The position numbers and the translations under genes are program-made. From an uncultured virus (IMG/VR IMGVR_UViG_3300031566_004355) (lineage: Duplodnaviria; Heunggongvirae; Uroviricota; Caudoviricetes), in IMG/VR virus record IMGVR_UViG_3300031566_004355: 64,000 nt of DNA. The stretch is one strand, 5' to 3'. The notes under the pieces are model-generated. The model made no database searches. It saw nothing but the letters and a program-made list of their open reading frames with translations, and was not told the DNA's origin. Shown here piece by piece: positions 1-64,000 of the stretch (positions are counted from its first letter, which is position 1; each line of letters opens with the position of its first letter).

Positions 1-176
1 CTCTGGCACCCATCCACTCAGCACTCTCTCACCCACACACACCTGCAGCACAGAGAGGTTCTCTCGGAGAGGTTCGTGTGCCTATAGCTCACACGTTCAT
101 AGTATGTCCGTGGTACAGTTGTTCAGACCTGTACTGTGTCGCTCACCAAACCTTCTTCCGAACTCGGGGTGGGTTT
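1..176. other. Palindrome-rich non-coding left end; candidate genome terminus or replication origin
   Basis: Short inverted repeats GAGAG/CTCTC (53-65), CGTGTG/CACACG (75-95), GTACAG/CTGTAC (113-134), AAACC/GGTTT (148-176); direct repeat GAGAGGTTC at 53 and 67; lies directly upstream of the PolB operon. Confidence 0.4.
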
Positions 177-219
177 CTACCAGGATGTGCGTGTGGGCGC
201 GAATATAATATGGTATAAT
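177..219 (+). promoter_or_regulatory. Promoter P1: upstream box CTACCAGGATGTGC plus extended -10 TGGTATAAT
   Basis: GATGTGC 184-190, TATAAT 214-219, 23-nt gap; same architecture at four other operon starts. Confidence 0.75.
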
Positions 220-228
220 ATGGGTAGG

Positions 229-651
229 ATGGTGAACCGTGATGTCGTAGAGCTGTATAATATCGTTACGTCGGAGCCGGAGGGCCCAGACCACCGTGAG
301 GCGCGTCGTCTTACCCGTGCGTATATTCGTGAGATGTCGCCTGATGCTGTGCAGCGTGTCTGGGATAGACGTGCGGAGATTGAGGAGCGTGAGTTAGAGG
401 TGTTCTTTATGCGTAAGGAGGTGTTCATGCGTTTGGGGTTCATGGAGGCTGAGGCTGGGTTCTTTGCGCGGTGTAGGTTGAACAGCCCAGGTATTCGGAC
501 GCTCCTCAAGGAGCGTGTGCGGATTACACAGTACGCTACGGCAGAGGAGATAAAGCGCATAAACGTGGGTAGTCGTGGGACGTTAAAGGGCTTAACGAAG
601 CTTTACGGCGAAGGAGGCTTGTATGCCACGAGGAAGACCATTAGGGCGTAG
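229..651 (+). CDS. Hypothetical Arg-rich protein, paralog of the next gene; candidate terminal protein or PolB accessory factor
   Basis: Shares GFxEAE-x8-(N/S)SPG-x6-ERxR with 623..910; start moved from 136 to ATG 229 because P1 lies inside the longer ORF. Confidence 0.6.
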   Translation: MVNRDVVELYNIVTSEPEGPDHREARRLTRAYIREMSPDAVQRVWDRRAEIEERELEVFFMRKEVFMRLGFMEAEAGFFARCRLNSPGIRTLLKERVRITQYATAEEIKRINVGSRGTLKGLTKLYGEGGLYATRKTIRA

Positions 652-910
652 GCCGTCTGGGGAGGCTCTTGCGCGTCTCAAGACGTATCGTGTCTTGAGG
701 CTGCGTGCGGAGGGGTTTACTGAGGCTGAGATACGAGTGTACATGGACCGGAGGATTTCGTCGCCTGGTATGTTGCAGCTTCGACGTGAGCGTGCGAGGG
801 AGATTAGGGGGCTTTCGTCTGTGGAAATTGAGGAGTGGCGTGACCAGATGTATGAGGCCTACGATGAGATGTACGCTGCGGATAATTTGAGAAGGGTTTC
901 TCCGGATTAG
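623..910 (+). CDS. Hypothetical Arg-rich protein, paralog of 229..651; candidate terminal protein or PolB accessory factor
   Basis: SD AAGGAGG upstream; motif RLRAEGFTEAEIRVYMDRRISSPGMLQLRRERAR; stop is 2 nt before the polB start. Confidence 0.7.
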   Translation: MPRGRPLGRRPSGEALARLKTYRVLRLRAEGFTEAEIRVYMDRRISSPGMLQLRRERAREIRGLSSVEIEEWRDQMYEAYDEMYAADNLRRVSPD

Positions 911-912
911 GT

Positions 913-2646
913 ATGAAGGTACTGGATGTTGAGCTTCCTAGTGCCTACAGGAAGCACGGAGTGTCTGGGCGACTGGTTGTAGGCGTTGATTGTGAGTCGC
1001 TCACTACTGGGTATGCTTTTCTGCTCTGCGACTCGCGGGGTCGGTATACTTGGATTCGGTCGTTCGACGATGTGTTGACGTTCTTCAACCACGATGTCTA
1101 TGCTTATTGTATGCTGGTGTCGTTCAACATGAACTTCGATGCTGGTGTGATGCTGAAGTGGATGGGTAAGGAGTTGTGTACGAAGCTTGTCAACGAGCAT
1201 CGAGTTTCGCTGCCGACGTGTAACATAGAGTACATTCCTGGTAAGTACTTGCAGTTTCGCTTTGGTAACAGGTTCGTGCGTGTCTTTGATATAGCACAGT
1301 ACTTTCAGGGGTCATTGGACTTCAACGCTAAGATGTACTTGGGGCAGGCTAAGAAGGTTGTCAAGGATAAGATGTTTACTGAGGCGGACTATGGGCGTGT
1401 GAGGCTCGCTGAGTACTGCGAGTGGGATGCTGTGCTTGCTGAGGGTCTGGGTAAGTATGTTGTGGAGGCGTTCAGTAAGTTGGGTGTAGAGGTGTGGACG
1501 TTGGCGAGTCCTGCTGCAATTCTGGAGACTTATATTATCGACCAGCAGTTGATACGTAATCCTGTTCATTCAGTGCCTAAGGGTGCGTTGGAGTTGTCGA
1601 TTAAGTCCTTCAATGGGGCGTGGTTTGAGAACTTCAAGGCTGGTACGTTTCCGAGGACGTATCGTTATGACTTAGTTAGCGCGTATCCGTACGTGATAAG
1701 GGACTTAGTTGACTTGAGTCTTGGACGTTGGAGTGACAGCTTGAAGCGACCTAAGGGGGCGATGTATGGGCGGCTGGAGGGTGTTGTGACTGTACCAAAG
1801 TCGCATATCTCGCCGATAATGTTCCGGAATGAACAGGGTGACGTTTTGCACCCTCATGGTTCCTGGCCGACTTGCATTGCGATGCAGGAGTATGATTGGC
1901 TTTTGGAACACGGCGGCAAGATGGACGTTTGGAGTGCGCAATGGTTTGTCCCGTTTGCTAAGGTATGTAAGTACGAGGGGGTCGTTAACAAGTTCTTTGC
2001 GGTTAAGCGGAATGCGGCGGCGGACTCGATGGAGCGGTGGTCTGCTAAGATTGCGCTCACGGGCATGTACGGTAAGTTCTTGCAGCATCGTGGTGGAGTT
2101 GGTGGACGTTTGTACAATCCGGTGTACGCGTCGGAGATAACTTCGCAGGTGAGGTTGATGTGCGCAGATGCTTGTATGCAGGACCCCGACAACGTTATTG
2201 CAGTGATGAGTGACTGTGTGACTTCTATGAATGCACTGTCGCTACCTCTGGGTAAAGAGATTGGACAGTGGAGTAAGCAGGGTCCTAATGCGTCGTTGTG
2301 GATTGGACCCGTACAGTACGAGGCTGAGGGTCAGGACTACCGGTTCCGTCGAATTCCGTGGCGGAGTTTGTTGGAGTCTGCTCCTGGAGATGTTGAGTAT
2401 GACGTGGTGAGACATGGCCCTCTTAGTCTGGTACAAGGGGTCGTACAGAATAGATTTGATGACGTTGGGGTGTTTGTGGACATTCCTCTGACTTTTAACA
2501 TCCGAAAGCTGAACTGGCGGAGGTTTTGGCCTGAGCGGCCGAAGTGTGGTCGGGACTTACTGACTCGACAGTACGATAGTAGACAAATCCATGTTACGTC
2601 GAGGCTTAAGCCCGAGGACATGGTGCTTTGGGCTATGGACGGGTAG
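913..2646 (+). CDS. polB: Family B DNA polymerase, protein-primed-like clade, divergent
   Basis: ExoI DCE, ExoII FNMNFD, ExoIII YCEWD, motif A YDLVSAYP, motif B KIALTGMYGKF, motif C-like VMSDC; 577 aa, similar in size to phi29-type enzymes. Confidence 0.85.
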   Translation: MKVLDVELPSAYRKHGVSGRLVVGVDCESLTTGYAFLLCDSRGRYTWIRSFDDVLTFFNHDVYAYCMLVSFNMNFDAGVMLKWMGKELCTKLVNEHRVSLPTCNIEYIPGKYLQFRFGNRFVRVFDIAQYFQGSLDFNAKMYLGQAKKVVKDKMFTEADYGRVRLAEYCEWDAVLAEGLGKYVVEAFSKLGVEVWTLASPAAILETYIIDQQLIRNPVHSVPKGALELSIKSFNGAWFENFKAGTFPRTYRYDLVSAYPYVIRDLVDLSLGRWSDSLKRPKGAMYGRLEGVVTVPKSHISPIMFRNEQGDVLHPHGSWPTCIAMQEYDWLLEHGGKMDVWSAQWFVPFAKVCKYEGVVNKFFAVKRNAAADSMERWSAKIALTGMYGKFLQHRGGVGGRLYNPVYASEITSQVRLMCADACMQDPDNVIAVMSDCVTSMNALSLPLGKEIGQWSKQGPNASLWIGPVQYEAEGQDYRFRRIPWRSLLESAPGDVEYDVVRHGPLSLVQGVVQNRFDDVGVFVDIPLTFNIRKLNWRRFWPERPKCGRDLLTRQYDSRQIHVTSRLKPEDMVLWAMDG

Positions 2647-2655
2647 ATGTGAGCT

Positions 2656-2698
2656 CTAGTCTGATGTGCTAGCGTTTAGGTGAAACCTATGGTATAAT
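2656..2698 (+). promoter_or_regulatory. Promoter P2: box CTAGTCTGATGTGC plus TGGTATAAT
   Basis: GATGTGC 2663-2669, TATAAT 2693-2698, 23-nt gap. Confidence 0.75.
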
Positions 2699-2704
2699 AT
2701 GGGT

Positions 2705-2824
2705 ATGATATGGGAAGTGCCGAGAGACACGATGTTCTGGTTTACGGTCAGTATTGTTGCGTTTTTGTTGGTGTGGTCGATTGTGATGTTGGTTGGCATG
2801 CGCAAGTTCGGAGGTGGGAAATGA
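2705..2824 (+). CDS. 39-aa single-TM membrane peptide, probably leaderless
   Basis: MIWEVPRDTMFWFTVSIVAFLLVWSIVMLVGMRKFGGGK; ATG 7 nt after the -10 hexamer; stop overlaps the next ATG (ATGA). Confidence 0.55.
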   Translation: MIWEVPRDTMFWFTVSIVAFLLVWSIVMLVGMRKFGGGK

Positions 2825-2982
2825 CGACAAGCTCGCCTATTCGTAAGGTTCACGACGTTCCGATTGTTAGGCCTGTGCGTACGTGTACGCCCCGGCAGTT
2901 GCCTAGTCCAGATGAGCGTACGTGGGTTCCTGTTATGCCTTTTGTGCCCGACAGGGAGAAGGTGAAGGTTGAAGCCAAATAA
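2821..2982 (+). CDS. Small Pro-rich hypothetical protein
   Basis: SD GGAGGTG upstream of ATG 2821. Confidence 0.5.
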   Translation: MTTSSPIRKVHDVPIVRPVRTCTPRQLPSPDERTWVPVMPFVPDREKVKVEAK

Positions 2983-3751
2983 GGATAGAGAGCGCGAGTT
3001 GGAGCGCGAGTACATACTTCAGGGCATGAGTTACAAGCGAGCTCGTAGTCAGGCCAAAGCGCGGTACGTGCGTGAGTATGTGGGGTATCTAAGGATTGAG
3101 GACCCTACGGAGTATGCACGTCTGCAGAAGATGCTCAATAATACTGACTTTGCGGAGTCGGAGCGTCAGCGACGTGAGCGTGAGCGTTACCTCGAGGTGC
3201 ACACTCGACGAGAGCGTGCCCTGAGGGCTTTGGTTGATGTTGGATTGCCGCTACCCTTCATAGCTGCTGACGATTTTGTGGCGTTTAGGTCCTGGACGAT
3301 TAATGGGGGTGGTAGGATACAAGGTGTTGGTGCTGGTTCGGGCTATGAGTGGAAAGAGGTTAACTTCGCTGATTGTGTTCCAACGGAGTGGAACCAGCAC
3401 GGCTTCTACTGTTGGCGTATCAATGCTCAGACTCTAGTTACTGGGGGTATCGGAGGGTACTTTGATGGTAGGGCTGCGGGTTTGGTAGCGTTGAGTGGTA
3501 AGATAGTGGAGCATGCGGATGGTGTTCTCAGGGCCGAGTGTGCTAGGATTCGGTGCATTTGGTACTTGCCTAACGTTCCTGCCGACGCGTATCTTGAGGT
3601 TCCGTGGCTTAGAGCGGCGTACCCTACGACACCTCTGTTTGTGACTACTAAGGCTCGCGCGGCTGATGCGTTGCTTAGGATTGCAGTAATGCTCGAGTGG
3701 CGCGACGGTGAGGACTTTGTTGAGAGCTTTGGAATGCGAGGTCAGCGGTGA
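2969..3751 (+). CDS. Hypothetical phage-type protein (HGFY...GxIVEH...RA motif)
   Basis: 260-aa ORF; N-terminal coiled coil, C-terminal motif pattern I associate with uncharacterised phage proteins. Confidence 0.6.
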   Translation: MKPNKDRERELEREYILQGMSYKRARSQAKARYVREYVGYLRIEDPTEYARLQKMLNNTDFAESERQRRERERYLEVHTRRERALRALVDVGLPLPFIAADDFVAFRSWTINGGGRIQGVGAGSGYEWKEVNFADCVPTEWNQHGFYCWRINAQTLVTGGIGGYFDGRAAGLVALSGKIVEHADGVLRAECARIRCIWYLPNVPADAYLEVPWLRAAYPTTPLFVTTKARAADALLRIAVMLEWRDGEDFVESFGMRGQR

Positions 3752-3913
3752 GTGGTAAGTGGATAGTGTTAATAGGTGCGGTAGTAGGCCTCCTACTGTA
3801 TTGGGCTCTAGAGTTGCTGGGCTGTCCGTTTTGGGCGTGTCTGCTCGGTGGCGTTGTGTCGACTGGTGTTGTTAGTATGGTTGTTGTGCGTATCGCGAGT
3901 CGCGTGGAGAGGA

Positions 3914-4114
3914 ATGAAGAGTAGGTTTGCGAAGCTGGCTGTTATGCTGGGCTTGATGTTGCTAGTTCTGGTTGGCTTTAGCATCCTGCTGTCGGCTCCG
4001 AAGGTGGCTATTGTCGGTGCGTGTTTATTGCTTGTGACTGCGTTGGGCATTGTTTTGGGAGCGCTTGCGATAGTGTGGTGGGGTATAGTGATGAGATATG
4101 ATGAAGGTGATTGA
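3914..4114 (+). CDS. Small 2-TM membrane protein
   Basis: Hydrophobic ORF with GGAGAGG upstream of ATG 3914. Confidence 0.5.
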   Translation: MKSRFAKLAVMLGLMLLVLVGFSILLSAPKVAIVGACLLLVTALGIVLGALAIVWWGIVMRYDEGD

Positions 4115-4276
4115 TGCCGGATAACGGGCTTCATTACCATCCAGCTCGCCGGTTGCACTGCCGTAAGTGTGGCTGCACAAAGTTTCACGACCGTAGCTCG
4201 TCGTTGCGACAGTGTGCTAACCCTGCCTGTGGTAAGTTCTACAGGACGAGGGAGCTTTATAGATAAGGAGGTAGGT

Positions 4277-4741
4277 ATGTCGGACACGGAAAGGTTAACT
4301 TCGGAGGTATGCTTTGAGTTGAGGCGGACTCACGAGGAGTTTGAGAGTCTCATGACTAGTGCATTCAGGACTCTAGGCCTTACGGTAGAGCAGTTTAGGG
4401 TGCTTACGGTTGTATGTGACAAGGGACCTGTGAATGTGAGTGACATTGCTCGGCGACTGTCGCGTAGTCCTAACAGTGCTACTATGATAGTTGACCGTAT
4501 GGTCAAGACTGGTTTGGTTAGGCGGGTGCGTCTTGGTAGGGACCGCAGGATAGTACATGTGTTTCCTACGCGACGTGCGGAGGCGGTCTTGCCTGCGGCA
4601 ATGGCAAAGAGTCATGAGCTTACTCAAGCGGTCTCAGTGGCGTTGCAGGACGAGGCCAAGCAGACTCTTGTCGAGTTGCTTGGACGGTTGCAGTGCAGGA
4701 TGGTCGAGTTGCGTCCGCGATTTGGCTGGGACAAGAAATGA
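4277..4741 (+). CDS. MarR-family winged-helix transcription regulator
   Basis: GLTVEQFRVL...VSDIARRL...TMIVDRMVKTGLVRR...DRR; SD AAGGAGGT. Confidence 0.85.
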   Translation: MSDTERLTSEVCFELRRTHEEFESLMTSAFRTLGLTVEQFRVLTVVCDKGPVNVSDIARRLSRSPNSATMIVDRMVKTGLVRRVRLGRDRRIVHVFPTRRAEAVLPAAMAKSHELTQAVSVALQDEAKQTLVELLGRLQCRMVELRPRFGWDKK

Positions 4742-4962
4742 AATCTTTGGGAGAGTGTGAGCAGAGAGACTATGAGCGCCAGCAGATAATCCCGAAGGCG
4801 GTAGAAGCTGCTGACAGAATCATACTGGATGGTTCGGATGGGAGTGTTGAGGAAACTGATTGGTTTACATCTGAGGTAGCTAAGAAGTTTGTTGAGAAGG
4901 TAGGCATTGCAATGTCTGCTAAGTTAACTCATAAAGATTTAGAATAAGGGAGGTATAGAACT

Positions 4963-5619
4963 ATGAGGTTATTTGAGACGAGGAAGGATAGGTGGCCTAG
5001 ACAGGCTGGCAAAGCAGTACTAGAGTATGAGCATACGGGTGAGCCGGTTAGAGAGGGAAATAAGATTATCATACCGGATGACGGAAGAGTTGAGCTTTTC
5101 AGGCTCCAGAAGGGCTGGAATCAGTTTCTGGTAGGTCTTGGAGAGAACTCTTTGTGGTTCGGGGGCACGGACGAGAATCCCTTCTTGGTCAGGCTTGGCT
5201 CAGACGTCTTTGATGAATTTGTCCAGAGCCCTAAGGGGTTCTACTCACTGCTTGTACCCAAGTTGATTAGGAACTTACAGGAAAAGTTCCCGTCAGTAAC
5301 GTATGTGAGGCAGGGGGATATATTTGCATTTCCACTTCCGTATTCCTGGGAGGAGCTGGAGAAGGCTTTCAATATCTGTCACTGGTACACACTAGCTTAC
5401 AAGGAGGTGAAGAAGGCCGAGTTGATGTTGTTTGGGACTAGGCACACGCTCAGTGGTGTTAACCTTGTAGTTGGTGAGGAAAGTGGCTTCTTTAGGGGTC
5501 TCGTTACTCAATTAGTGGAGGGGACAGTGAATGCACCCGACCATACAACTAGGGTACTTGAGGGTCCTCACGTTATTGCGCAGACTGCACATTTATATTC
5601 TCCCAAGGAGGCGGACTAA
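4963..5619 (+). CDS. Hypothetical protein with RQGD...H...H motif
   Basis: YVRQGDIF, GTRH, APDH; SD GGAGGT. Confidence 0.6.
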   Translation: MRLFETRKDRWPRQAGKAVLEYEHTGEPVREGNKIIIPDDGRVELFRLQKGWNQFLVGLGENSLWFGGTDENPFLVRLGSDVFDEFVQSPKGFYSLLVPKLIRNLQEKFPSVTYVRQGDIFAFPLPYSWEELEKAFNICHWYTLAYKEVKKAELMLFGTRHTLSGVNLVVGEESGFFRGLVTQLVEGTVNAPDHTTRVLEGPHVIAQTAHLYSPKEAD

Positions 5620-6209
5620 TGATTGGTGATTACGACATAGAGGTGAAGTTAGTTGCTGTTACTCCCAATGCCGAGAAGCTAATAGAAGAGGCAGGAAGGT
5701 TGTGTTGGGACACACAGGACAAAACAGGCACGGTACCCGACCGAATTCAGAAATGGATAGAAGTCGGACACGAGACAATGATTGAGCATGCTTGTGCTAC
5801 CTTCTACATTCGCTGCAGTAGGGTCGTAACCCACGAACTTGTCAGGCACAGATTGGCAAGTTACAGTCAGAGAAGCCAGCGATATGTGAACGAGAGTAGT
5901 CCACGATTCATAGAGCCTCCTGACTTCACTAATGATACGTATGTGGCGCAGCTATTCCAGAATGCTATGGCGGACTGCTGGTGGACTTACCAGCAATTTC
6001 TGGAGCACGGGATTCCTCGAGAGCTTGCTCGCTACGTTCTTCCTAATGCCTGTGAGACCCAGATAATGGCAACCTGGAACTTTCGTGAAATTCGTCATAT
6101 CATCAAGCTGCGCACATCCAAAAGAGCACTTCCTGAGATGAGAGCAGTTGCGGGTGAGATACGCCGAATAGCAAAGGAAATGGCACCTCAAGTATTTGAG
6201 GACTTATAG
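5619..6209 (+). CDS. thyX: Flavin-dependent thymidylate synthase
   Basis: ThyX signature RHRLASYSQRSQRY, GHETMIEH, ELARYVLP, WNFRE. Confidence 0.95.
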   Translation: MIGDYDIEVKLVAVTPNAEKLIEEAGRLCWDTQDKTGTVPDRIQKWIEVGHETMIEHACATFYIRCSRVVTHELVRHRLASYSQRSQRYVNESSPRFIEPPDFTNDTYVAQLFQNAMADCWWTYQQFLEHGIPRELARYVLPNACETQIMATWNFREIRHIIKLRTSKRALPEMRAVAGEIRRIAKEMAPQVFEDL

Positions 6210-6220
6210 GGAGGAACCAT

Positions 6221-6418
6221 ATGCTAGAGCATTATGACGCCTACATAGTCGATTCTAAGGGTGAGTCTTGGGGGGCGAGTTTAGGTCGAGAGAGTTCTGA
6301 GGAAGCAGAGAAGTGTGCTCGAGAACATTTGAGTCGTAGGCTTGGGGCTGAGTTGAACTACAAGCCAGCGAAGCTCGTGATTTTCAAGTGTGTGTCTGTT
6401 TCGGAAGTTTCTTTGTAG
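6221..6418 (+). CDS. Hypothetical protein
   Basis: SD GGAGG, ATG start, fits operon. Confidence 0.55.
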   Translation: MLEHYDAYIVDSKGESWGASLGRESSEEAEKCAREHLSRRLGAELNYKPAKLVIFKCVSVSEVSL

Positions 6419-6434
6419 ATAAGGGGAACGGAGA

Positions 6435-6617
6435 ATGAATAGGCTTGAGTGGTTGTTTGTCCTACTATTTCTTATTGGAACGGTCGTTTTGGCAAGTTTC
6501 GGAATAGACCATGCTGGAGAGAGTATGGTTATTGCAATAATCTCTCCTATACTACTTGTGGCTGCAGTAACCCTTGGTGTTGCAATCACTCTTGCTAAAT
6601 TCACAAGGAGAGGGTAG
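6435..6617 (+). CDS. Small 2-TM membrane protein
   Basis: Two hydrophobic segments; GGAG upstream. Confidence 0.55.
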   Translation: MNRLEWLFVLLFLIGTVVLASFGIDHAGESMVIAIISPILLVAAVTLGVAITLAKFTRRG

Positions 6618-6625
6618 AACGTTAG

Positions 6626-6795
6626 GTGCTGGTGTCCTACTGCTGTTGGGACGGCCAATACTCGCTAGACAGTGGCTTGCTGTGGCAGTAGGTGACTTAG
6701 AGTTTAGGTAACGATTGCCTCACTCTAGGAAGACGAGAGGGTGACAAGTGTCTAGCCCCTAAGACGTAGTAGGTTCAAATCCTGCCACCGGCACA
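6626..6795 (+). ncRNA. tRNA-like RNA with a large structured insert in place of the anticodon arm
   Basis: Acceptor-like stem GTGCTGGTG (6626-34) / CACCGGCAC (6786-94); canonical T arm GTAGG-TTCAAAT-CCTGC (6769-85); D-like hairpin GTCCTA/TGGGAC; internal stem GCTAGACA/TGTCTAGC. Confidence 0.6.
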
Positions 6796-6797
6796 AA

Positions 6798-6974
6798 GTC
6801 TGAGCTGAAAGAGTGACCACGCTTCATCTCAAGAGATAGGTGAGTCCTTGTTATAGTAGAGAGGTAGGCTCAGGCGAGGGTGCCGGTTACTCCGATAGGA
6901 CGCCTAGGGCAGGACAGGCAGTTACTTGCTGAAGGAAGCAAACACGAGCGCCAGGGATGGAGTCGAACAACGGC
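6798..6974 (+). ncRNA. Two further putative structured RNA domains
   Basis: Closing stem GTCTGAGC (6798-6805) / GCTCAGGC (6868-75); GCCG..ACTCC / GGAGT..CGGC (6882-6974) followed by a T run; no convincing ORF. Confidence 0.4.
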
Positions 6975-7167
6975 TTTTTATGCTGGAGGGTAGCTCGATT
7001 TGCGCAGTCTGACTGAATGAGGAGCGGGTGAAAATGAGCCGGTGTCCATACTGTTTCTCCTTTTTTTAGAGGCGCGGAAGAGGCACGAGTTGTGTCTCTT
7101 CCGCCTACCGGAGTGGTAGAAAGGACTATGCAGACTGGTCGGAAAAGGTTTCAGGTAAGGAGACGAT

Positions 7168-7461
7168 ATGACAAAGAAGAGGAAGAGAGTATTCACAAGA
7201 GAGTGGGAGAAGCTAATTTGGAGACCCTTTGGTAGGTTTCTAGAGCTGCTGTTTCTCTTCCTGCTAGTCCAAGTTTTTGGTGCCCTGAGCGTAGTAATGT
7301 TGGCAGTCTACATCCTTCTGGGACTCCTCTGGTTCTTTAGTTTAGGGCATATTTTCCTTATCAAAGGTTGGAATAGCTACCTGGATAGAAAGGTTGGGCC
7401 TTTCCTACTCAATAAGCTTGGAAGAAAGCTAATACGTTTGCTGATTGGAAGGTCGGAGTGA
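7168..7461 (+). CDS. Membrane protein
   Basis: SD AAGGAG; long hydrophobic core with basic flanks. Confidence 0.55.
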   Translation: MTKKRKRVFTREWEKLIWRPFGRFLELLFLFLLVQVFGALSVVMLAVYILLGLLWFFSLGHIFLIKGWNSYLDRKVGPFLLNKLGRKLIRLLIGRSE

Positions 7462-7488
7462 TAGTAACGAAAAAAGGAGGTACGAAAA

Positions 7489-7689
7489 ATGGAAAAGCCA
7501 GATGTCGAGCTAGAAATTCAAAGGAACGAAAAGGGTAGAGTGATAAGGCTCTCCTATAAGGTGCATAATGCAGGTGATGAGGGAAAACGTGCAATGGAGG
7601 GTCTTGCACTAATGACCACGGCGATTGCGTCAATGTTTGAGTCCGAAGGTCCTGAAGACCACAGTACTCTCGTGGACGTGGGACTGTAA
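7489..7689 (+). CDS. Hypothetical protein
   Basis: SD AAGGAGGT. Confidence 0.55.
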   Translation: MEKPDVELEIQRNEKGRVIRLSYKVHNAGDEGKRAMEGLALMTTAIASMFESEGPEDHSTLVDVGL

Positions 7690-7697
7690 CTGAATAG

Positions 7698-7950
7698 ATT
7701 CCCAGCCACCAACAGGGTTAGGGGTGATTATAGTGGCAGTAAAGGACTGTGATTGCGAAATACCAATCTGTCGTTCCGTCCCCGTGCTACTGGCTGGGAA
7801 TGTGCTGGTGCAGGTAGGCTCAAATTGGAGTTCGACTCTCTGAGCCAGTGCAAGCTGAGGGTGAGGGTGCATAAGACCTGTAGAGCTGATGTTGAGAAAT
7901 AGGACTAAGGCTATGTCTAGTGGTGTAAAGTCCACCGGCCCTCACCCTCA
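7698..7950 (+). ncRNA. Three abutting putative structured RNA domains, one a T-loop minihelix
   Basis: Perfect 11-bp stem 7698-7708/7791-7801; GGCTCA..GAG-TTCGACT-CTC-TGAGCC (7817-46); 13-bp stem 7856-68/7938-50. Confidence 0.55.
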
Positions 7951-7967
7951 AAGAAGAGAAAATAAGT

Positions 7968-8123
7968 ATGCACCAGAAAAAATGCCCTCTATGTGATGAT
8001 ACAGGCAAGATGTTTGTTAAGCCCAAAAGGCTAATAGGCTGGACAGGTGGGCCTGGAGAAACTGTAGAGAATACGCTCGATGAGCACTATGAGCGTTGTG
8101 TTTGCCAGAAGGAGGGAAAATGA
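7968..8123 (+). CDS. Small Cys-rich protein (CPLCDDTG...CVC)
   Basis: 51-aa ORF read manually; stop overlaps next ATG (ATGA). Confidence 0.45.
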   Translation: MHQKKCPLCDDTGKMFVKPKRLIGWTGGPGETVENTLDEHYERCVCQKEGK

Positions 8124-8414
8124 GAAAGGCATTTACTATCCTGAAGAAGATAGCTATAACTCTGCGTTACGATAAAGCATTGTGTGTAGCATTTGCTTTG
8201 TTTATAGGTGGAGTAGTGGGGATGATTTATCCCTGGGGGATTACATGGCCTCATTGGGTGGGTTTCGGTTCATTTTGGGTAGGTGTTGGGGTAGGTTATT
8301 TTTCATTCCCTATTTGCTTTTAGCCACGGTAGTGAGGAGGAAAACATGGTTGAGTAGTTGCTGAGTTTATATTTTCTCAGGGTGCAGTAAGCAAATAAAC
8401 AAAGAAGGAGGCTT

Positions 8415-8888
8415 TTGTCTATGAAGAAATTTCTAAAGAGAAGGTGGCACGGAATACCAGTAGGTATAATAACTGTGCTTGTCCTGGTAGGAGTGGTTGC
8501 CGCTAGCTACACTTTCCTCAGCCACACAATTGAGATAACGGTCGATGAACCTCTGACTATCGAGTATAATCTCAATGGTGCGTATGGCGGGGATGCCCTT
8601 TGGCATCCACTTCCAGATGTAGATTCCCTAACCATTGAAGGCTCTGCTGGTGACATATTCAATATAGACCTGAGGATAAACAACAGAGCTAATAGTGCAC
8701 TGACGGTCACTACTACCTTTGCCGGGGATACTTACTGGTTTACACTTACCGGATTTCCTAGTGGTTCTATTCCCGCCTCAGATGGTAACGATAGTAACCC
8801 AGAATGGAGTGGACCAACATCCATAAAGATACATGGAGATGCTCCAGTAGGAGCCTACAACGTAACGCTAAATTTTAACAGAAGCTAA
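8415..8888 (+). CDS. Secreted or membrane-anchored beta-rich protein
   Basis: Basic N-terminus plus hydrophobic signal, Ig-like composition; SD AAGGAGG; followed by a hairpin. Confidence 0.65.
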   Translation: MSMKKFLKRRWHGIPVGIITVLVLVGVVAASYTFLSHTIEITVDEPLTIEYNLNGAYGGDALWHPLPDVDSLTIEGSAGDIFNIDLRINNRANSALTVTTTFAGDTYWFTLTGFPSGSIPASDGNDSNPEWSGPTSIKIHGDAPVGAYNVTLNFNRS

Positions 8889-8889
8889 G

Positions 8890-8910
8890 GGGAGCATGCT
8901 TACTGCTCCC
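8890..8910 (+). terminator. Hairpin, possible terminator or stabiliser
   Basis: GGGAGCA-TGCTTAC-TGCTCCC immediately after the stop codon; no U tract. Confidence 0.35.
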
Positions 8911-9113
8911 TGAGAGAATATAAATGGAAACAGTTAACATCGCCAAACAGAGTAGAACGGAAGTCCAGAAGATTGGTACTGAGGAGTGTCCATTTAGAAA
9001 ACCGGCTGGCAGCTACTATGCTCCAGAGCCTTGGGATACTTGCTCTAAGATGCCAAGTCCAGCCTCTAATGAGAATGGGATGTGTGATATAGACGCAGGT
9101 GTAGAATGTCGAT

Positions 9114-9545
9114 ATGCCGATGAATGTTAGGTTACTGAGAGTTAGCAATCGTGCCCAGCTGCCCATTCGTGGTACACCTGGGAGTGCTTATCTTGATTTG
9201 TGTGCAGCTGAGTTCGCGATTGTGGATGTAGGTACCGTTCGTCTGATAACTACGGGATGGCGAATAGAGGTTCCGGAGGGCTATTTCTTAGATGTTCGAC
9301 CCCGAAGTGGTATGGCGAGTTTTGGTGTAACGGTCAACAACGCACCTGGCACGGTAGATGCGGACTATCGTGGGGAGCTGAAGGTTATTGTAGTTAATCA
9401 TGGTTTTATTCCTTACCAGATTTCGATTGGAGACAGAATAGCTCAGTGTGCTCTGATGCCAGTTGTACCTACAAGCTTCGAAGAGGTTGGCGAGCTTACT
9501 TCAACATTGCGAGGTCGGAAGGGATATGGAAGCACGGGTCGCTAA
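9114..9545 (+). CDS. dut: Trimeric dUTPase
   Basis: Motifs AYLDL, RPRSG, NAPGTVDADYRGE, GDRIAQ, RGRKGYGSTG. Confidence 0.95.
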   Translation: MPMNVRLLRVSNRAQLPIRGTPGSAYLDLCAAEFAIVDVGTVRLITTGWRIEVPEGYFLDVRPRSGMASFGVTVNNAPGTVDADYRGELKVIVVNHGFIPYQISIGDRIAQCALMPVVPTSFEEVGELTSTLRGRKGYGSTGR

Positions 9546-10487
9546 GAAAATGAAAGTTTATCGTACGTTGCATTCGAGTAAGACGTTTTGGGGTCTTGTG
9601 AGGTTGAGAGGTGGTGGTTGGAGATTTGGGTTTGGTCGTGGCTTCTTTGAGTGGGGTAAGAATGCAATGTCTGGTCTTTATTTGCCTATAATGAAGTTAG
9701 TGGAGGAGATGGAGTGGACTTTAATTGTTAAGCACTGTGCGCCGAAAGACATGTATGATGATGGTGGCTACTGTGGAGCAAAGATAAGGAAGCATGGTGT
9801 GTACTATTGGTTTGGTGTGGCTGATGGCAATGGAGAGAACTTCTGTTCTGAGTGTGCACTTCAGGCTTTAATACATCAGTTGCAGATGGGTGGTAGACTT
9901 CCTGAGTACCGTGATTGTTGGATGCAAGATTTTGATTTATTGTGTAAGGCTAGGAAAGTAATGGAGGTGTGAAGCAATGAGTGGTTCTATGGCTTTTATT
10001 CCCGAATTGCGGGAGTTTCTGGTTGTTTTGGTGTTCCTGCAGGGTCGATTTCTTTATACCTCTATAAGGTAGAGGTAAGTACTTAAGGAGGTGCATAATG
10101 CACGGATTTGTGTTAGTAGGTAAGGTTAGAGTTGTCTTTGGGGTACTTCGGGCTCTGGCGTTGCTGGAGTGGGAGTTTCCGAATTTACTGGCTCAGGTAG
10201 ACGGCCAGGTTGTGAGGGTGACGTGAGCTGGTTCGATTGGTTGTCGGGACTCCTTGGACCTTCTAGTGGCAAGGTAACTAGCTTGGGGGATAAGGTTACG
10301 AAGCTAGAGGAGCAGGCGGATGCGGCCGAGACAGAGGCGAAGCTGAGGACGCGGGCAGTGGAGGCCCGGAGGCGTATTAAGGCTGCGGGAGGACCCGCTA
10401 ACCGTCGCTTTGCCACGTGGGTTGCGATTGTGATATTGATACTGTTTATCTTCCTGTTCTTCAGGACTTGCTTTTAGGAGGTGTAGT

Positions 10488-10877
10488 ATGTTAGTTATAA
10501 TAGGTGGAAAGCGTTCTAGTTGTGTGTACCCAGGTACTCACGTACTGGACGAGTCGGTGAAGCCTGAGGTCTTGGGTTGTGTCCCTGACCTCATACACGT
10601 AGTGGACTTTGGGTGTGAGGAGACTGTTAGGGAGTTTCTGGAGTCCTTGCAGGTCCGACACCCCCATGACGCGGATTGCATACTGGTGGTCGAACATGCA
10701 TGGCTTGCTTTGGGAGGTCGTAATGCACCTACGGAGCTAGGTCGGAAGGCGTCTTACTTTGTTTTAGCGCATCGGCAGTTCGGGTACGCACACATTATTC
10801 TGTTGACCCGCGAGGTTTCTGGAATTAGGAAGACGATTCGGGACGCGGCGGATGTTGCGTTCGACTTTTCAGCCTGA
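10488..10877 (+). CDS. Truncated, degenerate Zot/FtsK-like P-loop protein
   Basis: LVIIGGKRSS (eroded Walker A), ILVVEHA (eroded Walker B), HRQ, IILLTR..IRKTIRDAAD resemble the Zot motif order. Confidence 0.45.
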   Translation: MLVIIGGKRSSCVYPGTHVLDESVKPEVLGCVPDLIHVVDFGCEETVREFLESLQVRHPHDADCILVVEHAWLALGGRNAPTELGRKASYFVLAHRQFGYAHIILLTREVSGIRKTIRDAADVAFDFSA

Positions 10878-11161
10878 GATACGAGCTTGGTCGCGTTAAT
10901 CGTTTTGGATGAGGAGGACATGTAGAAAGGAGGTGTGGGATGAGTAAAAAGACTCGTGAGTTTCTCTGGGACAATAAAGGCGTAGCAGAGGCAATGGAGG
11001 CTCTTCGCAAGGAGTGCGAGAACAAGGACCTACCGGGGTTGCTGGCTATGGTTGAGGTGTCTGAGGCACTGTTAGCGGCAATTCGGTTCTTGATTATTGC
11101 GGAGATTGCCCGAGCTAGGGGTTTACTTGGCCAAACAAAAAGGGGTAACCTAAAAGGGATG

Positions 11162-11205
11162 CTATAAGGATGTGCTTGCCCTTGGGTAACCAACTATGGT
11201 ATAAT
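11162..11205 (+). promoter_or_regulatory. Promoter P3 (replication operon): box CTATAAGGATGTGC, -35 TTGCCC, TGGTATAAT
   Basis: GATGTGC 11169-75, TTGCCC 11176-81, TATAAT 11200-05. Confidence 0.8.
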
Positions 11206-11216
11206 AGGAGTATATT

Positions 11217-11423
11217 ATGACGACTAGGTTGTTAGACAAGATGTCTCGGGTTGAGAGGCTGCGGGATATTGTTGCTAGGGTAAAGCGTGGCGAGGAGTTT
11301 TCTGCCTTCGACATTGCTGTCTGGTATGATGTTTCGATAAATGTTGCGTACCGGGACATTAAGGCTCTCAAGGATGAGAGATATATCCCAAAGGACTGGA
11401 CGTTTAAGAGAAAGCAACAATGA
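11217..11423 (+). CDS. Helix-turn-helix DNA-binding protein (HTH_11-like)
   Basis: SAFDIAVWYDVSINVAYRDIKAL matches the LA..F.VS.RT..RDI..L pattern; first gene after P3. Confidence 0.75.
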   Translation: MTTRLLDKMSRVERLRDIVARVKRGEEFSAFDIAVWYDVSINVAYRDIKALKDERYIPKDWTFKRKQQ

Positions 11424-11947
11424 TTACTGAGTGGTACGAGGTGGCCTACTTTATCATTATAGGCGCGCTTCTTGTTGCGGTTGTGTACTTTTGGTTCCGG
11501 GGAAGACTTCTGAGGAGTTCATGGAATAAGCGGATGAAGGTTAAGGTGTTGAGGGCCGAGAATGCGACGATAGACCTCCTCATTGATGGGGTGCCTTATA
11601 CCTACTTAGTTAGTCGGTCCCGGCCCTTGGCAGCTCGGGATATTGCAGTCGCGCGGCAGGTTCTGGACTTCTCTCTAATGGAATCTTTGTGCCGTGCGGG
11701 TAGCGTTACTGAGGCCGAGCATCCTCTGACGCGATTGTGGGACAGGTTCGTTTTCCGACTGTGTAAGCGTGAACGTCCGGCTGTTGCGCAAGTAAGGGTA
11801 ATGACCCAGGCGTTTGGGATTCCTGCAGTCGGTAGGTATATCCGAGAGAATGGCGTGCCTGTAGACATTGACGGGACTACATATACTATAGTGTCTCCTG
11901 CGCTTCTCGAGGCGCTGGAGAGAGGAGAGCTTGATGAAGAGGTCTAA
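11420..11947 (+). CDS. Single-TM hypothetical protein
   Basis: N-terminal TM helix; ATGA overlap. Confidence 0.55.
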   Translation: MITEWYEVAYFIIIGALLVAVVYFWFRGRLLRSSWNKRMKVKVLRAENATIDLLIDGVPYTYLVSRSRPLAARDIAVARQVLDFSLMESLCRAGSVTEAEHPLTRLWDRFVFRLCKRERPAVAQVRVMTQAFGIPAVGRYIRENGVPVDIDGTTYTIVSPALLEALERGELDEEV

Positions 11948-12150
11948 GACGTTTAGGGTCGGTGATAGAGTTCGGGTTAAGGCGTGTAGTAGGAATGCCG
12001 GAGGCGTGTTTGCGGGTAGGATGGGTGAGGTGATACGTGACGACTATAGTGGTCATTACCCCTACTTGGTGTCGTTCTCGGCTCTTAACTCACGGCACAG
12101 GCCTTTCTGTGCCGCCGAGCTAGAACTGGTTGAGAGGCCTGGAGGTACTG

Positions 12151-12891
12151 ATGGACAAGTTTAACTGCATACTTTATGGAGAGAGTGGGGTTGGTAAGAC
12201 TCCCTTTGCTGGAACACTTCAGATGTGGGAGAAGACCAAGCCCTGTTTACTTTTAGACGTGGATATGGGAGCTATGAGTCTCGGCAGCTTGGAGGAGAAG
12301 CCTGTTGTGCTTCCAGTAGAGACCTGGCCCGAGATGGCTCAGGTTTATGACTACTTTAAGAGGGCTGCTTGGGACGAGTTGGCTGGGTACATATCCAAAA
12401 AAATGGGTATTGAGGTTCCAGTATTAGAGTATAGGAGTGTGGTTATAGACTCCGGTACGGAATTGGAATACAAGCTTCGTATTGGGGTAGTAAAGGCTAA
12501 CGAGAAGGGAGACGGGGAGGTTCCTTCTCAGCCCGATTATCTTAGAACGCAGGAGCGCTTTCGTAGGATGTATAGGCTCTTTAGGGACTTGCCGATTAGC
12601 CTTGTTATGACTGCGGGGCTTCGGGAGCTCAAGGAGGAGTCTACGGGAATAATTAAACGGAGTCCCGGCTTTCAGCCGTCTTTGTCGCACGACCTAGTTC
12701 GGATGACGGACTTGGTTGTTTATATGGCTGTGACTATGTCTGGTGTGGGCTCGGATGCTAAGTGGACGAGACACTTAGTCACGAGTCTTTCGAATCGATT
12801 CATTGCCAGAGACCGCTCCGGTCAGTTAAAGCCAGTATTAGAGGGCGAGAAGTTCTATTGGAAGAAAATTCTCGAGAACGTGTTAGTCTAG
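12151..12891 (+). CDS. AAA_24 / Sak4-like ATPase (recombination)
   Basis: ILYGESGVGKT, VVIDSGTE, IARDRSG; adjacent to SSB-like gene; SD GGAGGT before ATG 12151. Confidence 0.85.
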   Translation: MDKFNCILYGESGVGKTPFAGTLQMWEKTKPCLLLDVDMGAMSLGSLEEKPVVLPVETWPEMAQVYDYFKRAAWDELAGYISKKMGIEVPVLEYRSVVIDSGTELEYKLRIGVVKANEKGDGEVPSQPDYLRTQERFRRMYRLFRDLPISLVMTAGLRELKEESTGIIKRSPGFQPSLSHDLVRMTDLVVYMAVTMSGVGSDAKWTRHLVTSLSNRFIARDRSGQLKPVLEGEKFYWKKILENVLV

Positions 12892-12901
12892 GGGGTTCAT
12901 C

Positions 12902-13034
12902 CAGGGCTTAAGTGTTCTGGTGCGAATATGAATGTAGTTCTTGGTTACGCGGTGTCGCTTTGTAGCGTAGTAGGTGACTAAAGCGGCTGGATGGAGTCGT
13001 ATCCAAGCCCTGAAAGGGGACGCTAGGAACTGCA
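12902..13034 (+). ncRNA. Putative multibranch structured RNA in the ATPase-SSB intergenic region
   Basis: Stems 12933-44/13023-34, 12954-61/12980-87, TGGAT/ATCCA, CCCT-GAAA-GGGG; alternative 8-bp pairing 12902-09/13005-12. Confidence 0.5.
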
Positions 13035-13057
13035 AATCTAGAGTAGAGGTGTAGACT

Positions 13058-13507
13058 ATGGGTGTTCCAGTATCTTTTGCAGACGTCGAATCCCGTGAGT
13101 TTGAACCTTTACCTGTCGGTCGGTACCCCGCAAAGGTCAGTGTTGTGGAGTACGTGGCAGAGTCCGCCCGGAGTGGCGAGCCCACTCTAGCCTGGCAGTT
13201 TACTGTTCAGGGTGGGGATTACGATGGAAGAATTGGCTTCCTAAATACTTCCCTTCAAGTGGGCGACGAGGAAACGGGTAAGAAGGACGCTCGCTGGGCC
13301 ACAATGCGTGTACTTAAGGCGCTCGGTTTTTCCGAGGACGAGATTAAGGCGCGTAGTTGGGACTTTGAGGACCCCGATACCATGGACATGCTTATCGCGC
13401 GCGACTGCATTATCAGCATTGGGCATGAGATGTACGAGGGCGAGAAGAAGCAGCGTGTGCGTCGGATATTCCCCATTAGCGAGCTGAAAGAAGCCGCACC
13501 CTTCTAG
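13058..13507 (+). CDS. DUF669-like single-stranded DNA-binding protein
   Basis: FEPLPVGRYPAKV...WQFTV..G.Y.GR, OB-like pattern, C-terminal PF; next to AAA_24. Confidence 0.75.
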   Translation: MGVPVSFADVESREFEPLPVGRYPAKVSVVEYVAESARSGEPTLAWQFTVQGGDYDGRIGFLNTSLQVGDEETGKKDARWATMRVLKALGFSEDEIKARSWDFEDPDTMDMLIARDCIISIGHEMYEGEKKQRVRRIFPISELKEAAPF

Positions 13508-13539
13508 TTGCTGGGCCTTGGGTGAACCCTTTTTGATAG

Positions 13540-15408
13540 GTGAGATGTGTGACTACTAAAGTGCGCGAAGTTAGTTTAGCAGACACTTCTAAGGCCTCGA
13601 ACTCTGGTCGCCGCCTCAAGACGAGCGTATATGTATCGGGTAGAGGGTCTGCTCCATATATTATTCCTAAGGAAGTTGAGTTCGACTGTAGTGGGACTCG
13701 TAAGGAGTGTCCGTTGTGTCCGTTGGTAGGAGGTGCGAAGGGTCTCGAGATTGTTGCCTCTAACCGGAACATCCTCAACCTCCTAGGTAAGGCGGATAGT
13801 ACGGTAGTCAAGTACATAAGGTCTTGGGCAGGTGCGTGTGACAAGGCGCACGTTCACATCATGAGTACTCAAAATGTCGAGGAGCTGAGAGTTAGCCCTC
13901 GGATGGAGACGTTTCTTCCCTCTGCGGAGTATGTTACCCGCGAGTGCCTCTATCTCGGGCACGGACTTTTACCTAATCGTCCGTACTCCATTGAGTGTTT
14001 TTGCTACCCTGACCCGACTAGCCAGCGTGCTGTGCTAGTGTCTGATAAGGCGATGCCCTTGAGGGATATGCTAGAGACCTTCAACTTCCAGAAGTGTAGG
14101 GAGTCTCTCGAAGTTTTCAGGAAGAGTCCGGGAGAGCTGTTTGACGAGCTGTATGCGGACTTCGTGTCTAATGTGCATCACATCGTAGGTCGGCGGGCTT
14201 TGCAGATAGCCTTCGACCTCGCGTTCCATAGCGTTCTCGAGTTCAAGTTCCAGGGCGTGAAGTTGCGCCGTGGCTGGGTCGAGGCGTTCATTTTGGGTGA
14301 TAGTGGTCAGGGCAAAACTGAGATGAGTTTGTGCTTGCTGAATCACTACAGTTTGGGAGACAGGATTCAAGGGGAAGGTGCCAGCACTGCTGGGCTCATA
14401 GGCGGGCTTGAGAAGCTCGGCGAGAGGTGGATACTTGTTTGGGGGAGAGTCCCTCAGATGGACAAGCGTCTATTGATTATCGACGAGTTCTCGGGACTTA
14501 GTGAGGAGGACGTAGCTAAGCTGAGCGACATTAGGTCTACAGGTATTGCGGAGATAACCAAGATTAGGACGGAGCGTGCGAGTGCTCGGACTCGTCTTGT
14601 GATGATGTCCAATACTCGTGACGGTCAGCCTTTGTCGACGTATAACACGGGTGTAGAGGCTCTGAAGGGAGTATTCGGACACGCCGAGGACGTGCGTAGG
14701 CTGGACTTCGCGGTCTGTGTTGCGAGTGGGGAGTTGCCTGCAGATGCTTTTAATGCTATTCAGGAGAGTGTGCCCCACAAGTATACTGGGGAGTTGTGTC
14801 GTAACCTAATTTTGTGGGCCTGGTCGAGGTCTGTCGACGATGTTGTTATTCCTGAGGATGTTACTCAGATGATTCTGACGCGCGCTTCGGAGCTCTCAGG
14901 GATGTATAGCTCATTCATTCCGCTTGTGGAGCCTGCGGACATGCGCGTCAAACTGGCGCGGCTCGCGGTTGCTTGCGCGTGTAGGTGCTTTTCCTCGGAC
15001 GAGTCTGGCCGAGTGTGTGTGATGCTGGGACATGTTAAGTTCGTGTACGAGTTCCTGCGTCAGTGTTACGATTCAGCTTTTATGGCCTATGACACCTACA
15101 GTACTAGAGTCAAGCACGAGTCTGTCTTTGACGACGGGGAATTTGAGAGGGCGCTCGAGGACTTTCGAGCATTGCCCAGGTGTGGAGAGTGTGCAGACAT
15201 CCTGACGCGCTTGGGTAATCCCTTTAGGGGCTACGAGCTTGGTGAGCAGTTAGGCATAGAGTCTTGGGATGTTAAGGAGATTACCCGTTTTCTGTCGCGG
15301 TATCGCATGATTCAGACGTTGCCTGCGGGCTACCGCAAGTTATCCAAGCTCCAGACGTTCCTGAAAAGAATCGACGCTTTGCGTGTCGAGAAGGAGGCGC
15401 GAGGATGA
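13540..15408 (+). CDS. MCM-like replicative helicase
   Basis: Walker A GDSGQGKT, STAGLIGG, Walker B LIIDEF, ARTRLVMMSN, RRLD arginine finger; N-terminal Cys cluster. Confidence 0.8.
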   Translation: MRCVTTKVREVSLADTSKASNSGRRLKTSVYVSGRGSAPYIIPKEVEFDCSGTRKECPLCPLVGGAKGLEIVASNRNILNLLGKADSTVVKYIRSWAGACDKAHVHIMSTQNVEELRVSPRMETFLPSAEYVTRECLYLGHGLLPNRPYSIECFCYPDPTSQRAVLVSDKAMPLRDMLETFNFQKCRESLEVFRKSPGELFDELYADFVSNVHHIVGRRALQIAFDLAFHSVLEFKFQGVKLRRGWVEAFILGDSGQGKTEMSLCLLNHYSLGDRIQGEGASTAGLIGGLEKLGERWILVWGRVPQMDKRLLIIDEFSGLSEEDVAKLSDIRSTGIAEITKIRTERASARTRLVMMSNTRDGQPLSTYNTGVEALKGVFGHAEDVRRLDFAVCVASGELPADAFNAIQESVPHKYTGELCRNLILWAWSRSVDDVVIPEDVTQMILTRASELSGMYSSFIPLVEPADMRVKLARLAVACACRCFSSDESGRVCVMLGHVKFVYEFLRQCYDSAFMAYDTYSTRVKHESVFDDGEFERALEDFRALPRCGECADILTRLGNPFRGYELGEQLGIESWDVKEITRFLSRYRMIQTLPAGYRKLSKLQTFLKRIDALRVEKEARG

Positions 15409-15660
15409 AGGTTAAGGTATGGAGTTGCTGGGTAACGTCTTAGAGAAGGTTGCGATAGTGGTAGCTTTATGCGGCTTTTTGTACGCAACGGTTCTGACTC
15501 TTCGGTATTGGGCACGAGAGGATTGGGCACGAGAGAATAGAGATGGTACGAACAGCAAGAACGGTACTTAGGTTTCTAGCGTGGTTGTGGTGGGGCATAG
15601 TGAAGCCTATGAATACTCCCCTGAGAGGCTTAAGAGAAACATTGAAGGAGGCAGACGAAC

Positions 15661-16353
15661 ATGGCGAGCGAGGCTAAGAAAGCGGTAGTGTTACTGAGCG
15701 GTGGTTTGGATTCCACAGTGCTGCTGTATAATATGGTTAAGGACTTTGAGTGTTACCCCCTGACCGTATCGTATGGACAGAGGCATGAGAAGGAGGTCCT
15801 GGCGGCCCGAACGGTCTGTATGGCGCGCACTCGTGATTTGCTTGTCAGGTGGACTTGGCTCAACCTGGAGGTGCTTAAGGAGTTCCTACCTAGCGCACTA
15901 ACGGGTGTAGGTGAAGTTCCGCGTGGTCACTACGAGACAGAGTCTATGAAGCTAACAGTTGTACCCAACCGGAACATGATACTGTTAGCTATTGCGGCCG
16001 GCTATGCCCAGGGTCTAGGTGCAGGAACGGTTGCGTACGCTGCGCACCAAGGGGACCGTGCAGTCTATCCCGACTGCCGTCCAGAGTTCGTTACGAGTGT
16101 TGCGGAGACTACACGTCTTGGGACTGGTGATGCTGTAGTACTATATGCACCTTTTGTGCACATGACCAAGGCCGAGATTGTTAAGCTGGGTGCGAAGTTG
16201 CATGTTCCGTTCCCGAAGACTTGGAGCTGCTACGAGGGCGGTCCATTACACTGTGGGGTTTGTGGAACTTGTACTGAGAGACGTGAGGCCTTTCGGTTGG
16301 CTGGAGTGTATGATTCTACGAAGTATGTTGCGGAGGTAGTTAGCCATGCCTAG
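15661..16353 (+). CDS. queC: 7-cyano-7-deazaguanine synthase
   Basis: SGGLDS, YGQRH, VPNRN, YPDCR, TWSCY..HCGVCGTC. Confidence 0.95.
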   Translation: MASEAKKAVVLLSGGLDSTVLLYNMVKDFECYPLTVSYGQRHEKEVLAARTVCMARTRDLLVRWTWLNLEVLKEFLPSALTGVGEVPRGHYETESMKLTVVPNRNMILLAIAAGYAQGLGAGTVAYAAHQGDRAVYPDCRPEFVTSVAETTRLGTGDAVVLYAPFVHMTKAEIVKLGAKLHVPFPKTWSCYEGGPLHCGVCGTCTERREAFRLAGVYDSTKYVAEVVSHA

Positions 16354-16904
16354 GTTGCGGGACTTGTTACCTACACGCTTCTTGAGGCCTCACTTTAGTG
16401 AGTTGATTCTCGAGAGGCCACCCGAGGGTAAGGAAGTTAATACTAGCTACGGAGGTCCTAACATGCCTCGGTACCAGTTCTGTAACTGCGGACTATCCTC
16501 ACGAAGGGTGAAGAAGACTGTGAGTGGCGCCTTGTACGATTGTAGGTGTCACGGAGAGTTTTTTGTGAAGGCTGCGTGAGATGAAGGAAGACGAAGACGA
16601 AGTGATTGCGTTGGACGAGCTGTACCTACAGACTCCGGTCGGGCCAGCACCGTTCTGGCAGGTATTTGACGAGGCGACTGAAACTCCGTCTAAAATGGTG
16701 CTGCCTGTAGGCCGGTTCTATGGTATGTACAACTCTCAGGAACTAATTGCGTTGCGTGGCTGGGTTGCGCAGGCTCGTATGGGGCGTGCGGCATCGATGC
16801 AGTTGCTGGGCTTGCTCGACCAGGTGGTTGTGTTGCCGAATGGAGTGACTTGTACTATTGAGGAGTTGCGAGAGGCTATTGAATATGCTGAGGAGGTGTA
16901 GACA

Positions 16905-17246
16905 TTGATAATACACGACGATGAGACTCTTGAGGAGGCGGTTGCGTTGGTCCTTCAGGGGCCTGTTAAGTACTCGGACGAGTATTCGTATCGGACTGTA
17001 GCATCTGAGACGCAGCTACGTGAATTGATTACGCAGGCTTTTAGTCGTCAGGATATCTCGATAGTTGTTCCTGTAGGTCAGGAGCGCTCGATGGAGGTTC
17101 ACTCTGTAGCGCGTCGAGCTGTCAAGCTGGCTCGGGAGAATGCAGAGAAGACTGCGGTCAGGCAGTTCTTGTCCGATAACCCCGAGGTTCGTAAGGCTAA
17201 GACCGTCGACGAGGCTATGAGGATATTCCGTACGAAACATAAGTAG
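16905..17246 (+). CDS. Hypothetical protein
   Basis: SD GAGGAGGT, 113-aa ORF in operon. Confidence 0.5.
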   Translation: MIIHDDETLEEAVALVLQGPVKYSDEYSYRTVASETQLRELITQAFSRQDISIVVPVGQERSMEVHSVARRAVKLARENAEKTAVRQFLSDNPEVRKAKTVDEAMRIFRTKHK

Positions 17247-17626
17247 GAAAGGAGGTGACGTATGCACCATGAGGCGTTGGAGAAGAAAGGGAAGAGCGCA
17301 ATTCGGACTGGCTTAGTGCTGGCTCTTGTGGGCGTGTTACTTGGAGTGTTGGCGACCATGTTCCAGAATAGCCTAGTCATTATGCTTGGGCTGTTGTTAA
17401 TGGCAGTAGGATTGCTCTTCCTAGGAGTCTGGTCGGGCATAAACTACGCCGACAAGGCTCTTCCTATTGAGGAAGCGTCGGATGACGCCAAATGACGTCC
17501 TGAGAACCGGCCTGGAGTTGCTAATTGCTTTCGCAATTGGGGCGTTTGCGGAGGCAGTTTTAGTAGCAGTTCTGGTAGTCGTTATCACCGGAACTGTTTG
17601 TATCAAAGTATTTAGGGAGGTGAAGT

Positions 17627-17938
17627 ATGCCACTGTTAGTGGACGAAATGCCCGAGCAGGCAAGGCCTGAAGACCCGGTTTGGACTACAGCTGTAATGGC
17701 CTACGAGCTTGGTAGCGTGATTAGGTGTCTAGTTCGTGCCGAGCATATCCAGTTGGCGGGCGGTGCGCCCGAGCGTGTGAAGGCCCTCTTGGCTACGGCT
17801 CGTATTGGAGCAGCTGACCTTATTACCCAAGTTCGCGTTCTGAGTGAGCAAATGGGTTGGAAGTGGATTGACCTGGAAAACGACGGCATCGAGCGATTCA
17901 AGGAGCGTATGACCGAGATAGCCGAGGGGAAGTTATAG
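17627..17938 (+). CDS. MazG-like all-alpha protein, acidic motif degenerate
   Basis: MAYELGSV...GAADL..Q.R.L...MGW resembles the EExGE...ELAD pattern. Confidence 0.4.
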   Translation: MPLLVDEMPEQARPEDPVWTTAVMAYELGSVIRCLVRAEHIQLAGGAPERVKALLATARIGAADLITQVRVLSEQMGWKWIDLENDGIERFKERMTEIAEGKL

Positions 17939-18005
17939 TAGACGTGGTCAAGCCGGGACATGAGGTTGTGGACGGCGTCGAGAATGTCATTGTAAGGAGG
18001 TGACT

Positions 18006-18509
18006 TTGAAAAAGCATAAAACTTTGGTGGCAGTGTGGCTTCTAGTGGGCTTGCTTGCGGGCCTGACACTTACTGTGCCAGCTGCTGGTGCGTTAGATGT
18101 CTGTACCAACTGTACTGTGGCGATTTCCTGGGCAGTTGGAGAGATTCAGGGCGTAATGCCTACGGACTTTACGACTGAGCCTCTAGAGGTCGATTGGAAT
18201 GTCAACGAGATTGAGTATATCTGGTTAGGACTCAACTGCTCAACGACACTCGACGACCTCTTTATAGTGTTCGAGACCGGAGGCGACGTACTTGAGGTTG
18301 TGAGGACTACTCCACCCGCTGGTTGGCCGTCTCTGGTTACGTATAGGTCGGACTTTGAGTTGGGAGCGTACGTCTACGGACCTGCTGGAGGGTTCCAGTT
18401 AAGTTCGGGCCAGACTAGTGCCGAGTTTACAGTTATGCCGACGGTGACTGGTTGTCGCGACTTAAAGGTGTACATTATTCGGGACGAGCAGCCCTTTCAG
18501 GAGTTGTGA
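18006..18509 (+). CDS. Secreted protein
   Basis: SD AAGGAGGT, TTG start, signal peptide ending AGA. Confidence 0.6.
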   Translation: MKKHKTLVAVWLLVGLLAGLTLTVPAAGALDVCTNCTVAISWAVGEIQGVMPTDFTTEPLEVDWNVNEIEYIWLGLNCSTTLDDLFIVFETGGDVLEVVRTTPPAGWPSLVTYRSDFELGAYVYGPAGGFQLSSGQTSAEFTVMPTVTGCRDLKVYIIRDEQPFQEL

Positions 18510-19666
18510 TGATGGTACGAGTTTTTTTTGTTCTGGCAATACTTGTCGCTGTTGGGCTCTGTCCTGCAATCGCTAGTGCCGATGAGCCTGTAGAGGTAGT
18601 CTCGAACATTCTGGTGGGTGGAGTAGACTGTTGCGAGTGTGGGTGCGAACCATGTCCCGAGTGTCCTGACATTACTCCTGTTAGTCCCGTAGCCGTCTCG
18701 ACTCGGCTTGTGGAGTCGGTTGGTGAGACGAGTGCTACTCTGATGGGACTGTTGGTGGGTGATGGAGGTGGTGTGTGTTCAGTACGATTTCTCTATGGTG
18801 CGTCGACATCCTATGGCTCTAATACTTTGTGGGAGGATGGTTTAAGAGGCAATGACTCCTTTAGTGCCGAGCTTGAGGGCCTGTTACAGGGTACTGTGTA
18901 CCACTATCGTGCTCAGGCTGGGAACACTACAGTTACTGTTGAGGGCTCTGACGAGACGTTTGCGACGCCTCCAGGAGCTGTGATTGCGCCTGGTGCGACT
19001 CCTAATGTAGGCTCGATTCTGTTGACCTGGATGAAGGGTACTGGAGCTACGAGAACGCTCGTTAAGCGGAGCACGGTGAGTGTTCCTACTACTCCGACTG
19101 AAGGGGACTTAGTCTATTTTGGCCCCGATATGTCTTGTAACGACGCTAACCTAGAGAGTGGTGTAATGTATCAGTATGCTGTGTGGTCCGAGGCCAACGG
19201 CGTCTACTCTACTACTGCTTTGACTGTAGCCACTATGCCTCTGGCGGCTGAGCTGCCGTCCTCGACGAACTGGTGGGGTGCGATTATTGGTATTGGTGGC
19301 ATAATGGCGGTTATTGCACTCTACATCGTCTTCAGGCATCGTCGTCCCGAGCCTCCCCCGCCGTCGCCTACTGTACTTGAGGCTGACAAGGAGCCTTCTG
19401 GTAAAGCTACGTCGGTGTCGAAGCTGCCTAAGGTAAGTGAGAAGAAGGAAACCAAGGAGGAGGTTAAGGAGGTCGCCAAGAAGGAGGAGCCCGAGAAAGC
19501 CTCCGAAGAGGCGCCGCCTGGCGGTTCGGGCTTCGATGAACATGCACCGCCTTGTGCCGTGTGTGGTTCGCGGATTACTCAACTTAACGAGGGTTCCAAG
19601 ACTAAGTATACTTGCATGAAGTGCGGAGCTACGTTCGAGACGCCTACTGAGTCTGGAGATGCTTAA
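18509..19666 (+). CDS. Type I membrane protein with FN3-like domains and a C-terminal Zn ribbon
   Basis: Signal peptide; SATL.G...YG..TSYG...L.GL..GT.YHYRA; TM helix; Pro/Lys/Glu linker; CAVC...CMKC. Confidence 0.75.
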   Translation: MMVRVFFVLAILVAVGLCPAIASADEPVEVVSNILVGGVDCCECGCEPCPECPDITPVSPVAVSTRLVESVGETSATLMGLLVGDGGGVCSVRFLYGASTSYGSNTLWEDGLRGNDSFSAELEGLLQGTVYHYRAQAGNTTVTVEGSDETFATPPGAVIAPGATPNVGSILLTWMKGTGATRTLVKRSTVSVPTTPTEGDLVYFGPDMSCNDANLESGVMYQYAVWSEANGVYSTTALTVATMPLAAELPSSTNWWGAIIGIGGIMAVIALYIVFRHRRPEPPPPSPTVLEADKEPSGKATSVSKLPKVSEKKETKEEVKEVAKKEEPEKASEEAPPGGSGFDEHAPPCAVCGSRITQLNEGSKTKYTCMKCGATFETPTESGDA

Positions 19667-20699
19667 AGAACTGATAGCTGAGGATGTCCAGGAACCTAAG
19701 GTAACCAAGCTCTTTCGAGCTAGTGAGGTAGGGGAGTGCGAGACGTACCTGTGTAGGGTGCTTCTCGGGCATCATCCCTTACCGATGTCTGGCCGCGTGC
19801 GCCATATGCTTGCCGACGGTATTACTCACGAGAAGGATATTGTGGAGCGGCTGGTTCGAGAGGGTGTTGACGTGAAGCACTCGTGTCTCGACTCTCAGTT
19901 GTCTATTGTGTGTGTCGACGAGGGCGATTTGAAGATTCCTGGACATCCTGACGGACTATTGGAGCACCAGCCTTCAGGGTTCGAGCTCGACTACGCTGAA
20001 GAGGGGTTCAGGTACGATCGTGGTACGTACCTGTTAGAGATAACTGCTCCGAATCACTTCTCGTTCCTACGAGTTGAGCGCGACCACATGCGCTCGGCAC
20101 TGTGGCGGAAGTACGTACAAATTCAGATGTACCTGAACTCTGAGGTTATTAAGGAGCGTACTGACTGTTGTGTAGTCGAGGTCAAGAACAAGAATACGTC
20201 CGCTCTCTACGAGGAGGGGGTTGTTTACGACCCGAAGGTCGTACGGGGTGTAATGGATGTGCTGTGTCGCGTACAGGTCCTAGTTGCGAACGGCGAGGTA
20301 AGTCCTTACAGGTGTAAGGACTGGCGTAGGAGCTACTGCAAGTTTCGGCATATGTGTTTCGGTGAGGAGGTAGTAGAGGTTGAGCCTTCTGGTAAGTTCC
20401 TTAGTGGAGAGAGTCTTTCGAATGCTGAGGAGCTCCTACAAGCGGCTGAGCTATGGCTAAAGGGTAAGGATATGGTTGAGTCCGGTGAGGAACTGGTTGA
20501 GGATGCTAGGTCTCTTTTTCGGGCAACCATTGAGGAGTATGGTGCTTCTGGCTTGACTGTAGCGTGCGCTAGGGCTGCTATGATAAATGCAAACCGACGA
20601 AAGATTAGCCTAGACATTTTCAAGGCGAAGTACCCAGAGGCCTATAAGGATATGGTGTACTTGGAGCCGAGTCGGTATGTGAGGGTTACTAAGACATGA
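19659..20699 (+). CDS. Cas4/PD-(D/E)xK-like exonuclease
   Basis: RASEVGEC, G..HE, GHPDG, LEIT, QIQMY, C..W...YCKFRHMC. Confidence 0.75.
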   Translation: MLKELIAEDVQEPKVTKLFRASEVGECETYLCRVLLGHHPLPMSGRVRHMLADGITHEKDIVERLVREGVDVKHSCLDSQLSIVCVDEGDLKIPGHPDGLLEHQPSGFELDYAEEGFRYDRGTYLLEITAPNHFSFLRVERDHMRSALWRKYVQIQMYLNSEVIKERTDCCVVEVKNKNTSALYEEGVVYDPKVVRGVMDVLCRVQVLVANGEVSPYRCKDWRRSYCKFRHMCFGEEVVEVEPSGKFLSGESLSNAEELLQAAELWLKGKDMVESGEELVEDARSLFRATIEEYGASGLTVACARAAMINANRRKISLDIFKAKYPEAYKDMVYLEPSRYVRVTKT

Positions 20700-21258
20700 G
20701 TTCCCTAGAGGACACGCTACCTGGGTACAGAGAGGCTGTGAAGCTGGGCTATCAGTTGGCAACGTACTCGGATGACCGCAACAGCGCAACGTATTGTAAG
20801 AGCGACTTGACGCGGAGGTAAGTAATATGGATAAAAGTATGATTACGGGAATGAATATGTTCTTTTTAGGGATGGTAGGTAAAATGCTACCTACTATATT
20901 TCCCAACTATGCCTTTCCTACTTGGGTGGATCCTGCATCCCTACTTCTTCTGCTGATTGGATTTACCATTATAATCCTCAGTGGGACAGGAGTAATTAAA
21001 ACTATGTTTGGTAAAAGTAATTAGAAGGAGGTATAATGGACATAATAAGTTGGGTAGAGTGTATCTGGACAAAGGTGCCTACGTGTCGCTTCTGTAGTCA
21101 CGTTTACGAGAACGCGGAGGGGTACCCTAGTATCTGGGTCGAGGACAAGAAGGGCGAAGACCACCTGCGGCGGTTAGTCGAGTCCCATATGAGTTTTGCA
21201 CATAGGGGCAAGCGAGTCTGCTACCGCGGCAAGTTGTGGTCTAAATAAGGAGGTATGA

Positions 21259-21642
21259 GTGTACAAACTGAAGGTTAGGATGCACTTCGACGCGGCACAC
21301 TTCATTAGGGACTATCAGGGTAAGTGTAGTCGCGAGCATGGACATCGCTGGACTGTTGAGGCGGTCTTCGAGGGTAAAGTGCTTGATGCGAAGAATATGT
21401 TGTCGGACTTCGCGAACATCAAGTACGTAATGGGCAACATAATAAACGGTATGCTTGACCATTACCAACTCAACGAGACTCTGAAGGAGCCAAACGTGAC
21501 TGCCGAGTTCCTGGCGGAGTACCTCTACAAGCGGTTCTGGGACGCTTTTACCGGTAAGGGTTCCTTGGTGCAGGCGCTAGCGACACTGAAGAGTGTCACG
21601 GTATGGGAGAGTCCAGACTGCGGCGCGGAGTACGCTGAATGA
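21259..21642 (+). CDS. queD: 6-carboxy-5,6,7,8-tetrahydropterin synthase
   Basis: FDAAH, CSREHGHRW, LDHYQLNE, TAEFLA, VWES. Confidence 0.95.
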   Translation: MYKLKVRMHFDAAHFIRDYQGKCSREHGHRWTVEAVFEGKVLDAKNMLSDFANIKYVMGNIINGMLDHYQLNETLKEPNVTAEFLAEYLYKRFWDAFTGKGSLVQALATLKSVTVWESPDCGAEYAE

Positions 21643-23615
21643 CGATTCAGGCACCGAGCGAAGCGTCTCAAAAGGTTCTGTGCAAGTCGTACTTGCACAG
21701 AGACGAAACTCAAGGTGAGTGCCCTTATTGTGGTCAGCGTCACGAGAGCATCGACGCGATGTTCGATAGGGTGTCGTTTGGCAATGCTGCGTATCGCGCG
21801 ATGCTGAGCGCGTTCGACTTTCTACCGAACTCTCCGACGATGTTTAATGCGGGTGGTCTCGGTACTCTCAGTGCGTGTTTTAAGTTCGATGTGGCGGACG
21901 ATATGGAGTCCATACTTGAGGTGGGTCGGAAGTCTGCACTAGTTCAGAAGTGGGGTGGAGGAGTCGGGTACTGCTTGTCCGAGTTGCGACCCGAGGGCGC
22001 ACCGATAAGGTCTACGCACGGGAGAGCGTGCGGTCCAGTCGCCGTGATGCACATGTATCACGCAATAGCTGAGATGATTACTCAGGGTGGGAAGCGTAGC
22101 GGTGCACAGATGGCGATTCTGCACTGCGACCACCCCGATATACTGAAGTTTGTGAGTAGTAAAGAGCGCGAGGGAGTTCTCGATACCTTTAATATCAGTG
22201 TGGCGGCGACTCAGGAGTTCATGGAGCATGTAGCCGACGCTGGGCCGCGAAAGGACCTGTTCGACGAGATTGTCAAGCGAGCCTGGTCTAATGGTGACCC
22301 CGGACTGTACTTCATAGATACTGCTGAGGTATTCAATCCGACTCCCGACCTGGGAAAGTTAACTGGGACTAATCCTTGTGGTGAAGTTCCCTTGTTGGAT
22401 AACGAGTCCTGCAATCTTGGGAGCATTAACCTGTCTCACTTTGTTGAGTCGGGTCATGCCGGCTTTAACTGGGATAGGTTGAAGGGTGTGGTGACTTTAG
22501 CTACTCGCTATTTAGACGATGTTGTCGACCGTGATTATTATCCTGTTAAAGAAGTTCGGGAGGCTACAATACGCACTCGCAAGCTTGGTCTGGGAGTGAT
22601 GGGCTGGGCTGATGCTCTTGCAATGCTTCAAATACCCTACGACTCTAGAGAGGCTTGTGACTTGGCCCGTGGCGTTATGCAATTCATACACGATAGAGCT
22701 CGTGCGGCGAGTAACGAGTTGCTTGAAGACCGGGGTCCTTGTTCTGCGGACTCTTCAAGGCGGAATGTATGTGTTACGTGTATCGCGCCTACAGGAACCA
22801 TCTCGACTGTGGCAAACTGTTCTAGTGGCATTGAGCCCCATTTCTCGCTTGACTACACTCAGTTCATGGGTGACGGGACTGCGTTACCGCGCAAGGTGTC
22901 GTTCGGAGCCTTCGTGCCTAGGATAGCGAGCGAGATTTCGTGGCAGTACCACATACACCACCAAGCTGCGTTTCAGGTGTATACTGACTTGGCGGTTAGT
23001 AAGACTGTTAACATGCCGAGTTCTGCGACCGAAGGGGATGTGCGCGATGCGTACATGATGGCTTGGGAGTTAAGGTGTAAGGGTGTAACAGTATACCGTG
23101 AAGGTAGTCGCGTGAGGCAAGCGCTGGCTAAGAACTACGTGACTGACATTAAGTTTGATGGACGACGCAAGTTAAGGCGGGATGGAGTGAGCCTTCGGCA
23201 CAAGTTCGATGTGGGAGACGTTGAGGGGTACTTGCACGTCGGCCTCTTTGATGATGGGAGTCCTGGAGAGGTATTCATTACGGGCGTTAAGCAGGGTAGC
23301 ACTATTTCAGGTCTATTGGACGGTGTTGCTATCTTGACTAGTCTAGCGCTTCAACGTGGCGTACCCTTGGAGGAGATGGTTTCCAAGTTGCAGGGTACGA
23401 AGTTCGAGCCTGCTGGACTCACTAGGAATGCGAGCATTCCAACTACAACGTCGTTACTGGACTACATCTTTAGGTATGTGCAGCTCAGGTGTAGCGGACA
23501 AGAGGTAGCGAGTCTCGAGTATAGTGGCATGCTTTGTCCGGATTGTGGAGCTACAATAAAGTTTCAGGAGGGTTGTATGCATTGTTCGAGAGATTGTGGG
23601 TGGTCAAGATGTTAA
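21639..23615 (+). CDS. nrdJ: Class II (B12-dependent) ribonucleotide reductase with C-terminal TSCPD-like domain
   Basis: PNSPT, LSACF, GGGVG, TNPCGEVPL, CNLGSINL, IAPTGTIS, KGVTVYR; C-terminal CPDC..C..CGWSRC. Confidence 0.92.
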   Translation: MTIQAPSEASQKVLCKSYLHRDETQGECPYCGQRHESIDAMFDRVSFGNAAYRAMLSAFDFLPNSPTMFNAGGLGTLSACFKFDVADDMESILEVGRKSALVQKWGGGVGYCLSELRPEGAPIRSTHGRACGPVAVMHMYHAIAEMITQGGKRSGAQMAILHCDHPDILKFVSSKEREGVLDTFNISVAATQEFMEHVADAGPRKDLFDEIVKRAWSNGDPGLYFIDTAEVFNPTPDLGKLTGTNPCGEVPLLDNESCNLGSINLSHFVESGHAGFNWDRLKGVVTLATRYLDDVVDRDYYPVKEVREATIRTRKLGLGVMGWADALAMLQIPYDSREACDLARGVMQFIHDRARAASNELLEDRGPCSADSSRRNVCVTCIAPTGTISTVANCSSGIEPHFSLDYTQFMGDGTALPRKVSFGAFVPRIASEISWQYHIHHQAAFQVYTDLAVSKTVNMPSSATEGDVRDAYMMAWELRCKGVTVYREGSRVRQALAKNYVTDIKFDGRRKLRRDGVSLRHKFDVGDVEGYLHVGLFDDGSPGEVFITGVKQGSTISGLLDGVAILTSLALQRGVPLEEMVSKLQGTKFEPAGLTRNASIPTTTSLLDYIFRYVQLRCSGQEVASLEYSGMLCPDCGATIKFQEGCMHCSRDCGWSRC

Positions 23616-24289
23616 TCAACGAGGTGTTCAAGTCTTGCCAAGGAGAGGGTCCAGGAGCGAGGCTCCCGACTATATTCGTGAGAATGGCCGGGTGCAATCT
23701 CGCTATCGCTAAGAGGCCCTGTAGTTGGTGTGATACGCCACGTGCTCAAGCACGTGGCGACTGGGACCTGACTGTAGAGCAGGTTGTGGAGCTTGTCGTG
23801 AGCCGCTCTGAGGGGTGTTCGAGGGTGTGCATTACTGGCGGCGAGCCGCTTTATCAGCTAGCAGAGTTGCAGAGGCTGATAGCTGTTCTGCAGGGTTCCG
23901 AGTACTTCGTAGAGGTGTTCACGAATGGTACGCTGTTCCCGCCTATGGCGCTCTTGCGGGATGTACAGTCTTGGATTGTGGACATCAAGACCCCTTCATC
24001 GGGAGTGTCCGACGCGTGTCGCGTGTCGCATTGGCTAGGAGCTGCGCGGCCTCAGGACGCGGTCAAGTTCGTTGTATTGGGTGAGATAGACTTGGAGTAC
24101 GCTGTAGAGACGTTGAAGTCCCGGTATACTCGTGCTCCGGTGTTCATAAGTCCTTGTATTACCGATGACGTTCTGCGCGAAGGCTCTAGGCCGTGGTTGC
24201 AGCGTGTATGGACTTTTTGCTACAGACACAACTACTGCTTTGGACTTCAATTACATAAGGTCGCATTCGGAAATGCTCCGGGAGTATAG
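23609..24289 (+). CDS. queE: 7-carboxy-7-deazaguanine synthase (radical SAM)
   Basis: INEVFKSCQGEG, FVRMAGCNL..CSWCDT, ITGGEP, LQLHK. Confidence 0.92.
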   Translation: MLINEVFKSCQGEGPGARLPTIFVRMAGCNLAIAKRPCSWCDTPRAQARGDWDLTVEQVVELVVSRSEGCSRVCITGGEPLYQLAELQRLIAVLQGSEYFVEVFTNGTLFPPMALLRDVQSWIVDIKTPSSGVSDACRVSHWLGAARPQDAVKFVVLGEIDLEYAVETLKSRYTRAPVFISPCITDDVLREGSRPWLQRVWTFCYRHNYCFGLQLHKVAFGNAPGV

Positions 24290-24698
24290 TTTCCCCAGAA
24301 AAGGAGGTTAGTATGAGAGCTAGAAGGTGGGGAGTCGTGCTTAGGGACGGGACTACGTTCGTGGGACTTCGAACCGCTGCATGTGTTTGGTGGCATGACA
24401 GCATTAGGGTACTTACGTTCGTAGTGGACGACCCTCGAGAAACTGGTATGCCTAGGGGCGTGCTAGTGAGGGTGCGTACAGACAGCTTGCTGTACCGGTA
24501 CAGGTTGCCGGTGTGAGTAGAGACTGGGTAGTGTATACTATTCTGCTGGCCTTGGGGGCTAGTGGAACTGCGGTAGGAGCTGTGGGGGTAGTGTTGTGCA
24601 CTCCTTTCGCTTTGGCTGTGGGCTTTGGAGTGGCAGCAGCTACTGGAGTGCTTCTCTTGGTGCGCGCGGTGCGTACTTAATGGAAAGGAGGACTACGA

Positions 24699-25256
24699 AT
24701 GGACAAACTGAGAGCCGTGGCCGCTGTTAGGGAGCTCTTACTAGCCCTGGACCGGGACTTAGAGTCTGAGGGTCTACAGGATACTCCTAGGCGCGTCGCG
24801 GAGATGTACATAGAGCAGTGTTCGGACGCAGAGCCGTTCGAGTATAAGTCTTTTACAGAGGTTCGACACGAGGAGCTTGTGTTAGTGCGGAACATTCCCA
24901 TTACTTCCTTCTGTGAGCATCACCTAGTGCCGTGGTATGGTAGGGCGTTCGTGGGCTACATTCCACATAAGAAGCTCCTGGGTTTGAGCAAGCTGGCACG
25001 TCTTGTGTACTCGTGCAGTGAGGGCTTTACTATCCAGGAAGGGGTTACGAAGCTGATTGCTGACAGGTTGTATGACGAGTTCGAGCCCTTGGGAGTGATG
25101 GTAGTTATCAACGCGATGCATACGTGTATGAACCTGCGAGGCGCTAGGGCGTTTGGTGCTAGTACAGTAACTTCGGCCGTTAGAGGTGTGATGAGAGACG
25201 TGCCGGCGGCGCGAGCTGAGGTGCTGGCTCTAATGCAGCAGGAGGTCAAGCAGTGA
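24699..25256 (+). CDS. folE: GTP cyclohydrolase I
   Basis: GLQDTPRRV, SFCEHH, GLSKLAR, IQE, HTCM..RG. Confidence 0.95.
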   Translation: MDKLRAVAAVRELLLALDRDLESEGLQDTPRRVAEMYIEQCSDAEPFEYKSFTEVRHEELVLVRNIPITSFCEHHLVPWYGRAFVGYIPHKKLLGLSKLARLVYSCSEGFTIQEGVTKLIADRLYDEFEPLGVMVVINAMHTCMNLRGARAFGASTVTSAVRGVMRDVPAARAEVLALMQQEVKQ

Positions 25257-26017
25257 GGGCTGCACTAATGGCCCCTACAAACTTGTTGCCTTTAGTACAG
25301 CCCTTTAGCAACTATCACCTTGTATTAGCGTACAAGGTCATCTACGATGTGGGGTACTATAACTACTGTAAGGAACGTTCGAAGGCCGGTGACTATGTCA
25401 TATTGGACAATGGTGCGGTTGAGAAGGGTGGACGTAGCGTTCCGTTGAAGAATATAGTGCTTGCAGCGGTGTTGTGCAAGCCGTCTTTGGTAGTCCTCCC
25501 CGATTTTTTGTTCGACAGTCTTAGGACCTTGGACGAGCTGGAGAACGCGTTGCGAAGCCCTGCGTTCCGTTTTCTTAAGAAAGTGCACCCTGGCGTGAAA
25601 CTGTGCGCTGTCGTTCAAGGAGTCGATGAGTCGGACTGGCTGGAGTGCTTCGACATTCTGAACGACCGTAATAACGGTATCGACGTTCTAGGCATTCCGA
25701 AGATAACGGGCCAGTTCTTCGGTAGCCGCCTAGAGGCTCTCAAACGAATTAGTCGTAGGGTCAAGAAGCCCTGTCATCTTTTTGGTGTGTGGTGGCAGTC
25801 GACTCTTGAGGAACTTCGTCAGGAGGCCCAGTTCCACTTTGTGCAAGGAGTGGACACTCCTAAGCCTGTTCGATTGGCAGCGCACGGCCTGAGCCTTTCG
25901 CAGTGGGCTGCGATGCCTAGGGGTAAGGACTTCTTGGACAGGCCTTGCGTCGACTACAATGTAGAGCTGTTGCGGGACAACTGCGCCAAGTTTGTTGAGC
26001 TGTGTGGGGGGAGTTGA
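25253..26017 (+). CDS. tRNA-guanine transglycosylase-like protein (DpdA-type DNA base-exchange candidate)
   Basis: TGT-barrel motifs ILDNGA, VLPD, VVQG, HLFG, GVDT; translationally coupled to folE. Confidence 0.7.
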   Translation: MRAALMAPTNLLPLVQPFSNYHLVLAYKVIYDVGYYNYCKERSKAGDYVILDNGAVEKGGRSVPLKNIVLAAVLCKPSLVVLPDFLFDSLRTLDELENALRSPAFRFLKKVHPGVKLCAVVQGVDESDWLECFDILNDRNNGIDVLGIPKITGQFFGSRLEALKRISRRVKKPCHLFGVWWQSTLEELRQEAQFHFVQGVDTPKPVRLAAHGLSLSQWAAMPRGKDFLDRPCVDYNVELLRDNCAKFVELCGGS

Positions 26018-26447
26018 TTATGGTTACGTTTCTGCGCTGGTTGTTCTCGAATAGCGGCGCGATTAGGGGTGCGCCGGATGTCCAATCTCAGTACTTGTTT
26101 ATGAGGGCTAAGCGGCCTTTGATGGAGAAGAAGTGTCCATATTGTGGGTGTGTGTACTGGGCGTTTGCTACGGGCAACAAGTACTGTGGTGGGTTCAAAT
26201 GCTTTAGGGAAATGTTAAAGAGGAGGCGAAATGAATAAACACTCAAAGAGATTTCTACTTGGTTGTGCTTGGGTTGGCTTGGCACTAATACCTATCGGGG
26301 CACTAGGCACCATATATGCCTTGGTATTTATTGGCTTTGGGCTACTCGTGGGATTCATTGCCCTAGTGTTATGGGCTAAAAAGCACAAGCCTTTATGGTA
26401 TGAAGCCTTAGGGTAAAATAGCGACAAAACAGAAGAAGGAGGCGAAA

Positions 26448-26762
26448 ATGACCGATAACGAGAGTAACGCGTCGATAGAGAGTCAACTGGTTGACGAGAC
26501 TGCGAAGCTGGTGGCTGAGGGTGAGGAGGTTACGCAGGAGATGGTCGTTGACCCCTTCTTTGAGAGCCTTAAGGAGGCTTTGCGAAAGGACGCGAAGCAG
26601 CATATGAAGAAGGGTACGATAAAGTTGCCTGTCGACCCTGAGGAGTTCGCGACTCGTCTTGAGAGCAGCCCGTTGATGCGCGCGCTAGCTATGAAGCACG
26701 AGGACTACGTGCGCGCTGTCAAGGAGGTTTGTGACGAGCTAGGCATAGAGCGTGTCCAGTAG
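26448..26762 (+). CDS. Hypothetical acidic protein
   Basis: SD AAGGAGG. Confidence 0.55.
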   Translation: MTDNESNASIESQLVDETAKLVAEGEEVTQEMVVDPFFESLKEALRKDAKQHMKKGTIKLPVDPEEFATRLESSPLMRALAMKHEDYVRAVKEVCDELGIERVQ

Positions 26763-26777
26763 GACCGTGTTCTGTGT

Positions 26778-26941
26778 GGGTGTCACCGGAAAGTTCTGCG
26801 GGGCAGACTGTGAACAGCAGATGTCCCATGCCTCCCGGTCCCGTGTGGTGCAGGGCCTTGTAATCGGGGAGTAGGTACGCGAGACACGTACTAAAGTATC
26901 CGGGGTAGTGTAATGTCCGACACTACCTCGGACAGACACTC
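26778..26941 (+). ncRNA. Putative multibranch structured RNA upstream of the polA gene pair
   Basis: Closing GGGTGTC/GACACTC, ACCGG/CCGGT, GGTACG/CGTACT and a 13-bp hairpin 26899-911/26920-32. Confidence 0.45.
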
Positions 26942-26958
26942 TTACATTTGGAGGTGTT

Positions 26959-27345
26959 ATGATAGTACCAGACGAAGAGGTAACTTCGGTCCGCACCCTG
27001 CAGCAACGCCTAGGGAGTGTACGAACAGCGCTGTACCAGGGCATCTTACACAAGTCGACTACGGGGCTCTTAGTATCAGAAGAGTGGCTCCGAGATGCCC
27101 TGGAGAAGCGAGTGCTGGAACTCGAGCACCTGATTGTCGAGCTGACGGGCATTGAAGCGGATTGTCATTGTAAGGTGTGTGGTGTAGGCACTGACGGTGA
27201 GGATAGGGTATTCTGGGCCTCGAGTGCGTTGTACATAATCGAGTGTGGTATAAAGCTAGAGCATCTGAGTTCTGGCGACCCTCTTTGTCAGCGCTGCCGC
27301 AGGAAGGCTAAGTTGTACAAGTCAACTGAGGGGATTTCGGCATGA
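26959..27345 (+). CDS. Hypothetical protein with C-terminal Zn finger
   Basis: SD GGAGGT; CKVC...CQRC; ATGA overlap with polA. Confidence 0.6.
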   Translation: MIVPDEEVTSVRTLQQRLGSVRTALYQGILHKSTTGLLVSEEWLRDALEKRVLELEHLIVELTGIEADCHCKVCGVGTDGEDRVFWASSALYIIECGIKLEHLSSGDPLCQRCRRKAKLYKSTEGISA

Positions 27346-29807
27346 AACCCAATGAGTGTTTAGGTTGTGCCCTCTACGACTGTCCGGGACCTGTACCTGG
27401 AGAGTTTACCGACGAGGAGGTTGACGTGGTCTTTGTAGGTGAGGCCCTCGGTGCTGTTGAGGTTCAGCAGCATCGTCCGATGGTAGGTCAAGCGGGTCGG
27501 GTGTTGCGGCATACTATCAAGTACTATATCGAGGACAGGAAGTTGCCTCTACGTTACGGCATAACGAACGTCTGGGTGTGTCGTCCTCCAGGTAACAAGC
27601 TTCCGGAGGATGCCGAAGAGCCAGCTGAGTACTGCCGGAGGCGACTATACGAGGACTTGACAACTCATGGCCAGAAGCTTACAGTACCTCTGGGTAGTAC
27701 AGCTCTGGATACTATAACTAATGTGGGAATGTCGATTACATCGATTCAGGGCCACATGTTCTCGACCGACTACAACGGCACTCGTCTAGTTGTATTGCCC
27801 ATGTTTCATCCCTCGTACTTACGTCGTCACGGCTCGAGTTGGCGCTATTGGGAGTTGGGTTGGGACAAGCTCGAGATGTACATTCGCGACGGCAAGACGC
27901 ACTTCATACCATTCTCGCAACGAAAGGTGCACCATGCGCACTCTCCTGCAGAGGCGTTGCAGTTCCTGAAGCGTATCCGTGAGCTGTCGCGAGAGTATCC
28001 AGTAATGTCGTGTGACGTCGAGACGAGTGCGGGCTATCACCCTTGGGCGGGTGCACGACTACTCTCGGTTAGCATAGCATGGAAGTCTACTGAGTGTGTC
28101 GCGATAATGTGGCACGATATCGAGCACTTTCCTGCGTATGATGAGTTGAAGGCGCTACTCGAAGACCCGAACATAATTTGGCTGTGGTACCAGGGATTAT
28201 TCGACACAGCACACTTTAGGAACGTTGGTATGGAGCCGCGTATCGACAGAGACGGGCTACTCGAGATGCACCTAATAGATGAGCGTCCGAACATTCACGG
28301 TCTTAAGTCTAACTCGTGGCTCTTTTTGGATGCACCTAACTGGGAGGCAGACATTAAGGAGTATGCACCCAAGAAGGAAGACTCGTACGAGAAAATTCCG
28401 CCTGAGAAGCTTCTCGAGTATAACGGTATGGATACCGTGCATACTATTCACTTGTCCGAGGTTGCTCACGACTACTTCGAGCTCGAGGGCTTGACTTGGT
28501 ACTACGATAATATCCTGGCTCCTGCGTACGATATGTTGGCACGGTCGCGATTCATAGGACTGCGGTGTGACTTGTACAGGGTTAAGTCGTTGCAGGGTGA
28601 GATTCAACCCGTGCTTAACGACCTGCACAAGCAGATGTGTGAGGTGGCTGGCGACCCGTTTTTCAATCCTCGGTCGCCTGCACAGGTCAAGGAACTACTA
28701 CACTCAAGGGGTATTATGGTGCCGAATACCCGCAAGGAAGTTCTCGAAGAGTATCTGGGTGACGAGCTGGTCGATGCGATTCGAGACTACCGGGATGCTG
28801 ACAAGATGATGAGTACGTACATTATAGGCGTCGTTGACGATGTGTACGATGACTTGAGGGTACACCCAGACTGGAAGTATCCTACGGAGACTGGAAGGTT
28901 AAGATGCGGCGACCCCAACCTGCTTGGAATGCCTCGAAAGGCCGAGATTGCCGAGCACAAGTGGAAGCGGTTTATCAAGGAGATTTGGGTTGCGGACCCC
29001 GACACACTATTTATGCATATAGACAGGGGTCAGAGCGAAGTGAGGTGTAACGTCTATCTAGCTAAAGCTAAGGACTTTATGCAACGGTTGATTGACGATC
29101 CTACTATCGACATCCATGGCGAGTACGCTACGATGTTATTTGGGCCCGATTTCACCTACGAGCAGCGCTTCCTGGCCAAGATGATAGTAACCTTTGCAGT
29201 CCCGTACGGCGCTGAGGCTGAATCTGTGGCAAGGCGGTTTACGGCTGCGGCTCGTCAGACGGCTCGTAACATAGCCGAGAAGGCTGGGCTTGATCGCAGA
29301 GCCCTCAAGGGCAGTGCAAACCGAGTAGGATTGCAGAATGGTATCGTGTACTATCACGCTTGGACAGTGTTGGAGGCGCGGAAGATTATCAGCGACTTCT
29401 TTGCTAAGATGCCCGAGGTAGACGAGGCTCGTAAGAGATGGAAACATACTGCACTGACTGAGGGTAAGTTGGTGAACTACTTCGGGCGAATTAGGCGGTT
29501 TGGCTTGGTAGCACAGGAGCGTCGCAAGCATGTAGGGAACGAGGCCTACAACTTTCCACCGTCTAGCCTCAGTAACGACCTTAATTTACTGAGCTGTATC
29601 GAGACTAGGCGGCAGTTTGGTAAGTATGGTGTGGAAGTACTCGTGCCGATTCACGACGCGGGACTACTACGGCTTCCAAAACAAGGGGCCGAGCAGTTAG
29701 CTGCGGACATTCAGGGTGTCTGGGAGGCTCTACCTACACAATACTTACATACTGACTTGCCGTTTCCATGTGAGGTAACACTCGGCGAGCGCTGGAGCGA
29801 CCTGTAG
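27342..29807 (+). CDS. polA: Family A DNA polymerase with N-terminal family-4 uracil-DNA glycosylase-like domain
   Basis: UDG: C..C, FVGEALG, VGQAG, TNVWVCRPP, HPSY; exo: DVET, YNGMD; pol: TETGRL, DRGQSEVR, RFLAK..TF...YG, IHDA. Confidence 0.93.
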   Translation: MKPNECLGCALYDCPGPVPGEFTDEEVDVVFVGEALGAVEVQQHRPMVGQAGRVLRHTIKYYIEDRKLPLRYGITNVWVCRPPGNKLPEDAEEPAEYCRRRLYEDLTTHGQKLTVPLGSTALDTITNVGMSITSIQGHMFSTDYNGTRLVVLPMFHPSYLRRHGSSWRYWELGWDKLEMYIRDGKTHFIPFSQRKVHHAHSPAEALQFLKRIRELSREYPVMSCDVETSAGYHPWAGARLLSVSIAWKSTECVAIMWHDIEHFPAYDELKALLEDPNIIWLWYQGLFDTAHFRNVGMEPRIDRDGLLEMHLIDERPNIHGLKSNSWLFLDAPNWEADIKEYAPKKEDSYEKIPPEKLLEYNGMDTVHTIHLSEVAHDYFELEGLTWYYDNILAPAYDMLARSRFIGLRCDLYRVKSLQGEIQPVLNDLHKQMCEVAGDPFFNPRSPAQVKELLHSRGIMVPNTRKEVLEEYLGDELVDAIRDYRDADKMMSTYIIGVVDDVYDDLRVHPDWKYPTETGRLRCGDPNLLGMPRKAEIAEHKWKRFIKEIWVADPDTLFMHIDRGQSEVRCNVYLAKAKDFMQRLIDDPTIDIHGEYATMLFGPDFTYEQRFLAKMIVTFAVPYGAEAESVARRFTAAARQTARNIAEKAGLDRRALKGSANRVGLQNGIVYYHAWTVLEARKIISDFFAKMPEVDEARKRWKHTALTEGKLVNYFGRIRRFGLVAQERRKHVGNEAYNFPPSSLSNDLNLLSCIETRRQFGKYGVEVLVPIHDAGLLRLPKQGAEQLAADIQGVWEALPTQYLHTDLPFPCEVTLGERWSDL

Positions 29808-29902
29808 GCCTGCCGACGCTCATTCTCAAAACTGGATTTCACTTTTCTCTTACCTCTTTTGCTCCCCAATGCTGTCAACCAGCTCCTTACCCATTCCGAT
29901 TC

Positions 29903-29945
29903 CTATAAGGATGTGCGTGTGTACACTCATTGTATGATGTATAAT
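29903..29945 (+). promoter_or_regulatory. Promoter P4 (structural operon): box CTATAAGGATGTGC plus TATAAT
   Basis: GATGTGC 29910-16, TATAAT 29940-45, 23-nt gap. Confidence 0.75.
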
Positions 29946-29978
29946 AGGTGTATCATAAAACTTTGAGGTGACGCGCCT

Positions 29979-30266
29979 TTGTACGAAGGCGCTGCCAAAT
30001 ATCTTGAGGAGGTTAGTGCTATAGCCAATAAAAAGTACAGTGAATTGACTCCTGCCGACAAGGCGAAGAGGCGTGAGTATGCTAAGGACCGCCGACATCG
30101 CATCAACGACGCAGCGAGGAAAGCTGGTGTCATTGGCGCACCACGGCCTAAGATGTCCGATACGGAGCGGAAGGCGAAGAGAAAGACGTATCAGAAGGCG
30201 TACCGGAAAACTGTGGTTGCGCAGGCCCGGGCTTATCGACAGCTCCAAGCCGAAGGAAAGGCTTAA
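29979..30266 (+). CDS. Highly basic protein; candidate virion nucleoprotein
   Basis: K/R-rich 95 aa; first gene after P4, directly before the candidate capsid gene. Confidence 0.65.
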   Translation: MYEGAAKYLEEVSAIANKKYSELTPADKAKRREYAKDRRHRINDAARKAGVIGAPRPKMSDTERKAKRKTYQKAYRKTVVAQARAYRQLQAEGKA

Positions 30267-30318
30267 TACACCTTTGGCTTTTCTGTCAAAAAGAATAATA
30301 CAAGGAGGTTATCCATAG

Positions 30319-30543
30319 ATGATTGGTAGTGTAATTGGTGCATTGGTGGTTGGTCTGATAGGCGTTTTCGCCATCGTGATATCTCAGGGTATCATATCCG
30401 GCCAGACTACTACTGGATGGCCTACGGTCCTCACATCGATTATGACCAACATCTCCCCAGTGATCGGTATAGTGGCCATCATTGCGATGTTTATCATAAT
30501 TGTGAGGTTAGCGGGAGGCTTTGGAGGCGCCAGCGGCGTCTAG
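30319..30543 (+). CDS. Candidate major capsid protein: 74 aa, two hydrophobic helices, spindle-virus VP1-like
   Basis: Helix-polar turn-helix architecture; strong SD AAGGAGGT; followed by a strong hairpin. Confidence 0.6.
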   Translation: MIGSVIGALVVGLIGVFAIVISQGIISGQTTTGWPTVLTSIMTNISPVIGIVAIIAMFIIIVRLAGGFGGASGV

Positions 30544-30578
30544 TCAATCTATTCGAGACGCCATGACGTAGAAATACG

Positions 30579-30605
30579 GAGAGGGGACGGCAACGTCCCC
30601 TCTCT
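30579..30605 (+). terminator. Strong hairpin after the candidate capsid gene
   Basis: GAGAGGGGACG-GCAA-CGTCCCCTCTC, 11-bp stem with GNRA loop. Confidence 0.7.
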
Positions 30606-30616
30606 GTCTATGGGGA

Positions 30617-31216
30617 GTGAGTATGCACGGCGCAATGGCCTTCTTCGTGTTTGTGTTCATAGCGTGCCAGATAGTGGTTATTTCCATTTCTGGCGGTGGT
30701 ATGGCTGTTACTGCTCTTACAAGTAGTGTTGATGAGGATGACGCAACTTTTCCAGTTAGCAGTACTACAGGACTTCTAGGGGCTTCGGTACTCCATCCTG
30801 CGTACTTGATAGTGGTCGGAAGCACCCGCGAGGTAGTCTCTTATGCAGGGCTGACGAGTACTACTATAACTGGTATTACTCGGGGTGTTGCAGACCCTCA
30901 GACCGGTGAGCAGTATGAAGCTAGTGAGCATGCTGTAGGGTCGAAAGTGATGACCACTAATGTGGGCGCTCTCGACAGCTTTGTCGGGTACAATGTAGGT
31001 AGTGCCCAAGGCACTGGTGGTTCCATAAGTGTGATAGTAGCGTCTGGCCTTGCTGTCCTGCGAAACTTTCCTAGGATGCTGGTATGGGATTATCCCTGGT
31101 TCAACAACCAAACGGCTATTCTGCGACTCCTGCTACTTTGTCTCAGTGCAGGTTTTATATGGTCGCTATTCATGACGTTCCTTCAACTCGCTCGAGGTAT
31201 TCTGATTCCATCGTAA
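30617..31216 (+). CDS. Membrane-anchored virion protein
   Basis: N- and C-terminal TM segments around a beta-rich domain (EVVSY..LT.TT.TGITRG). Confidence 0.6.
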   Translation: MSMHGAMAFFVFVFIACQIVVISISGGGMAVTALTSSVDEDDATFPVSSTTGLLGASVLHPAYLIVVGSTREVVSYAGLTSTTITGITRGVADPQTGEQYEASEHAVGSKVMTTNVGALDSFVGYNVGSAQGTGGSISVIVASGLAVLRNFPRMLVWDYPWFNNQTAILRLLLLCLSAGFIWSLFMTFLQLARGILIPS

Positions 31217-31459
31217 CGGAGGTATAAGCGGCAAATGGAGGTGCATACGTGGTAGAGTGGGCAACGGTAATAGTCTCAATATGTCTTGCAGGCCTGGTTT
31301 ACTTCCTCATTAAGGGTATTGGACTAGCACTCAAGGGCAGAGAGCTGCCGGATGCCGAAGAAGGCGACTATGTTATTAAAGTGGTAGCGAGGATAGGTCA
31401 CAGAGGCTACTTGGCTGTGATGAGCCGGTACGAGAGACGTGATAAGAAGCGAGAGGTGG

Positions 31460-32437
31460 ATGGGCCGTAGGGTACTAGTTGCGGTTCTAGTTGCGACTGT
31501 GGTGCTGCTGCTTTGGCCCATAGCGACGCTCGCAATTAGTGTCCCGGACGAGGGCCCATACATTATTCAAGTCGACGCTTACAGACACGTCCTTGAAGAT
31601 GGCGACTTGTTGATACATGGCCGTTACAACTGGCCGTACGCATCTCCGCCTACTGAGACGATAACCCAGGCTGTGTTCGTGAGGCTTTTGGCTGGTACTA
31701 CGGAGCTTGCATACTGTGCACCCTATGCCTATTACAGTCGTGGCTGGAGCTACGGGTCGTTCTCGATGTACCTGACGGCTGCAGAGGCCTCGGGGTATTG
31801 GGAGGACACTCTGACTGTAGATATGCGTGGCAGTCCTACGCTTACCTGGACGGGTGGTGGCGACTATGTTGTGACCACTACTACAATTAACTGGAGGTCG
31901 ACTGCAACCGCTGTTGCGACTCGAGCCCTGATGTGTAGCCACTTAATTTCGTGGGCGACTACTTTGGGTGACTACTGGAGTGTTGCTTTGGTGTCTCAGT
32001 ACGCGGCCGGTGATAAGTTCTCGTCGTATGGCGAGGAGTACTTTACTAATGTGATACCGGGTCTGAGGGTTATGGTACCGGACTTGTTTGCAGGCGCCTC
32101 GGAGACACCTTCATACGACGATATTACCTATAACACTACCGCTGCGGCGACTATGCAGGATAACTGGCCTTTCGATATGGGCGGCATATCTGAGTGGCTG
32201 GGTATGCCTAACAATGACGAAGTTCTACGGACCGTAATAGCGTTCGTGATTATCTTTATTATAGGTATGGCAATGGCACGTCAGGGTATTCCCTCCGGAG
32301 CTATCCTCTTTGCGTGCTTTACGCTCTTGTTCGTTCTTGCTGTACCGGGATTCATCTCAATGATACTGGTGGGAGGCATTATGTTCGTCCTCATTCTGCT
32401 GACGGGTATGGTATTTCTCCTGCGGAGGGGTACATGA
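31460..32437 (+). CDS. Secreted protein with C-terminal multi-TM anchor; candidate virion protein
   Basis: Signal peptide, ectodomain, about three C-terminal TM helices; SD GAGGTG before ATG 31460. Confidence 0.65.
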   Translation: MGRRVLVAVLVATVVLLLWPIATLAISVPDEGPYIIQVDAYRHVLEDGDLLIHGRYNWPYASPPTETITQAVFVRLLAGTTELAYCAPYAYYSRGWSYGSFSMYLTAAEASGYWEDTLTVDMRGSPTLTWTGGGDYVVTTTTINWRSTATAVATRALMCSHLISWATTLGDYWSVALVSQYAAGDKFSSYGEEYFTNVIPGLRVMVPDLFAGASETPSYDDITYNTTAAATMQDNWPFDMGGISEWLGMPNNDEVLRTVIAFVIIFIIGMAMARQGIPSGAILFACFTLLFVLAVPGFISMILVGGIMFVLILLTGMVFLLRRGT

Positions 32438-34776
32438 AGCGTGGTCTCGTGTTGGGCTTGTTTCTCGTGCTGTTGCTGACGGTTCCAGTGGTTGCCGCGA
32501 CGTATACAGCTCCAGTTACATTGACCGAGGAGGGCACGACCGGCTACGACATGTTGCCTGTGTCTGTTGCTGTTGACAACGACAACCTGGTCGACCTAGG
32601 TATCATGTCGAGTACGGGTCTTGATACTCGCGTTCTACAGGGGTCTACAGAGCTTCCTCATATGGTCGTTAATGACTACCTATGGTTCGCGTTGCCTGTA
32701 GTTCAAGGCAATCAGTACCCGCTCAAATACACCTTTGGCAACACCGCATTATCTAGCTTTCCAGTTATCGTTGGTGATGGGGGGTACATTGTCATAACAG
32801 ACGATGCTGATTTGGAGTTGGACGGTGATTTTGAGATTGAGTATGACGGTTGGGTAGACACTACGGCTCCCACGTATCCTAAAGTGGAAGCAACAACTAC
32901 GGGCTATGACGACTCATCGACCTTAACTCACGTAATGGATGTGCCTGCAGGGGCAGAAGAGGGTGACCTACTCATCATAATGGCAGTCTGTTATGGAAGT
33001 GCGTCAGCTCCCGTTATTACTTGGCCGAGTGGCTTCATCAACTTGGACAAGTTCTCGCATAGTACCTATTCTCAGGCGGGAGCTGCGTATAAGTTTGCTA
33101 CTGGGTCTGAGGGCAGTACCGTTACTACTACATCCTCGACAATTTCCTACTGCTCGTGGCAGGTATTTAGAATCTCTGGGGCTACAGCTGCACCCGCAAT
33201 CACAGCTGAGGCAACAGACTATGACTCCAGTCCCAATTCAGCTGGCTTGAATCCAAGCGGTTGGAATAAGAGTGTAGGAACGCTATGGATAAGCTTCTTT
33301 GCCATGATGAGTGCTCATGACGTAGATTGCTCAGGGTACCCTAGTGGATATGGTGATGGATTGTATGTAGAAGACCCTGCTGCCAGCTTTACTGCTGTTG
33401 GCAGTGCAAGAAAGCAGTCTATTTCAGATTCCGATGACCCTGGTGCCTTTACTTTGACAGGAATAGACACCTGGGGAGCATGGACAATTGCAGTGAAGGG
33501 TAGTGAGTATCTGGTAAACAAAACGGATTCGTTTAGCATTATGGTCGGCGATGTTGGGGAGGTGTTGGCCTCTATACCTGGTATTGATATTAGTCAAACC
33601 ATAACGGGCGGTGGAGTGCTGCTCTATAATGGTAGTTATATCAGGGCTGGGGAGAAATTCACTAGTATGCCCATGGGTTACATAGACAGTGCTTCAGTTT
33701 ACCTTACTAAAGTAGGGAGTCCTACAGGTACTGCATATGTCAGACTCCGAAAGGTTTCTGATGATTCTGAGATAGGCACTTTCGGAAGCATAGATGCGTC
33801 TACTGTAACTGCTGGCACTAATCGGTATGACTTCACAACTCCTGTTTTCAATCCGACAGCCCAAGCTGCGAGAGTTACCATTGAGTTCAATGGTGGTAGT
33901 GGAGGTGCCTACATCTTTGTTAATACTGCGAATAGTGACGAGTTAGCTGATGCTCATGTCTGCAGGTATATTAGCTCATGGGATGATACTTTGACCGGAT
34001 ATGATTTGACATTCGAGCTTGATTATAGAGACTGCATAGGTAGTGCTACCTCTATAACTGCAGGAGACCACAATGTGAAAGCGGCTGGGGACGGTACCGA
34101 CATGAAGCTATACATAGATGACGTTGAGAAGGACAGTGAGACAATAAGGGCAGCCTCTGACAGCGACAATGGTTGGCTTATTTCTGGCTCGTACTTTAAT
34201 TCTTACACGCACACGACTTCGGATACTTTGAGGCTGACTTATGAGCCTGATTCTATTATAGTAGACACGACGCTACCCAATGAGGAGTTTCCCGGTACAT
34301 ACGATGGTGCTATAACCTTTGGCTCGAATCCTTCGAACGTTTCTACAACCCTGGGCGCGCTGCTCCCAGTAGAAACATCGGCGGCAAGTGCGTCCGCGGA
34401 CGAGACTCAGCCTAGCTTTGTGCCGGATACTGGTGATACTACCTGGGTTACTTCGGGCATCGAGGGTGAGAACTTGCCGCTATATGGATTCTTCAAGGGG
34501 CTGTTTGCGACCTATCACGAGCAGGGTGGGCCGGATATTTCTATGCCACTGTTCTGGAAGGTAGTTGCGGTAATACTTGCGTGGGCCTTTGGTACCGCAG
34601 TTCTGGTGACGACTAAACAAGTTGCGTTCGCGTTCATTGCGTACGTTGCGGGATTCGCTGTTCCTGCCTACTACATGGGAGGCCTGTTGGACTCTTGGCT
34701 TCCTATAGTGTACGGACTAGGTGCTGTGTGTCTCGCAGCGCTGACCTGGAAGTGGACTAGTAGTTCTATGGCATAA
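32434..34776 (+). CDS. Large secreted beta-rich protein with C-terminal TM anchors; candidate adhesin or spike
   Basis: Signal peptide MKRGLVLG..VVA; Ser/Thr/Asp-rich beta domains; three C-terminal TM helices. Confidence 0.7.
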   Translation: MKRGLVLGLFLVLLLTVPVVAATYTAPVTLTEEGTTGYDMLPVSVAVDNDNLVDLGIMSSTGLDTRVLQGSTELPHMVVNDYLWFALPVVQGNQYPLKYTFGNTALSSFPVIVGDGGYIVITDDADLELDGDFEIEYDGWVDTTAPTYPKVEATTTGYDDSSTLTHVMDVPAGAEEGDLLIIMAVCYGSASAPVITWPSGFINLDKFSHSTYSQAGAAYKFATGSEGSTVTTTSSTISYCSWQVFRISGATAAPAITAEATDYDSSPNSAGLNPSGWNKSVGTLWISFFAMMSAHDVDCSGYPSGYGDGLYVEDPAASFTAVGSARKQSISDSDDPGAFTLTGIDTWGAWTIAVKGSEYLVNKTDSFSIMVGDVGEVLASIPGIDISQTITGGGVLLYNGSYIRAGEKFTSMPMGYIDSASVYLTKVGSPTGTAYVRLRKVSDDSEIGTFGSIDASTVTAGTNRYDFTTPVFNPTAQAARVTIEFNGGSGGAYIFVNTANSDELADAHVCRYISSWDDTLTGYDLTFELDYRDCIGSATSITAGDHNVKAAGDGTDMKLYIDDVEKDSETIRAASDSDNGWLISGSYFNSYTHTTSDTLRLTYEPDSIIVDTTLPNEEFPGTYDGAITFGSNPSNVSTTLGALLPVETSAASASADETQPSFVPDTGDTTWVTSGIEGENLPLYGFFKGLFATYHEQGGPDISMPLFWKVVAVILAWAFGTAVLVTTKQVAFAFIAYVAGFAVPAYYMGGLLDSWLPIVYGLGAVCLAALTWKWTSSSMA

Positions 34777-34788
34777 GGAGCATGTAAG

Positions 34789-37700
34789 ATGATTAGACGA
34801 CACGATTCGCGAGATAACACTTTGCTAGTGCAAAGTTCTGTGACCTCGACACCTGAGCAGCGACGTCCCGGGATACAAGACGTCGAAGCGCAGGGTGTGC
34901 AGGGTGTGCAGGGTCGCGGACCGGGTCGCCCTCATGCAGTTCACTGGGACGATGTACTGTCTAGCGCGACAGTTTATGCACAGCAAGGTGTGGACGCAAA
35001 CGTCCTTGTGCAGCTAATACGAGAGAGCAACCTACGGTCTGAGGGAGAGACTGGCTTTGTACTGAGTCAAGTAGTCTCGGCTGAGGTCCTAGACACCCTT
35101 ACTGCTGAACATCGCAGTTGGTACGACCAACAGATTGTAGAGATGACTCGAGTACTTGAGGAGGCTCAGAAGAACGTACAGAAGCGAATAGCGTCCTTGA
35201 AGGCACGTGGAGGCTACACATCGTCCGACATTCAACGGATTAAGACGAGCGAATACCCCAAGTGGAGTGCGCGGTACAAGACCGCTGATAAGGCTCTTGT
35301 CGGACTAGTCGCTAAGGGTGGTAAGGGAGCAGTCGCGACAGAGCAGGCAGGAGCGTTTGCTAGGATACGAGCCAAAACAGCTGGTGTCGACCTTGGCGAC
35401 TTGTCGGAGCAAGACGTTGCTCAGTTGAAGCTGGCGTCGGGTGCCGATGTGTTGAGGCAAGCGGCTGACTTAGGCCTGAGCTCGGGGCAGCTAGCTGCTG
35501 CTATAGGCGGTGCGAGAGGAAAGACTCTTGGAACGCTTCTAGAGTTGGAGCCGTACAAAATTGAGGCCGAAGATGTTCCTGAGGGCGTTCCCGAGGTTAT
35601 ACTACGAGCTACTCCCGAAGAGCTGCACAGGATTGAGGAGGCTGCGACCTCTGGGGTGTGCGTGGGTGCGATGCGCGCGTACTACACTATTCAAACCTGT
35701 CGGGCAGTGTTGCGCGACGGCAGCTTCATATACGTGGAGGCCTTGAGTGTAGCTGATGCGGAGCAGAAGGCTAAGGATGCCGGATATGATGTTGTGTGGA
35801 CAACCTGGATGAGCGCCCGACCCTACGACGAGTGGAAGGGTGCTACAGCTTCCGAGCCTCCTGAGGATGCAGGACCTCTTGCGTCGACGGAGGACCTTCC
35901 AGTAACTCCAGAGACTACGTATCGCGCGGAGCCTCTTCCTATACCCCCGGACACAGAATACGACATACTTCAAGTAGTGGGAGCGGCTCAACGTGGAGAA
36001 GTCCCTATGGACGATCTCAAGAGAGTGTTTGGCGCCGACGTCGTCGAGGCCACACTACAGGGTTGGAACGCACTCTCTCCAGAGTACCAAGAAGTTGTGA
36101 TGGCTCAGGGTACCGACGTCTTGCGTCAGACTATGCAAGCCTCGATGCCCTCGGAGTACCAAGAGATTGCAGAGGCCGACGGCTTGGAGGTCGCGATAGC
36201 AGCATATAGCAACGCTCTCGAGGCCTCGGAGACAGCGCAACAGACTATTCAGGACTTTGCAATGGAACGGGGTCTAGCTTCCGACGACCTCGTATCGCTA
36301 TACTATGCAGGAGTGGGCGTTGACACCCTTCGTCAAGCATACCCCGGTAACTCAGAGTATTTCGGTAACCTCGAGCGAGTGCTCGATGCGATAGTGTCTA
36401 CAGTAGAGGTCAAGGAGACTCCTGGAACGTTTTGGACTGTTGAAGGTGCTCCCACTCCCGTAACACACGCTCCAGACTATGTGGGTGCGGTGGCCCTAGG
36501 TCTTGTTACTGTAGATGACATAGGGCTTCTTGGTTACGACTCTCAGGTGTGCACAGGCATTGGCAACGCAGTTAGTGGTATTCAGACAATCGTTGCTAAA
36601 TTCGATGCGGGAGTACAGTTAACGCCGCATCCCTATCCCCTGGGTAGCGGCACGTACGAGGCAACAAATCTTACGCGCGCGGAGATGACAGACTTGACGA
36701 CTGCTTTTCGGGAAGCTGGCGTGCCGTTCTTCGATGCCTCTTCGGAGGTTTCAGAAATCGAACAGGCAGCCCAGGCGTGGCGCGAGGAGTTAACGAGTGA
36801 AGATAAGATAAGGGTCGCGAGGGTATTAGTGAGCTATCCCGCCTTAGGGCGTCCGCTCGTGAGTCTCCACAGGGCACTGAGCACTCCGACTGCAGGCGAG
36901 GCCACAATGTCTAGGATTGCTAACAGCTTGCTCGCGGCCCCAGTGAGCGCAGTCATGACGCCCTTTGTCAAAGATATGACTGCAGGCGAGCTGCGGGAAC
37001 AGTTAGGACCTTACGCGACTATCGGTGCCGAGGACAAGGAGACTAGCTTCGACATCACAAAGTTTCTCGAGGATAACCCCTACGATGCGCCGTTGCTACT
37101 GCGTGGCGGCTTTGCTCCTGAGGAAGTCGAACGGGCACAAGAGGGTGAGCAAGTTAACACCATGCCGCAGGGTGCTACGCCCTTGGATTGGGTCATTATG
37201 GGCGCCGTGGTAGCGTCTTTCGCACTCCCAGGATTGCGGCACGGAATGATGGCTGTACTCGGTACTAAGGGCCCACTACACTTTGTGACCGCAGGACACT
37301 TTTACCGTTCTGCGGCAGCTACAGTCCTGTACCAGAGCCTAGCTATCGGCGAGACTGCTCTGAAGTGGGGCTTTCCAGTCGGACTGACTGCAGCAGACCT
37401 CATTTACTGGAAGGACTGGACGATTGAACAGAAGGCCATTGCGGGCATATTCACTGGTCTAGCATGGCTACCAGTTGTGGGGACACTGTTCCGAACTGCT
37501 AGAACCGGAACTCAGTACGCTAGGGCTGCGTTGTCTCGAGGCCCTACAGTACCTGGGAGGGCCTTGACAACGGGCTACTACGACCTCTACCCGATACAGG
37601 TTCCTCGAAGCTTTTTCGCAGACCTTCCACTGGAGGTGCGAGTACAGATTCGCACGATAGTGACTAGCAATATGGCCCCGGAGGCCCAGATTAAGGCTAT

Positions 37701-40700
37701 ATCTGAATTACTCGAGCCTACGCAAACCGCGCCCGCTTTCTTAGAAGTAATGGGGTTGCGAAGTCTCACATCCTACGATGTTCCAGCACAGTTTCATGGG
37801 AGCGCTTCGGCAGCCTTCGAGAGTGTACCCGGAATGACTCCTGCTAAAGCACAAGCACTTCTGGTCTACCTGAACCGGAACCCAGACGTAACGGTCGGCG
37901 GGAGCGTATCCATGGTCGCGAACGGGTTCAGGGGAATCGAGCCCCACGACCTCGACATGGTCGTAGCAGGCGACGATGCTCGGGTAGCTCAAGTGCGTAG
38001 GGACTTGGATGGCATTCTAGGTTCGGGGGTCTCTAGGGATGTTAAGAGGCTAGGTCAGTACGCTCCTCCGCCGTATAGTCTTGCGGCGGATATTCCTCTA
38101 CCCGTAGTAATTGATGGCGTGAGGTTCGTGCCGGCAGGCGAGCTAGTAGGAAACTTATTGTCGACCGTTGCGTCACCCGGTCTTGAAGGCTGGATGGGTC
38201 CGGGTGCTGAGACCTTGCCTCGCAGCGACTTTCCCGAAGTTAGAGTGGGGACGCACGAGGGCCGAGTTCCTGACTACTACAAGTTGAAGACTTTAGCCAG
38301 TCAGATTGCAACACAGTTGGAGTCCCAAGGACACACGGCAGAGGCTCAAGCGGTGACAGCACACTTACAGGCCTACGAAGATTGGCTAAGGACCTTCGAG
38401 ACCGAGGGTCTCGAGACACTTCCACCCAGCGAAGCGGCCCAACTACGGGCGGACGTCTTGGCGCTCGTACGTGATGCACAGTACCAACTCCTAGAACAGG
38501 GTAAGGGTGTTGTGGTATTAGACCCCAAAGGGCGGTGGGTAGTTGCCGTGGCGGCTTCGCCTGCTAACGAGGTTATGCCGGGTGCCGTGATTATGGCTAC
38601 GGGGGATATTAGACCCAACATTGAGATGGCTAATACCCTCGGTAAGTTCAAGCCAACTGACCAGATGGTGTTCTTGTCGCCTAAGGCTGCCATGACGTAT
38701 GCTCGTGGTGAGGCACCTGGCCTAAACATCATTCTCACAGTTCCGTCGGTAGATATCGGGCCGGGAGGCATAGTCAAGGGGCTATTCAGGTACGAGACTG
38801 TAGAGCAGGCATTCGGGGGCGAGATGCAAGTAATTTACGACGAGTTGACGACGAGTGAGGAGTTCCTACCGACACCTAAGACCGCGCTGTCTTACGAGCT
38901 CGGCGTCGACACCGGAGTTATTAACATACTCGACTCCACTACGGGAAGGACCATACCAGCACTTGTTTGGAGGACTCCCGCAGCCGCCGCTAAGGGATTA
39001 GCTGCACCCTCTAAGGCGATAGCTTTGACCATGACCCACGTAGCTCTTAAGAGTGCTTTGCGCGGGCTACTGAAGCCTCACATGCACGACATAACACTGT
39101 CGGAGGTACCGGAAGCCGTGCGCACGGGTCTATTCTGGTTCGGTGACAAGCCATACGACTTGAGGCTTGCTACGGTAGACGACCTGCAGGGTGTTGCGAG
39201 TGTCGAAGTTCAGCGTGCCTTGACTCAAGCCGTCGAAGCTCTGCAACGTGAAGGGACGGCTTTAACTGAGAGGAACATTCTGAGCAAGGCCCAAGATATT
39301 CTTAGTACGGAAGTGGACGCAGCAAGCGTACCCACGATGATTACACAGGGTATGCAGACGAGACTCAAGACGTTAGGGCACTCTGATGCTGCTATTGCTA
39401 AGATGACGCCCCAAAACGCTTGGGACGTTTTGAATGCCGAAGGAGAGCCGTTCGTACCCAGTCCTCCAGAGACCGAGAGTGTTGTAGAGAGTGTCAGGGA
39501 CTTGGTAAGTGGCTTGGATACTAGGAGTCGTGCCCTGGTGGTCCGCGAGGCTACGACGGCGTACAGCGAGGCTATGAGGGCGGTCATTGACGAGTGGCAG
39601 AGGGGTGTGACATCCTTGCCAGATGCTCGTAAGCGGCTTTATTACCTTAATCTAGGATTATTGAGTCTGCGTCTCGCAGAGACTGCATTAGCTACGTCGT
39701 TACTCACTGCTAGAACGGGCGCGGGCTCGACGCTATTTCTACCTACTACGTCTTTGACAGGCACCTCGATAGGAGTCACGTCGGAAGTTGAGTCGATACT
39801 GTTTGGTACAACATCGGGAGTGTCTGGACCTGAGACGCTCGTAGCGGAAGTTACGTCGCCACTCACTGTACCGACGCTCAGTACCACCCCAATAGGAACT
39901 GACGTTACTACGTCGCTACCTACACTACCCACAACGTCGCCTACTGTACCTCCAACTTCGCTTGTTACCGGCGGAACGGTGCCGGGCACGCCCGTTTTGA
40001 CTCCGCCACCTACGTTACCGAAGGGACGTCCTCCAGTTACGCGGGGTGCTACGGAACAACTGCGAAAGGCGTACGAGCAGGGTGAGCCCATTCTGCTTTG
40101 GCGCCAGGGCGAGCTCAGTAACAAGGACGTGTGGAAGGCAGTATTAGACCCCGAGAACCAGAAGAACTTGCTGACGGTCGTAGGAACTGAGAAGTTACCT
40201 GTGGAACCAGCGAAGTATGCTACTGGTCCGGGAAGTGCGCGTGCAACACTACAGTGGATAGGTACAGGACCCAAGTTTGCAGGCTCCGCTGACCTCGGAA
40301 TCGTTGACGTCTTTTGGGGTGTGGAGGGTACGAACCTGAGATTCAAGGGCAAGGGCCTAGAGACCATTGTGGGTGAGCGCATAGATTCGCCGACGATAGG
40401 CATCAGCATTCCCGAGAAGGGTCAGCGAAAGTTCGGCACAACGTTTGCAGAGGCTCTAGCGTACGAGCCGGTAGACGAGGCCCAGAGAGACTTCATAGAG
40501 CAACAGATACAGAAGATGCTCCCGAACATGAGTTCCGAGGAGATTGCACGAGAAATGAAGGCCGTCAACCTGCCCGAGGAGCGCGCTGGGGAGATACTTT
40601 CGTACATCCCTGACCAACAGCGTAACGTCGTGCGCGCCTTGCTAAAGCCCAAGTACTACACTAAAGTGGGTTCGGGTTTCGAGTTCGCGAAGACCTCAGC

Positions 40701-40908
40701 ACGGCCGGCGTCTTCGGAACTAGTAGCCCAGGTATTTAATGGAGAGATAGTCGACGAGCCTATGGGTCCTGAGGAGGAGAAGGCTCTGTACTCTGAAAGT
40801 GAGCTTGCACAGTTGAGGTCGGAAGCGCTGTCTAAAGTTAAGTCCACGCTTCCTCTCTCTGAGGAGCAAGAAGTCGCGGCAATGTTGTTGGAGGTAAAAG
40901 GACTATGA
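34789..40908 (+). CDS. 2039-aa multidomain protein with central TM segments and a nucleotidyltransferase-like motif
   Basis: VGGSVSM..GFRGIEPHDLDMVV (GS..DxD); hydrophobic segments; Pro/Thr-rich linker. Confidence 0.75.
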   Translation: MIRRHDSRDNTLLVQSSVTSTPEQRRPGIQDVEAQGVQGVQGRGPGRPHAVHWDDVLSSATVYAQQGVDANVLVQLIRESNLRSEGETGFVLSQVVSAEVLDTLTAEHRSWYDQQIVEMTRVLEEAQKNVQKRIASLKARGGYTSSDIQRIKTSEYPKWSARYKTADKALVGLVAKGGKGAVATEQAGAFARIRAKTAGVDLGDLSEQDVAQLKLASGADVLRQAADLGLSSGQLAAAIGGARGKTLGTLLELEPYKIEAEDVPEGVPEVILRATPEELHRIEEAATSGVCVGAMRAYYTIQTCRAVLRDGSFIYVEALSVADAEQKAKDAGYDVVWTTWMSARPYDEWKGATASEPPEDAGPLASTEDLPVTPETTYRAEPLPIPPDTEYDILQVVGAAQRGEVPMDDLKRVFGADVVEATLQGWNALSPEYQEVVMAQGTDVLRQTMQASMPSEYQEIAEADGLEVAIAAYSNALEASETAQQTIQDFAMERGLASDDLVSLYYAGVGVDTLRQAYPGNSEYFGNLERVLDAIVSTVEVKETPGTFWTVEGAPTPVTHAPDYVGAVALGLVTVDDIGLLGYDSQVCTGIGNAVSGIQTIVAKFDAGVQLTPHPYPLGSGTYEATNLTRAEMTDLTTAFREAGVPFFDASSEVSEIEQAAQAWREELTSEDKIRVARVLVSYPALGRPLVSLHRALSTPTAGEATMSRIANSLLAAPVSAVMTPFVKDMTAGELREQLGPYATIGAEDKETSFDITKFLEDNPYDAPLLLRGGFAPEEVERAQEGEQVNTMPQGATPLDWVIMGAVVASFALPGLRHGMMAVLGTKGPLHFVTAGHFYRSAAATVLYQSLAIGETALKWGFPVGLTAADLIYWKDWTIEQKAIAGIFTGLAWLPVVGTLFRTARTGTQYARAALSRGPTVPGRALTTGYYDLYPIQVPRSFFADLPLEVRVQIRTIVTSNMAPEAQIKAISELLEPTQTAPAFLEVMGLRSLTSYDVPAQFHGSASAAFESVPGMTPAKAQALLVYLNRNPDVTVGGSVSMVANGFRGIEPHDLDMVVAGDDARVAQVRRDLDGILGSGVSRDVKRLGQYAPPPYSLAADIPLPVVIDGVRFVPAGELVGNLLSTVASPGLEGWMGPGAETLPRSDFPEVRVGTHEGRVPDYYKLKTLASQIATQLESQGHTAEAQAVTAHLQAYEDWLRTFETEGLETLPPSEAAQLRADVLALVRDAQYQLLEQGKGVVVLDPKGRWVVAVAASPANEVMPGAVIMATGDIRPNIEMANTLGKFKPTDQMVFLSPKAAMTYARGEAPGLNIILTVPSVDIGPGGIVKGLFRYETVEQAFGGEMQVIYDELTTSEEFLPTPKTALSYELGVDTGVINILDSTTGRTIPALVWRTPAAAAKGLAAPSKAIALTMTHVALKSALRGLLKPHMHDITLSEVPEAVRTGLFWFGDKPYDLRLATVDDLQGVASVEVQRALTQAVEALQREGTALTERNILSKAQDILSTEVDAASVPTMITQGMQTRLKTLGHSDAAIAKMTPQNAWDVLNAEGEPFVPSPPETESVVESVRDLVSGLDTRSRALVVREATTAYSEAMRAVIDEWQRGVTSLPDARKRLYYLNLGLLSLRLAETALATSLLTARTGAGSTLFLPTTSLTGTSIGVTSEVESILFGTTSGVSGPETLVAEVTSPLTVPTLSTTPIGTDVTTSLPTLPTTSPTVPPTSLVTGGTVPGTPVLTPPPTLPKGRPPVTRGATEQLRKAYEQGEPILLWRQGELSNKDVWKAVLDPENQKNLLTVVGTEKLPVEPAKYATGPGSARATLQWIGTGPKFAGSADLGIVDVFWGVEGTNLRFKGKGLETIVGERIDSPTIGISIPEKGQRKFGTTFAEALAYEPVDEAQRDFIEQQIQKMLPNMSSEEIAREMKAVNLPEERAGEILSYIPDQQRNVVRALLKPKYYTKVGSGFEFAKTSARPASSELVAQVFNGEIVDEPMGPEEEKALYSESELAQLRSEALSKVKSTLPLSEEQEVAAMLLEVKGL

Positions 40909-41144
40909 ATGTACACTTGAAGTACTGTATATTAGCAGCCTGCGGCATCGCAGCTTCGGTGCTGCTTGGGTTGTTTGTTGACAGTAACGCGTACATAGTG
41001 TCGGCTATATGTACTGTATGGTGCGTGTACTACTTTGTTGTGTGGCTAGCGCGTACCCCTATCAAGCCTAAGTTGACATCTGAAGAGGTTTTCAGGAGCT
41101 TTCACGAAGATGACTCAGACCAGTCCAGTACTAAAGAGAGTTGA
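40905..41144 (+). CDS. Small 2-TM membrane protein
   Basis: ATGA overlap; two hydrophobic helices. Confidence 0.55.
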   Translation: MNVHLKYCILAACGIAASVLLGLFVDSNAYIVSAICTVWCVYYFVVWLARTPIKPKLTSEEVFRSFHEDDSDQSSTKES

Positions 41145-41466
41145 GCGTCGGCTCAGTAGACTGAGCAAGAAGACCTACAAGAATGCTGCTCCGCACACCT
41201 ACGGCCAGAAGTGGTTTTACCCTTACGGGTTCAAGGAGGTACGGAACTACCGTAAGGAGTTGGTCACAAAGCTCTATGTAGATGGACCGTTTGCAGCTAA
41301 GAGGGAAGCTGAGCTTAGGCTTGACGAGTTAAAGCTCGATATGGGTGACATCTATGAGAGTGAACACCGTGACCCTAACAGAGCTAAGAAGGAAATAGCT
41401 GAGAAGCTGAACAAAGACCATAAGTTGCCGGTCGAGGTCGCGACCCAACGAAAGTACAGGAAGTAA
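41110..41466 (+). CDS. Basic hypothetical protein
   Basis: 118-aa ORF in operon. Confidence 0.55.
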   Translation: MTQTSPVLKRVERRLSRLSKKTYKNAAPHTYGQKWFYPYGFKEVRNYRKELVTKLYVDGPFAAKREAELRLDELKLDMGDIYESEHRDPNRAKKEIAEKLNKDHKLPVEVATQRKYRK

Positions 41467-41482
41467 ATGAAGGAGGTTTTGA

Positions 41483-42076
41483 ATGAGTCCATGGCTAGAG
41501 GGAATATGGGCCCTGGCAAAGGTTTTCGGGGCCGTTCTCGGTGTAATGGCTATCGGTCTGCTGGTCCTAGTAATCTTTATAGATATATGGGCCAAGAGGA
41601 CGACTGCCGGCAAGTTCTGTTGCTTCTTCCTAGAGCAGAAGCACCTGTTTAGTCGCCTTTTGAAGGAAGATGGTGGAAAGGTGTATATGGGTAGGGGCGA
41701 GAACAAGGAGGAGTACCTTCTCGACCCCCGGAGACAGTTCTGGGCGTACTGGCCTGCTGGATTGCCTGCCGCGTTGCAGGTAGCTGTGCGGGCGCACTTC
41801 TACGTAAGGCATAGTCCAGACCCCTGGGACCCTGAGGACACCGAGTCGCTTATCAGTGCTAGGTCTCTCCGGATAATCTCGGACGAGGCGATGCTAAGGA
41901 CAACTTGGCGAGACGTTCGAGATAGTGCTAGTCCTCGCGCGGGCGTAGCCGCTGGGTTGCCCTCGTGGGCGCTGGCGCTTTTGCTTGCTAGTACCGCGCT
42001 AACTGGAATTGCGCTATACATGTTGATGGGAGTGCAGAAGAATGTTAACTTGCTCATGCAGATGTTTGGAGGTTAA
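41483..42076 (+). CDS. Membrane protein (N- and C-terminal TM) upstream of the ATPase
   Basis: SD AAGGAGGT; two TM helices. Confidence 0.65.
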   Translation: MSPWLEGIWALAKVFGAVLGVMAIGLLVLVIFIDIWAKRTTAGKFCCFFLEQKHLFSRLLKEDGGKVYMGRGENKEEYLLDPRRQFWAYWPAGLPAALQVAVRAHFYVRHSPDPWDPEDTESLISARSLRIISDEAMLRTTWRDVRDSASPRAGVAAGLPSWALALLLASTALTGIALYMLMGVQKNVNLLMQMFGG

Positions 42077-42078
42077 GC

Positions 42079-42426
42079 ATGTCTAATGGTGGAGCTAAGC
42101 TAACTCGAGAGAAGATTCTCGATTTCATACGTCGCAAAACCGAGGAGCAGGACACTACTCCTTACGTAGTGAAGGCTCTCTTTGGAGACGACCTGTCCTT
42201 GGTTACCGAGACTCACGGACGTATGATAATTCCAAAGGTGCGTATGCGATTGCTCCTAGCGGCCATGGATCCAACCCGTGAGGAGCCACTAATCAGTGTG
42301 TTTCTGCGGGAGTACAATAAGGAGATGGTAAACTTCGAGCGAAAGGGTCGTCTCGAACTACTGGGTGCGCTCCAGGCGCTTGTAGCAGAGGGTGAAGAAG
42401 AGCGTGCAGTAAGTATGGGAAAGTAA
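42079..42426 (+). CDS. Hypothetical protein upstream of the ATPase
   Basis: SD GGAGGT; 115 aa. Confidence 0.6.
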   Translation: MSNGGAKLTREKILDFIRRKTEEQDTTPYVVKALFGDDLSLVTETHGRMIIPKVRMRLLLAAMDPTREEPLISVFLREYNKEMVNFERKGRLELLGALQALVAEGEEERAVSMGK

Positions 42427-42427
42427 A

Positions 42428-43201
42428 ATGTCTTTAGGTAGTCCGCCCACAATCATACAACCCACAGACATCGAAGAGCTCTCCGATGAAGAGCTGTTGA
42501 TGATTGCCGAAGCCTTCCTGCATATCGAACGTGAGGAGCGGGAGGAGAAGCTTGCACGCCTGGTCGAGCAAGCTATTTTGATTGAGGGCAAGAAGGGCCG
42601 AGGAAAGAGTCTAGTGGCTCTAGCCATTGCATGGTGGCTGCGAGAGCTATTCAATCGTCCAGTCATCACTATCGGTTCCAAGATGGGACTAAAGCCCAGC
42701 TTCGGGCCACACTTAGTAATGAGTGAAATGGCTTTTAGGGACGAGCTGATGCAGCTGTCCATTGTAGCCAATGAGAACGATAATGCTGAGGCGGTTGCCA
42801 AGGCCTTCGAGAAGTACGGCATTAACATTCTCTACGCCACGCTCATCTTTGATGAGTCCTACAAGTTGTTCAACGCTCGTAACCCCATGGAGAAGCTCAT
42901 TCAGCTCTTTGGGTTCTTCATAGCACAGTCTCGGCACTACCATGTCACGACGATGCTGTTAACACCCGACAGAAGCATGCTTGACGGTAAGAGGGTCCGG
43001 CCTCAGATGGATTGGAACGGTCGAGTCTATCACAACAAGTATACTAACAAAGCGAGGCTGCGTCTCATCTCAGGTATAGAGACAATGACTGTCACGGTCG
43101 ATGGCAGAAATGACCCAAGTCCTGAAATGCCCTTCTACGATATGTACGATTCGTGGGCACTGCTCGGAATGCTTCCGAGCCAACTCAACATAAAGACTTA
43201 A
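42428..43201 (+). CDS. Zot-like (FtsK/HerA superfamily) morphogenesis or packaging ATPase
   Basis: Walker A IEGKKGRGKS, Walker B LIFDES, QSRH, LD.KRVR. Confidence 0.8.
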   Translation: MSLGSPPTIIQPTDIEELSDEELLMIAEAFLHIEREEREEKLARLVEQAILIEGKKGRGKSLVALAIAWWLRELFNRPVITIGSKMGLKPSFGPHLVMSEMAFRDELMQLSIVANENDNAEAVAKAFEKYGINILYATLIFDESYKLFNARNPMEKLIQLFGFFIAQSRHYHVTTMLLTPDRSMLDGKRVRPQMDWNGRVYHNKYTNKARLRLISGIETMTVTVDGRNDPSPEMPFYDMYDSWALLGMLPSQLNIKT

Positions 43202-43213
43202 GGAGGCAATACT

Positions 43214-43414
43214 ATGTATATACTCGCGACCGAACCATCGAAGGACGGGACGCTGTCCGACGCCTTCGATGCAGTCGATAACGCATATGGAACCGGCGAG
43301 TTCGCGGAAGAACAAGCAGTAAGTGCGATTGCTCTGGGTATGACAGTCGACGACACCCGAGCTTCGCAGCTGTTTAAGAACTTGGTTGACCGAGGATTCG
43401 TATCGGAGGTATGA
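43214..43414 (+). CDS. Small winged-helix-like protein
   Basis: C-terminal A..LF..LVDRGFV; similar to 43411 and 60567 proteins. Confidence 0.55.
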   Translation: MYILATEPSKDGTLSDAFDAVDNAYGTGEFAEEQAVSAIALGMTVDDTRASQLFKNLVDRGFVSEV

Positions 43415-43641
43415 TGGCAGGTAGTTTCAAGTTGACGGCATCGGGCGAAACCCGAGCCTTGAAAATTAAGCAGGTTCAAAATCCTGAGGACGCTGTTGTG
43501 TCGTTCATGTACGAGAACACTACCGGCGAGCACACTACCGTAGAGTTCGAAGAGATTCTCGACGAGACTCAGATGGACGACGAAGCAGCGCGCAAGGTTA
43601 TGGACCGACTAGCACGTAGGGGCTTCGTAGCAGAAGTCTAA
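43411..43641 (+). CDS. Small winged-helix-like protein
   Basis: EEI...T.MDDEAARKVMDRLARRGFV. Confidence 0.6.
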   Translation: MMAGSFKLTASGETRALKIKQVQNPEDAVVSFMYENTTGEHTTVEFEEILDETQMDDEAARKVMDRLARRGFVAEV

Positions 43642-43652
43642 AAGGACGGGAC

Positions 43653-46394
43653 ATGAAAAAGAGAGTATTGAACAAGTTTCTATTAACGTTCCTGATAATC
43701 GCAATAGTTATGCTTGGGCTGGGTTGTAGCTCTAGTGACCCTTATACCGAAACAGCCTACTTTGAGGAACTGTGGACAAAGAACATTAGTGACAGTTGGG
43801 TTCGACTGCCAGCTTCTGCTGGAGGAGGAGGCGGTCTATGGAAAGTTGATGGCTCAGAGACTCAGCTTATAACTCCTGACGAAGTGGACATGCAAGGTCT
43901 CAGAATTACTAATGTCCTTGACCCCGCTCTTGCCCAAGACGCAGCTACCAAGAAGTATGTTGATGACAACGGAGGAATAGCAGAACATGGCAATGAGTAT
44001 CATAATCCTGATTTTGCCACAGAAGCAGCCTTGACGACACTGCAAGGTACTGTCAGCACTCACACAACAGCAATATCCAATTTAGAGACGGGCTTAACTA
44101 CTCATGTGTCAGCCACTACTGGAATACATGGTGTAGGCGGCTCTACGGTCGAAAGCGCTGCTGGCTCTCAGGCTAAAGTAGATGCACACAAGAACCTCAC
44201 TACAGGTGTTCACGGGGTAACCGGAACTATAGCAGACGTATCTGACATAGCAGTAGATGCTAATTTGTCTGCTGCTGGTCAAGATGCAATAGCAGCTACT
44301 CATACTCAAGGTACTGATACCACACTAGGTGCACAAGCGGAAAATCTCGATATGGGTGGGTTCGCAATTACTGCTGTTGGGAATGTGGATGGAGTAGATG
44401 TTAGTGGACTAAGCAGCACGGTATCTGGGCATACTACAGCCATAGGGACTTTACAAGGTTTATCTCATACTCAAGGCACAGACACGGCATTAGGAGCAGT
44501 CGGAACTAAAAACCCTCCCATTGATGCGGACAAGGTCTTATATAGAGACAGCACAAGCTCCGACGCTCTCGTTACCTCTACTTGGACTCAAATCAAGGCG
44601 TTTCTCAAAACATACCTTGATACCGTATATGCCACCCTATCTGCTTTAACTAACCATGAGGCAGATACTTCTACTCATGGTGCGGCGGACATAGCAGACG
44701 TATCCGACATAGCGATAGATGCTAACTTGTCTGCTGCTGGTCAAGATGCAATAGCCAAGAAGCACACTCAAGGTGCAGATACATCACTGGGGATTCAGGT
44801 TGCAAACCTTGACATGGGTGGGTTTGCCATTACCAGTGTCGGCAACGTTGACGGGGTAGATGTAAGTGGATTAAGCAGCACAGTAGGGACGCATACAACC
44901 GCAATATCAGGGCTAGATACCAGGCTCACAACAGCTGAAGGGAGTATTGCTACTCTAATATCAGACCTAGACACCGCAGAGGCTGCTATCGTTACGGCTG
45001 AGGCTGATATTGATACTTTGGAATCAGACTTGACAACGCATGAGGCTGATACTTCTACTCATGGTGCTGTAGATATAGCAGACGTGTCAGATATAGCGAT
45101 AGATACCAACTTATCTACTGCGGCTCAGGATACAATAACTGCGAAGCACACACAAGGCACAGACACCACACTAGGCACTCTGACAGCAGATGTAAACTTT
45201 GCTAGCTACATGGCTGTTGCTATGGTTTGCGATAGTGGTGCTGTCATGCCTATCGATCCTGGCAACGGACAGTGGTTTCTTCAGACTGGCATAGGACGAA
45301 CTATTCTGTATCAATATAGTGGTGCATGGCTTCCGGTGTTCTCTGTTGGAACTATGACTGTCTATGTGGATTCGAGTGATGGCACAGACGACTTGAATCA
45401 TGGTTCGGGAGTGGATTCAAATGCCTTTGCCACGGTGCAATATGCGATTGATTGTATTCCTGGCGTATTTGGTGGTAATGTAATAATCAGTGTAAATGAT
45501 GAAACTTACGTTGAGACAGTTACTATTCAGGGTAAGAATGCAATAGGAAATTATGCAATCACACTCCAGGGAACACTCATTGTTCATGCTACATATAGTC
45601 AGGAATCGGCAGTTAAGGGAGTAGGTGCAACAATGGGAAGCATTACTGACACTGGAGCATTCACAGGACATAGTGAGGACCTGTTATATTCCTCTAGCAA
45701 TGATGAATATAGGGTAATAGATAGTGCTACTGCCAATGTAGGTACTATTGTTGGGTATTGGACAGCAGTACCAAGTGGTTCCTATACGATTTGCCAGTGG
45801 GGAACCACAATAAATAGGCTTGTTCTTGAAGATGGGCAATTAGCTATTCAAGTTAAGGATATTTATATTCAGGGTAATGGGGAAAGCACCACGGCACCAA
45901 TGTTATCACCTGGAATGGGAAGTTCGGTTGTATTATACAGGTGTAAACTATCCCATGCCACAGACAGAGCTCTATGGACTAATACTGGAAGGGCAATTCT
46001 TTACCAATGTTTATTGTCAAGTGCGAATAGTCGAACCGTAGTTTCATCACAATCTGGATATGTTGAAATGAATGGCTGTAAAGTCAACAACAAGCTAGAC
46101 TCTGGGCAGTGTATAGAAGTTAGATATGGAGCGCAGTGTTTAGTGGGTTATTCTGTTGTCGATCAACCTTGTGTACTTGACGGAACAGCAGGAGTGAATA
46201 AGGCTTTATATGGAATTAACTGCCACGGTAATGGTTATACATCTTGTGAGAATCGATACAATATCATTAGGAATTGTGATACTGGAATATATGCCTATAG
46301 TGGGGGTATGGTTGAATACACTGCCAATAATCAATACAGTGGCAACACTGCTGATGAGACTCCCATAGCAGCAAGTTTTGGGTACATAGACTAA
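43653..46394 (+). CDS. Lipid-anchored fibre or adhesin with repeats and C-terminal beta-helix-like head
   Basis: Lipobox LGLGC; DAATKKYVD fibre motif; HTQGTDTxLG repeats; coiled coil; YVDSSDGTD..G...AF.TVQ.AID pectin-lyase-like start. Confidence 0.75.
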   Translation: MKKRVLNKFLLTFLIIAIVMLGLGCSSSDPYTETAYFEELWTKNISDSWVRLPASAGGGGGLWKVDGSETQLITPDEVDMQGLRITNVLDPALAQDAATKKYVDDNGGIAEHGNEYHNPDFATEAALTTLQGTVSTHTTAISNLETGLTTHVSATTGIHGVGGSTVESAAGSQAKVDAHKNLTTGVHGVTGTIADVSDIAVDANLSAAGQDAIAATHTQGTDTTLGAQAENLDMGGFAITAVGNVDGVDVSGLSSTVSGHTTAIGTLQGLSHTQGTDTALGAVGTKNPPIDADKVLYRDSTSSDALVTSTWTQIKAFLKTYLDTVYATLSALTNHEADTSTHGAADIADVSDIAIDANLSAAGQDAIAKKHTQGADTSLGIQVANLDMGGFAITSVGNVDGVDVSGLSSTVGTHTTAISGLDTRLTTAEGSIATLISDLDTAEAAIVTAEADIDTLESDLTTHEADTSTHGAVDIADVSDIAIDTNLSTAAQDTITAKHTQGTDTTLGTLTADVNFASYMAVAMVCDSGAVMPIDPGNGQWFLQTGIGRTILYQYSGAWLPVFSVGTMTVYVDSSDGTDDLNHGSGVDSNAFATVQYAIDCIPGVFGGNVIISVNDETYVETVTIQGKNAIGNYAITLQGTLIVHATYSQESAVKGVGATMGSITDTGAFTGHSEDLLYSSSNDEYRVIDSATANVGTIVGYWTAVPSGSYTICQWGTTINRLVLEDGQLAIQVKDIYIQGNGESTTAPMLSPGMGSSVVLYRCKLSHATDRALWTNTGRAILYQCLLSSANSRTVVSSQSGYVEMNGCKVNNKLDSGQCIEVRYGAQCLVGYSVVDQPCVLDGTAGVNKALYGINCHGNGYTSCENRYNIIRNCDTGIYAYSGGMVEYTANNQYSGNTADETPIAASFGYID
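44229..45139 (+). repeat. Three imperfect intragenic repeats (IADVSDIAxDxNLSxAxQDxI)
   Basis: About 65-nt units starting ATAGCAGACGT at 44229, 44691 and 45075. Confidence 0.8.
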
Positions 46395-46413
46395 AAATAA
46401 AGGAGGTGAACAA

Positions 46414-47097
46414 ATGAAAAGGCAAATAGTAGGAATCTTAGTTGCGGTGGCTCTAATATGTGGGGTGATTGCCTGCACACCACTAGCACAGCTTTTTGAC
46501 TCAATGGTGGTACTCAGTGCAGAATCATTGAACACGACTCCAGTGGAGGGGAACATAATGGCTGTGTTCTATACCATAGCCACTGTAGAGGGGAAGCACC
46601 AAGCTCTATTTTGGGTTGCAGATGCCCAAATAATAGATAGAGGTGATGGTAAGTGGGATGTTATAAGCCCACAGCGCGAAGTAAGAGGCGTAAATCAAGC
46701 GTTGGTGGATTATGGTCTTTACAAGTATAAGGCACTGCCAGACTTAGATAGTGCCACATATTATTTGGAAGACCTTGACTTACAGGCTATAACCTGGGAA
46801 GATTTGAAGAAGTCTATGCACGCCGCTGGGTTAATAGATGTTTACCTTGTAAATGGTAAACCGAGGGCAACAGTTCGGCGTTTTTATATGAGTAAAATGT
46901 ACGATATTCCGAATTGCCGTGTTAGTCAATCAGCCTATGACAATTTCATTGATGGGAAGATTAAAGTTTATAACGATACTTATGGTTGGTTAGCCCCCGA
47001 GAACGAGGATTGCTTTGTGGCGGTTTATTTCATGTCGGAGACACCATTTGATAATGAATTGATGATACCCGTTATCATTGATAAGGTTATAAAGTAG
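46414..47097 (+). CDS. Putative lipoprotein
   Basis: SD AAGGAGGTG; signal peptide ending GVIAC. Confidence 0.6.
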   Translation: MKRQIVGILVAVALICGVIACTPLAQLFDSMVVLSAESLNTTPVEGNIMAVFYTIATVEGKHQALFWVADAQIIDRGDGKWDVISPQREVRGVNQALVDYGLYKYKALPDLDSATYYLEDLDLQAITWEDLKKSMHAAGLIDVYLVNGKPRATVRRFYMSKMYDIPNCRVSQSAYDNFIDGKIKVYNDTYGWLAPENEDCFVAVYFMSETPFDNELMIPVIIDKVIK

Positions 47098-47217
47098 AAC
47101 TATGAAAGCTGGTAAATACACAATACTACTAACAGCCCTGACACCAGTGTTTGCGTTGATACCTACAACTGTAGGGACAAGCTTGCAGTATGTCCCCGGA
47201 GAAGATGGAGGTGTGCA

Positions 47218-47547
47218 ATGACTCTAGTGGTAACGGTAGCGATTGTGTTGGTACTTACTGGCCTAGCGTTCGTACTGAAGAACGCGATACTACACATGGT
47301 TTGCGTACCCGCTTGGATTGTTCTTGGGATTCTTTTGTGGAACCAGGCGAGCGGGGCGGACAACGCGTACGTTCCGACCGCTCTCATACTCTTGGCAATC
47401 TCAATGGTTATAGTGAACTTGATAACGACGGTCAACCACTACTTGGGGCAGCGTACCGCACCTCCGACCCACGACGAAGTTCAGGCCAGATATAAGAAGC
47501 GTGTGCGCGATATAACACACCGAGAAAGAGATTGGCCGTGGCCGTGA
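47218..47547 (+). CDS. 3-TM membrane protein
   Basis: SD GGAGGTG; three hydrophobic helices. Confidence 0.6.
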   Translation: MTLVVTVAIVLVLTGLAFVLKNAILHMVCVPAWIVLGILLWNQASGADNAYVPTALILLAISMVIVNLITTVNHYLGQRTAPPTHDEVQARYKKRVRDITHRERDWPWP

Positions 47548-48617
47548 AAACTGTCATAATAGTACCGACATACAACGAGGCCGAGAACATCCCAGAGTTG
47601 TGCGGCCGCATACGGCAGAGTCTTAGTGGAGTCGACTATAGCATTTTGGTTATGGACGACTCGCCGGGGCGTCATACCCTCGATGCAGCTCTCAAGGAGG
47701 GTTGTGGGGCAGTATGGCGAACTTCCAATAGAGGACTCTCTCCTGCGGTACTAGAGGGTATTGGTCACGCTCGAGCCCGCTCCGACTGTGTGGTTGTTAT
47801 GGACGCGGACCTTCAGCACCCACCAGAAGCGCTTCCACGATTGCTGAAAGCTCTGGAGACTCACGACTTCGTCGTCGCGTCCCGGTATGTGCCTGCAGGA
47901 AGCTGTGGGAAGTGGGGGTTGCGACGGAGACTTATCTCTCGAGTTGCCAATCTTCTAGCAGCTCCCTTAGTGGCATTCAAGGTCAAGGACCTCTCGTCGG
48001 GGTTCTTCGGGTTCCGCACAAACTCCCTGGGCGACCTGACTGATGTAAGAGCCTGCGGGTTCAAGGTAATGTTAGAGTTGCTAATCAAGAACCCGTGGCG
48101 CAGCGTCCACGAAGTCCCTTACACTTTTGACATGCGTGCTCATGGCGAGTCGAAGCTTAGTCGGGTGCAAGTAGTCGGCTACCTTCGGCAACTAGTCGAC
48201 CTATACCTACACCGCTTCCGGTGGATACGCTTCGGGCTAGTTGGACTAGTTGGTGCAGTAATTAGCTATCCTATACTCTACTCACTTACTGAGTATGCAG
48301 GTCTGCACTATGTAGTGTCGGCGGTCTGTGCTGTATTGGTCGGAGCTACGTGTAACTACTACTTGAACAACCGCTGGACATTTAAGGAGCAACGGCGCCG
48401 AGGTCTGAGGAACCACCTTAAGGGCTGGCTGAGCTACCAAGCAATGGCAGCGGTCGGGGACTACGGAGTGTACCTGGTTGTACTAGTCGTCCTCACAGAG
48501 CTCGCCGGACTGTGGTATATGCTGTCGGCGGTCATAGCCCTGTTTGGAGCATTCGCATTCAAGTACACTCTCGCCAAGCGATTCATATGGAGGTCTGGAA
48601 ATGTTCGAGCGACGTAG
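47544..48617 (+). CDS. Polyprenol-phosphate glycosyltransferase (GT2, DPM1-like) fused to GtrA-like domain
   Basis: IVPTYNEAENI, MDADLQHPPE, ASRY, D.SSGFF, GESKL; GtrA RFGLVG...NYYLNNRWTF. Confidence 0.9.
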   Translation: MKTVIIVPTYNEAENIPELCGRIRQSLSGVDYSILVMDDSPGRHTLDAALKEGCGAVWRTSNRGLSPAVLEGIGHARARSDCVVVMDADLQHPPEALPRLLKALETHDFVVASRYVPAGSCGKWGLRRRLISRVANLLAAPLVAFKVKDLSSGFFGFRTNSLGDLTDVRACGFKVMLELLIKNPWRSVHEVPYTFDMRAHGESKLSRVQVVGYLRQLVDLYLHRFRWIRFGLVGLVGAVISYPILYSLTEYAGLHYVVSAVCAVLVGATCNYYLNNRWTFKEQRRRGLRNHLKGWLSYQAMAAVGDYGVYLVVLVVLTELAGLWYMLSAVIALFGAFAFKYTLAKRFIWRSGNVRAT

Positions 48618-49383
48618 TTTTTGGTACGTCTGCATCGGTGTGGTTCTAGCAATCCATATTGGCGTATCGACTACCTACGCAGCACTACCCGACAACGAAG
48701 AGATGTTTGGGTGGTTGAACGTAGTCCAGCACTTCCTACCTACGCTGGCGCTTGTGTTTCTATGGACGAAGCTCCAGAGAGGCCTGAACCCCGTCCTTAA
48801 GGTAAGACCTTGGACAACTGCAGTCCTAGCGCTCGTTGTGACTGCGTTCGTAATATACTTCACTATTGAGGCACAGCGTTGGTTCGCGTGGACTACAATA
48901 GGACTGCTAGCACTACTGATAACGTTCGTTGCGAACATGCGTCCGGACCTACCCAACACCTCTCGTTGGGTGCTCGGAGCTGCTACTGTCTTCCTTGCGA
49001 TGGGCATATGGGAGTGCCTGTACCAAGTAGGTGTGTGGCTCTTCTATGACTTCTTTGGGTGTAGTACGATGAGCTTCGTTGTTACTATCGGGCTACAGTT
49101 CCTGTGGATAATTCCAGCCCTCATCACCATTCTGGTACTGTACCAACGAGGTCTCAGGTTCAGGATACCCAATATCGCGTTGATGTGCCTGGCTATATCA
49201 GTCGTAGCTACCATTGTCTGGTTCGTGACCGGTATGGATATTCCCCTGTTATTCTGGGAAGGCAGGTTCATAGGCCTTAACGAGGCTGCGAGGCCTTGGT
49301 TAATAAGCGTGTCGAGAGCTAGTCAGGCGTTCTGGCTCGTCGGCGCGGCACTAATACTCTCAACGCCCAAGGAGGTAAAATGA
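48601..49383 (+). CDS. Multi-pass membrane protein
   Basis: About 8 hydrophobic segments; GGAGGT upstream of ATG 48601. Confidence 0.65.
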   Translation: MFERRSFWYVCIGVVLAIHIGVSTTYAALPDNEEMFGWLNVVQHFLPTLALVFLWTKLQRGLNPVLKVRPWTTAVLALVVTAFVIYFTIEAQRWFAWTTIGLLALLITFVANMRPDLPNTSRWVLGAATVFLAMGIWECLYQVGVWLFYDFFGCSTMSFVVTIGLQFLWIIPALITILVLYQRGLRFRIPNIALMCLAISVVATIVWFVTGMDIPLLFWEGRFIGLNEAARPWLISVSRASQAFWLVGAALILSTPKEVK

Positions 49384-50414
49384 AGATACTCGTAGCTGGA
49401 GGTTGTGGCTTTCTAGGGTCTCATGTGTGTGAGCTCTTCAAGAATAAGGGCTGGGACGTAATTGCGTATGACAACATGACCAAGTTCGAGACTGACCGAA
49501 TCACGTTCGGTGACCCCGAGCGTATTCGGTACTACAATCTCGACTACCTACAACAGTTAGGCGTCGATGTCGTGCGTGAGAACGTCCGGGATTTTCAGAT
49601 GGTGCGGGACTGTGCCGAAGGTTGCGACTACATTATCAACTGTGCGGCTCAGCCTACTATGACACTGTCCTCGGAACGTCCGGGGCTGGACTTCGAGACT
49701 AACGTCATAGGTGCGCTTAGTATCCTAGAGGCTGCACGAAAGCACCATATTCCCGCAGCCTTCTGCTCGTCTATACACGTTTATGGCACAGGCATAAACG
49801 ATGAAGTAACTGAGGGCCCCGATAGGTACTACCGCCGACCATCAGCTATAGACGAGTCGCATCCCGTGTTAACAGGAGTGTTGACACCTCTACACGCATC
49901 TAAGCGAGCGATGGAGATATACGTACAGACGTACGCACAAACCTACGGACTTGACTTAGCCGCTTTTCGTCTTACGGGCATCTACGGCCCGCGACAATTC
50001 GGGAGTGAAGACCATGGGTGGGTTTCGCTCCTAGCAATCAAGGCGATGTTGGAGCTCCCTATACAAATTATTGGTACCGGCAAACAGGTTCGAGACATAC
50101 TGTACGTGAAGGACGCAGCAAGGGCATTTGAGTACTGGTTCGAGAAGGGTAGGCCATCAGGCATCTACAACATAGGTGGAGGTCCCGACACTCTCGTGTC
50201 AGTACTAGGCTGCCTCGACAAACTGTGCGACCTTAGCCAGACTCGTAGGAACTACACGTTTGGCGGAGAGCGCAGAGGCGACTTGTTGTACTTCGTATGC
50301 GACAGTGAGAGGGCCTGGGTAGACTTTGAGTGGCGTCCTACTGCAAGCGTTAACTACGGACTAAAGGAGTTGGTAAATTGGTTACAAAGTATTCGAGACA
50401 TGTTCCATGCATAA
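49380..50414 (+). CDS. NAD-dependent nucleotide-sugar epimerase/dehydratase (CDP-tyvelose epimerase-like)
   Basis: GGCGFLG, AAQP, LHASK, IYGPRQFG.EDHGWV, GKQVRDIL. Confidence 0.9.
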   Translation: MKILVAGGCGFLGSHVCELFKNKGWDVIAYDNMTKFETDRITFGDPERIRYYNLDYLQQLGVDVVRENVRDFQMVRDCAEGCDYIINCAAQPTMTLSSERPGLDFETNVIGALSILEAARKHHIPAAFCSSIHVYGTGINDEVTEGPDRYYRRPSAIDESHPVLTGVLTPLHASKRAMEIYVQTYAQTYGLDLAAFRLTGIYGPRQFGSEDHGWVSLLAIKAMLELPIQIIGTGKQVRDILYVKDAARAFEYWFEKGRPSGIYNIGGGPDTLVSVLGCLDKLCDLSQTRRNYTFGGERRGDLLYFVCDSERAWVDFEWRPTASVNYGLKELVNWLQSIRDMFHA

Positions 50415-51082
50415 TACCGTGTGGGGGGTCCAGCACCCGACTCGGTACAGGCGAGAATAAGTGTTTGACGGGAGTCATCCCGCCTCTAGGCTGGGTTGTG
50501 AACTTCTGGAGGTCTCGCGGCGTCGAACACTTCATCTGTATTGTAGGTGGCGAGCACGCCAGTGAGACGGAGCAGCTGGTACGTGACTTCGCACCTCAGG
50601 CGGTCGTCATTGACCGTGGCACAACTGTTAATCTCGCTCAGGCGTTGCTACTCGCAGCAGACCTGGTCGACGACAGATTTATTCTAGCCCTCGGAGACTG
50701 CCTCAATATCGGCGACTTCGTCTCTTCGTGGGACGTAGATTTCGGAATCGGAGTGTGTATCACCAGCGTCGCAGAGTTTCGCAAGAACTATGCAGTACAC
50801 CTAAGCAACAGCGTTGTTATGCAACTCGTTGAGAAACCTACGGGCGCTCTGAGTCTGTGTGGGATGGGAACTTACTTCCTACACCGTAGAATTTTCGACT
50901 ACATTCGGCGACTTAGACTCCCCAACGAGGCTACGAGCGTCGACCTAACTGGCGCGCTTCAGCTAGCCATTGGGAGCGGCGAGGACATTCGTCCAATCTA
51001 CTTCGAGGGTACGTACATCAACGTTACGTACCCTGCAGACGTACAACGAGTAGAGGAGTTATACAGTGCCAGTACCCGCTGA
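50378..51082 (+). CDS. Sugar-phosphate nucleotidyltransferase
   Basis: CGGSSTRL..K, LALGD, LVEKP, YINVT.P.D. Confidence 0.8.
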   Translation: MVTKYSRHVPCIIPCGGSSTRLGTGENKCLTGVIPPLGWVVNFWRSRGVEHFICIVGGEHASETEQLVRDFAPQAVVIDRGTTVNLAQALLLAADLVDDRFILALGDCLNIGDFVSSWDVDFGIGVCITSVAEFRKNYAVHLSNSVVMQLVEKPTGALSLCGMGTYFLHRRIFDYIRRLRLPNEATSVDLTGALQLAIGSGEDIRPIYFEGTYINVTYPADVQRVEELYSASTR

Positions 51083-52319
51083 CCATGACGCTACGGCTAA
51101 GGCTATAGGGTTTGGAGGCGTCGCTAAGATGATGTCCAAGGCTGTGCTTAACTATCGTCGTACGATGTGGTTCTTGGCACGCCAGAGACGATTCCGAGAC
51201 TTGTACAACTTCTTCTACACCAAGACACTCGTACCTACTGGTGAGGGCTCTGGAGAGCTCGCGTACTACTTTATAGGCGGACTCCTACAGAAGTACCCTC
51301 GATTCGCGCCTTATCCTCGAAACATCGAAGTTGAGATGTCTACGTACTGCAACAAGAAGTGTATAACGTGCGAGCATACCTTCTGGAGAGAGCCATCACG
51401 ACATCTTCGTTTCGACCAGTTTAAGACCCTCGTCGACCAGTTTCCGTTGAGATGGATTAACATGACTGGTGAAGGCGACGCGTTCCTTAACCCAGACTAC
51501 CTCAAGGAGATAGCTTACCTAAAAGCGAAGGGAGTGAGTGTCTACCTTGTAGACAGCTTCGACTTGGTCACGCCTGCTATTGCAAGACAGCTCGTGCACA
51601 TGCAGGTAGACGGCATATACCTTTCGATGGACGGTGCATCTAAAAAGACCTACGAGGCCGTTAAGGTAGGATGCAGTTACGAAAAGGTCCTGGACAACAT
51701 CTCGGCGATGTTGCGGTGCAAGGAAGAGTTGCGCACCCCGTTACCTGAACTGAGTATACGGTACGTTATTAACAATCAGAACATGCACGAGATGGCAAAG
51801 TTCGTGCAGGTTATAAGCAGCTTAGGGCCAAAGCGCGCCTGGGGCGACGGGTCGAGACTTCACTTCTCGAGGTTGCTTGACTACCCTGAAATTCATCACC
51901 TCTACCCAGGAACTATACCCGAGGAGTACGTTCGCGAGGCTGCTCAAGTAGCAGCACAGGACCCCAACAGTCTTACACCCATATTCGCACGTACCGACAC
52001 TCACAATCCGTCTGTTAACCGATGTCTTGCTTGGATGGAACCGTACTTACCTCTGGTACCGCATCCGATGGTAGTGGCGTGCTGCGCCTTGATGATGTCT
52101 AACGACCGTGCTCGCGTCGAGAAGTACAGCTTCGGCGACTACACTAAGGAGCCCTTTAAGAGTATCTGGAACCATCCATACTACAAGTGGTTCCGTCGAA
52201 CAATAACGAACCCGAACATGCCCGTGCCGGCTGCATGTGCAGGTTGCAGGGCGTACGATACCGAGACACGTGTCGCGCAGCGCGGCGTCGATGAGAGGAC
52301 GAGGGAGAACTTCGAGTGA
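51066..52319 (+). CDS. Radical SAM protein with SPASM/twitch domain
   Basis: CNKKCITC, TGEGD, C.AW..., ACC, CAGC. Confidence 0.85.
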   Translation: MPVPADHDATAKAIGFGGVAKMMSKAVLNYRRTMWFLARQRRFRDLYNFFYTKTLVPTGEGSGELAYYFIGGLLQKYPRFAPYPRNIEVEMSTYCNKKCITCEHTFWREPSRHLRFDQFKTLVDQFPLRWINMTGEGDAFLNPDYLKEIAYLKAKGVSVYLVDSFDLVTPAIARQLVHMQVDGIYLSMDGASKKTYEAVKVGCSYEKVLDNISAMLRCKEELRTPLPELSIRYVINNQNMHEMAKFVQVISSLGPKRAWGDGSRLHFSRLLDYPEIHHLYPGTIPEEYVREAAQVAAQDPNSLTPIFARTDTHNPSVNRCLAWMEPYLPLVPHPMVVACCALMMSNDRARVEKYSFGDYTKEPFKSIWNHPYYKWFRRTITNPNMPVPAACAGCRAYDTETRVAQRGVDERTRENFE

Positions 52320-52624
52320 TTCTCTTTCATGGTACCACGAGCCGAAACGTCGACGGAATACGCCGCGGGGGTCTGAGGATGCGACGAGAGATTCCGGACG
52401 AGCCCACTCTGCCTGCGAGAGTGTGCCTAACAACTGACTACGATGAGGCGACGAGCTGGGGAGACGGAACAGTCGTGGTGGTCGACGTTCCAGACAATTG
52501 GGTGCACGAGAGAGGCTACGCAGCAATGGACGAGCAACAGGTTCATCACAACATCTCCCCGAGTATGATAGTGAGAATAGACACACCAACAGACGGCCCG
52601 AGTACCGAGAATTGTGAGCGGTAG
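52316..52624 (+). CDS. Small ADP-ribosyltransferase-fold protein (Tpt1/KptA NAD-domain-like)
   Basis: LFHGT...I...GL...VCLT.D...A..W...ISP..I. Confidence 0.65.
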   Translation: MILFHGTTSRNVDGIRRGGLRMRREIPDEPTLPARVCLTTDYDEATSWGDGTVVVVDVPDNWVHERGYAAMDEQQVHHNISPSMIVRIDTPTDGPSTENCER

Positions 52625-53003
52625 AGATGCTATGAGGACGTACTACCACCTGACACCTACACGCAACCTAAGGTCCATCAAGTCCCAGGGACTAGTTCCT
52701 GGACAGCCCTTGGGGTTCGCGTCCGAGGTTGAGGGTACTACCGGTAAAGTGTTCCTAGGCCGCAGCACTGAGGAGTGCAGGGAGCAGTTCAATCTCTTTG
52801 GCGGCAACGAACCCGGACTCAGGGTAAAGGACTGGGCGTTGCTACGCGTCGATTTGTCTGAGGATTGGCCCCTACTACGCGACGGATGGGACTATCTATA
52901 CACTGTGAAGGCCATTCCCCCACGATTTATCACCGTAATATACGAGAGTGAGCGTAAGTACCTACGCAACCAGCTTGGCCATCTTGTGGAGGGTGAGAAA
53001 TGA
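52614..53003 (+). CDS. Small ADP-ribosyltransferase-fold protein
   Basis: YYHLT...L.SI..QGLVP...VFL...LLRVD...IPP.FI. Confidence 0.6.
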   Translation: MSGRDAMRTYYHLTPTRNLRSIKSQGLVPGQPLGFASEVEGTTGKVFLGRSTEECREQFNLFGGNEPGLRVKDWALLRVDLSEDWPLLRDGWDYLYTVKAIPPRFITVIYESERKYLRNQLGHLVEGEK

Positions 53004-54091
53004 AGATACTAATAGTACATCCTCAAATGGGACAGTTTGGAGGCGCTGAGCTGGTAATTGTACGCATGTCTCACTTACTACAGTCCTGGGGACACGAAGT
53101 CGACATTCTCACGCTCAGTGCCTCGAAGCACCCAGAGTACGAGGACCTGAACTTTATTCTACCAAAGCGGCAAATAGAGTACAGACTTCGAACCGGCATC
53201 CGGTACTTCCCAGACATCGCGTCCATCTACCTGTCCTTGCGAAGTATGTGCAATAGTAGGTTCAGACACTATGATGCAGTTAACATTCATAATGCCCCCG
53301 CTATGTGGGCTGCGCCAACCCAGGGCAAGGTCGTTTGGATGTGCAACGAAATTCCCGACTTGTGGCACACACATGTAGTGTCCCTTCCTACGCGTCTGGG
53401 GTTTGGAGTCGGCAAGAGAGTTGACCGACACCTTGTGAGGGCCCGAAACCCAATAGTGGTTGTGGCGGATAGACAATGCGCACAACGTGTACGAGAGCGA
53501 TACGAGCTCGAGGCACACGTAAACCATTACGGTATCGACGCATTCGAGCCGAGCAGTAACAGGAGCAAGACGTTTACGATACTACATCCCGCGATGGTCT
53601 CACCATCTAAGAACCAACTGGAGGTACTACGAGCAATAGTAGAGCTACGCAAGGCAGGAATAGATGTAAGACTAATCATATCCGGGTACTACGAGCCTTC
53701 ACACCCCTACACACTCTTACTTCAGGAATACATCCGAGAGCACCACTTAGATGTGCAGTTCGTGGGACTCGGCTCGAGAGCCGTCCTACAAGAGCTGTAT
53801 GCGCAAGCACATGTAGCAGTATTTCCGGGTCGGGGACAAGGGTCGTGGCTTGGTCCCTTCGAACAGCTAACTCTAGGCACTCCTATAGTAGTCTCTCCAA
53901 AGCTCAGCTGTTCAGAGCTCGTGAACTCCATGGGCCTAGGTACCGTTACGGAAGACTTAGCGGACGCCATTCGGGACATTTACGGCAGCTACGCTGACTA
54001 TGCTAAGCAGGCACTACACGGCCGAGAGTTCGTGGTGCACGAGTTGACTTGGGGACGCTTTACGAAACGGATGTTGGAGCTGATGCAGTGA
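53000..54091 (+). CDS. GT4 glycosyltransferase
   Basis: MKILIV..GGAE, SPSKNQ, LYAQAHVAVFP..QGSW.GPFE....GTPIVVS. Confidence 0.85.
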   Translation: MKILIVHPQMGQFGGAELVIVRMSHLLQSWGHEVDILTLSASKHPEYEDLNFILPKRQIEYRLRTGIRYFPDIASIYLSLRSMCNSRFRHYDAVNIHNAPAMWAAPTQGKVVWMCNEIPDLWHTHVVSLPTRLGFGVGKRVDRHLVRARNPIVVVADRQCAQRVRERYELEAHVNHYGIDAFEPSSNRSKTFTILHPAMVSPSKNQLEVLRAIVELRKAGIDVRLIISGYYEPSHPYTLLLQEYIREHHLDVQFVGLGSRAVLQELYAQAHVAVFPGRGQGSWLGPFEQLTLGTPIVVSPKLSCSELVNSMGLGTVTEDLADAIRDIYGSYADYAKQALHGREFVVHELTWGRFTKRMLELMQ

Positions 54092-54954
54092 AGCTGTCTA
54101 AGGAACTCCGGAATGTCCGTCGGATGCTTTTACTGGGAGTAGTAGCATCGGCAATACTCGTAAACCTTCACTCGGCTGCTGCCGGCATAACTGCGTGGTG
54201 CCTTCTGATGCTACTTGTAGCAGTGTACATGTTCGACGTTGTGCACCAGTCCATCGGAAACCCGCAACTCCTAGGCAAGACCGTGACACTAGCCAAACTG
54301 TTCTGCAGGGGTCTTAGAGTTCCTGAACACCACAACCTCGACAACGTCAAAGGGTACTACGCTCAAGAACAGTATGATTGGATAACCGATGTCAAGTTCC
54401 CAGAGATACTACTCCACGACAGACGCAGGGTCGCAATGTCAACGAAGACGCCCGAGTACATCGGCGACTCTGAAGTGTTGGACCTCGGCTGCGGTACAGG
54501 ACTCATAACGCAAGTACTCCCTGGACGGGTTACTGGGGTCGATATAAGCGCCTGGAAAATCGAGAGGGCGCGCCAACACTGCCCTCGAGCCACGTTCGTT
54601 GTGGACGACGTTGAGGAACTGGGCAAGTTGGACGGCTCGCTACGATTCGACGCAGTAGTGTGCACGGACGTTCTGGAACACTTAGAGAGGCCAGACAGAG
54701 CAGTAGCAACCGCTTGGAGGGTGCTCAAGCCTGGAGGCGTTCTGTTGGGTACCGTGCCTACCCGTAGCGTCATTTGGAAACTGCGGAGGTTCTTAACCAC
54801 TGCAGACTCTTCTGGAGAGCCCTTTCACATACACTATAGCAGAGAGATGCTCCAGAAGCTCCTCGAGTCCTTTACCCTCAAGGAGATATCCAAACAGTGT
54901 TTGGGGCTCGAGTGGTTCTTTGCGGCAGTGAAGAAGGACGCAAATGAAAACTAA
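54088..54954 (+). CDS. Membrane-anchored class I SAM-dependent methyltransferase
   Basis: VLDLGCGTG, GVDIS, FDAVVCTDVLEHL, VLKPGG; two N-terminal TM helices. Confidence 0.85.
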   Translation: MKLSKELRNVRRMLLLGVVASAILVNLHSAAAGITAWCLLMLLVAVYMFDVVHQSIGNPQLLGKTVTLAKLFCRGLRVPEHHNLDNVKGYYAQEQYDWITDVKFPEILLHDRRRVAMSTKTPEYIGDSEVLDLGCGTGLITQVLPGRVTGVDISAWKIERARQHCPRATFVVDDVEELGKLDGSLRFDAVVCTDVLEHLERPDRAVATAWRVLKPGGVLLGTVPTRSVIWKLRRFLTTADSSGEPFHIHYSREMLQKLLESFTLKEISKQCLGLEWFFAAVKKDANEN

Positions 54955-57055
54955 AGTCCTCCTAGGGTTGCTGTTCGTAGGACTGACAGCGATATACTTC
55001 CGGTTCGTCATTTGCGCACCGGAAGGCGCATTACTGACTAACCACCTTGCTACTGACTTGTACGGACACTTTGTACACGTATGGGGGAGACTGAACCTCC
55101 TCCGAGAGGGATTTATACCCCTGGGGGACTACTGGGTGCTCAGAGGAGGAGGCTTTCCTGCGGCGCTCAATGACCAAGTGATAATGCAGCACGAACTCTT
55201 GTTGACGGCAGTGTACACCCTCACCCACAACCTAGAACAGTCTCTGAGAGTACTCATACCCTTCTTCTACCTCGCTACACTTGCGACAGCGTACTGGTAT
55301 GGCAAGGTACTGTTCAAGCGTACCGACGCGAGCGTAGTACTTGCAGTCGCGTACGCTTTCTGTGCCTATAGTGTCAACCAGCTCGAGCACCTCGAGTTAA
55401 TTGGGGTTCAACCTTTCATACTCCTTGCCCTCATATACCTAGAAAAGACTCTCCAGGACCACAGACCCCTACATATCGTGCTAACGGGCCTGTTCCTGCT
55501 CTTAGTGGCTACATCTAACATGTACCCACTATACTTCCTGATGCTCTTCATAATCGCACGTTTGTCCTGGCACATTGTATCGTCCCCGCAACGTCTGAAG
55601 ACCGCGAAAAGTGCAGCCAAGATTGGCGTAGTCTTCCTAGTAGCTTTGGTGCCCCTAATACTCCCTACTCTCCTCAACATGCCTACGCAGGAAGCAATCG
55701 ACGGACGAGGTGCGGCCATAGCAGGATACGCTCAGCCGCCCATACTGTACTTTCTCAGGAACGCTCCCTACGAGCCCTATACAACCGAAACCTATGTCAT
55801 GTACATGGGAATAGTAGTACTCCTACTTGCTGCAGTACCGATGGTGTTGAGACGCGACCGGAAGGGTCTATACATCTTTCACGTTGCTCTGGCAAGCTTC
55901 TTCATGCTGTACGCCGTAGGACAGTACGGGCCAGTCAATCTAGCATCGTGGATACACGACCACGCTCCTCTTGCATTCTTCATACAGGTACCTGGGAGAG
56001 CTATGGTAATGGGATATTTGAGCCTAGCCGTGTGCGCGGCATATGGCTTCACCCTCATAGCAGACAGACTGCCCAAACATCGATACTTGTTGGTTCTGGT
56101 AGCAGTCGTCGCGATTTTTGCAGACCTCACAATAGGGTTCGAGCATCACACAATGCCGGCGTACTTTCAACCCACGAGTGCCTACGAGTTCGTGGGAAAG
56201 CAACCCGGCGACTTTCGGGTAGTAGAGGTTCCCCTAATACACGGCCAACAAGCAATGACCACAATCTACACCGAACACGATACTGTAGGACCTACCCTCT
56301 GGGCGTTCGGGCTCTTTGCGCCGCTAGAGGCATTCACGACCGAGTACGAGAACTATACTAACAGCGACATCGACGCTTACAGGTCGGCACAGTACAACGT
56401 CCGCTACGTTATAGTAAACACCGACCCGGAGTACTACACAACCTTCGAGAGAGCCCTAGAGGCTCTGAACGGGCCAACTCTAACTGAAGTACAGGAGCTT
56501 GACAGGACACTTGAAGAGTCTCAAGACTATACTCTGGTCCACAGCAGTTCATACACTAAAGTGTACGAGAACACCGCTTGGCAGGGACTAGTAACATCTG
56601 AGGGAGCCGATTACTTGACCTGGTCACAGTCCAGTCCCAATTGTATTAACATAGACTACAGCAGCGCTCTGCCAACCGTCATTCAAGTGAGCCAGAGTTA
56701 CTCGGAAGGCTGGGTAGCGTCTTCTAACGGTGCGACGTATACGATTGCCAACCTTCAGGGAATACAAGCAATTGCTGTGCCAGAAGGAACGCGTCACGTA
56801 ACACTCCAGTACGTCAACTACACCACGTGGGTCGCGATGGCTTTAGGGTTCTTGGCGGCGCTAGTATGCGCAATACTATGCATTTGGAGGAGGAAACTAT
56901 GGCCGGTGCTAATAGCAGTAGGAATAGGACTAACAATCCTAGCGTTCACGATGGTACCACCACTACTGTATCAATATGCCACGTGGGCACTAGGCGGTGC
57001 TTGCATACTCTCAGGAGTATGGCTTTGTATTACACGGGTTGGAGGTTCATCCTAA
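54944..57055 (+). CDS. GT-C / YfhO-like membrane glycosyltransferase
   Basis: More than 10 TM helices, GGFP, PGR, SQSYSEGWVA...GTRHVTLQY YfhO-like C-terminus. Confidence 0.7.
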   Translation: MKTKVLLGLLFVGLTAIYFRFVICAPEGALLTNHLATDLYGHFVHVWGRLNLLREGFIPLGDYWVLRGGGFPAALNDQVIMQHELLLTAVYTLTHNLEQSLRVLIPFFYLATLATAYWYGKVLFKRTDASVVLAVAYAFCAYSVNQLEHLELIGVQPFILLALIYLEKTLQDHRPLHIVLTGLFLLLVATSNMYPLYFLMLFIIARLSWHIVSSPQRLKTAKSAAKIGVVFLVALVPLILPTLLNMPTQEAIDGRGAAIAGYAQPPILYFLRNAPYEPYTTETYVMYMGIVVLLLAAVPMVLRRDRKGLYIFHVALASFFMLYAVGQYGPVNLASWIHDHAPLAFFIQVPGRAMVMGYLSLAVCAAYGFTLIADRLPKHRYLLVLVAVVAIFADLTIGFEHHTMPAYFQPTSAYEFVGKQPGDFRVVEVPLIHGQQAMTTIYTEHDTVGPTLWAFGLFAPLEAFTTEYENYTNSDIDAYRSAQYNVRYVIVNTDPEYYTTFERALEALNGPTLTEVQELDRTLEESQDYTLVHSSSYTKVYENTAWQGLVTSEGADYLTWSQSSPNCINIDYSSALPTVIQVSQSYSEGWVASSNGATYTIANLQGIQAIAVPEGTRHVTLQYVNYTTWVAMALGFLAALVCAILCIWRRKLWPVLIAVGIGLTILAFTMVPPLLYQYATWALGGACILSGVWLCITRVGGSS

Positions 57056-57235
57056 AGCGATGTACACTGCACTTTTTGTGGGGCTCATTTGTGGGGTCGT
57101 TGGTGTATGTGTTGACCTCGACCACGTTATCGCATACTTTCGGAAGCACAGTGGGCGTATTCTCCACCAGTACCTACTCATTGCTAGTATCGTTGTGCTG
57201 TGTTGTCTTATCGCATATCTTGGAGGACTACTTTC

Positions 57236-58639
57236 TTGACTGGTTCTAAACTAACAACTCTAGTCGTTGGTGCGGTCGCGTTCGCCTACTACGCGCTCTT
57301 GAGTGCCAAGAGTTACACTTGGGTCTTCGTATCCTACGACTCTGGGGACTGGCTTGCGTGTGCGAACTGGTGGATGGTACCGCAACCTTACGGAAGTCCG
57401 TTGTACATATTACTGTGCAGACTAGTCGGCATGTTTCCGGGAAGCCAGGCCGTTAACATGACACTAATACTTTCGGTACTACCTGCTGCAATCTCGGTAG
57501 CGCTAGTGTATGCCATAACAATCAAGCTGACCGACAGACGACTTATTGCAATAGTGGCCTCTTGCGCGCTTCTAGCTTCGGTAGTAGTGCTCACTCAAGC
57601 AACCGTAGTAGAGCAGTATTCACTCGCGGTTATGTTCCTCACTCTCGCTCTGTACTTGCGGCTCCAAGGAAGACCTAAACTGACTGCACTGGCACTCGGG
57701 TTCGGCGCCGCAGTGCACATAATAGTACTTCTGGTCGCGGTGTTCTGGTTAGTAGCCGACTACAAGTACTGGCGTAGGAACGTCCGTGCAATCGTTATCG
57801 CGGGCGCGACAATCACAGTCTCCTACAGCTTTATACTAGTCCTAATGGCTATGGACACGCCTAGGCTGCTTGCAGGAGGCCTCAGCGTGACCAATGTACT
57901 AGACTACATAACAACTACTGGGGGCGCTGTAGTAGGCCAGCTAAGCATCTTCGAACTCCCACGGAGGGTTTGGGACATGTTCAGGATATTACTGGTCTCG
58001 CTCGGTCTAACAATAGTACCCATCTACGTCGGGCTTCGCGGCTCTGTACCCTACCTGAAGCCAGCACTACTCGGAACTGTCGCGGCTGCAGTAGGCTACT
58101 ACTTCATATGTGTCGACTATACTACATGGACGTTTCTGGCCTTCGCGGCTCCTAGCCTCGCTATCATAGCTGGTGTAGGACTCAGCAAGCTTCACCCTAA
58201 CCACACTAAGGTAGTACTCGCGGGGTGTATATGCCTCGCAGTGCTCAACGGGGTGTTCATGAACGCTGACGTCCTGACACGTCAGAATCCAGTAGCCCGA
58301 GAGTACTATAACACACTCAAGGGGATGCCCGCAGGTACAACTATCGTCGTTAACGCAGGGTACTACAGTTTGGGTCTATTTTACGCACTAAGCACCGGCT
58401 CGGACCTCGTTCCTATTATCCACCCATACATGGATGATTGGGAGTTCGAGGACTATCGTATGTGGTTGGATGAGACTTATGGCCTCGGGTCCTGGCAGGG
58501 CGCGAACACTACGGACCTGGTCGGACTGGCCTTAATGCGCGACCCCGACGTCTACTTCTTTGGTAACGACCCCGAACTCGAGAAGTGCTTGGAATTCGAA
58601 GAGGTTGGGAACCTCAGAAAGATTGTAGGAGTACGATAG
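57236..58639 (+). CDS. GT-C glycosyltransferase (DUF2723/TMEM260-like)
   Basis: DSGDW...PQPYG.PLY.LL, QATVVEQYSL; multi-TM. Confidence 0.75.
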   Translation: MTGSKLTTLVVGAVAFAYYALLSAKSYTWVFVSYDSGDWLACANWWMVPQPYGSPLYILLCRLVGMFPGSQAVNMTLILSVLPAAISVALVYAITIKLTDRRLIAIVASCALLASVVVLTQATVVEQYSLAVMFLTLALYLRLQGRPKLTALALGFGAAVHIIVLLVAVFWLVADYKYWRRNVRAIVIAGATITVSYSFILVLMAMDTPRLLAGGLSVTNVLDYITTTGGAVVGQLSIFELPRRVWDMFRILLVSLGLTIVPIYVGLRGSVPYLKPALLGTVAAAVGYYFICVDYTTWTFLAFAAPSLAIIAGVGLSKLHPNHTKVVLAGCICLAVLNGVFMNADVLTRQNPVAREYYNTLKGMPAGTTIVVNAGYYSLGLFYALSTGSDLVPIIHPYMDDWEFEDYRMWLDETYGLGSWQGANTTDLVGLALMRDPDVYFFGNDPELEKCLEFEEVGNLRKIVGVR

Positions 58640-58941
58640 TGCGAACCAGAACCGCGGTAATAGCATACACAGCCTTAGGAGCCCTCACTGTCGGTGCCTA
58701 CTTCTCTGTAAAGGACTTTCTGGCGTGGCCTACACACCGCTACATCGTAGTGTCGAACGTCACTGTTAGCTACGTCCTAGCACTAATCCTCGTGGGCGTC
58801 CTCAGTCCAAGAATTACTCGAAGAATCTGGCCCAAAGCACCTAAATGGGCTTTTGCAATCGTAGCGGTAGGTCTAGCTCTAGCTGTCGTAGGTATTCTGG
58901 ACCTACTAGGAGCGCCTACGCGACTATAATGGAGGTATATT

Positions 58942-59253
58942 ATGGGAGTCTTAGACGGCTTAATGAAGGCGGCTCGGAGCGTACGCTCCAGGCAGCAGTC
59001 ACAGTACTATCGTAGGCTGCAGACGGACACGCGACGCGCCAAAATGGAGCGGGAAAAGGTACGCCTAATACGTAGAGCTAACAAAGAGAAGGACCGTGCG
59101 CGTCGAGAAGCGAAGAGCATGAAGCCCAAGCGTAAGTTCAAGTTCATGGGCGACCTGCGAGAGTTCGCAGGACGCATCCCTAGCGATACAGACCTCAACA
59201 AATCCATATTCGGCGCAACCTCGCCTAAGCGCCCTAAGGACACACTCCGATGA
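58942..59253 (+). CDS. Basic hypothetical protein
   Basis: SD GGAGGT; K/R-rich. Confidence 0.55.
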   Translation: MGVLDGLMKAARSVRSRQQSQYYRRLQTDTRRAKMEREKVRLIRRANKEKDRARREAKSMKPKRKFKFMGDLREFAGRIPSDTDLNKSIFGATSPKRPKDTLR

Positions 59254-59433
59254 AGAACAACAAACGACCTGTATTCCGGGTACGATTCAAGGAGATAGGT
59301 ACTGGTCGAGATGGGGGGTTCGGACCTGTCAAATCCTTCAGGACTACGGCACGCGACCCTCAAGCTGCTACACGGAAACTTCGGAAGAAAGGTGTCAGGG
59401 TGCTTTCGGTGCGCCGAGCAAAATGAGCCTTCC

Positions 59434-59477
59434 CTATCAGGATGTGCTTGCGTTCTGTTGCGGACATATGATATAAT
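59434..59477 (+). promoter_or_regulatory. Promoter P5: box CTATCAGGATGTGC, -35 TTGCGT, TGATATAAT
   Basis: GATGTGC 59441-47, TATAAT 59472-77, 24-nt gap. Confidence 0.8.
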
Positions 59478-59514
59478 GAGGTGTAATAAACAAATCGCTC
59501 CCACGTAAGTTGCG

Positions 59515-59811
59515 ATGTACGAAGATATTGTGAAGCACGCCCCAGCAGCTGCTCGACAGCGTATTCAAATATACGCTGAAAGTGTTGAGGAGGTAGAAGA
59601 CCCTGCCGAGCTCCTTGAAAAGTATGGTGTAAAGGACCTCAAGGAACTTGTTCAGCATCTTGTAGAGTACGAGTCTGGTACGCCCTACGACGTTGGTACT
59701 GACAAGCTCATCCCGGACTACAAGCTGTTCTGGGAAATGTTGGACAAGGTCTATGGTACTGAGAAGAACGCTGTAGACGAGATACGAAGTAAACAAGGGG
59801 GTAAAATGTGA
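59515..59811 (+). CDS. Hypothetical protein
   Basis: First ORF after P5. Confidence 0.55.
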   Translation: MYEDIVKHAPAAARQRIQIYAESVEEVEDPAELLEKYGVKDLKELVQHLVEYESGTPYDVGTDKLIPDYKLFWEMLDKVYGTEKNAVDEIRSKQGGKM

Positions 59812-60023
59812 GCCTGTACTATAACGAGCGAGCAGCGTTAGCTTTAGCGTTACGTAGACACGTTAATAATGCTCCGGCAAGCGAGTACGACGACGACATG
59901 AAGAAGTATCTAGTCGACCTTATCAACAAGTTCAGAGACCACGGCTATGCAGTCATAGTACACGGCAACGATAAGTTTCAACAGGAAGCATTTGACGAGC
60001 TGCTTAGGCACGCTCTAGAGTAG
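59808..60023 (+). CDS. Hypothetical protein, paralog of 61105..61368
   Basis: MSLxYxER..xALRR...NAP..EY. Confidence 0.6.
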   Translation: MSLYYNERAALALALRRHVNNAPASEYDDDMKKYLVDLINKFRDHGYAVIVHGNDKFQQEAFDELLRHALE

Positions 60024-60566
60024 GAGGTAAGTAATATGCAACTAGGAATGCGTTCATTCAGAGTATATTGTTCCGAAACAGACCTTGACAAGAACGTTCG
60101 TGCTCTCGACGAAAGCGACGCGCTTAGACAGGCAGGCATAGACCCTACAATGGCTACAGTCGAGAGTGCAGATGGCCACCGAGTCATTCTCAACGTTGAA
60201 GGTAACGCCGTCGTAATTTACGACTCAGGTTACTAGTAAGTAAGGGGGTAAGTAACATGCCAACAAATCAGAAACGAAAGTCCAAGAAGCCCTACTGGCG
60301 AGAGTTCTCTACCCTTGGTAAAGACCCTACAGACCCACAGGGCATAAGAACGGTAAAGCTTCCAATCTATTACCTGTTCAACACCGAGGGAACTATGCGA
60401 GGCTATGCCCAAGCTAAGGCGAACGGTTCGTGGGTAACTGCTGTAGGTCGTCCGAGTGTGCAAATAAGCAATACTGCTACTACGGCCGAAGAAGCCAAGA
60501 AGCTTATAGAGGACACTATAGCTGAGTGGGGACTATGAACTCTGCAGTACAAGGAGGGTTAGTGTT

Positions 60567-60791
60567 ATGAGCGTCACAACACACAAGACAATGAGGTTAA
60601 CGAGGGCGCCTGAGGTCGAGGGACCGAATGTTACTCACACTTGGAACGCGCTCTTCGATACCTACGGCTACGAGACCTTTCATCCAATTGAAGCCTTAGG
60701 AGCCTTACGGGCCACCAGGGGCATCCGGAGAGACGTAGCCGAGGCACAGCTAAACAAACTCGTAGAGCTGGGGCTCGCAACAGCACCCTAG
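60567..60791 (+). CDS. Small winged-helix-like protein, similar to 43214..43414
   Basis: YG...F....A..A...A...LNKLVELG. Confidence 0.5.
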   Translation: MSVTTHKTMRLTRAPEVEGPNVTHTWNALFDTYGYETFHPIEALGALRATRGIRRDVAEAQLNKLVELGLATAP

Positions 60792-60816
60792 GACATACTC
60801 TGGAACAGGAGATGAG

Positions 60817-61104
60817 ATGGCTAATTCTGCAAGGGTAATAAGAGTCGATGGCTTAGTAACAGACCTCGACCATCGTCCAACCTTGACGGAGGCCCAAGGC
60901 ATAGTCGAGGGCTACCTTGAGCTAGTTAAGGTAAAGGACGCTATGACCGGACACACCGTAACACTAGTCGTAAATGAGGACGGAAAGCCCACGGGACTGC
61001 CAGTCAATTGGGTCGCGACCAACGAGTACGGGGCATTTGTGTCTGGAGGTGTCCTTGTCGGAAATGTTATAGTATTGACCGGCTGGCAGACTGTAGGAAA
61101 CTAG
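60817..61104 (+). CDS. DUF3846-like protein
   Basis: EAQGIVEGYLE, VNEDGK, LPVN..AT, LVGNVIV. Confidence 0.7.
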   Translation: MANSARVIRVDGLVTDLDHRPTLTEAQGIVEGYLELVKVKDAMTGHTVTLVVNEDGKPTGLPVNWVATNEYGAFVSGGVLVGNVIVLTGWQTVGN

Positions 61105-61368
61105 ATGAGTCTAACATATGCCGAGAGACAACCCGTAGTAGCTGCGCTCCGACGCTACCTATACAATGCACCCGATACCGAGTATAGCGCTTCGGAGAAG
61201 ATGCAACTGCTCGCTGTCATCGACGAGTTCGAGCGATGGAGCTATAGCATAGTTGCAGGTGCACCCGAAGCCGAGGCATTCTACGAGCTGGTGCAGAAGG
61301 TGTCGCCCTGGAGTCTTCCAACTTCGCCAAGACCCCACGATAAGGTGTTCAACACATTCTACCTATAA
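61105..61368 (+). CDS. Hypothetical protein, paralog of 59808..60023
   Basis: MSLTYAER..VAALRRY..NAP.TEY. Confidence 0.6.
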   Translation: MSLTYAERQPVVAALRRYLYNAPDTEYSASEKMQLLAVIDEFERWSYSIVAGAPEAEAFYELVQKVSPWSLPTSPRPHDKVFNTFYL

Positions 61369-61951
61369 GGAGGTACAAGATATGACAAAGCTCACACCTG
61401 AAGAAAAGCAAGCACTTCGTACTATAATCGACAATCTCGGCACCACTGTAGCAGACCAGGACGTACTGAAAGACGTCGAGTTCTCGGGTCTTAGCAAAGA
61501 CAGCGCGAAGAGGGTACTTACAGTCTACAAAACGTTGTGCAAGGACCTCCAGAACTGGCTGAACAACGAACTCGATGAGTATTAGTATAAGCACCAACAC
61601 ATCTGTACTACGCCAACTCCATAGGATGAGGAGGTAACATATGAACAAGCACCAACGACTCAAAGAGTACGGAATGTACATCCGTAAGAACAGTCGGAGT
61701 ATGTACAACCTCGGCTGGACAGATTCACAACGTCCCGGAGGCCTAGCCGAGTTTCCTACGTGGGACGATGCCTACAATGCGTTCGAGGATACCGTGCTCT
61801 GCTTCTGGGACGCTCGGATGGAAGACTTCCAGACATATATGGAAGAGAGCCTGTACCACGCACAAAAGAGTCCTCAACTAGAAAGGGCTCATACCGAACA
61901 CGAACAGCATCTCGAGGAGTCTCGAAATAAACTGTATGACCTAACGAAGCT

Positions 61952-62278
61952 ATGAAGCTGTACCATGGTACGACCGATAAGCACATACAAGACATACTAC
62001 GTGAGGGACTACAACCACCTTTTGAGGACACTCAGGTGTCCCTTACCGACGACTACGAGCTTGCAGTTTCGTACGCCACCGATGCAGCTAACCTAGCAGG
62101 AGGCAAACCAACCGTCCTGACAGTCTTAGTAAGTCGGGCACGCGAAGGCTACCTTGCAGAATTCGACGTCCCGAGCGTACCTCCTAAGGATATCGTTAAG
62201 GTCGAGCGTGTTCGACCTGTTGCGTCGACAGAGCATACAGAGATTGTGAAGCGCTTAATAGAGAAAAGAGGCGAATGA
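61952..62278 (+). CDS. Small ADP-ribosyltransferase-fold protein
   Basis: KLYHGT...I.DI.REGL.P...VSLTDD...A.SYA...VPPKDI. Confidence 0.65.
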   Translation: MKLYHGTTDKHIQDILREGLQPPFEDTQVSLTDDYELAVSYATDAANLAGGKPTVLTVLVSRAREGYLAEFDVPSVPPKDIVKVERVRPVASTEHTEIVKRLIEKRGE

Positions 62279-63080
62279 GCAAGGTACAACAGCACTCCAG
62301 ACGAAGTCAGATGGCCGTGGACGCCTATAATGTTTTGGCGGAGATGGGTATACCCCTACACACTGACTTCATCGCAAAGCTTGTCTACCATCGACGCGGA
62401 ATAAACCTCGACAAGCACCCTTGGTGGTCGGAGGAGTACAAGAAGCTGACCAAGCAGGTACGCGACGCGATTTATGCACACTCGGAGCTGTTCGAGAACC
62501 AAGGGACGCCCGGAGTGTACTTTCTAACTGGAAAGCGTCCCAACATTCGTAGCTATGATACAATTACGGAGGTACCATGAACAGCCTGTACTCAGTTTTA
62601 TACGACGACGGTAGCGGCCGCGGAATGGGTCCGTCTGGACAAGAAGTATTCCACACTCGTTCTTCCACACCTGAGGCTGCCATCCGCAAAGTGATGAAGC
62701 ATCAAGGATGGAAAGAGATTCCTAACATTGCAATCGACCACCTCGCAAACGGCGACCTAGAGTATTACTACGACGGCTCGACTTGGACTGCTTCGGTCGT
62801 AAAGGAGTTACCGTAAAATGACTGCAACGCATCCAAACCCTGAGTTTGTGGAGGGTCCGTTCTTCCTACTTGAGTCTACAGTGCATCCGCACATAGGCAA
62901 GCGTGTAGTCATTTGGGCGTCTGACGACTCCGCCGCACGTCAGGTATTTGGCTTCAAACTGGCTCTTCCTCTACCTTACCACATTCTCTCATACCTTGGA
63001 GGCCTCGACGACACTAAAAACTCCCTAAACCTGAGCCAAGCACAGCTCGCAGACCTTTATCGGGACGGATATGTAAGACT

Positions 63081-64000
63081 ATGAACTTCACTAAAGAGCT
63101 TTACCCATACCAACGTGTAGACGTGGACAAGATGAAGTCCCTTCCTAAGTGCTTGAACCGCAATCCTATGGGACTCGGAAAGACCATTGAGGCTCTAGCG
63201 CTTTGTCACGACCTCGACATGCAACACGTGCTCATCGTGTGCAAGAAGAGTCTAGTGGGTGAGTGGTTCTGGCAGACCGAGAGTGTGCTGGGAGAAGGTG
63301 CTCTGACTCCGCATGACAACGGACAATACGACCACAGACTCGCAGGTCTCGACCTGAAGGCTCCGAGGTTCGTAGCCGTGAACTACGACTTGATTGCAAT
63401 ACCACAGTACCGAAGTATTTTAACCGCAGTACCTTGGGACTTGGTTATATTCGACGAGGCACATCGCCTCAAGAACTACAGCTCCAAGCGAACTCTCGGA
63501 GCCTATGCACTAACGTACCGAGTGCCGCGAGCTCTGTTTCTTACGGGAACACCAATCCGAAATACTCCCCTCGACCTGTTTCCCCTGTTCCACATGATGA
63601 ACCCTCGTGAGTATACCAGCTGGAAGCGCTGGCGAGACTGGTTCTGTGTCACAGAACGTGAGGAGATATGGCTCAAGAACCCTTACACGGGCAAACCCGC
63701 CCCACGATACATCACGAAAATACTACCCGGAACCAAGAACGAGGAGCAGCTAGCCCAGCTTCTCACCTTATACTCTGTTTACAACGAGAAGTCTGAGGTG
63801 ATGCCTCAACTACCCCCGAAGCAGTACCGTACTATCCCCGTCGAGCTCGGACCTGAGAAGAAGCAATATGAAACCATGCAGGAGGAGTACTTCGCACTTC
63901 TGGACAGCGGCGTCGAGATTACTGCACAGGTAGCAGTCGCACAAATGATGCGACTCCGTCAGATATGCCTCGACCCCAACACACTCCTGCCTGAGCCTCC
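63081..64000 (+). CDS. SNF2-family helicase (truncated by the window end)
   Basis: Manual translation from ATG 63081: LYPYQ, MGLGKT, NYD, IFDEAH, LTGTPIRN; open to the end of the window. Confidence 0.88.
   Translation, partial: MNFTKELYPYQRVDVDKMKSLPKCLNRNPMGLGKTIEALALCHDLDMQHVLIVCKKSLVGEWFWQTESVLGEGALTPHDNGQYDHRLAGLDLKAPRFVAVNYDLIAIPQYRSILTAVPWDLVIFDEAHRLKNYSSKRTLGAYALTYRVPRALFLTGTPIRNTPLDLFPLFHMMNPREYTSWKRWRDWFCVTEREEIWLKNPYTGKPAPRYITKILPGTKNEEQLAQLLTLYSVYNEKSEVMPQLPPKQYRTIPVELGPEKKQYETMQEEYFALLDSGVEITAQVAVAQMMRLRQICLDPNTLLPEP

What the first reader, a model, noticed from the sequence alone, without database searches (positions are those of the whole stretch)
1..2646. Two-polymerase replication system: end-located PolB operon plus internal PolA/MCM replisome
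Seen: a self-contained three-gene operon (P1, two paralogous small proteins, protein-primed-type PolB) sits next to a palindrome-rich end. A separate operon encodes PolA, MCM helicase and SSB, with no recognisable primase in the window. Known: protein-primed viruses normally replicate with pPolB alone, while Streptomyces linear replicons use terminal proteins only to patch ends. Inference: PolB and its partner proteins initiate or patch the ends by protein priming and hand over to PolA/MCM for bulk synthesis, which I do not recognise as a described viral strategy.
Basis: partly seen in the sequence, partly recalled or inferred. Interest (0 to 1): 0.85.

Follow-up and report, generated by a model that had tools for sequence, protein, structure and literature searches.

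The report
Protein-primed polymerase replaces primase in phage
A large soil virus with a linear genome keeps a phi29-like DNA polymerase and two small partner proteins right at its repeated genome end, apparently in place of the primase that its relatives carry, while still encoding a second polymerase and a helicase.

Summary
Window 184-2646 is a promoter-bounded unit: two paralogous small proteins (A, 229-651; B, 623-910) and a 577-aa family B polymerase (913-2646). The polymerase folds like phi29, His1 and tectivirus protein-primed polymerases and keeps its exonuclease and polymerase residues. Only the "palindrome-rich" end fails (folding z about 0).

New evidence:
- Window 1-92 behaves as an inverted terminal repeat. 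In four runs it is a dead end that leads either into the PolB arm or into a 9.2-9.7 kb arm of equal depth.
- A-B-PolB is conserved in over 20 metagenomic relatives. Sak4, SSB and an MCM-like helicase lie downstream wherever the contigs reach.
- This helicase lacks the DnaG-type primase domain that its next relatives carry. In 38 such primase-carrying viruses PolB was found in 0, 18 have direct terminal repeats and none has inverted repeats.
- Skew at fourfold sites falls linearly along co-oriented genes, as end-started strand displacement predicts.

Best reading: protein-primed initiation at the ends has replaced RNA priming in a roughly 76 kb genome. Hand-over to PolA is plausible (PolB's TPR2 insertion is stunted) but untested, and the terminal protein is not identified. 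This is a new variant of a known kind; interest is about 0.7.

The parts
1..92 (.). Putative inverted terminal repeat (left copy); the first ~45 nt are C-rich and G-poor, unlike the G-rich + strand elsewhere
   Evidence: in 4 of 4 runs the assembly graph forks at 92/93. Window (3..)63-92 continues either as window 93.. or into a different 9.2-9.7 kb contig of like depth. Nothing of full depth lies before position 1. Composition.
93..183 (.). Unique non-coding spacer between repeat and promoter
184..219 (+). Promoter of the A-B-PolB unit (family-specific upstream word plus extended -10)
   Evidence: 4 copies in the window, 0 expected; the same word precedes the unit in relatives
229..651 (+). 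Protein A, 140 aa, helical; shares a ~52-residue domain with B
   Evidence: no Pfam, PHROG or Atlas match
623..910 (+). Protein B, 95 aa: basic N-terminus, five helices, acidic C-terminal half, invariant C-terminal Ser-Pro; candidate terminal protein or origin-binding partner
   Evidence: no structural match
913..2646 (+). Protein-primed-type family B DNA polymerase, 577 aa. Exo I/II/III and motifs A, B, C are kept. A TPR1-like insertion is present; TPR2 is reduced to ~12 residues.
2662..2699 (+). Next promoter of the same type, closing the unit
12130..12891 (+). Sak4-like (AAA_24) ssDNA-annealing ATPase
   Evidence: syntenic in L025, L032, L035, L037
13058..13507 (+). SSB (DUF669)
13540..15408 (+). 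MCM-like helicase without the DnaG-type primase domain of its nearest outgroup
   Evidence: (matches positions 382-1012 of a 1028-position PHROG)
19659..20699 (+). Cas4-domain exonuclease
27342..29807 (+). PolA with N-terminal UDG-like domain and 3'-5' exonuclease

Best explanation
The window is the left 64 kb of a roughly 76 kb linear double-stranded DNA virus of a bacterium, with inverted terminal repeats of about 92 bp. Directly inside the left repeat, one promoter drives two paralogous small proteins and a phi29/tectivirus-class family B polymerase.

I propose that this module starts DNA synthesis at both genome ends by protein priming. On this reading A or B (or the pair) supplies the priming hydroxyl or recruits the polymerase to the repeat. 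I also propose that this mode of priming has replaced the DnaG-type primase that related viruses carry fused to their MCM-like helicase.

Replication would then be continuous strand displacement from the ends, with no lagging strand. The helicase would supply the unwinding that this polymerase's stunted TPR2 no longer provides. SSB would coat the displaced strands, and Sak4 would anneal them.

Which polymerase elongates is unresolved. I lean towards a switch from PolB to the ancestral PolA-helicase machine after initiation.

Shown: the anatomy, the fold class, catalytic-residue conservation, the repeat topology, the synteny, the primase-domain loss and the skew gradient. Inferred: protein priming itself, the role of A and B, and the polymerase switch.
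For: 1. End and repeat. In 4 of 4 runs laid, window 63-92 is followed by two alternative continuations of similar depth (15.8 vs 16.1; 24.8 vs 22.8; 24.2 vs 28.4; 21 vs 19.6). One run's 9,732-nt contig covers window 3-92 and stops there. That is a dead-end node forking on one side, as an inverted terminal repeat gives.
2. Contig ends in relatives. Besides the window itself (228 bp), 7 of 17 relatives' contigs with gene A's start also end 197-291 bp upstream of gene A.
3. Polymerase class. Across 22 sequences down to 21% identity, D76, D253/S256/Y258/P259, K379/Y386/G387/K388 and D434 are invariant. D26, E28, Y168 and D172 are near-invariant. One orthologue carries an intein at Exo III.
4. Conserved partners. 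B was found upstream in 22 of 23 loci holding the PolB start, and A in 21 of 23.
5. Primase loss. About 70 stand-alone helicases (62-100% identity, roughly 610 aa) contrast with the next clade (40-43% identity, 937-985 aa), which carries zf-CHC2 and Toprim domains. In 38 IMG/VR viruses with that kind of helicase, PolB was found in 0 of 38 (19 are at least 90% complete), 18 have direct terminal repeats and 0 have inverted repeats. The same profile does find PolB in G003 and G004.
6. Distant PolB relatives also sit at genome ends. One is in a record classed as having inverted terminal repeats.
7. Skew. At fourfold sites of co-oriented genes, GC skew falls from +0.55 to -0.22 and AT skew rises from -0.54 to +0.10-0.17. 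Spearman rho is -0.68 and +0.66. A linear fit beats the best step fit.
8. TPR2 spacer. It is 12 residues against 29 in phi29. TPR2 gives processivity and strand displacement (PMC2615600, passages read).
9. PolA and PolB together. They share the 75,732- and 69,493-bp contigs, judged by longest-contig lengths.
Against: - No direct evidence of a protein-linked end. The right end itself was not seen; only its graph signature was.
- One 99-nt, half-depth contig in one run puts 25 other letters before window 19. This is unexplained.
- 10 of 17 relatives' contigs depart from the 197-291 bp cluster. 8 of them reach 0.5-1.6 kb further upstream of gene A, with extra small genes; one carries minus-strand genes. 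The distance from the end therefore varies.
- A and B are small for terminal proteins (140 and 95 aa) and match no known terminal protein or fold.
- Two long contigs with PolB and helicase (60,925 and 61,931 bp) have no PolA in the list. PolA may not be an obligate partner.
- PolB keeps proofreading residues, which a mere initiator would hardly need.
- The primase-carrying viruses compared are distant (helicase about 40% identical), not a sister group.
- The skew gradient could also reflect mosaic origin or expression.
- A primase could lie in the unseen roughly 11.7 kb or be borrowed from the host.
Confidence: 0.5

Rival explanations
1. PolB, helped by the MCM-like helicase, is the only genome replicase from initiation to completion. 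PolA serves repair, gap filling or recombination-dependent synthesis with Sak4, SSB and the Cas4-like nuclease.
For: The proofreading and polymerase sites of PolB are intact under long divergence. The helicase could make up for the short TPR2. Two long PolB+helicase contigs have no PolA in the list.
Against: PolA is conserved at 46-100% identity with its motifs kept. In the wider PolA plus primase-helicase group of viruses it is the only polymerase found. Published protein-primed viruses stay under 50 kb (PMC4889955, passages read).
Confidence: 0.2
2. End patching, as in Streptomyces linear replicons. Replication starts at an internal origin with PolA and the helicase and a host primase. PolB with A/B only fills the 3' overhangs left at the ends.
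For: This would be a known division of labour between a telomere polymerase and other polymerases (abstracts of PMC4513846 and PMC3273824, search listing). PolA and the helicase are present.
Against: The ends have no folding potential above shuffles. There is no primase, and the helicase has specifically lost its primase domain. The skew is graded and of the sign expected for displacement from the left end, not a step at an internal origin.
Confidence: 0.1
3. PolB acts as a primer-independent polymerase (piPolB-like). It makes DNA primers de novo for the PolA-helicase replisome, and its place by the end is incidental.
For: The first Asp of motif C is replaced (M-S-D-C here, x-T-D-S in relatives), as in piPolBs. 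The Lys of KxY is not kept, and some distant relatives have a K-T/N-R-G-F word near it (PMC5695915, passages read). It would also explain the missing primase.
Against: The nearest sequences and folds are polymerases of linear viruses with inverted repeats: tectiviruses, His1 and the bottle-shaped virus ABV2. The gene sits next to a terminal repeat. No integrase or pipolin context was seen. The KH-X8-KTRG word is absent in this clade. No piPolB sequence was at hand for a tree.
Confidence: 0.1
4. The A-B-PolB unit is a selfish self-replicating element, or the remnant of one, riding at the end of the virus genome without a role in the virus's own replication.
For: Distant relatives of this PolB occur inside large archaeal and bacterial contigs, so they may be integrated mobile elements. 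Variable cargo genes sit between B and PolB in some relatives.
Against: The unit keeps a fixed place and orientation, uses the virus's own promoter type, and is conserved in over 20 relatives down to 56% identity. It also correlates with loss of the primase domain.
Confidence: 0.05

Closest known systems
phi29 / PRD1 / Bam35 protein-primed replication (terminal protein plus pPolB)
   Same: Polymerase fold over its full length (TM 0.55-0.65 to phi29). The polymerase gene lies in an early unit beside an inverted terminal repeat, with small genes directly upstream, where phi29 has its terminal protein gene.
   Different: The genome is about 76 kb against under 50 kb. PolA, an MCM-like helicase, an OB-type SSB and a Sak4 annealase are also present. 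TPR2 is cut to about 12 residues. The candidate partners are two paralogous proteins of 140 and 95 aa with no likeness to known terminal proteins.
Actinobacterial tectiviruses (Rhodococcus phage Toil, Microbacterium phage Badulia, Streptomyces phage WheeHeim), His1 and Acidianus bottle-shaped virus 2 polymerases
   Same: These are the nearest polymerases by sequence (20-28% identity) and by predicted fold (TM 0.72-0.80). Toil and Badulia also have two small genes just upstream of the polymerase, near the genome end.
   Different: Those genomes are 14-23 kb and encode no second polymerase or helicase in the parts seen. A and B profiles find nothing in them.
PolA plus DnaG-primase-MCM helicase phage replisomes (IMG/VR records G005-G042)
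   Same: The helicase is homologous at about 40% identity. The PolA/UDG profile hits 20 of 38 records, some on the UDG part only.
   Different: They keep the primase domain. 18 of 38 have direct terminal repeats and 0 have inverted repeats. PolB was found in 0 of 38.
Streptomyces telomere patching (terminal protein with a telomere-associated polymerase, then other polymerases)
   Same: A linear replicon in which a dedicated protein-priming enzyme and other polymerases share the work.
   Different: There are no palindromic telomere folds here. The enzyme is a phi29-type PolB. There is no sign of an internal origin, and no primase.
Adenovirus replication (pTP, Pol, DBP, ~100-bp terminal repeats)
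   Same: Repeat length of about 100 bp, strand displacement from both ends, and use of the repeat to restart on displaced strands (recalled knowledge).
   Different: Adenovirus uses a single polymerase and no helicase, and its host and lineage are different.
piPolB of pipolins
   Same: The first Asp of motif C is lost and the KxY lysine is not kept (PMC5695915, passages read).
   Different: The context is a virus end rather than an integrative element. The KH-X8-KTRG word is absent. The nearest relatives are protein-primed enzymes.
Earlier finding of this scan, e1-6042728 (a ~79 kb marine virus with PolA and a phi29-type PolB)
   Same: A large virus with PolA plus a protein-primed-class PolB and suspected inverted terminal repeats.
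   Different: There the proofreading site was reported dead; here it is intact. It is an unchecked AI note, no sequence link to it was found, and it is not independent evidence.

Membership tests
[quoted passage not shown] | Family B fold with Exo I-III and polymerase motifs A, B, C | tested here: met
   D26/E28, N72/D76, Y168/D172, D253, K379/Y386/G387 and D434 are kept. D434 aligns with the second Asp of phi29's DTD.
[quoted passage not shown] | TPR1 insertion between motif A and the fingers | tested here: met
   The model has a beta-rich ~90-residue insertion at 264-354. The motif A to B spacing is 120 residues, like phi29 in alignment A9. Full-length TM is 0.55-0.65 to phi29 and 0.80 to His1. 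No residue-level superposition was inspected.
[quoted passage not shown] | TPR2 insertion between fingers and palm | tested here: inconclusive
   Only about 12 residues (a short hairpin, 391-402) against 29 in phi29 in the same alignment. Some distant relatives have 45.
[quoted passage not shown] | Linear genome with inverted terminal repeats | tested here: met
   Graph topology in 4 of 4 runs. The far end's sequence itself was not read.
[quoted passage not shown] | Covalent nucleotide addition to a terminal protein; protein-capped 5' ends | not testable with these tools
   Needs biochemistry. The complex predictor was unavailable.
Primer-independent PolB (piPolB) | Motif C of the S-x-T-T-D-G type together with the KH-X8-KTRG word (PMC5695915) | tested here: not met
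   This clade has M-S-D-C and R-F-R-R at the corresponding places. Only the loss of the first Asp is shared.
Primer-independent PolB (piPolB) | Carried by pipolins (integrase, direct repeats, plasmid-like cargo) | tested here: not met
   The gene lies in a virus replication module at a repeat-bearing end.
Streptomyces-type telomere patching | Tightly packed terminal palindromes that fold in the 3' overhang | tested here: not met
   z-scores 0.09 and 0.02 against shuffles.
Known terminal proteins (phi29 p3 and the like), for A and B | Sequence or fold likeness to a characterised terminal protein | tested here: inconclusive

The most novel reading that the evidence does not exclude
A primase-less hybrid replisome. 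A terminal-protein-primed PolB starts synthesis at the repeats of a roughly 76 kb genome and then hands the 3' end to a PolA-MCM helicase machine, which completes continuous strand-displacement synthesis. Protein priming would here have evolutionarily replaced a DnaG-type primase domain. This would be the first pPolB-to-PolA polymerase switch. It would also show how protein-primed replication can escape its ~50 kb size limit.
Probability: 0.3. Interest if true: 0.85.

Novelty: new variant of a known kind. Interest (0 to 1): 0.7.

Why it matters
The published survey of viral replication (PMC4889955, passages read) makes two points. Protein-primed systems are confined to genomes under 50 kb. They also use a protein set (pPolB, terminal protein, unusual SSB) distinct from that of RNA-primed systems (PolA/B/C, helicase, primase). 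This virus family mixes the two sets and exceeds the size limit.

Its helicase shows a clean evolutionary contrast:
- primase domain present: direct repeats and no PolB;
- primase domain absent: PolB unit at an inverted repeat.

If confirmed, it shows that priming mode can be swapped within an otherwise conserved replisome. It gives a natural test case for polymerase switching after protein priming. It also offers a phi29-type polymerase with a minimal TPR2 for studying how processivity and strand displacement are shared with a helicase.

In five literature searches I found no described phage that combines pPolB, PolA and a helicase. Those searches cover only the held open-access library.

Tried and rejected
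- Own assembly and the right end. The assembly is not held. The nearest record, G001, is a trimmed copy covering window 136-45932. Exact-word scans of IMG/VR with the terminal word and with the other arm's first letters found nothing. The 61.5 kb relative's far end could not be fetched.
- GenBank phage megablast with window 1-20000: no match. Plasmid tblastn with PolB: no match.
- PDB sequence search with PolB: nothing meaningful.
- Protein B. The Atlas gives only weak MerR-like similarity, from a low-confidence model. Foldseek and VIA give no clear fold. Protein A: no Atlas hit.
- The A/B profile against 1.84 billion representatives gave only 6 hits. Two are ~280-aa proteins that carry the domain twice. 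Their genomic context could not be found in IMG/VR.
- A and B profiles against ORFs of distant pPolB loci, including Toil and Badulia: nothing below E 0.3.
- GTDB genome scan for a host: only 21-28% identical PolBs, no close relative. The host stays unknown. Bacterial-type promoters are the only hint.
- Terminal sequence alignment of the window, L025, L036 and L039: only compositional likeness (C-rich) and a few shared short words, with no convincing conserved terminus.
- The generic sigma-70 scan did not pick up the unit's promoter. The family-specific word did.
- PolA motif C reads HD[AS] instead of HDE. I considered this as a sign of a changed role and rejected it, because 21 of the 22 PolAs compared show no Glu there; the one exception is a canonical Pol I.
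Full report
**What is in the window.**
All sizeable ORFs lie on the + strand. GC is about 0.52, and whole-sequence GC skew is strongly positive on the left and fades to the right. The gene content is that of a lytic virus:
- ThyX, dUTPase and ribonucleotide reductase;
- a 7-deazaguanine pathway (FolE, QueD, QueE, QueC);
- a Sak4-like ATPase, a DUF669 SSB and an MCM-like helicase;
- a Cas4-like nuclease;
- a PolA with an N-terminal UDG-like domain and a 3'-5' exonuclease;
- large proteins with no family match, a block of glycosylation genes, and an SNF2 helicase.

The window's own assembly is not held. The nearest record (G001, IMG/VR, classed 'provirus') is window 136-45932 at 100% identity. 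The exact PolB, PolA and helicase proteins are on record on contigs of up to 75,732 bp. About 11.7 kb of the genome therefore lies outside the window.

**The three-gene unit.**
A family-specific promoter word (GATGTGC(G/T)TG, a spacer, then TGnTATAAT) lies at 184-219. It recurs at 11169, 29910 and 59441, four copies against none expected. A one-mismatch copy lies at 2662-2699, immediately after the PolB stop. The unit is therefore bounded by two promoters of the virus's own type. Their sigma-70-like form suggests a bacterial host.

Gene A starts at ATG 229, not at the GTG at 136, by alignment with 17 orthologues. It gives 140 aa. Gene B (623-910) gives 95 aa.

Neither protein matches Pfam, PHROGs or NCBIfam. 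B has these features:
- it models confidently as five helices (pLDDT 87.2);
- its N-terminus is basic and its C-terminal half is acidic;
- it ends in an invariant Ser-Pro;

A profile of B searched against 1.84 billion representatives finds only six proteins. Two of them are about 280 aa long and carry the domain twice. Their context could not be found.

**The polymerase.**
Pfam's DNA_pol_B_2 scores below its cut-off (E 0.0079), but a PHROG 'DNA polymerase' family scores 8.8e-29. The search of 5.8 billion proteins gave 47 relatives. About 30 are 59-72% identical and of the same length. One carries an intein, inserted at Exo III.

In an alignment of 22 sequences reaching down to 21% identity, the Exo I, II and III residues, motif A (D253 with S-A-Y-P), motif B (K379...Y-G-K) and the catalytic Asp of motif C (D434) are invariant or nearly so. 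The first Asp of the canonical D-T-D is replaced. A paper on piPolB (PMC5695915, passages read) reports that only the second carboxylate is needed.

Structure searches:
- The AF2 model has pLDDT 86.7 and pTM 0.83.
- It matches phi29 polymerase in the first nine PDB rows (E 1.8e-17 to 1.0e-15, TM 0.55-0.65). RNA/DNA-primed PolBs reach only 0.34-0.43.
- Among predicted viral structures the best are His1 (TM 0.80), Streptomyces phage WheeHeim (0.78), Rhodococcus phage Toil (0.73) and Acidianus bottle-shaped virus 2 (0.72).
- The same viruses are the only GenBank phage hits by tblastn (20-28% identity).

All of these are linear genomes held to replicate by protein priming.

The model has a beta-rich insertion of about 90 residues after motif A, which is TPR1-like. 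The stretch between motif B and the next palm helix is 12 residues here against 29 in phi29 in one alignment. TPR2 is therefore rudimentary. According to PMC2615600 (passages read), TPR2 gives phi29 polymerase its processivity and strand displacement.

**The end.**
Four soil-metagenome runs that hold the sequence were laid on window 1-3000 as Logan contigs.

In all four, one contig starts at window 63 and runs on through PolB. A second contig of 9.2-9.7 kb ends with window 63-92 in the opposite orientation. Read on the + strand, window 63-92 is thus followed by a quite different sequence. In one run that second contig covers window 3-92 and stops within two letters of window position 1.

The depths of the two arms agree in every run (15.8/16.1, 24.8/22.8, 24.2/28.4, 21/19.6). 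The structure is a node that is a dead end on one side and forks on the other. That is what an inverted terminal repeat of about 92 bp produces. It is not what a direct repeat or a circle produces.

The 9.2-9.7 kb arm fits into the roughly 11.7 kb missing from the window. Its first letters are G-rich reading inward. That suggests genes transcribed inward from the right end.

One observation stays unexplained. A 99-nt contig at half depth, in one run only, puts 25 other letters before window 19.

**Ends in relatives.**
Of 17 relatives' contigs with gene A's start, seven end 197-291 bp upstream of gene A, as the window does at 228 bp. Several of them start right at the promoter word. Two end nearer (119 and 146 bp). 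Eight reach 0.5-1.6 kb further, with extra small genes; one carries minus-strand genes.

The window, L025 and L036 begin with C-rich, G-poor stretches unlike the rest of the + strand. Beyond a few shared short words the termini do not align. The terminal 140 and 92 nt fold no better than shuffles (z 0.09 and 0.02). 'Palindrome-rich' is therefore not supported.

**Conservation and company.**
In the 23 metagenomic loci that hold the PolB start, B lies upstream in 22 and A in 21. The misses have too little upstream sequence. Some relatives carry one to three unrelated genes between B and PolB.

All four loci that reach far enough downstream (L025, L032, L035, L037) carry the Sak4-like gene and the SSB. 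The three that reach further carry the helicase, followed by QueC. L032, which reaches furthest, also has the Cas4-like nuclease.

PolA lies too far away to be seen in those loci. By the lengths of the longest contigs on record:
- PolB, helicase and PolA share the 75,732- and 69,493-bp contigs;
- helicase and PolA share the 74,728-, 31,057- and 33,368-bp contigs;
- PolB and helicase share the 60,925-, 61,931-, 21,582- and 9,885-bp contigs.

No PolA cluster with a 60,925- or 61,931-bp contig appears. PolA may be absent or too divergent there. This remains open, and it counts against an obligate PolB-to-PolA hand-over.

**The missing primase.**
No primase family was found in the 65 larger ORFs scanned in Pfam or PHROGs, or in a subset scanned in NCBIfam.

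The helicase matches only positions 382-1012 of a 1028-position PHROG family. Its homologues split in two:
- about 70 stand-alone proteins of roughly 610 aa at 62-100% identity, which is the clade found with PolB;
- the next clade, at 40-43% identity and 937-985 aa, with zf-CHC2 and Toprim (DnaG-type primase) domains fused in front.

I fetched 75 IMG/VR loci with this kind of helicase. I searched 38 whole records of at least 40 kb (39 were asked for; one is not held). The results:
- the PolB profile hit 0 of 38, of which 19 are at least 90% complete;
- 18 of 38 are classed as having direct terminal repeats, and none as having inverted repeats;
- the PolA/UDG profile hit 20 of 38.

The same PolB profile does ring in two records with distant PolBs. 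Both carry the gene at the extreme end of a linear genome of 27.5 or 49.4 kb. One is classed as having inverted terminal repeats, and neither has PolA.

The contrast is therefore clean. Where the primase domain is present, the genome has direct repeats and no PolB. Where it is absent, a PolB unit sits at an inverted repeat. The caveat is distance: the primase-carrying viruses are not the sister group.

**Compositional gradient.**
I measured skew at 9,018 fourfold-degenerate third positions of + strand genes. GC skew falls from +0.55 (first 4 kb) to -0.22 (last 4 kb). AT skew rises from -0.54 to +0.10-0.17. Per-gene Spearman rho is -0.68 and +0.66 (p about 1e-9). A straight line fits better than the best single step (residual sums 55 vs 93 and 72 vs 100). 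The zero crossings lie at 45-48 kb.

All these genes point the same way, so gene orientation cannot produce the gradient. An excess of G and T that decays with distance from the left end has a ready explanation. The + strand would be displaced from the left end, and would stay single-stranded longest near that end. An internal bidirectional origin would give a step of the opposite sign.

This is an inference. Mosaic ancestry of the right-hand genes or expression effects cannot be excluded. That adenovirus and mitochondrial genomes show such patterns is recalled knowledge, not checked here.

**How it most likely works.**
Shown: a linear genome end with a ~92-bp repeat signature; a promoter-bounded unit of two paralogous proteins and an intact phi29-class polymerase; its conservation together with Sak4, SSB and a primase-less MCM-like helicase; and a graded strand asymmetry.

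Inferred: the unit primes DNA synthesis on a protein at both ends and has taken the place of RNA priming. Synthesis is continuous from the ends. The helicase supplies the unwinding that the stunted TPR2 cannot. SSB and Sak4 handle the displaced strands, which can restart through the repeat.

Whether PolB or PolA makes the bulk is open.
- For a switch to PolA: the short TPR2, the genome size beyond the published 50 kb limit (PMC4889955, passages read), and retention of the ancestral PolA with intact motifs.
- Against it: PolB's intact proofreading site, and the two long contigs without a listed PolA.

**Rivals.**
They are listed with their odds in the Rival explanations section:
- PolB as sole replicase;
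- Streptomyces-like end patching;
- piPolB-like de novo priming (the clade shares the lost first Asp of motif C and the lost KxY lysine with piPolBs, but not their KH-X8-KTRG word or their context);
- a selfish passenger element.

**Comparison with what is known.**
By fold, motifs and genomic setting the polymerase is a member of the protein-primed PolB class, with one hallmark (TPR2) reduced. The system works like phi29, PRD1 or adenovirus at initiation. It differs in carrying the helicase, PolA and OB-type SSB set that the published survey assigns to RNA-primed systems only.

Five literature searches of the held library turned up no phage that combines pPolB, PolA and a helicase. The subscription literature was not searched.

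Two earlier notes of this scan bear on this. One describes a ~79 kb marine virus with PolA plus a phi29-type PolB. The other describes a linear plasmid with a phi29-like polymerase at its telomere. Both are unchecked leads suggesting that the combination recurs. They are not independent evidence.

**Verdict.**
This is a new variant of a known kind, and the interest score is 0.7.

Noticed in passing
window 1-64000: Skew at fourfold-degenerate sites changes almost linearly along 64 kb of co-oriented genes. GC skew goes from +0.55 to -0.22 and AT skew from -0.54 to about +0.1. The zero crossing lies at 45-48 kb.
   Followed up: partly
window 19-92 (run X1 only): A 99-nt contig at about half the depth of its neighbours puts 25 unrelated letters before window 19. 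It could be a minor end variant, a chimera or a junction form. It matches nothing else in the window.
   Followed up: partly
window 15661-16353, 21259-21642, 23534-24289, 24699-25256: A full 7-deazaguanine precursor pathway (QueC, QueD, QueE, FolE) is interleaved with the replication genes, suggesting modified guanine in the virus DNA. No transglycosylase (DpdA-like) was recognised among the ORFs scanned.
   Followed up: no
window 46414-58639: A block of glycosylation and sugar-modifying genes: GT2 with a GtrA domain, an epimerase, a nucleotidyl transferase, a radical SAM/SPASM enzyme, GT4, a methyltransferase and a TMEM260-like mannosyltransferase. IMG/VR's 'provirus' cut of G001 ends at window 45932, just before this block. 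The virus promoter word recurs after the block at 59441.
   Followed up: no
window 30617-46394: No terminase, portal or major capsid protein was recognised. Proteins of 332, 820, 2039 and 913 aa have no family match, or only weak 'tail protein' hits. A Zot-like P-loop ATPase lies at 42428-43201. The virion type (tailed or tectivirus-like) is open.
   Followed up: no
window 27342-29807 and relatives P0051-P0103: The PolA motif C reads H-D-[A/S/G] instead of the canonical H-D-E in 21 of the 22 PolAs compared. The exception is a canonical Pol I with a 5'-3' exonuclease.
   Followed up: partly
L025:1204-1946, L026:2095-3428, L046:2459-3438, L039:889-1452, L027:1775-2551: Relatives carry one to three unrelated small genes between gene B and PolB, one of them a cytidylyltransferase-like protein. 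This spot is a hotspot for cargo.
   Followed up: no
P0227, P0229 (no locus): Two ~280-aa basic proteins from unknown contexts carry the A/B domain twice. A and B may be the split form of a two-domain protein of terminal-protein size.
   Followed up: partly
P0011 (orthologue of window 913-2646): One PolB orthologue (930 aa) carries a LAGLIDADG intein inserted at the Exo III motif.
   Followed up: partly

What the first reader, a model, noticed from the sequence alone, without database searches (positions are those of the whole stretch)
29979..43201. Morphogenesis module of an archaeal spindle-virus type in an apparently bacterial virus
Seen: after promoter P4 come a very basic 95-aa protein, a 74-aa protein of two hydrophobic helices joined by a polar turn (strong SD, followed by an 11-bp hairpin, as expected for a highly expressed gene), several signal-peptide/TM-anchored proteins and a Zot-like ATPase. 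No terminase, portal, HK97 capsid, tail tube or lysin is recognisable in 64 kb. Known: fuselloviruses (SSV1 VP1, about 73 aa mature, with basic VP2) and His1-like viruses use such two-helix capsid proteins, and spindle-shaped virions are described from archaea. Seen: sigma70 promoters, SD sites and lipoboxes indicate a bacterial host. Inference: a large non-tailed, spindle-shaped or otherwise membrane-associated bacterial virus. A peptidoglycan-poor S-layer host such as Dehalococcoidia would fit, but that is a guess.
Basis: partly seen in the sequence, partly recalled or inferred. Interest (0 to 1): 0.92.

Follow-up and report, generated by a model that had tools for sequence, protein, structure and literature searches.

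The report
Non-tailed bacterial virus, hairpin coat protein
This stretch is the particle-building gene block of a large, uncultured, probably bacterial virus that lacks all head-tail phage genes and instead centres on a tiny two-helix membrane protein faintly like the coat protein of an archaeal lemon-shaped virus, plus a filamentous-phage-type ATPase.

Summary
Behind a conserved promoter (29909-29945) lie a basic 95-aa protein, a 74-aa two-helix protein with a strong ribosome-binding site and a hairpin, eight membrane-anchored proteins, a 2039-aa protein and a Zot-type ATPase. No terminase, portal, HK97 capsid, tail or lysin was found in the 64-kb window or in a 78.8-kb relative.

The 74-aa gene is real and by far the most conserved gene of the lineage. 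It is duplicated in some relatives. Its only family resemblance is a weak, sub-threshold but specific one to the His1 capsid protein. It shows none to SSV1 VP1/VP3.

A protein-primed polymerase and a ~90-bp inverted terminal repeat indicate a linear genome of about 76 kb, also His1-like.

Several signs point to a bacterial host: bacterial-type promoters, hairpin terminators with T-runs in some relatives, bacterial-phage-like replication genes, and a sigma-70 region 4 protein in a relative. Chloroflexota is only hinted at.

Particle shape cannot be read from sequence. A 2026 preprint describes smaller Dehalococcoides elements with a similar gene logic and filament-like particles; I could not test homology to them.

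Verdict: a new bacterial variant of the hairpin-coat, membrane-assembled virus type.

The parts
29909..29945 (+). Promoter P4 of the structural operon: upstream element GGATGTGCGTGTG, 18-nt gap, TATAAT (29940-29945).
   Evidence: It is one of 5 copies of GATGTGC-N20-30-TATAAT, all on the + strand and all intergenic, where 0.01 is expected. The same position in relatives L003, L007, L009, L010, L015, L016 and L019 reads TTG(C/T)nn, a 17-18 nt spacer, then TATAAT.
29979..30266 (+). Basic 95-aa protein, a candidate genome-condensing (nucleoprotein-like) virion protein.
   Evidence: pI 10.3, 27% K+R, no transmembrane segment. It is conserved at 56-76% identity directly upstream of the coat gene in 10 related loci. 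No Pfam, PHROG or NCBIfam hit.
30319..30543 (+). 74-aa two-helix hydrophobic protein, the candidate major coat protein.
   Evidence: Helical hairpin with pLDDT 86. 65 clusters of relatives. It stays 57-96% identical where PolA falls to 26-31%. Synonymous to non-synonymous codon differences of 28:1 versus L003. Tandem duplicates in L011, L016, G404 and G407. Sub-threshold His1_capsid hits in 15 of 31 members. hhalign against His1 VP21 gives E 6.5e-4.
30577..30606 (+). Perfect GC-rich hairpin after the coat gene (terminator, attenuator or mRNA stabiliser).
   Evidence: 13 paired bases by RNAfold. A comparable hairpin with a different stem sequence follows the coat gene in 13 of 15 relatives, several with a T-run. 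Here no T-run follows on the + strand.
30617..31216 (+). 199-aa protein with N- and C-terminal hydrophobic segments.
   Evidence: Topology. Conserved at 39-77% identity in L003, L004, L006, L007, L009 and L018, and at 25-35% in distant relatives.
31249..31470 (+). 73-aa protein with an N-terminal transmembrane segment and a basic tail.
   Evidence: Conserved at 45-48% identity in L003, L006 and L007.
31439..32437 (+). 332-aa protein with a signal peptide and three C-terminal transmembrane helices.
   Evidence: Conserved in close and distant relatives at 24-71% identity.
32314..34776 (+). 820-aa ORF. The likely real start is at 32434 (MKRGL..., a signal peptide). It has three C-terminal transmembrane helices and is a candidate spike or adhesin.
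   Evidence: The ends are conserved and the middle is variable in L003, L006 and L007.
34789..40908 (+). 2039-aa acidic protein with a central hydrophobic stretch and an S/T/P-rich linker. Role unknown.
   Evidence: No family hit and no usable Atlas hit. Giant proteins of 2203 and 2564 aa occupy the structural arm of relative G404.
40905..41466 (+). 79-aa two-transmembrane protein and 118-aa basic protein (pI 9.9).
41483..43201 (+). Conserved triad: 197-aa two-transmembrane protein, 115-aa soluble protein and 257-aa Zot-type ATPase (42428-43201). Candidate membrane-docked assembly or extrusion motor.
   Evidence: Pfam Zot E 2.2e-6, over the cut-off. AlphaFold2 pLDDT 85.8. Best Foldseek match 2r2a, Zot N-terminal domain, E 7.7e-9. 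No transmembrane segment in the ATPase. The triad is adjacent and in the same order in 5 of 5 distant relatives.
43214..43641 (+). Two small acidic paralogues (66 and 76 aa), both ending in RGFV(S/A)EV.
   Evidence: The 76-aa protein is conserved in L012 and L067. It has a weak PHROG 'transcriptional regulator' hit at 0.005.
43653..47097 (+). 913-aa fibre-like protein with a lipoprotein-type leader, and a 227-aa lipoprotein with lipobox VIAC. Candidate receptor-binding parts.
   Evidence: Residues 401-517 resemble the trimeric coiled coil of P22 tail needle gp26 (4lin_A, 2e-9). PHROG tail and needle hits.
47532..58639 (+). Glycosylation cluster that probably serves the virion proteins: GT2-GtrA polyprenyl-phosphate sugar synthase, epimerase, nucleotidyl transferase, radical-SAM/SPASM enzyme, GT4, methyltransferase and a TMEM260/PMT-like GT-C enzyme.
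   Evidence: The GT2-GtrA and the PMT-like genes are also present in G404.
1..92 (.). Left inverted terminal repeat of the linear genome.
   Evidence: In each of 4 runs a second 9.2-9.7-kb contig ends with the reverse complement of window 3/63-92 and then diverges.
913..2646 (+). Protein-primed family B DNA polymerase.
   Evidence: phrog_11768 at 9e-29. Best tblastn hits are Rhodococcus phage Toil at 8e-18 and 15-kb Microbacterium phages. His1 and ABV2 score 2e-5. It is the only window protein with a significant match in the His1 genome.

Best explanation
The region is the virion-morphogenesis arm of a large, linear, double-stranded DNA virus that is non-tailed and most likely infects a bacterium. 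The window holds at least 64 kb of a genome of probably about 76 kb.

Proposed mechanism:
- A late bacterial-type promoter (P4) drives the operon.
- Its first products are a basic protein that coats or condenses the DNA, and a very abundant 74-aa helical-hairpin protein that inserts into the cell membrane and polymerises into the particle shell.
- The hairpin after the coat gene keeps coat mRNA in excess over the downstream genes.
- The signal-peptide and transmembrane-anchored proteins, the lipoprotein-type fibre and the giant protein form the ends, spikes and adhesins. They are probably glycosylated by the virus's own polyprenyl-phosphate sugar and GT-C enzymes.
- A soluble Zot-type ATPase, docked to the membrane through its two conserved neighbours, powers assembly and release at the membrane without lysis.

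Shown:
- gene content, topology, conservation and synteny;
- the type of the ATPase;
- the promoter and hairpin signals;
- the inverted terminal repeat together with the protein-primed polymerase.

Inferred:
- that the 74-aa protein is the coat protein;
- assembly at the membrane and release by budding;
- the docking of the ATPase;
- glycosylation of the virion proteins;
- the host.

The particle shape (spindle, filament or pleomorphic) is left open.
For: **No head-tail hallmark genes**
- None was found in the window: 70 ORFs in Pfam, 52 in PHROGs, 28 in NCBIfam.
- None was found in the 78.8-kb relative G404. There 62 of its 117 ORFs were scanned in Pfam and PHROGs, namely those of at least 100 aa without a window homologue.
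- The genes shared by the window and G404 include no soluble 300-500-aa protein of unknown function that could be a hidden capsid.

**The 74-aa protein as coat protein**
- It is the most conserved gene of the lineage: 80% identical in L008 and L018, where PolA is 26-32%.
- It is under strong purifying selection.
- It has the strongest ribosome-binding site.
- A hairpin follows it in the window and in 13 of 15 relatives.
- It is tandemly duplicated in 4 relatives.

**Resemblance to His1**
- Pfam His1_capsid is the family hit by the most members, 15 of 31. 3 of 7 distant members also hit it.
- hhalign against His1 VP21 gives E 6.5e-4, against 0.14-0.47 for five controls.
- An ESM Atlas neighbour cluster carries His1_capsid on 11% of its members.
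- The His1 genome has the same plan. A 73-aa two-transmembrane coat gene is followed by transmembrane and signal-anchored proteins. It also has a glycosyltransferase, a protein-primed polymerase and terminal repeats.

**ATPase**
- establish the Zot type. The triad with its two neighbours is conserved in 5 of 5 distant relatives.

**Linear genome**
-.

**Bacterial host**
- Five composite promoters where 0.01 is expected. Their -35-like TTG, 17-18 nt spacer and TATAAT are conserved in relatives.
- No TTTATATA or TTTAAATA anywhere in the window.
- Hairpins with T-runs in several relatives.
- The helicase and the protein-primed polymerase are closest to those of Bacillus and actinobacterial phages.
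- A Sigma70_r4 protein in G404.
- A canonical lipobox.

**Precedent**
- The IME1 preprint, 10.64898/2026.09.15.751708. I read its abstract and sections 6, 9, 11 and 12.
Against: - No particle, proteome or expression data exist. No RNA run holds the sequence.
- The similarity to His1 is below every curated threshold. hhalign probability is only 27.6%, and its E-value is for a single pair.
- Helical hairpins are common, and the fold searches cannot tell them apart.
- Members of the family also give weak hits to a holin family (8 of 31) and to TrbC/VirB2 pilins (4 of 31).
- About 11.7 kb of the presumed genome lies outside the window and was not seen.
- Proteins of 404, 703, 820 and 2039 aa were not folded, so a very divergent capsid fold is not excluded.
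- ESM Atlas neighbour clusters are labelled Uroviricota where a phylum is given. This is an automatic label resting on few members.
- The 913-aa protein has a phage tail-needle-like coiled coil.
- Host evidence is indirect: no CRISPR match, no provirus and no tRNA. The coat protein was not found in GTDB species genomes or in 401 Dehalococcoidia genomes.
- The hairpin in this window lacks a T-run.
Confidence: 0.6

Rival explanations
1. It is a very divergent head-tail phage. The capsid, portal and terminase genes are unrecognisable or lie in the unseen 11.7 kb. The block is then a tail, fibre, membrane and lysis region, with the 74-aa protein acting as a class II holin-like protein.
For: - Weak PHROG tail, needle and head hits, and a P22 gp26-like coiled coil, in the 913-aa protein.
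- Phage_holin_2 hits at E 0.17 or weaker in 8 of 31 members.
- Atlas neighbour clusters are labelled Uroviricota.
- The replication genes are of the kind found in tailed phages.
- A 2039-aa protein with a hydrophobic middle could be a tape measure.
Against: - No hallmark gene was found in 64 kb here or in 78.8 kb of G404.
- 11.7 kb is too small for a full head and tail set.
- No conserved candidate capsid exists among the shared genes.
- Holins are poorly conserved and sit beside a lysin. This protein is the best conserved gene, has a glycine-rich uncharged C-terminus, has no lysin nearby and is duplicated in relatives.
Confidence: 0.12
2. The module is what the main reading says, but the host is an archaeon, as for every known virus with this type of coat protein.
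For: - His1-like coat protein, protein-primed polymerase and terminal repeats.
- An MCM-type helicase domain.
- ThyX and QueCDE genes, and a split into structural and enzymatic arms, as in ANME-1 spindle viruses of 45-90 kb (PMC9894754, passages read).
- Shine-Dalgarno sites and lipoboxes also occur in archaea.
Against: - The promoters have TTG, a 17-18 nt spacer and TATAAT, mostly with TG before the -10. They are conserved across relatives.
- No archaeal TATA-box words occur.
- Hairpin and T-run terminators in relatives.
- A sigma-70 region 4 protein in G404.
- The polymerase and the helicase are nearest to phages of Actinomycetota and Bacillus.
- The rare NrdJ words are shared only with two Chloroflexota genomes.
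Confidence: 0.12
3. It is not a virion module but a secretion, pilus or conjugation-like apparatus of a mobile element, with the 74-aa protein as a VirB2/TrbC-type pilin.
For: - TrbC/VirB2 sub-threshold hits in 4 of 31 members, best E 0.031.
- Many membrane proteins and an ATPase.
Against: - No VirB4, coupling protein or relaxase family was hit in the 70 ORFs.
- The element carries two DNA polymerases, nucleotide-metabolism genes and DNA-modification genes. It also has a terminal repeat typical of a protein-primed viral genome.
- The 74-aa protein has no signal peptide ahead of its two helices.
Confidence: 0.04

Closest known systems
His1 virus (Halspiviridae; record NC_007914)
   Same: - A 73-74-aa two-helix coat protein with a weak, specific sequence resemblance.
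- The coat gene is followed by transmembrane and signal-anchored proteins.
- A glycosyltransferase.
- A linear genome with inverted terminal repeats and a protein-primed polymerase, which is the only clearly homologous gene.
   Different: - 14.5 kb against at least 64 kb (probably about 76 kb).
- Host is a haloarchaeon, against bacterial signals here.
- The record annotates no Zot-type ATPase.
- No PolA, nucleotide-metabolism arm or glycosylation cluster.
- No other shared gene.
- The coat similarity lies below Pfam's cut-off.
IME1 elements of Dehalococcoides (Nesbo et al., bioRxiv 10.64898/2026.09.15.751708; abstract and sections 6, 9, 11, 12 read)
   Same: - Bacterial double-stranded DNA elements without head-tail genes.
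- A pI/Zot-like ATPase together with several small transmembrane proteins.
- One of those proteins is structurally like a spindle-virus coat protein.
- The authors propose budding or extrusion.
   Different: - IME1 is 21-28 kb, integrative (tyrosine recombinase) and circular as an episome, with the ATPase directly upstream of the transmembrane genes.
- Here the genome is linear, about three times larger, and has no integrase among the ORFs scanned. The coat gene lies 12 kb upstream of the ATPase.
- Homology could not be tested. IME1 sequences were not in hand and bioRxiv supplements are closed.
- The window's ATPase and coat profile found nothing in 301 and 401 Dehalococcoidia genomes.
Fuselloviridae (SSV1; record NC_001338)
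   Same: - Two-helix hydrophobic coat proteins, in two paralogues.
- A small basic DNA-binding protein encoded beside them.
- A large end-filament protein.
- Release by budding (recalled).
   Different: - No sequence similarity of the coat family to SSV1 VP1 or VP3 (hhalign E 0.33 and 0.14).
- SSV1 is circular, 15.5 kb, and has an integrase.
- Its host is an archaeon.
Inoviruses (pI/Zot assembly ATPase plus small hydrophobic coat protein)
   Same: - A Zot-family ATPase by Pfam and by fold.
- A small hydrophobic coat candidate.
- The idea of extrusion through the membrane.
   Different: - Inovirus genomes are small, circular and single-stranded (recalled, and stated in the IME1 preprint, section 9).
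- pI carries a membrane anchor (recalled), whereas this ATPase has none.
- The coat protein here is a hairpin without a leader.
ANME-1 spindle-shaped viruses (Itzamnaviridae, Tepeuviridae; PMC9894754, passages read)
   Same: - Genomes of 45-90 kb split into a structural and an enzymatic arm.
- ThyX and QueCDEF genes.
- Two coat-protein copies in some members.
   Different: - The host is archaeal, by CRISPR matches in that paper.

Membership tests
His1-type spindle viruses (Halspiviridae) | Coat protein of about 70-80 aa made of two hydrophobic helices | tested here: met
   AlphaFold2 hairpin H2-28 and H36-64, pLDDT 86. Hydrophobic segments at 2-20 and 44-62.
His1-type spindle viruses (Halspiviridae) | Coat protein belongs to Pfam PF25665 His1_capsid | tested here: inconclusive
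   15 of 31 members, and 3 of 7 distant members, hit the family. All are below the 27-bit cut-off; the best is 18.5 bits at E 0.002-0.003. hhalign against VP21 gives E 6.5e-4 at 27.6% probability, against 0.14-0.47 for five controls.
His1-type spindle viruses (Halspiviridae) | Linear double-stranded DNA with inverted terminal repeats and a protein-primed family B polymerase | tested here: met
   A repeat of about 90 bp is inferred from contigs of 4 runs. Polymerase: phrog_11768 at 9e-29 and tblastn hits to Toil, His1 and ABV2 polymerases.
His1-type spindle viruses (Halspiviridae) | Archaeal host | tested here: not met
   Bacterial-type promoters and terminators, a Sigma70_r4 protein in a relative, and bacterial-phage-like replication genes. 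This is indirect evidence only.
His1-type spindle viruses (Halspiviridae) | Spindle-shaped particle | not testable with these tools
   This needs electron microscopy of particles linked to this DNA.
Fuselloviridae (SSV1 type) | Coat protein homologous to VP1/VP3 | tested here: inconclusive
   hhalign A3 against VP3 gives E 0.14 and against mature VP1 E 0.33. No hit to phrog_11172 was listed among the PHROG hits. Hairpin coat proteins diverge beyond sequence detection.
Fuselloviridae (SSV1 type) | Circular genome with a tyrosine integrase | tested here: not met
   No integrase family among the 70 ORFs. A terminal repeat indicates a linear genome.
Inoviruses (Tubulavirales) | pI/Zot-family morphogenesis ATPase | tested here: met
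   PF05707 at 27.7 bits, over the 20.3-bit cut-off. Best Foldseek match 2r2a at E 7.7e-9.
Inoviruses (Tubulavirales) | Small single-stranded DNA genome without its own DNA polymerases | tested here: not met
   At least 64 kb, with PolA, a protein-primed PolB, a helicase and NrdJ.
IME1-like elements of Chloroflexota | Homology of the ATPase and of the VP1-like protein to IME1 HOG04 and HOG00 | not testable with these tools
   IME1 sequences were not in hand. Eight 20-kb regions around Zot hits in Dehalococcoidia genomes share nothing with the window, and I could not show that any of them is an IME1.
IME1-like elements of Chloroflexota | Integrative element with a tyrosine recombinase, 21-28 kb | tested here: not met
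   No recombinase was found. The genome is linear and about 76 kb.
Head-tail phages (Caudoviricetes) | Terminase large subunit, portal and HK97-fold capsid protein | tested here: not met
   None was found in the window or in G404. The last ~11.7 kb of this genome was not seen, and four large proteins were not folded.
Conjugative type IV secretion | VirB2/TrbC pilin together with VirB4 and a relaxase | tested here: not met
   TrbC hits in only 4 of 31 members, best E 0.031. No VirB4 or relaxase family was hit.

The most novel reading that the evidence does not exclude
This lineage would be a true bacterial branch of the His1-type hairpin-coat viruses. It comprises dozens of metagenomic relatives with genomes of about 65-85 kb. 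It has a linear protein-primed genome, a hairpin coat protein and membrane assembly, and has grown five-fold by adding a phage-like replication arm and its own protein-glycosylation system. If so, the lemon-shaped or budding virus architecture, held to be specific to archaea, either predates the split of the two domains or has crossed it.
Probability: 0.35. Interest if true: 0.9.

Novelty: new variant of a known kind. Interest (0 to 1): 0.8.

Why it matters
Viruses built from a small hydrophobic hairpin coat protein are textbook examples of archaea-only viruses. Known non-tailed bacterial viruses are small. Here a widespread lineage of roughly 65-85 kb uses that coat type with a Zot-type ATPase. 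It comprises 65 coat-protein and 101 ATPase clusters.

If the host is bacterial, this would:
- widen the known architectures of bacterial viruses;
- show that standard pipelines mislabel such genomes, since IMG/VR lists relatives as 'provirus' or linear fragments and Atlas labels say Uroviricota;
- give a direct test case for the origin of spindle and budding viruses.

It would also offer a virus-encoded protein-glycosylation system and a conserved promoter set for study. Together with the Dehalococcoides IME1 preprint, it suggests that such viruses may be common in bacteria with unusual envelopes.

Tried and rejected
**Fold searches of the coat model.** Foldseek against PDB and BFVD gave no match at E <= 0.001. 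VIA wide gave only generic helical hairpins, with a best Z of 8.4 to a GtrB membrane hairpin. These searches cannot discriminate between hairpins.

**Sequence searches against solved structures.**
- Coat profile: only photosystem PsbJ-type noise at E 0.37 or weaker.
- ATPase: nothing below E 0.57.
- The 254-aa protein: nothing.

**tblastn against the 'phages' collection.** No match for the coat protein or the ATPase.

**Pattern scans for the coat protein.**
- GTDB genome contigs: none confirmed.
- IMG/VR: only the near-identical record.

**Fetching the rest of the contig.** An exact 45-base word from the window's end gave 0 matches in metagenome contigs. The window's own assembly is not held.

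**Host and kinship searches.**
- ThyX in G002 and G003: not found with this query.
- Window ATPase in 301 Dehalococcoidia genomes: 0 matches.
- Coat profile in 401 Dehalococcoidia genomes: 3 chance-level hits at E 0.003-0.009 inside larger ORFs.
- Regions around 8 Zot hits in Dehalococcoidia: no shared protein and no coat-HMM hit.
- NrdJ against 401 Dehalococcoidia genomes: 385 match, best 50-53% identity. With no comparison to other phyla this is not used as host evidence.

**Other checks.**
- tRNA scans of the window and of 10 loci: none.
- Rfam over the whole window: 0 matches.
- ESM Atlas on the 2039-aa protein: no usable hit.
- Itzamnavirus record OP413839 is not in the collection.
- Complex prediction of the ATPase with the 115-aa neighbour: no verdict, score 0.20 against a mark of 0.32.
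- The look-up of sequencing runs: no RNA holder listed.
- Generic sigma-70 and terminator scans of 28000-47000: not above shuffles.
- Earlier scan notes by place and by sequence: nothing.

Full report
**1. What is there**

All plausible genes of the window lie on the + strand.

The left 30 kb is a replication and nucleotide-metabolism arm. It encodes:
- a protein-primed family B polymerase (913-2646);
- MarR, ThyX and dUTPase;
- an AAA_24 ATPase and a DUF669 protein;
- an MCM-domain primase-helicase;
- QueC, QueD, a QueE-like radical-SAM enzyme and FolE;
- a Cas4-like nuclease and NrdJ;
- a PolA fused to a uracil-DNA-glycosylase-like domain (27342-29807).

The block of the finding starts at 29909. 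It holds a promoter, a 95-aa basic protein (pI 10.3) and a 74-aa protein with two hydrophobic helices. After these come a perfect GC-rich hairpin and membrane-anchored proteins of 199, 73, 332 and 820 aa. A 2039-aa acidic protein follows, then a 79-aa two-transmembrane protein and a 118-aa basic protein. Next is a triad of a 197-aa two-transmembrane protein, a 115-aa soluble protein and a 257-aa ATPase. Last come two small acidic paralogues, a 913-aa fibre-like protein with a lipoprotein-type leader, and a 227-aa lipoprotein.

A glycosylation cluster follows at 47532-58639. It includes a GT2-GtrA polyprenyl-phosphate sugar synthase and a TMEM260/PMT-like GT-C enzyme.

**2. No head-tail genes**

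- Pfam on 70 ORFs, PHROGs on 52 and NCBIfam on 28 gave no terminase, portal, HK97 capsid, tail tube, tape measure or lysin.
- The only hits of that flavour concern the 913-aa protein. It has PHROG tail, needle and minor-head hits at 3e-7 to 4e-4. It also has a coiled coil like P22 gp26 (4lin_A, 2e-9). Together these mark it as a trimeric fibre.
- A distant relative, G404, was read in full. It is an IMG/VR record of 78,758 bases at 36.6% GC.
- G404 shares with the window the protein-primed polymerase, AAA_24, DUF669, QueC/D/E, FolE, the Cas4-like nuclease, a 254-aa protein and PolA. It also shares the coat gene (two tandem copies), the 197/115/ATPase triad, the 332- and 199-aa proteins, GT2-GtrA, the PMT-like enzyme, SNF2 and dUTPase.
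- 62 further G404 ORFs (of its 117; those of at least 100 aa without a window homologue) gave no head, tail or packaging family in Pfam or PHROGs. Its 2564-aa protein was not scanned.
- The shared core holds no soluble mid-sized protein of unknown function that could be a hidden capsid.

**3. The 74-aa protein**

- It has 65 clusters of relatives among 5.8 billion proteins, on contigs of up to 84 kb.
- It has only 16 representatives at E <= 0.001 among 1.84 billion. Two of those are repetitive oddities.
- In 18 metagenome loci the gene order is kept: PolA, basic protein, coat, 199, 73, 332, 820, giant protein.
- The coat protein stays 57-96% identical where PolA falls to 26-31%.
- Codon comparison shows 28 synonymous against 1 non-synonymous difference versus L003, 30:3 versus L005 and 29:13 versus L008.
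- Four relatives carry two tandem copies: L011, L016, G404 and G407.
- AlphaFold2 gives a hairpin at pLDDT 86.
- A GC-rich hairpin follows the gene in the window and in 13 of 15 relatives. The stems differ in sequence, and several have T-runs.

These are the properties expected of a highly expressed, tightly constrained building block. They are not those of a holin. It has no charged tail and no lysin nearby, and it is the best conserved gene of the lineage.

**4. Kinship of the coat protein**

- Among 24,736 Pfam families, the one hit by the most members is His1_capsid (PF25665). 15 of 31 members hit it, best E 0.003.
- 3 of 7 distant members hit it too, best 0.0019 over nearly the full length.
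- All these hits lie below the 27-bit cut-off.
- hhalign against His1 VP21 gave E 0.0039 with the narrow alignment. With the distant members added it gave E 6.5e-4 at 27.6% probability. It aligned the turn T-S-x-W, a proline, M-F and the K/R-A-G end.
- Five controls gave E 0.14-0.47 at probability 0.4% or less. They were SSV1 VP3, mature SSV1 VP1, two other small two-transmembrane proteins of His1, and the window's own 79-aa protein.
- An ESM Atlas neighbour cluster carries His1_capsid on 11% of its members, with a score of 0.89.
- Fold searches are uninformative for such a hairpin.
- TrbC/VirB2 (4 of 31 members) and a holin family (8 of 31) appear only as weaker noise.

I read this as a weak but specific link to His1, and no link to SSV1 at sequence level.

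**5. Genome type**

- Laying the contigs of four runs on window 1-3000 shows the main contig starting at 63 or 150. In every run a second contig of 9.2-9.7 kb ends with the reverse complement of window 3/63-92 and then diverges.
- This is the signature of an inverted terminal repeat of about 90 bp. The window start is then the left genome end.
- With the protein-primed polymerase, and the 75,732-base contig that carries the identical coat and ATPase proteins, the genome is most likely linear and about 76 kb.
- About 11.7 kb therefore lies beyond the window.
- His1 has the same genome type. Its polymerase is the only window homologue in the His1 genome.

**6. ATPase**

- Pfam Zot hits over the cut-off.
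- The model has pLDDT 85.8.
- The best Foldseek PDB match is the Zot N-terminal domain 2r2a (7.7e-9). KaiC, RadA and RecA follow. The STIV2 packaging NTPase B204 is at rank 19.
- The ATPase has no membrane segment.
- It is always preceded by the same two-transmembrane protein and the same small soluble protein, in 5 of 5 distant relatives. This suggests that these two supply the membrane docking. That is inference.

**7. Host**

- Five + strand intergenic sites share GATGTGC, 20-30 nt, then TATAAT, where 0.01 is expected. They lie at 184, 2663, 11169, 29910 and 59441. Four of them read TGnTATAAT.
- At the site ahead of the structural operon, seven relatives keep TTG(C/T)nn, a 17-18 nt spacer and TATAAT.
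- The words TTTATATA and TTTAAATA are absent from the window.
- 46 of 70 starts have a Shine-Dalgarno-like word by a loose pattern.
- The helicase is closest to those of Bacillus and Microbacterium phages.
- The protein-primed polymerase is closest to those of actinobacterial tectivirus-like phages at 8e-18, against 2e-5 for archaeal viruses.
- G404 encodes a Sigma70_r4 protein at 2e-7.
- The only two GTDB genomes that share rare NrdJ peptide words with the window are a Dehalococcoidia MAG and a Caldilineales MAG.

Together these make a bacterial host likely, at about 0.8. Chloroflexota is only a possibility. No direct link was found: no CRISPR match, no provirus and no tRNA.

**8. Literature**

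Three searches were run: spindle-shaped with Dehalococcoidia and virus, spindle-shaped with Chloroflexota and major capsid protein, and pI-like ATPase with dsDNA, non-tailed and bacterial virus. They found one relevant work, the preprint 10.64898/2026.09.15.751708. I read its abstract and sections 6, 9, 11 and 12.

That preprint describes IME1, integrative double-stranded DNA elements of Dehalococcoides, 21-28 kb long. They have a pI-like ATPase followed by five transmembrane proteins, one structurally like SSV1 VP1. They are abundant in virus fractions that contain filaments, and so far they are confined to Chloroflexota. Its supplements could not be seen, so homology with the window could not be tested.

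PMC9894754 (passages read) describes 45-90-kb archaeal spindle viruses with ThyX and Que genes. PMC10541130 (passages read) describes a Bathyarchaeia spindle virus.

I found no paper that describes this lineage of about 65-85 kb.

It is an unchecked AI note and not independent support.

**9. Verdict**

The region is most likely the particle-building arm of a new, large, linear, protein-primed, non-tailed bacterial virus lineage. It has a His1-like hairpin coat protein and a Zot-type ATPase.

Still open are the particle shape, the host phylum, the content of the unseen right end and the kinship with IME1.

Noticed in passing
window 1-92 and 913-2646: An inverted terminal repeat of about 90 bp, inferred from contigs of four runs, lies next to a protein-primed family B polymerase. 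The same genome also carries a PolA, so it has two replicative polymerases.
   Followed up: partly
window 184-219, 2663-2698, 11169-11205, 29910-29945, 59441-59477: Five copies of one composite promoter. Its conserved upstream element (A)GGATGTGC sits just upstream of the -35 position. It may be a site for a virus-encoded regulator such as the MarR at 4169-4741, or for a modified sigma factor.
   Followed up: partly
window 15661-16353, 21259-21642, 23534-24289, 24699-25256, 25253-26017: QueC, QueD, a QueE-like enzyme and FolE form a 7-deazaguanine pathway. A conserved 254-aa protein of unknown family always lies next to FolE, also in L008, L013, L014, L018 and G404. It is a candidate DNA-modification enzyme. 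It has no PDB or NCBIfam hit.
   Followed up: partly
window 47532-48617 and 57200-58639 (also G404 48908-49738 and 53304-54716): The virus encodes a polyprenyl-phosphate sugar synthase (GT2-GtrA) and a TMEM260/PMT-like GT-C enzyme, and both are conserved in a distant relative. This suggests that the virus O-glycosylates its own envelope proteins. The 2039-aa protein has an S/T/P-rich linker.
   Followed up: no
window 27342-29807: A PolA with an N-terminal uracil-DNA-glycosylase-like domain and a 3'-5' exonuclease. It is only about 23% identical to any phage polymerase in the collection.
   Followed up: partly
window 43653-46394: The 913-aa fibre-like protein has three internal repeats of about 130 aa and a P22 gp26-like coiled coil. 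Its cysteine-rich C-terminal part looks like a beta-helix by eye.
   Followed up: partly
G404 (L078-L081): 1623-1738 versus the last 116 bases; L081:14741-15202 (-): The right-terminal 116 bases of the 78.8-kb relative are an exact inverted copy of an internal left segment, not of the left end itself. This could be an assembly fold-back or a displaced terminal repeat. The same relative has a block of minus-strand genes at its right end, including a Sigma70_r4 protein and a dual-specificity phosphatase.
   Followed up: no
window 1-30000 versus 48000-64000: GC skew is strongly positive (0.2-0.3) in the left 26 kb and falls to about 0 at the right. This is a steep gradient along a genome transcribed in a single direction.
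   Followed up: no
window 10488-10877: A second, weak Zot-like P-loop hit (E 0.0038, below the cut-off) lies in a 129-aa ORF of the replication arm.
   Followed up: no
L037 and L038 (Dehalococcoidia genomes G320 and G308): Two genomes carry a small element of about 10 kb at the same chromosomal site, after an aminotransferase gene. It has a 174-193-aa Zot-like ATPase, a serine recombinase and zinc-finger proteins. It is unrelated to the window by BLAST.
   Followed up: no
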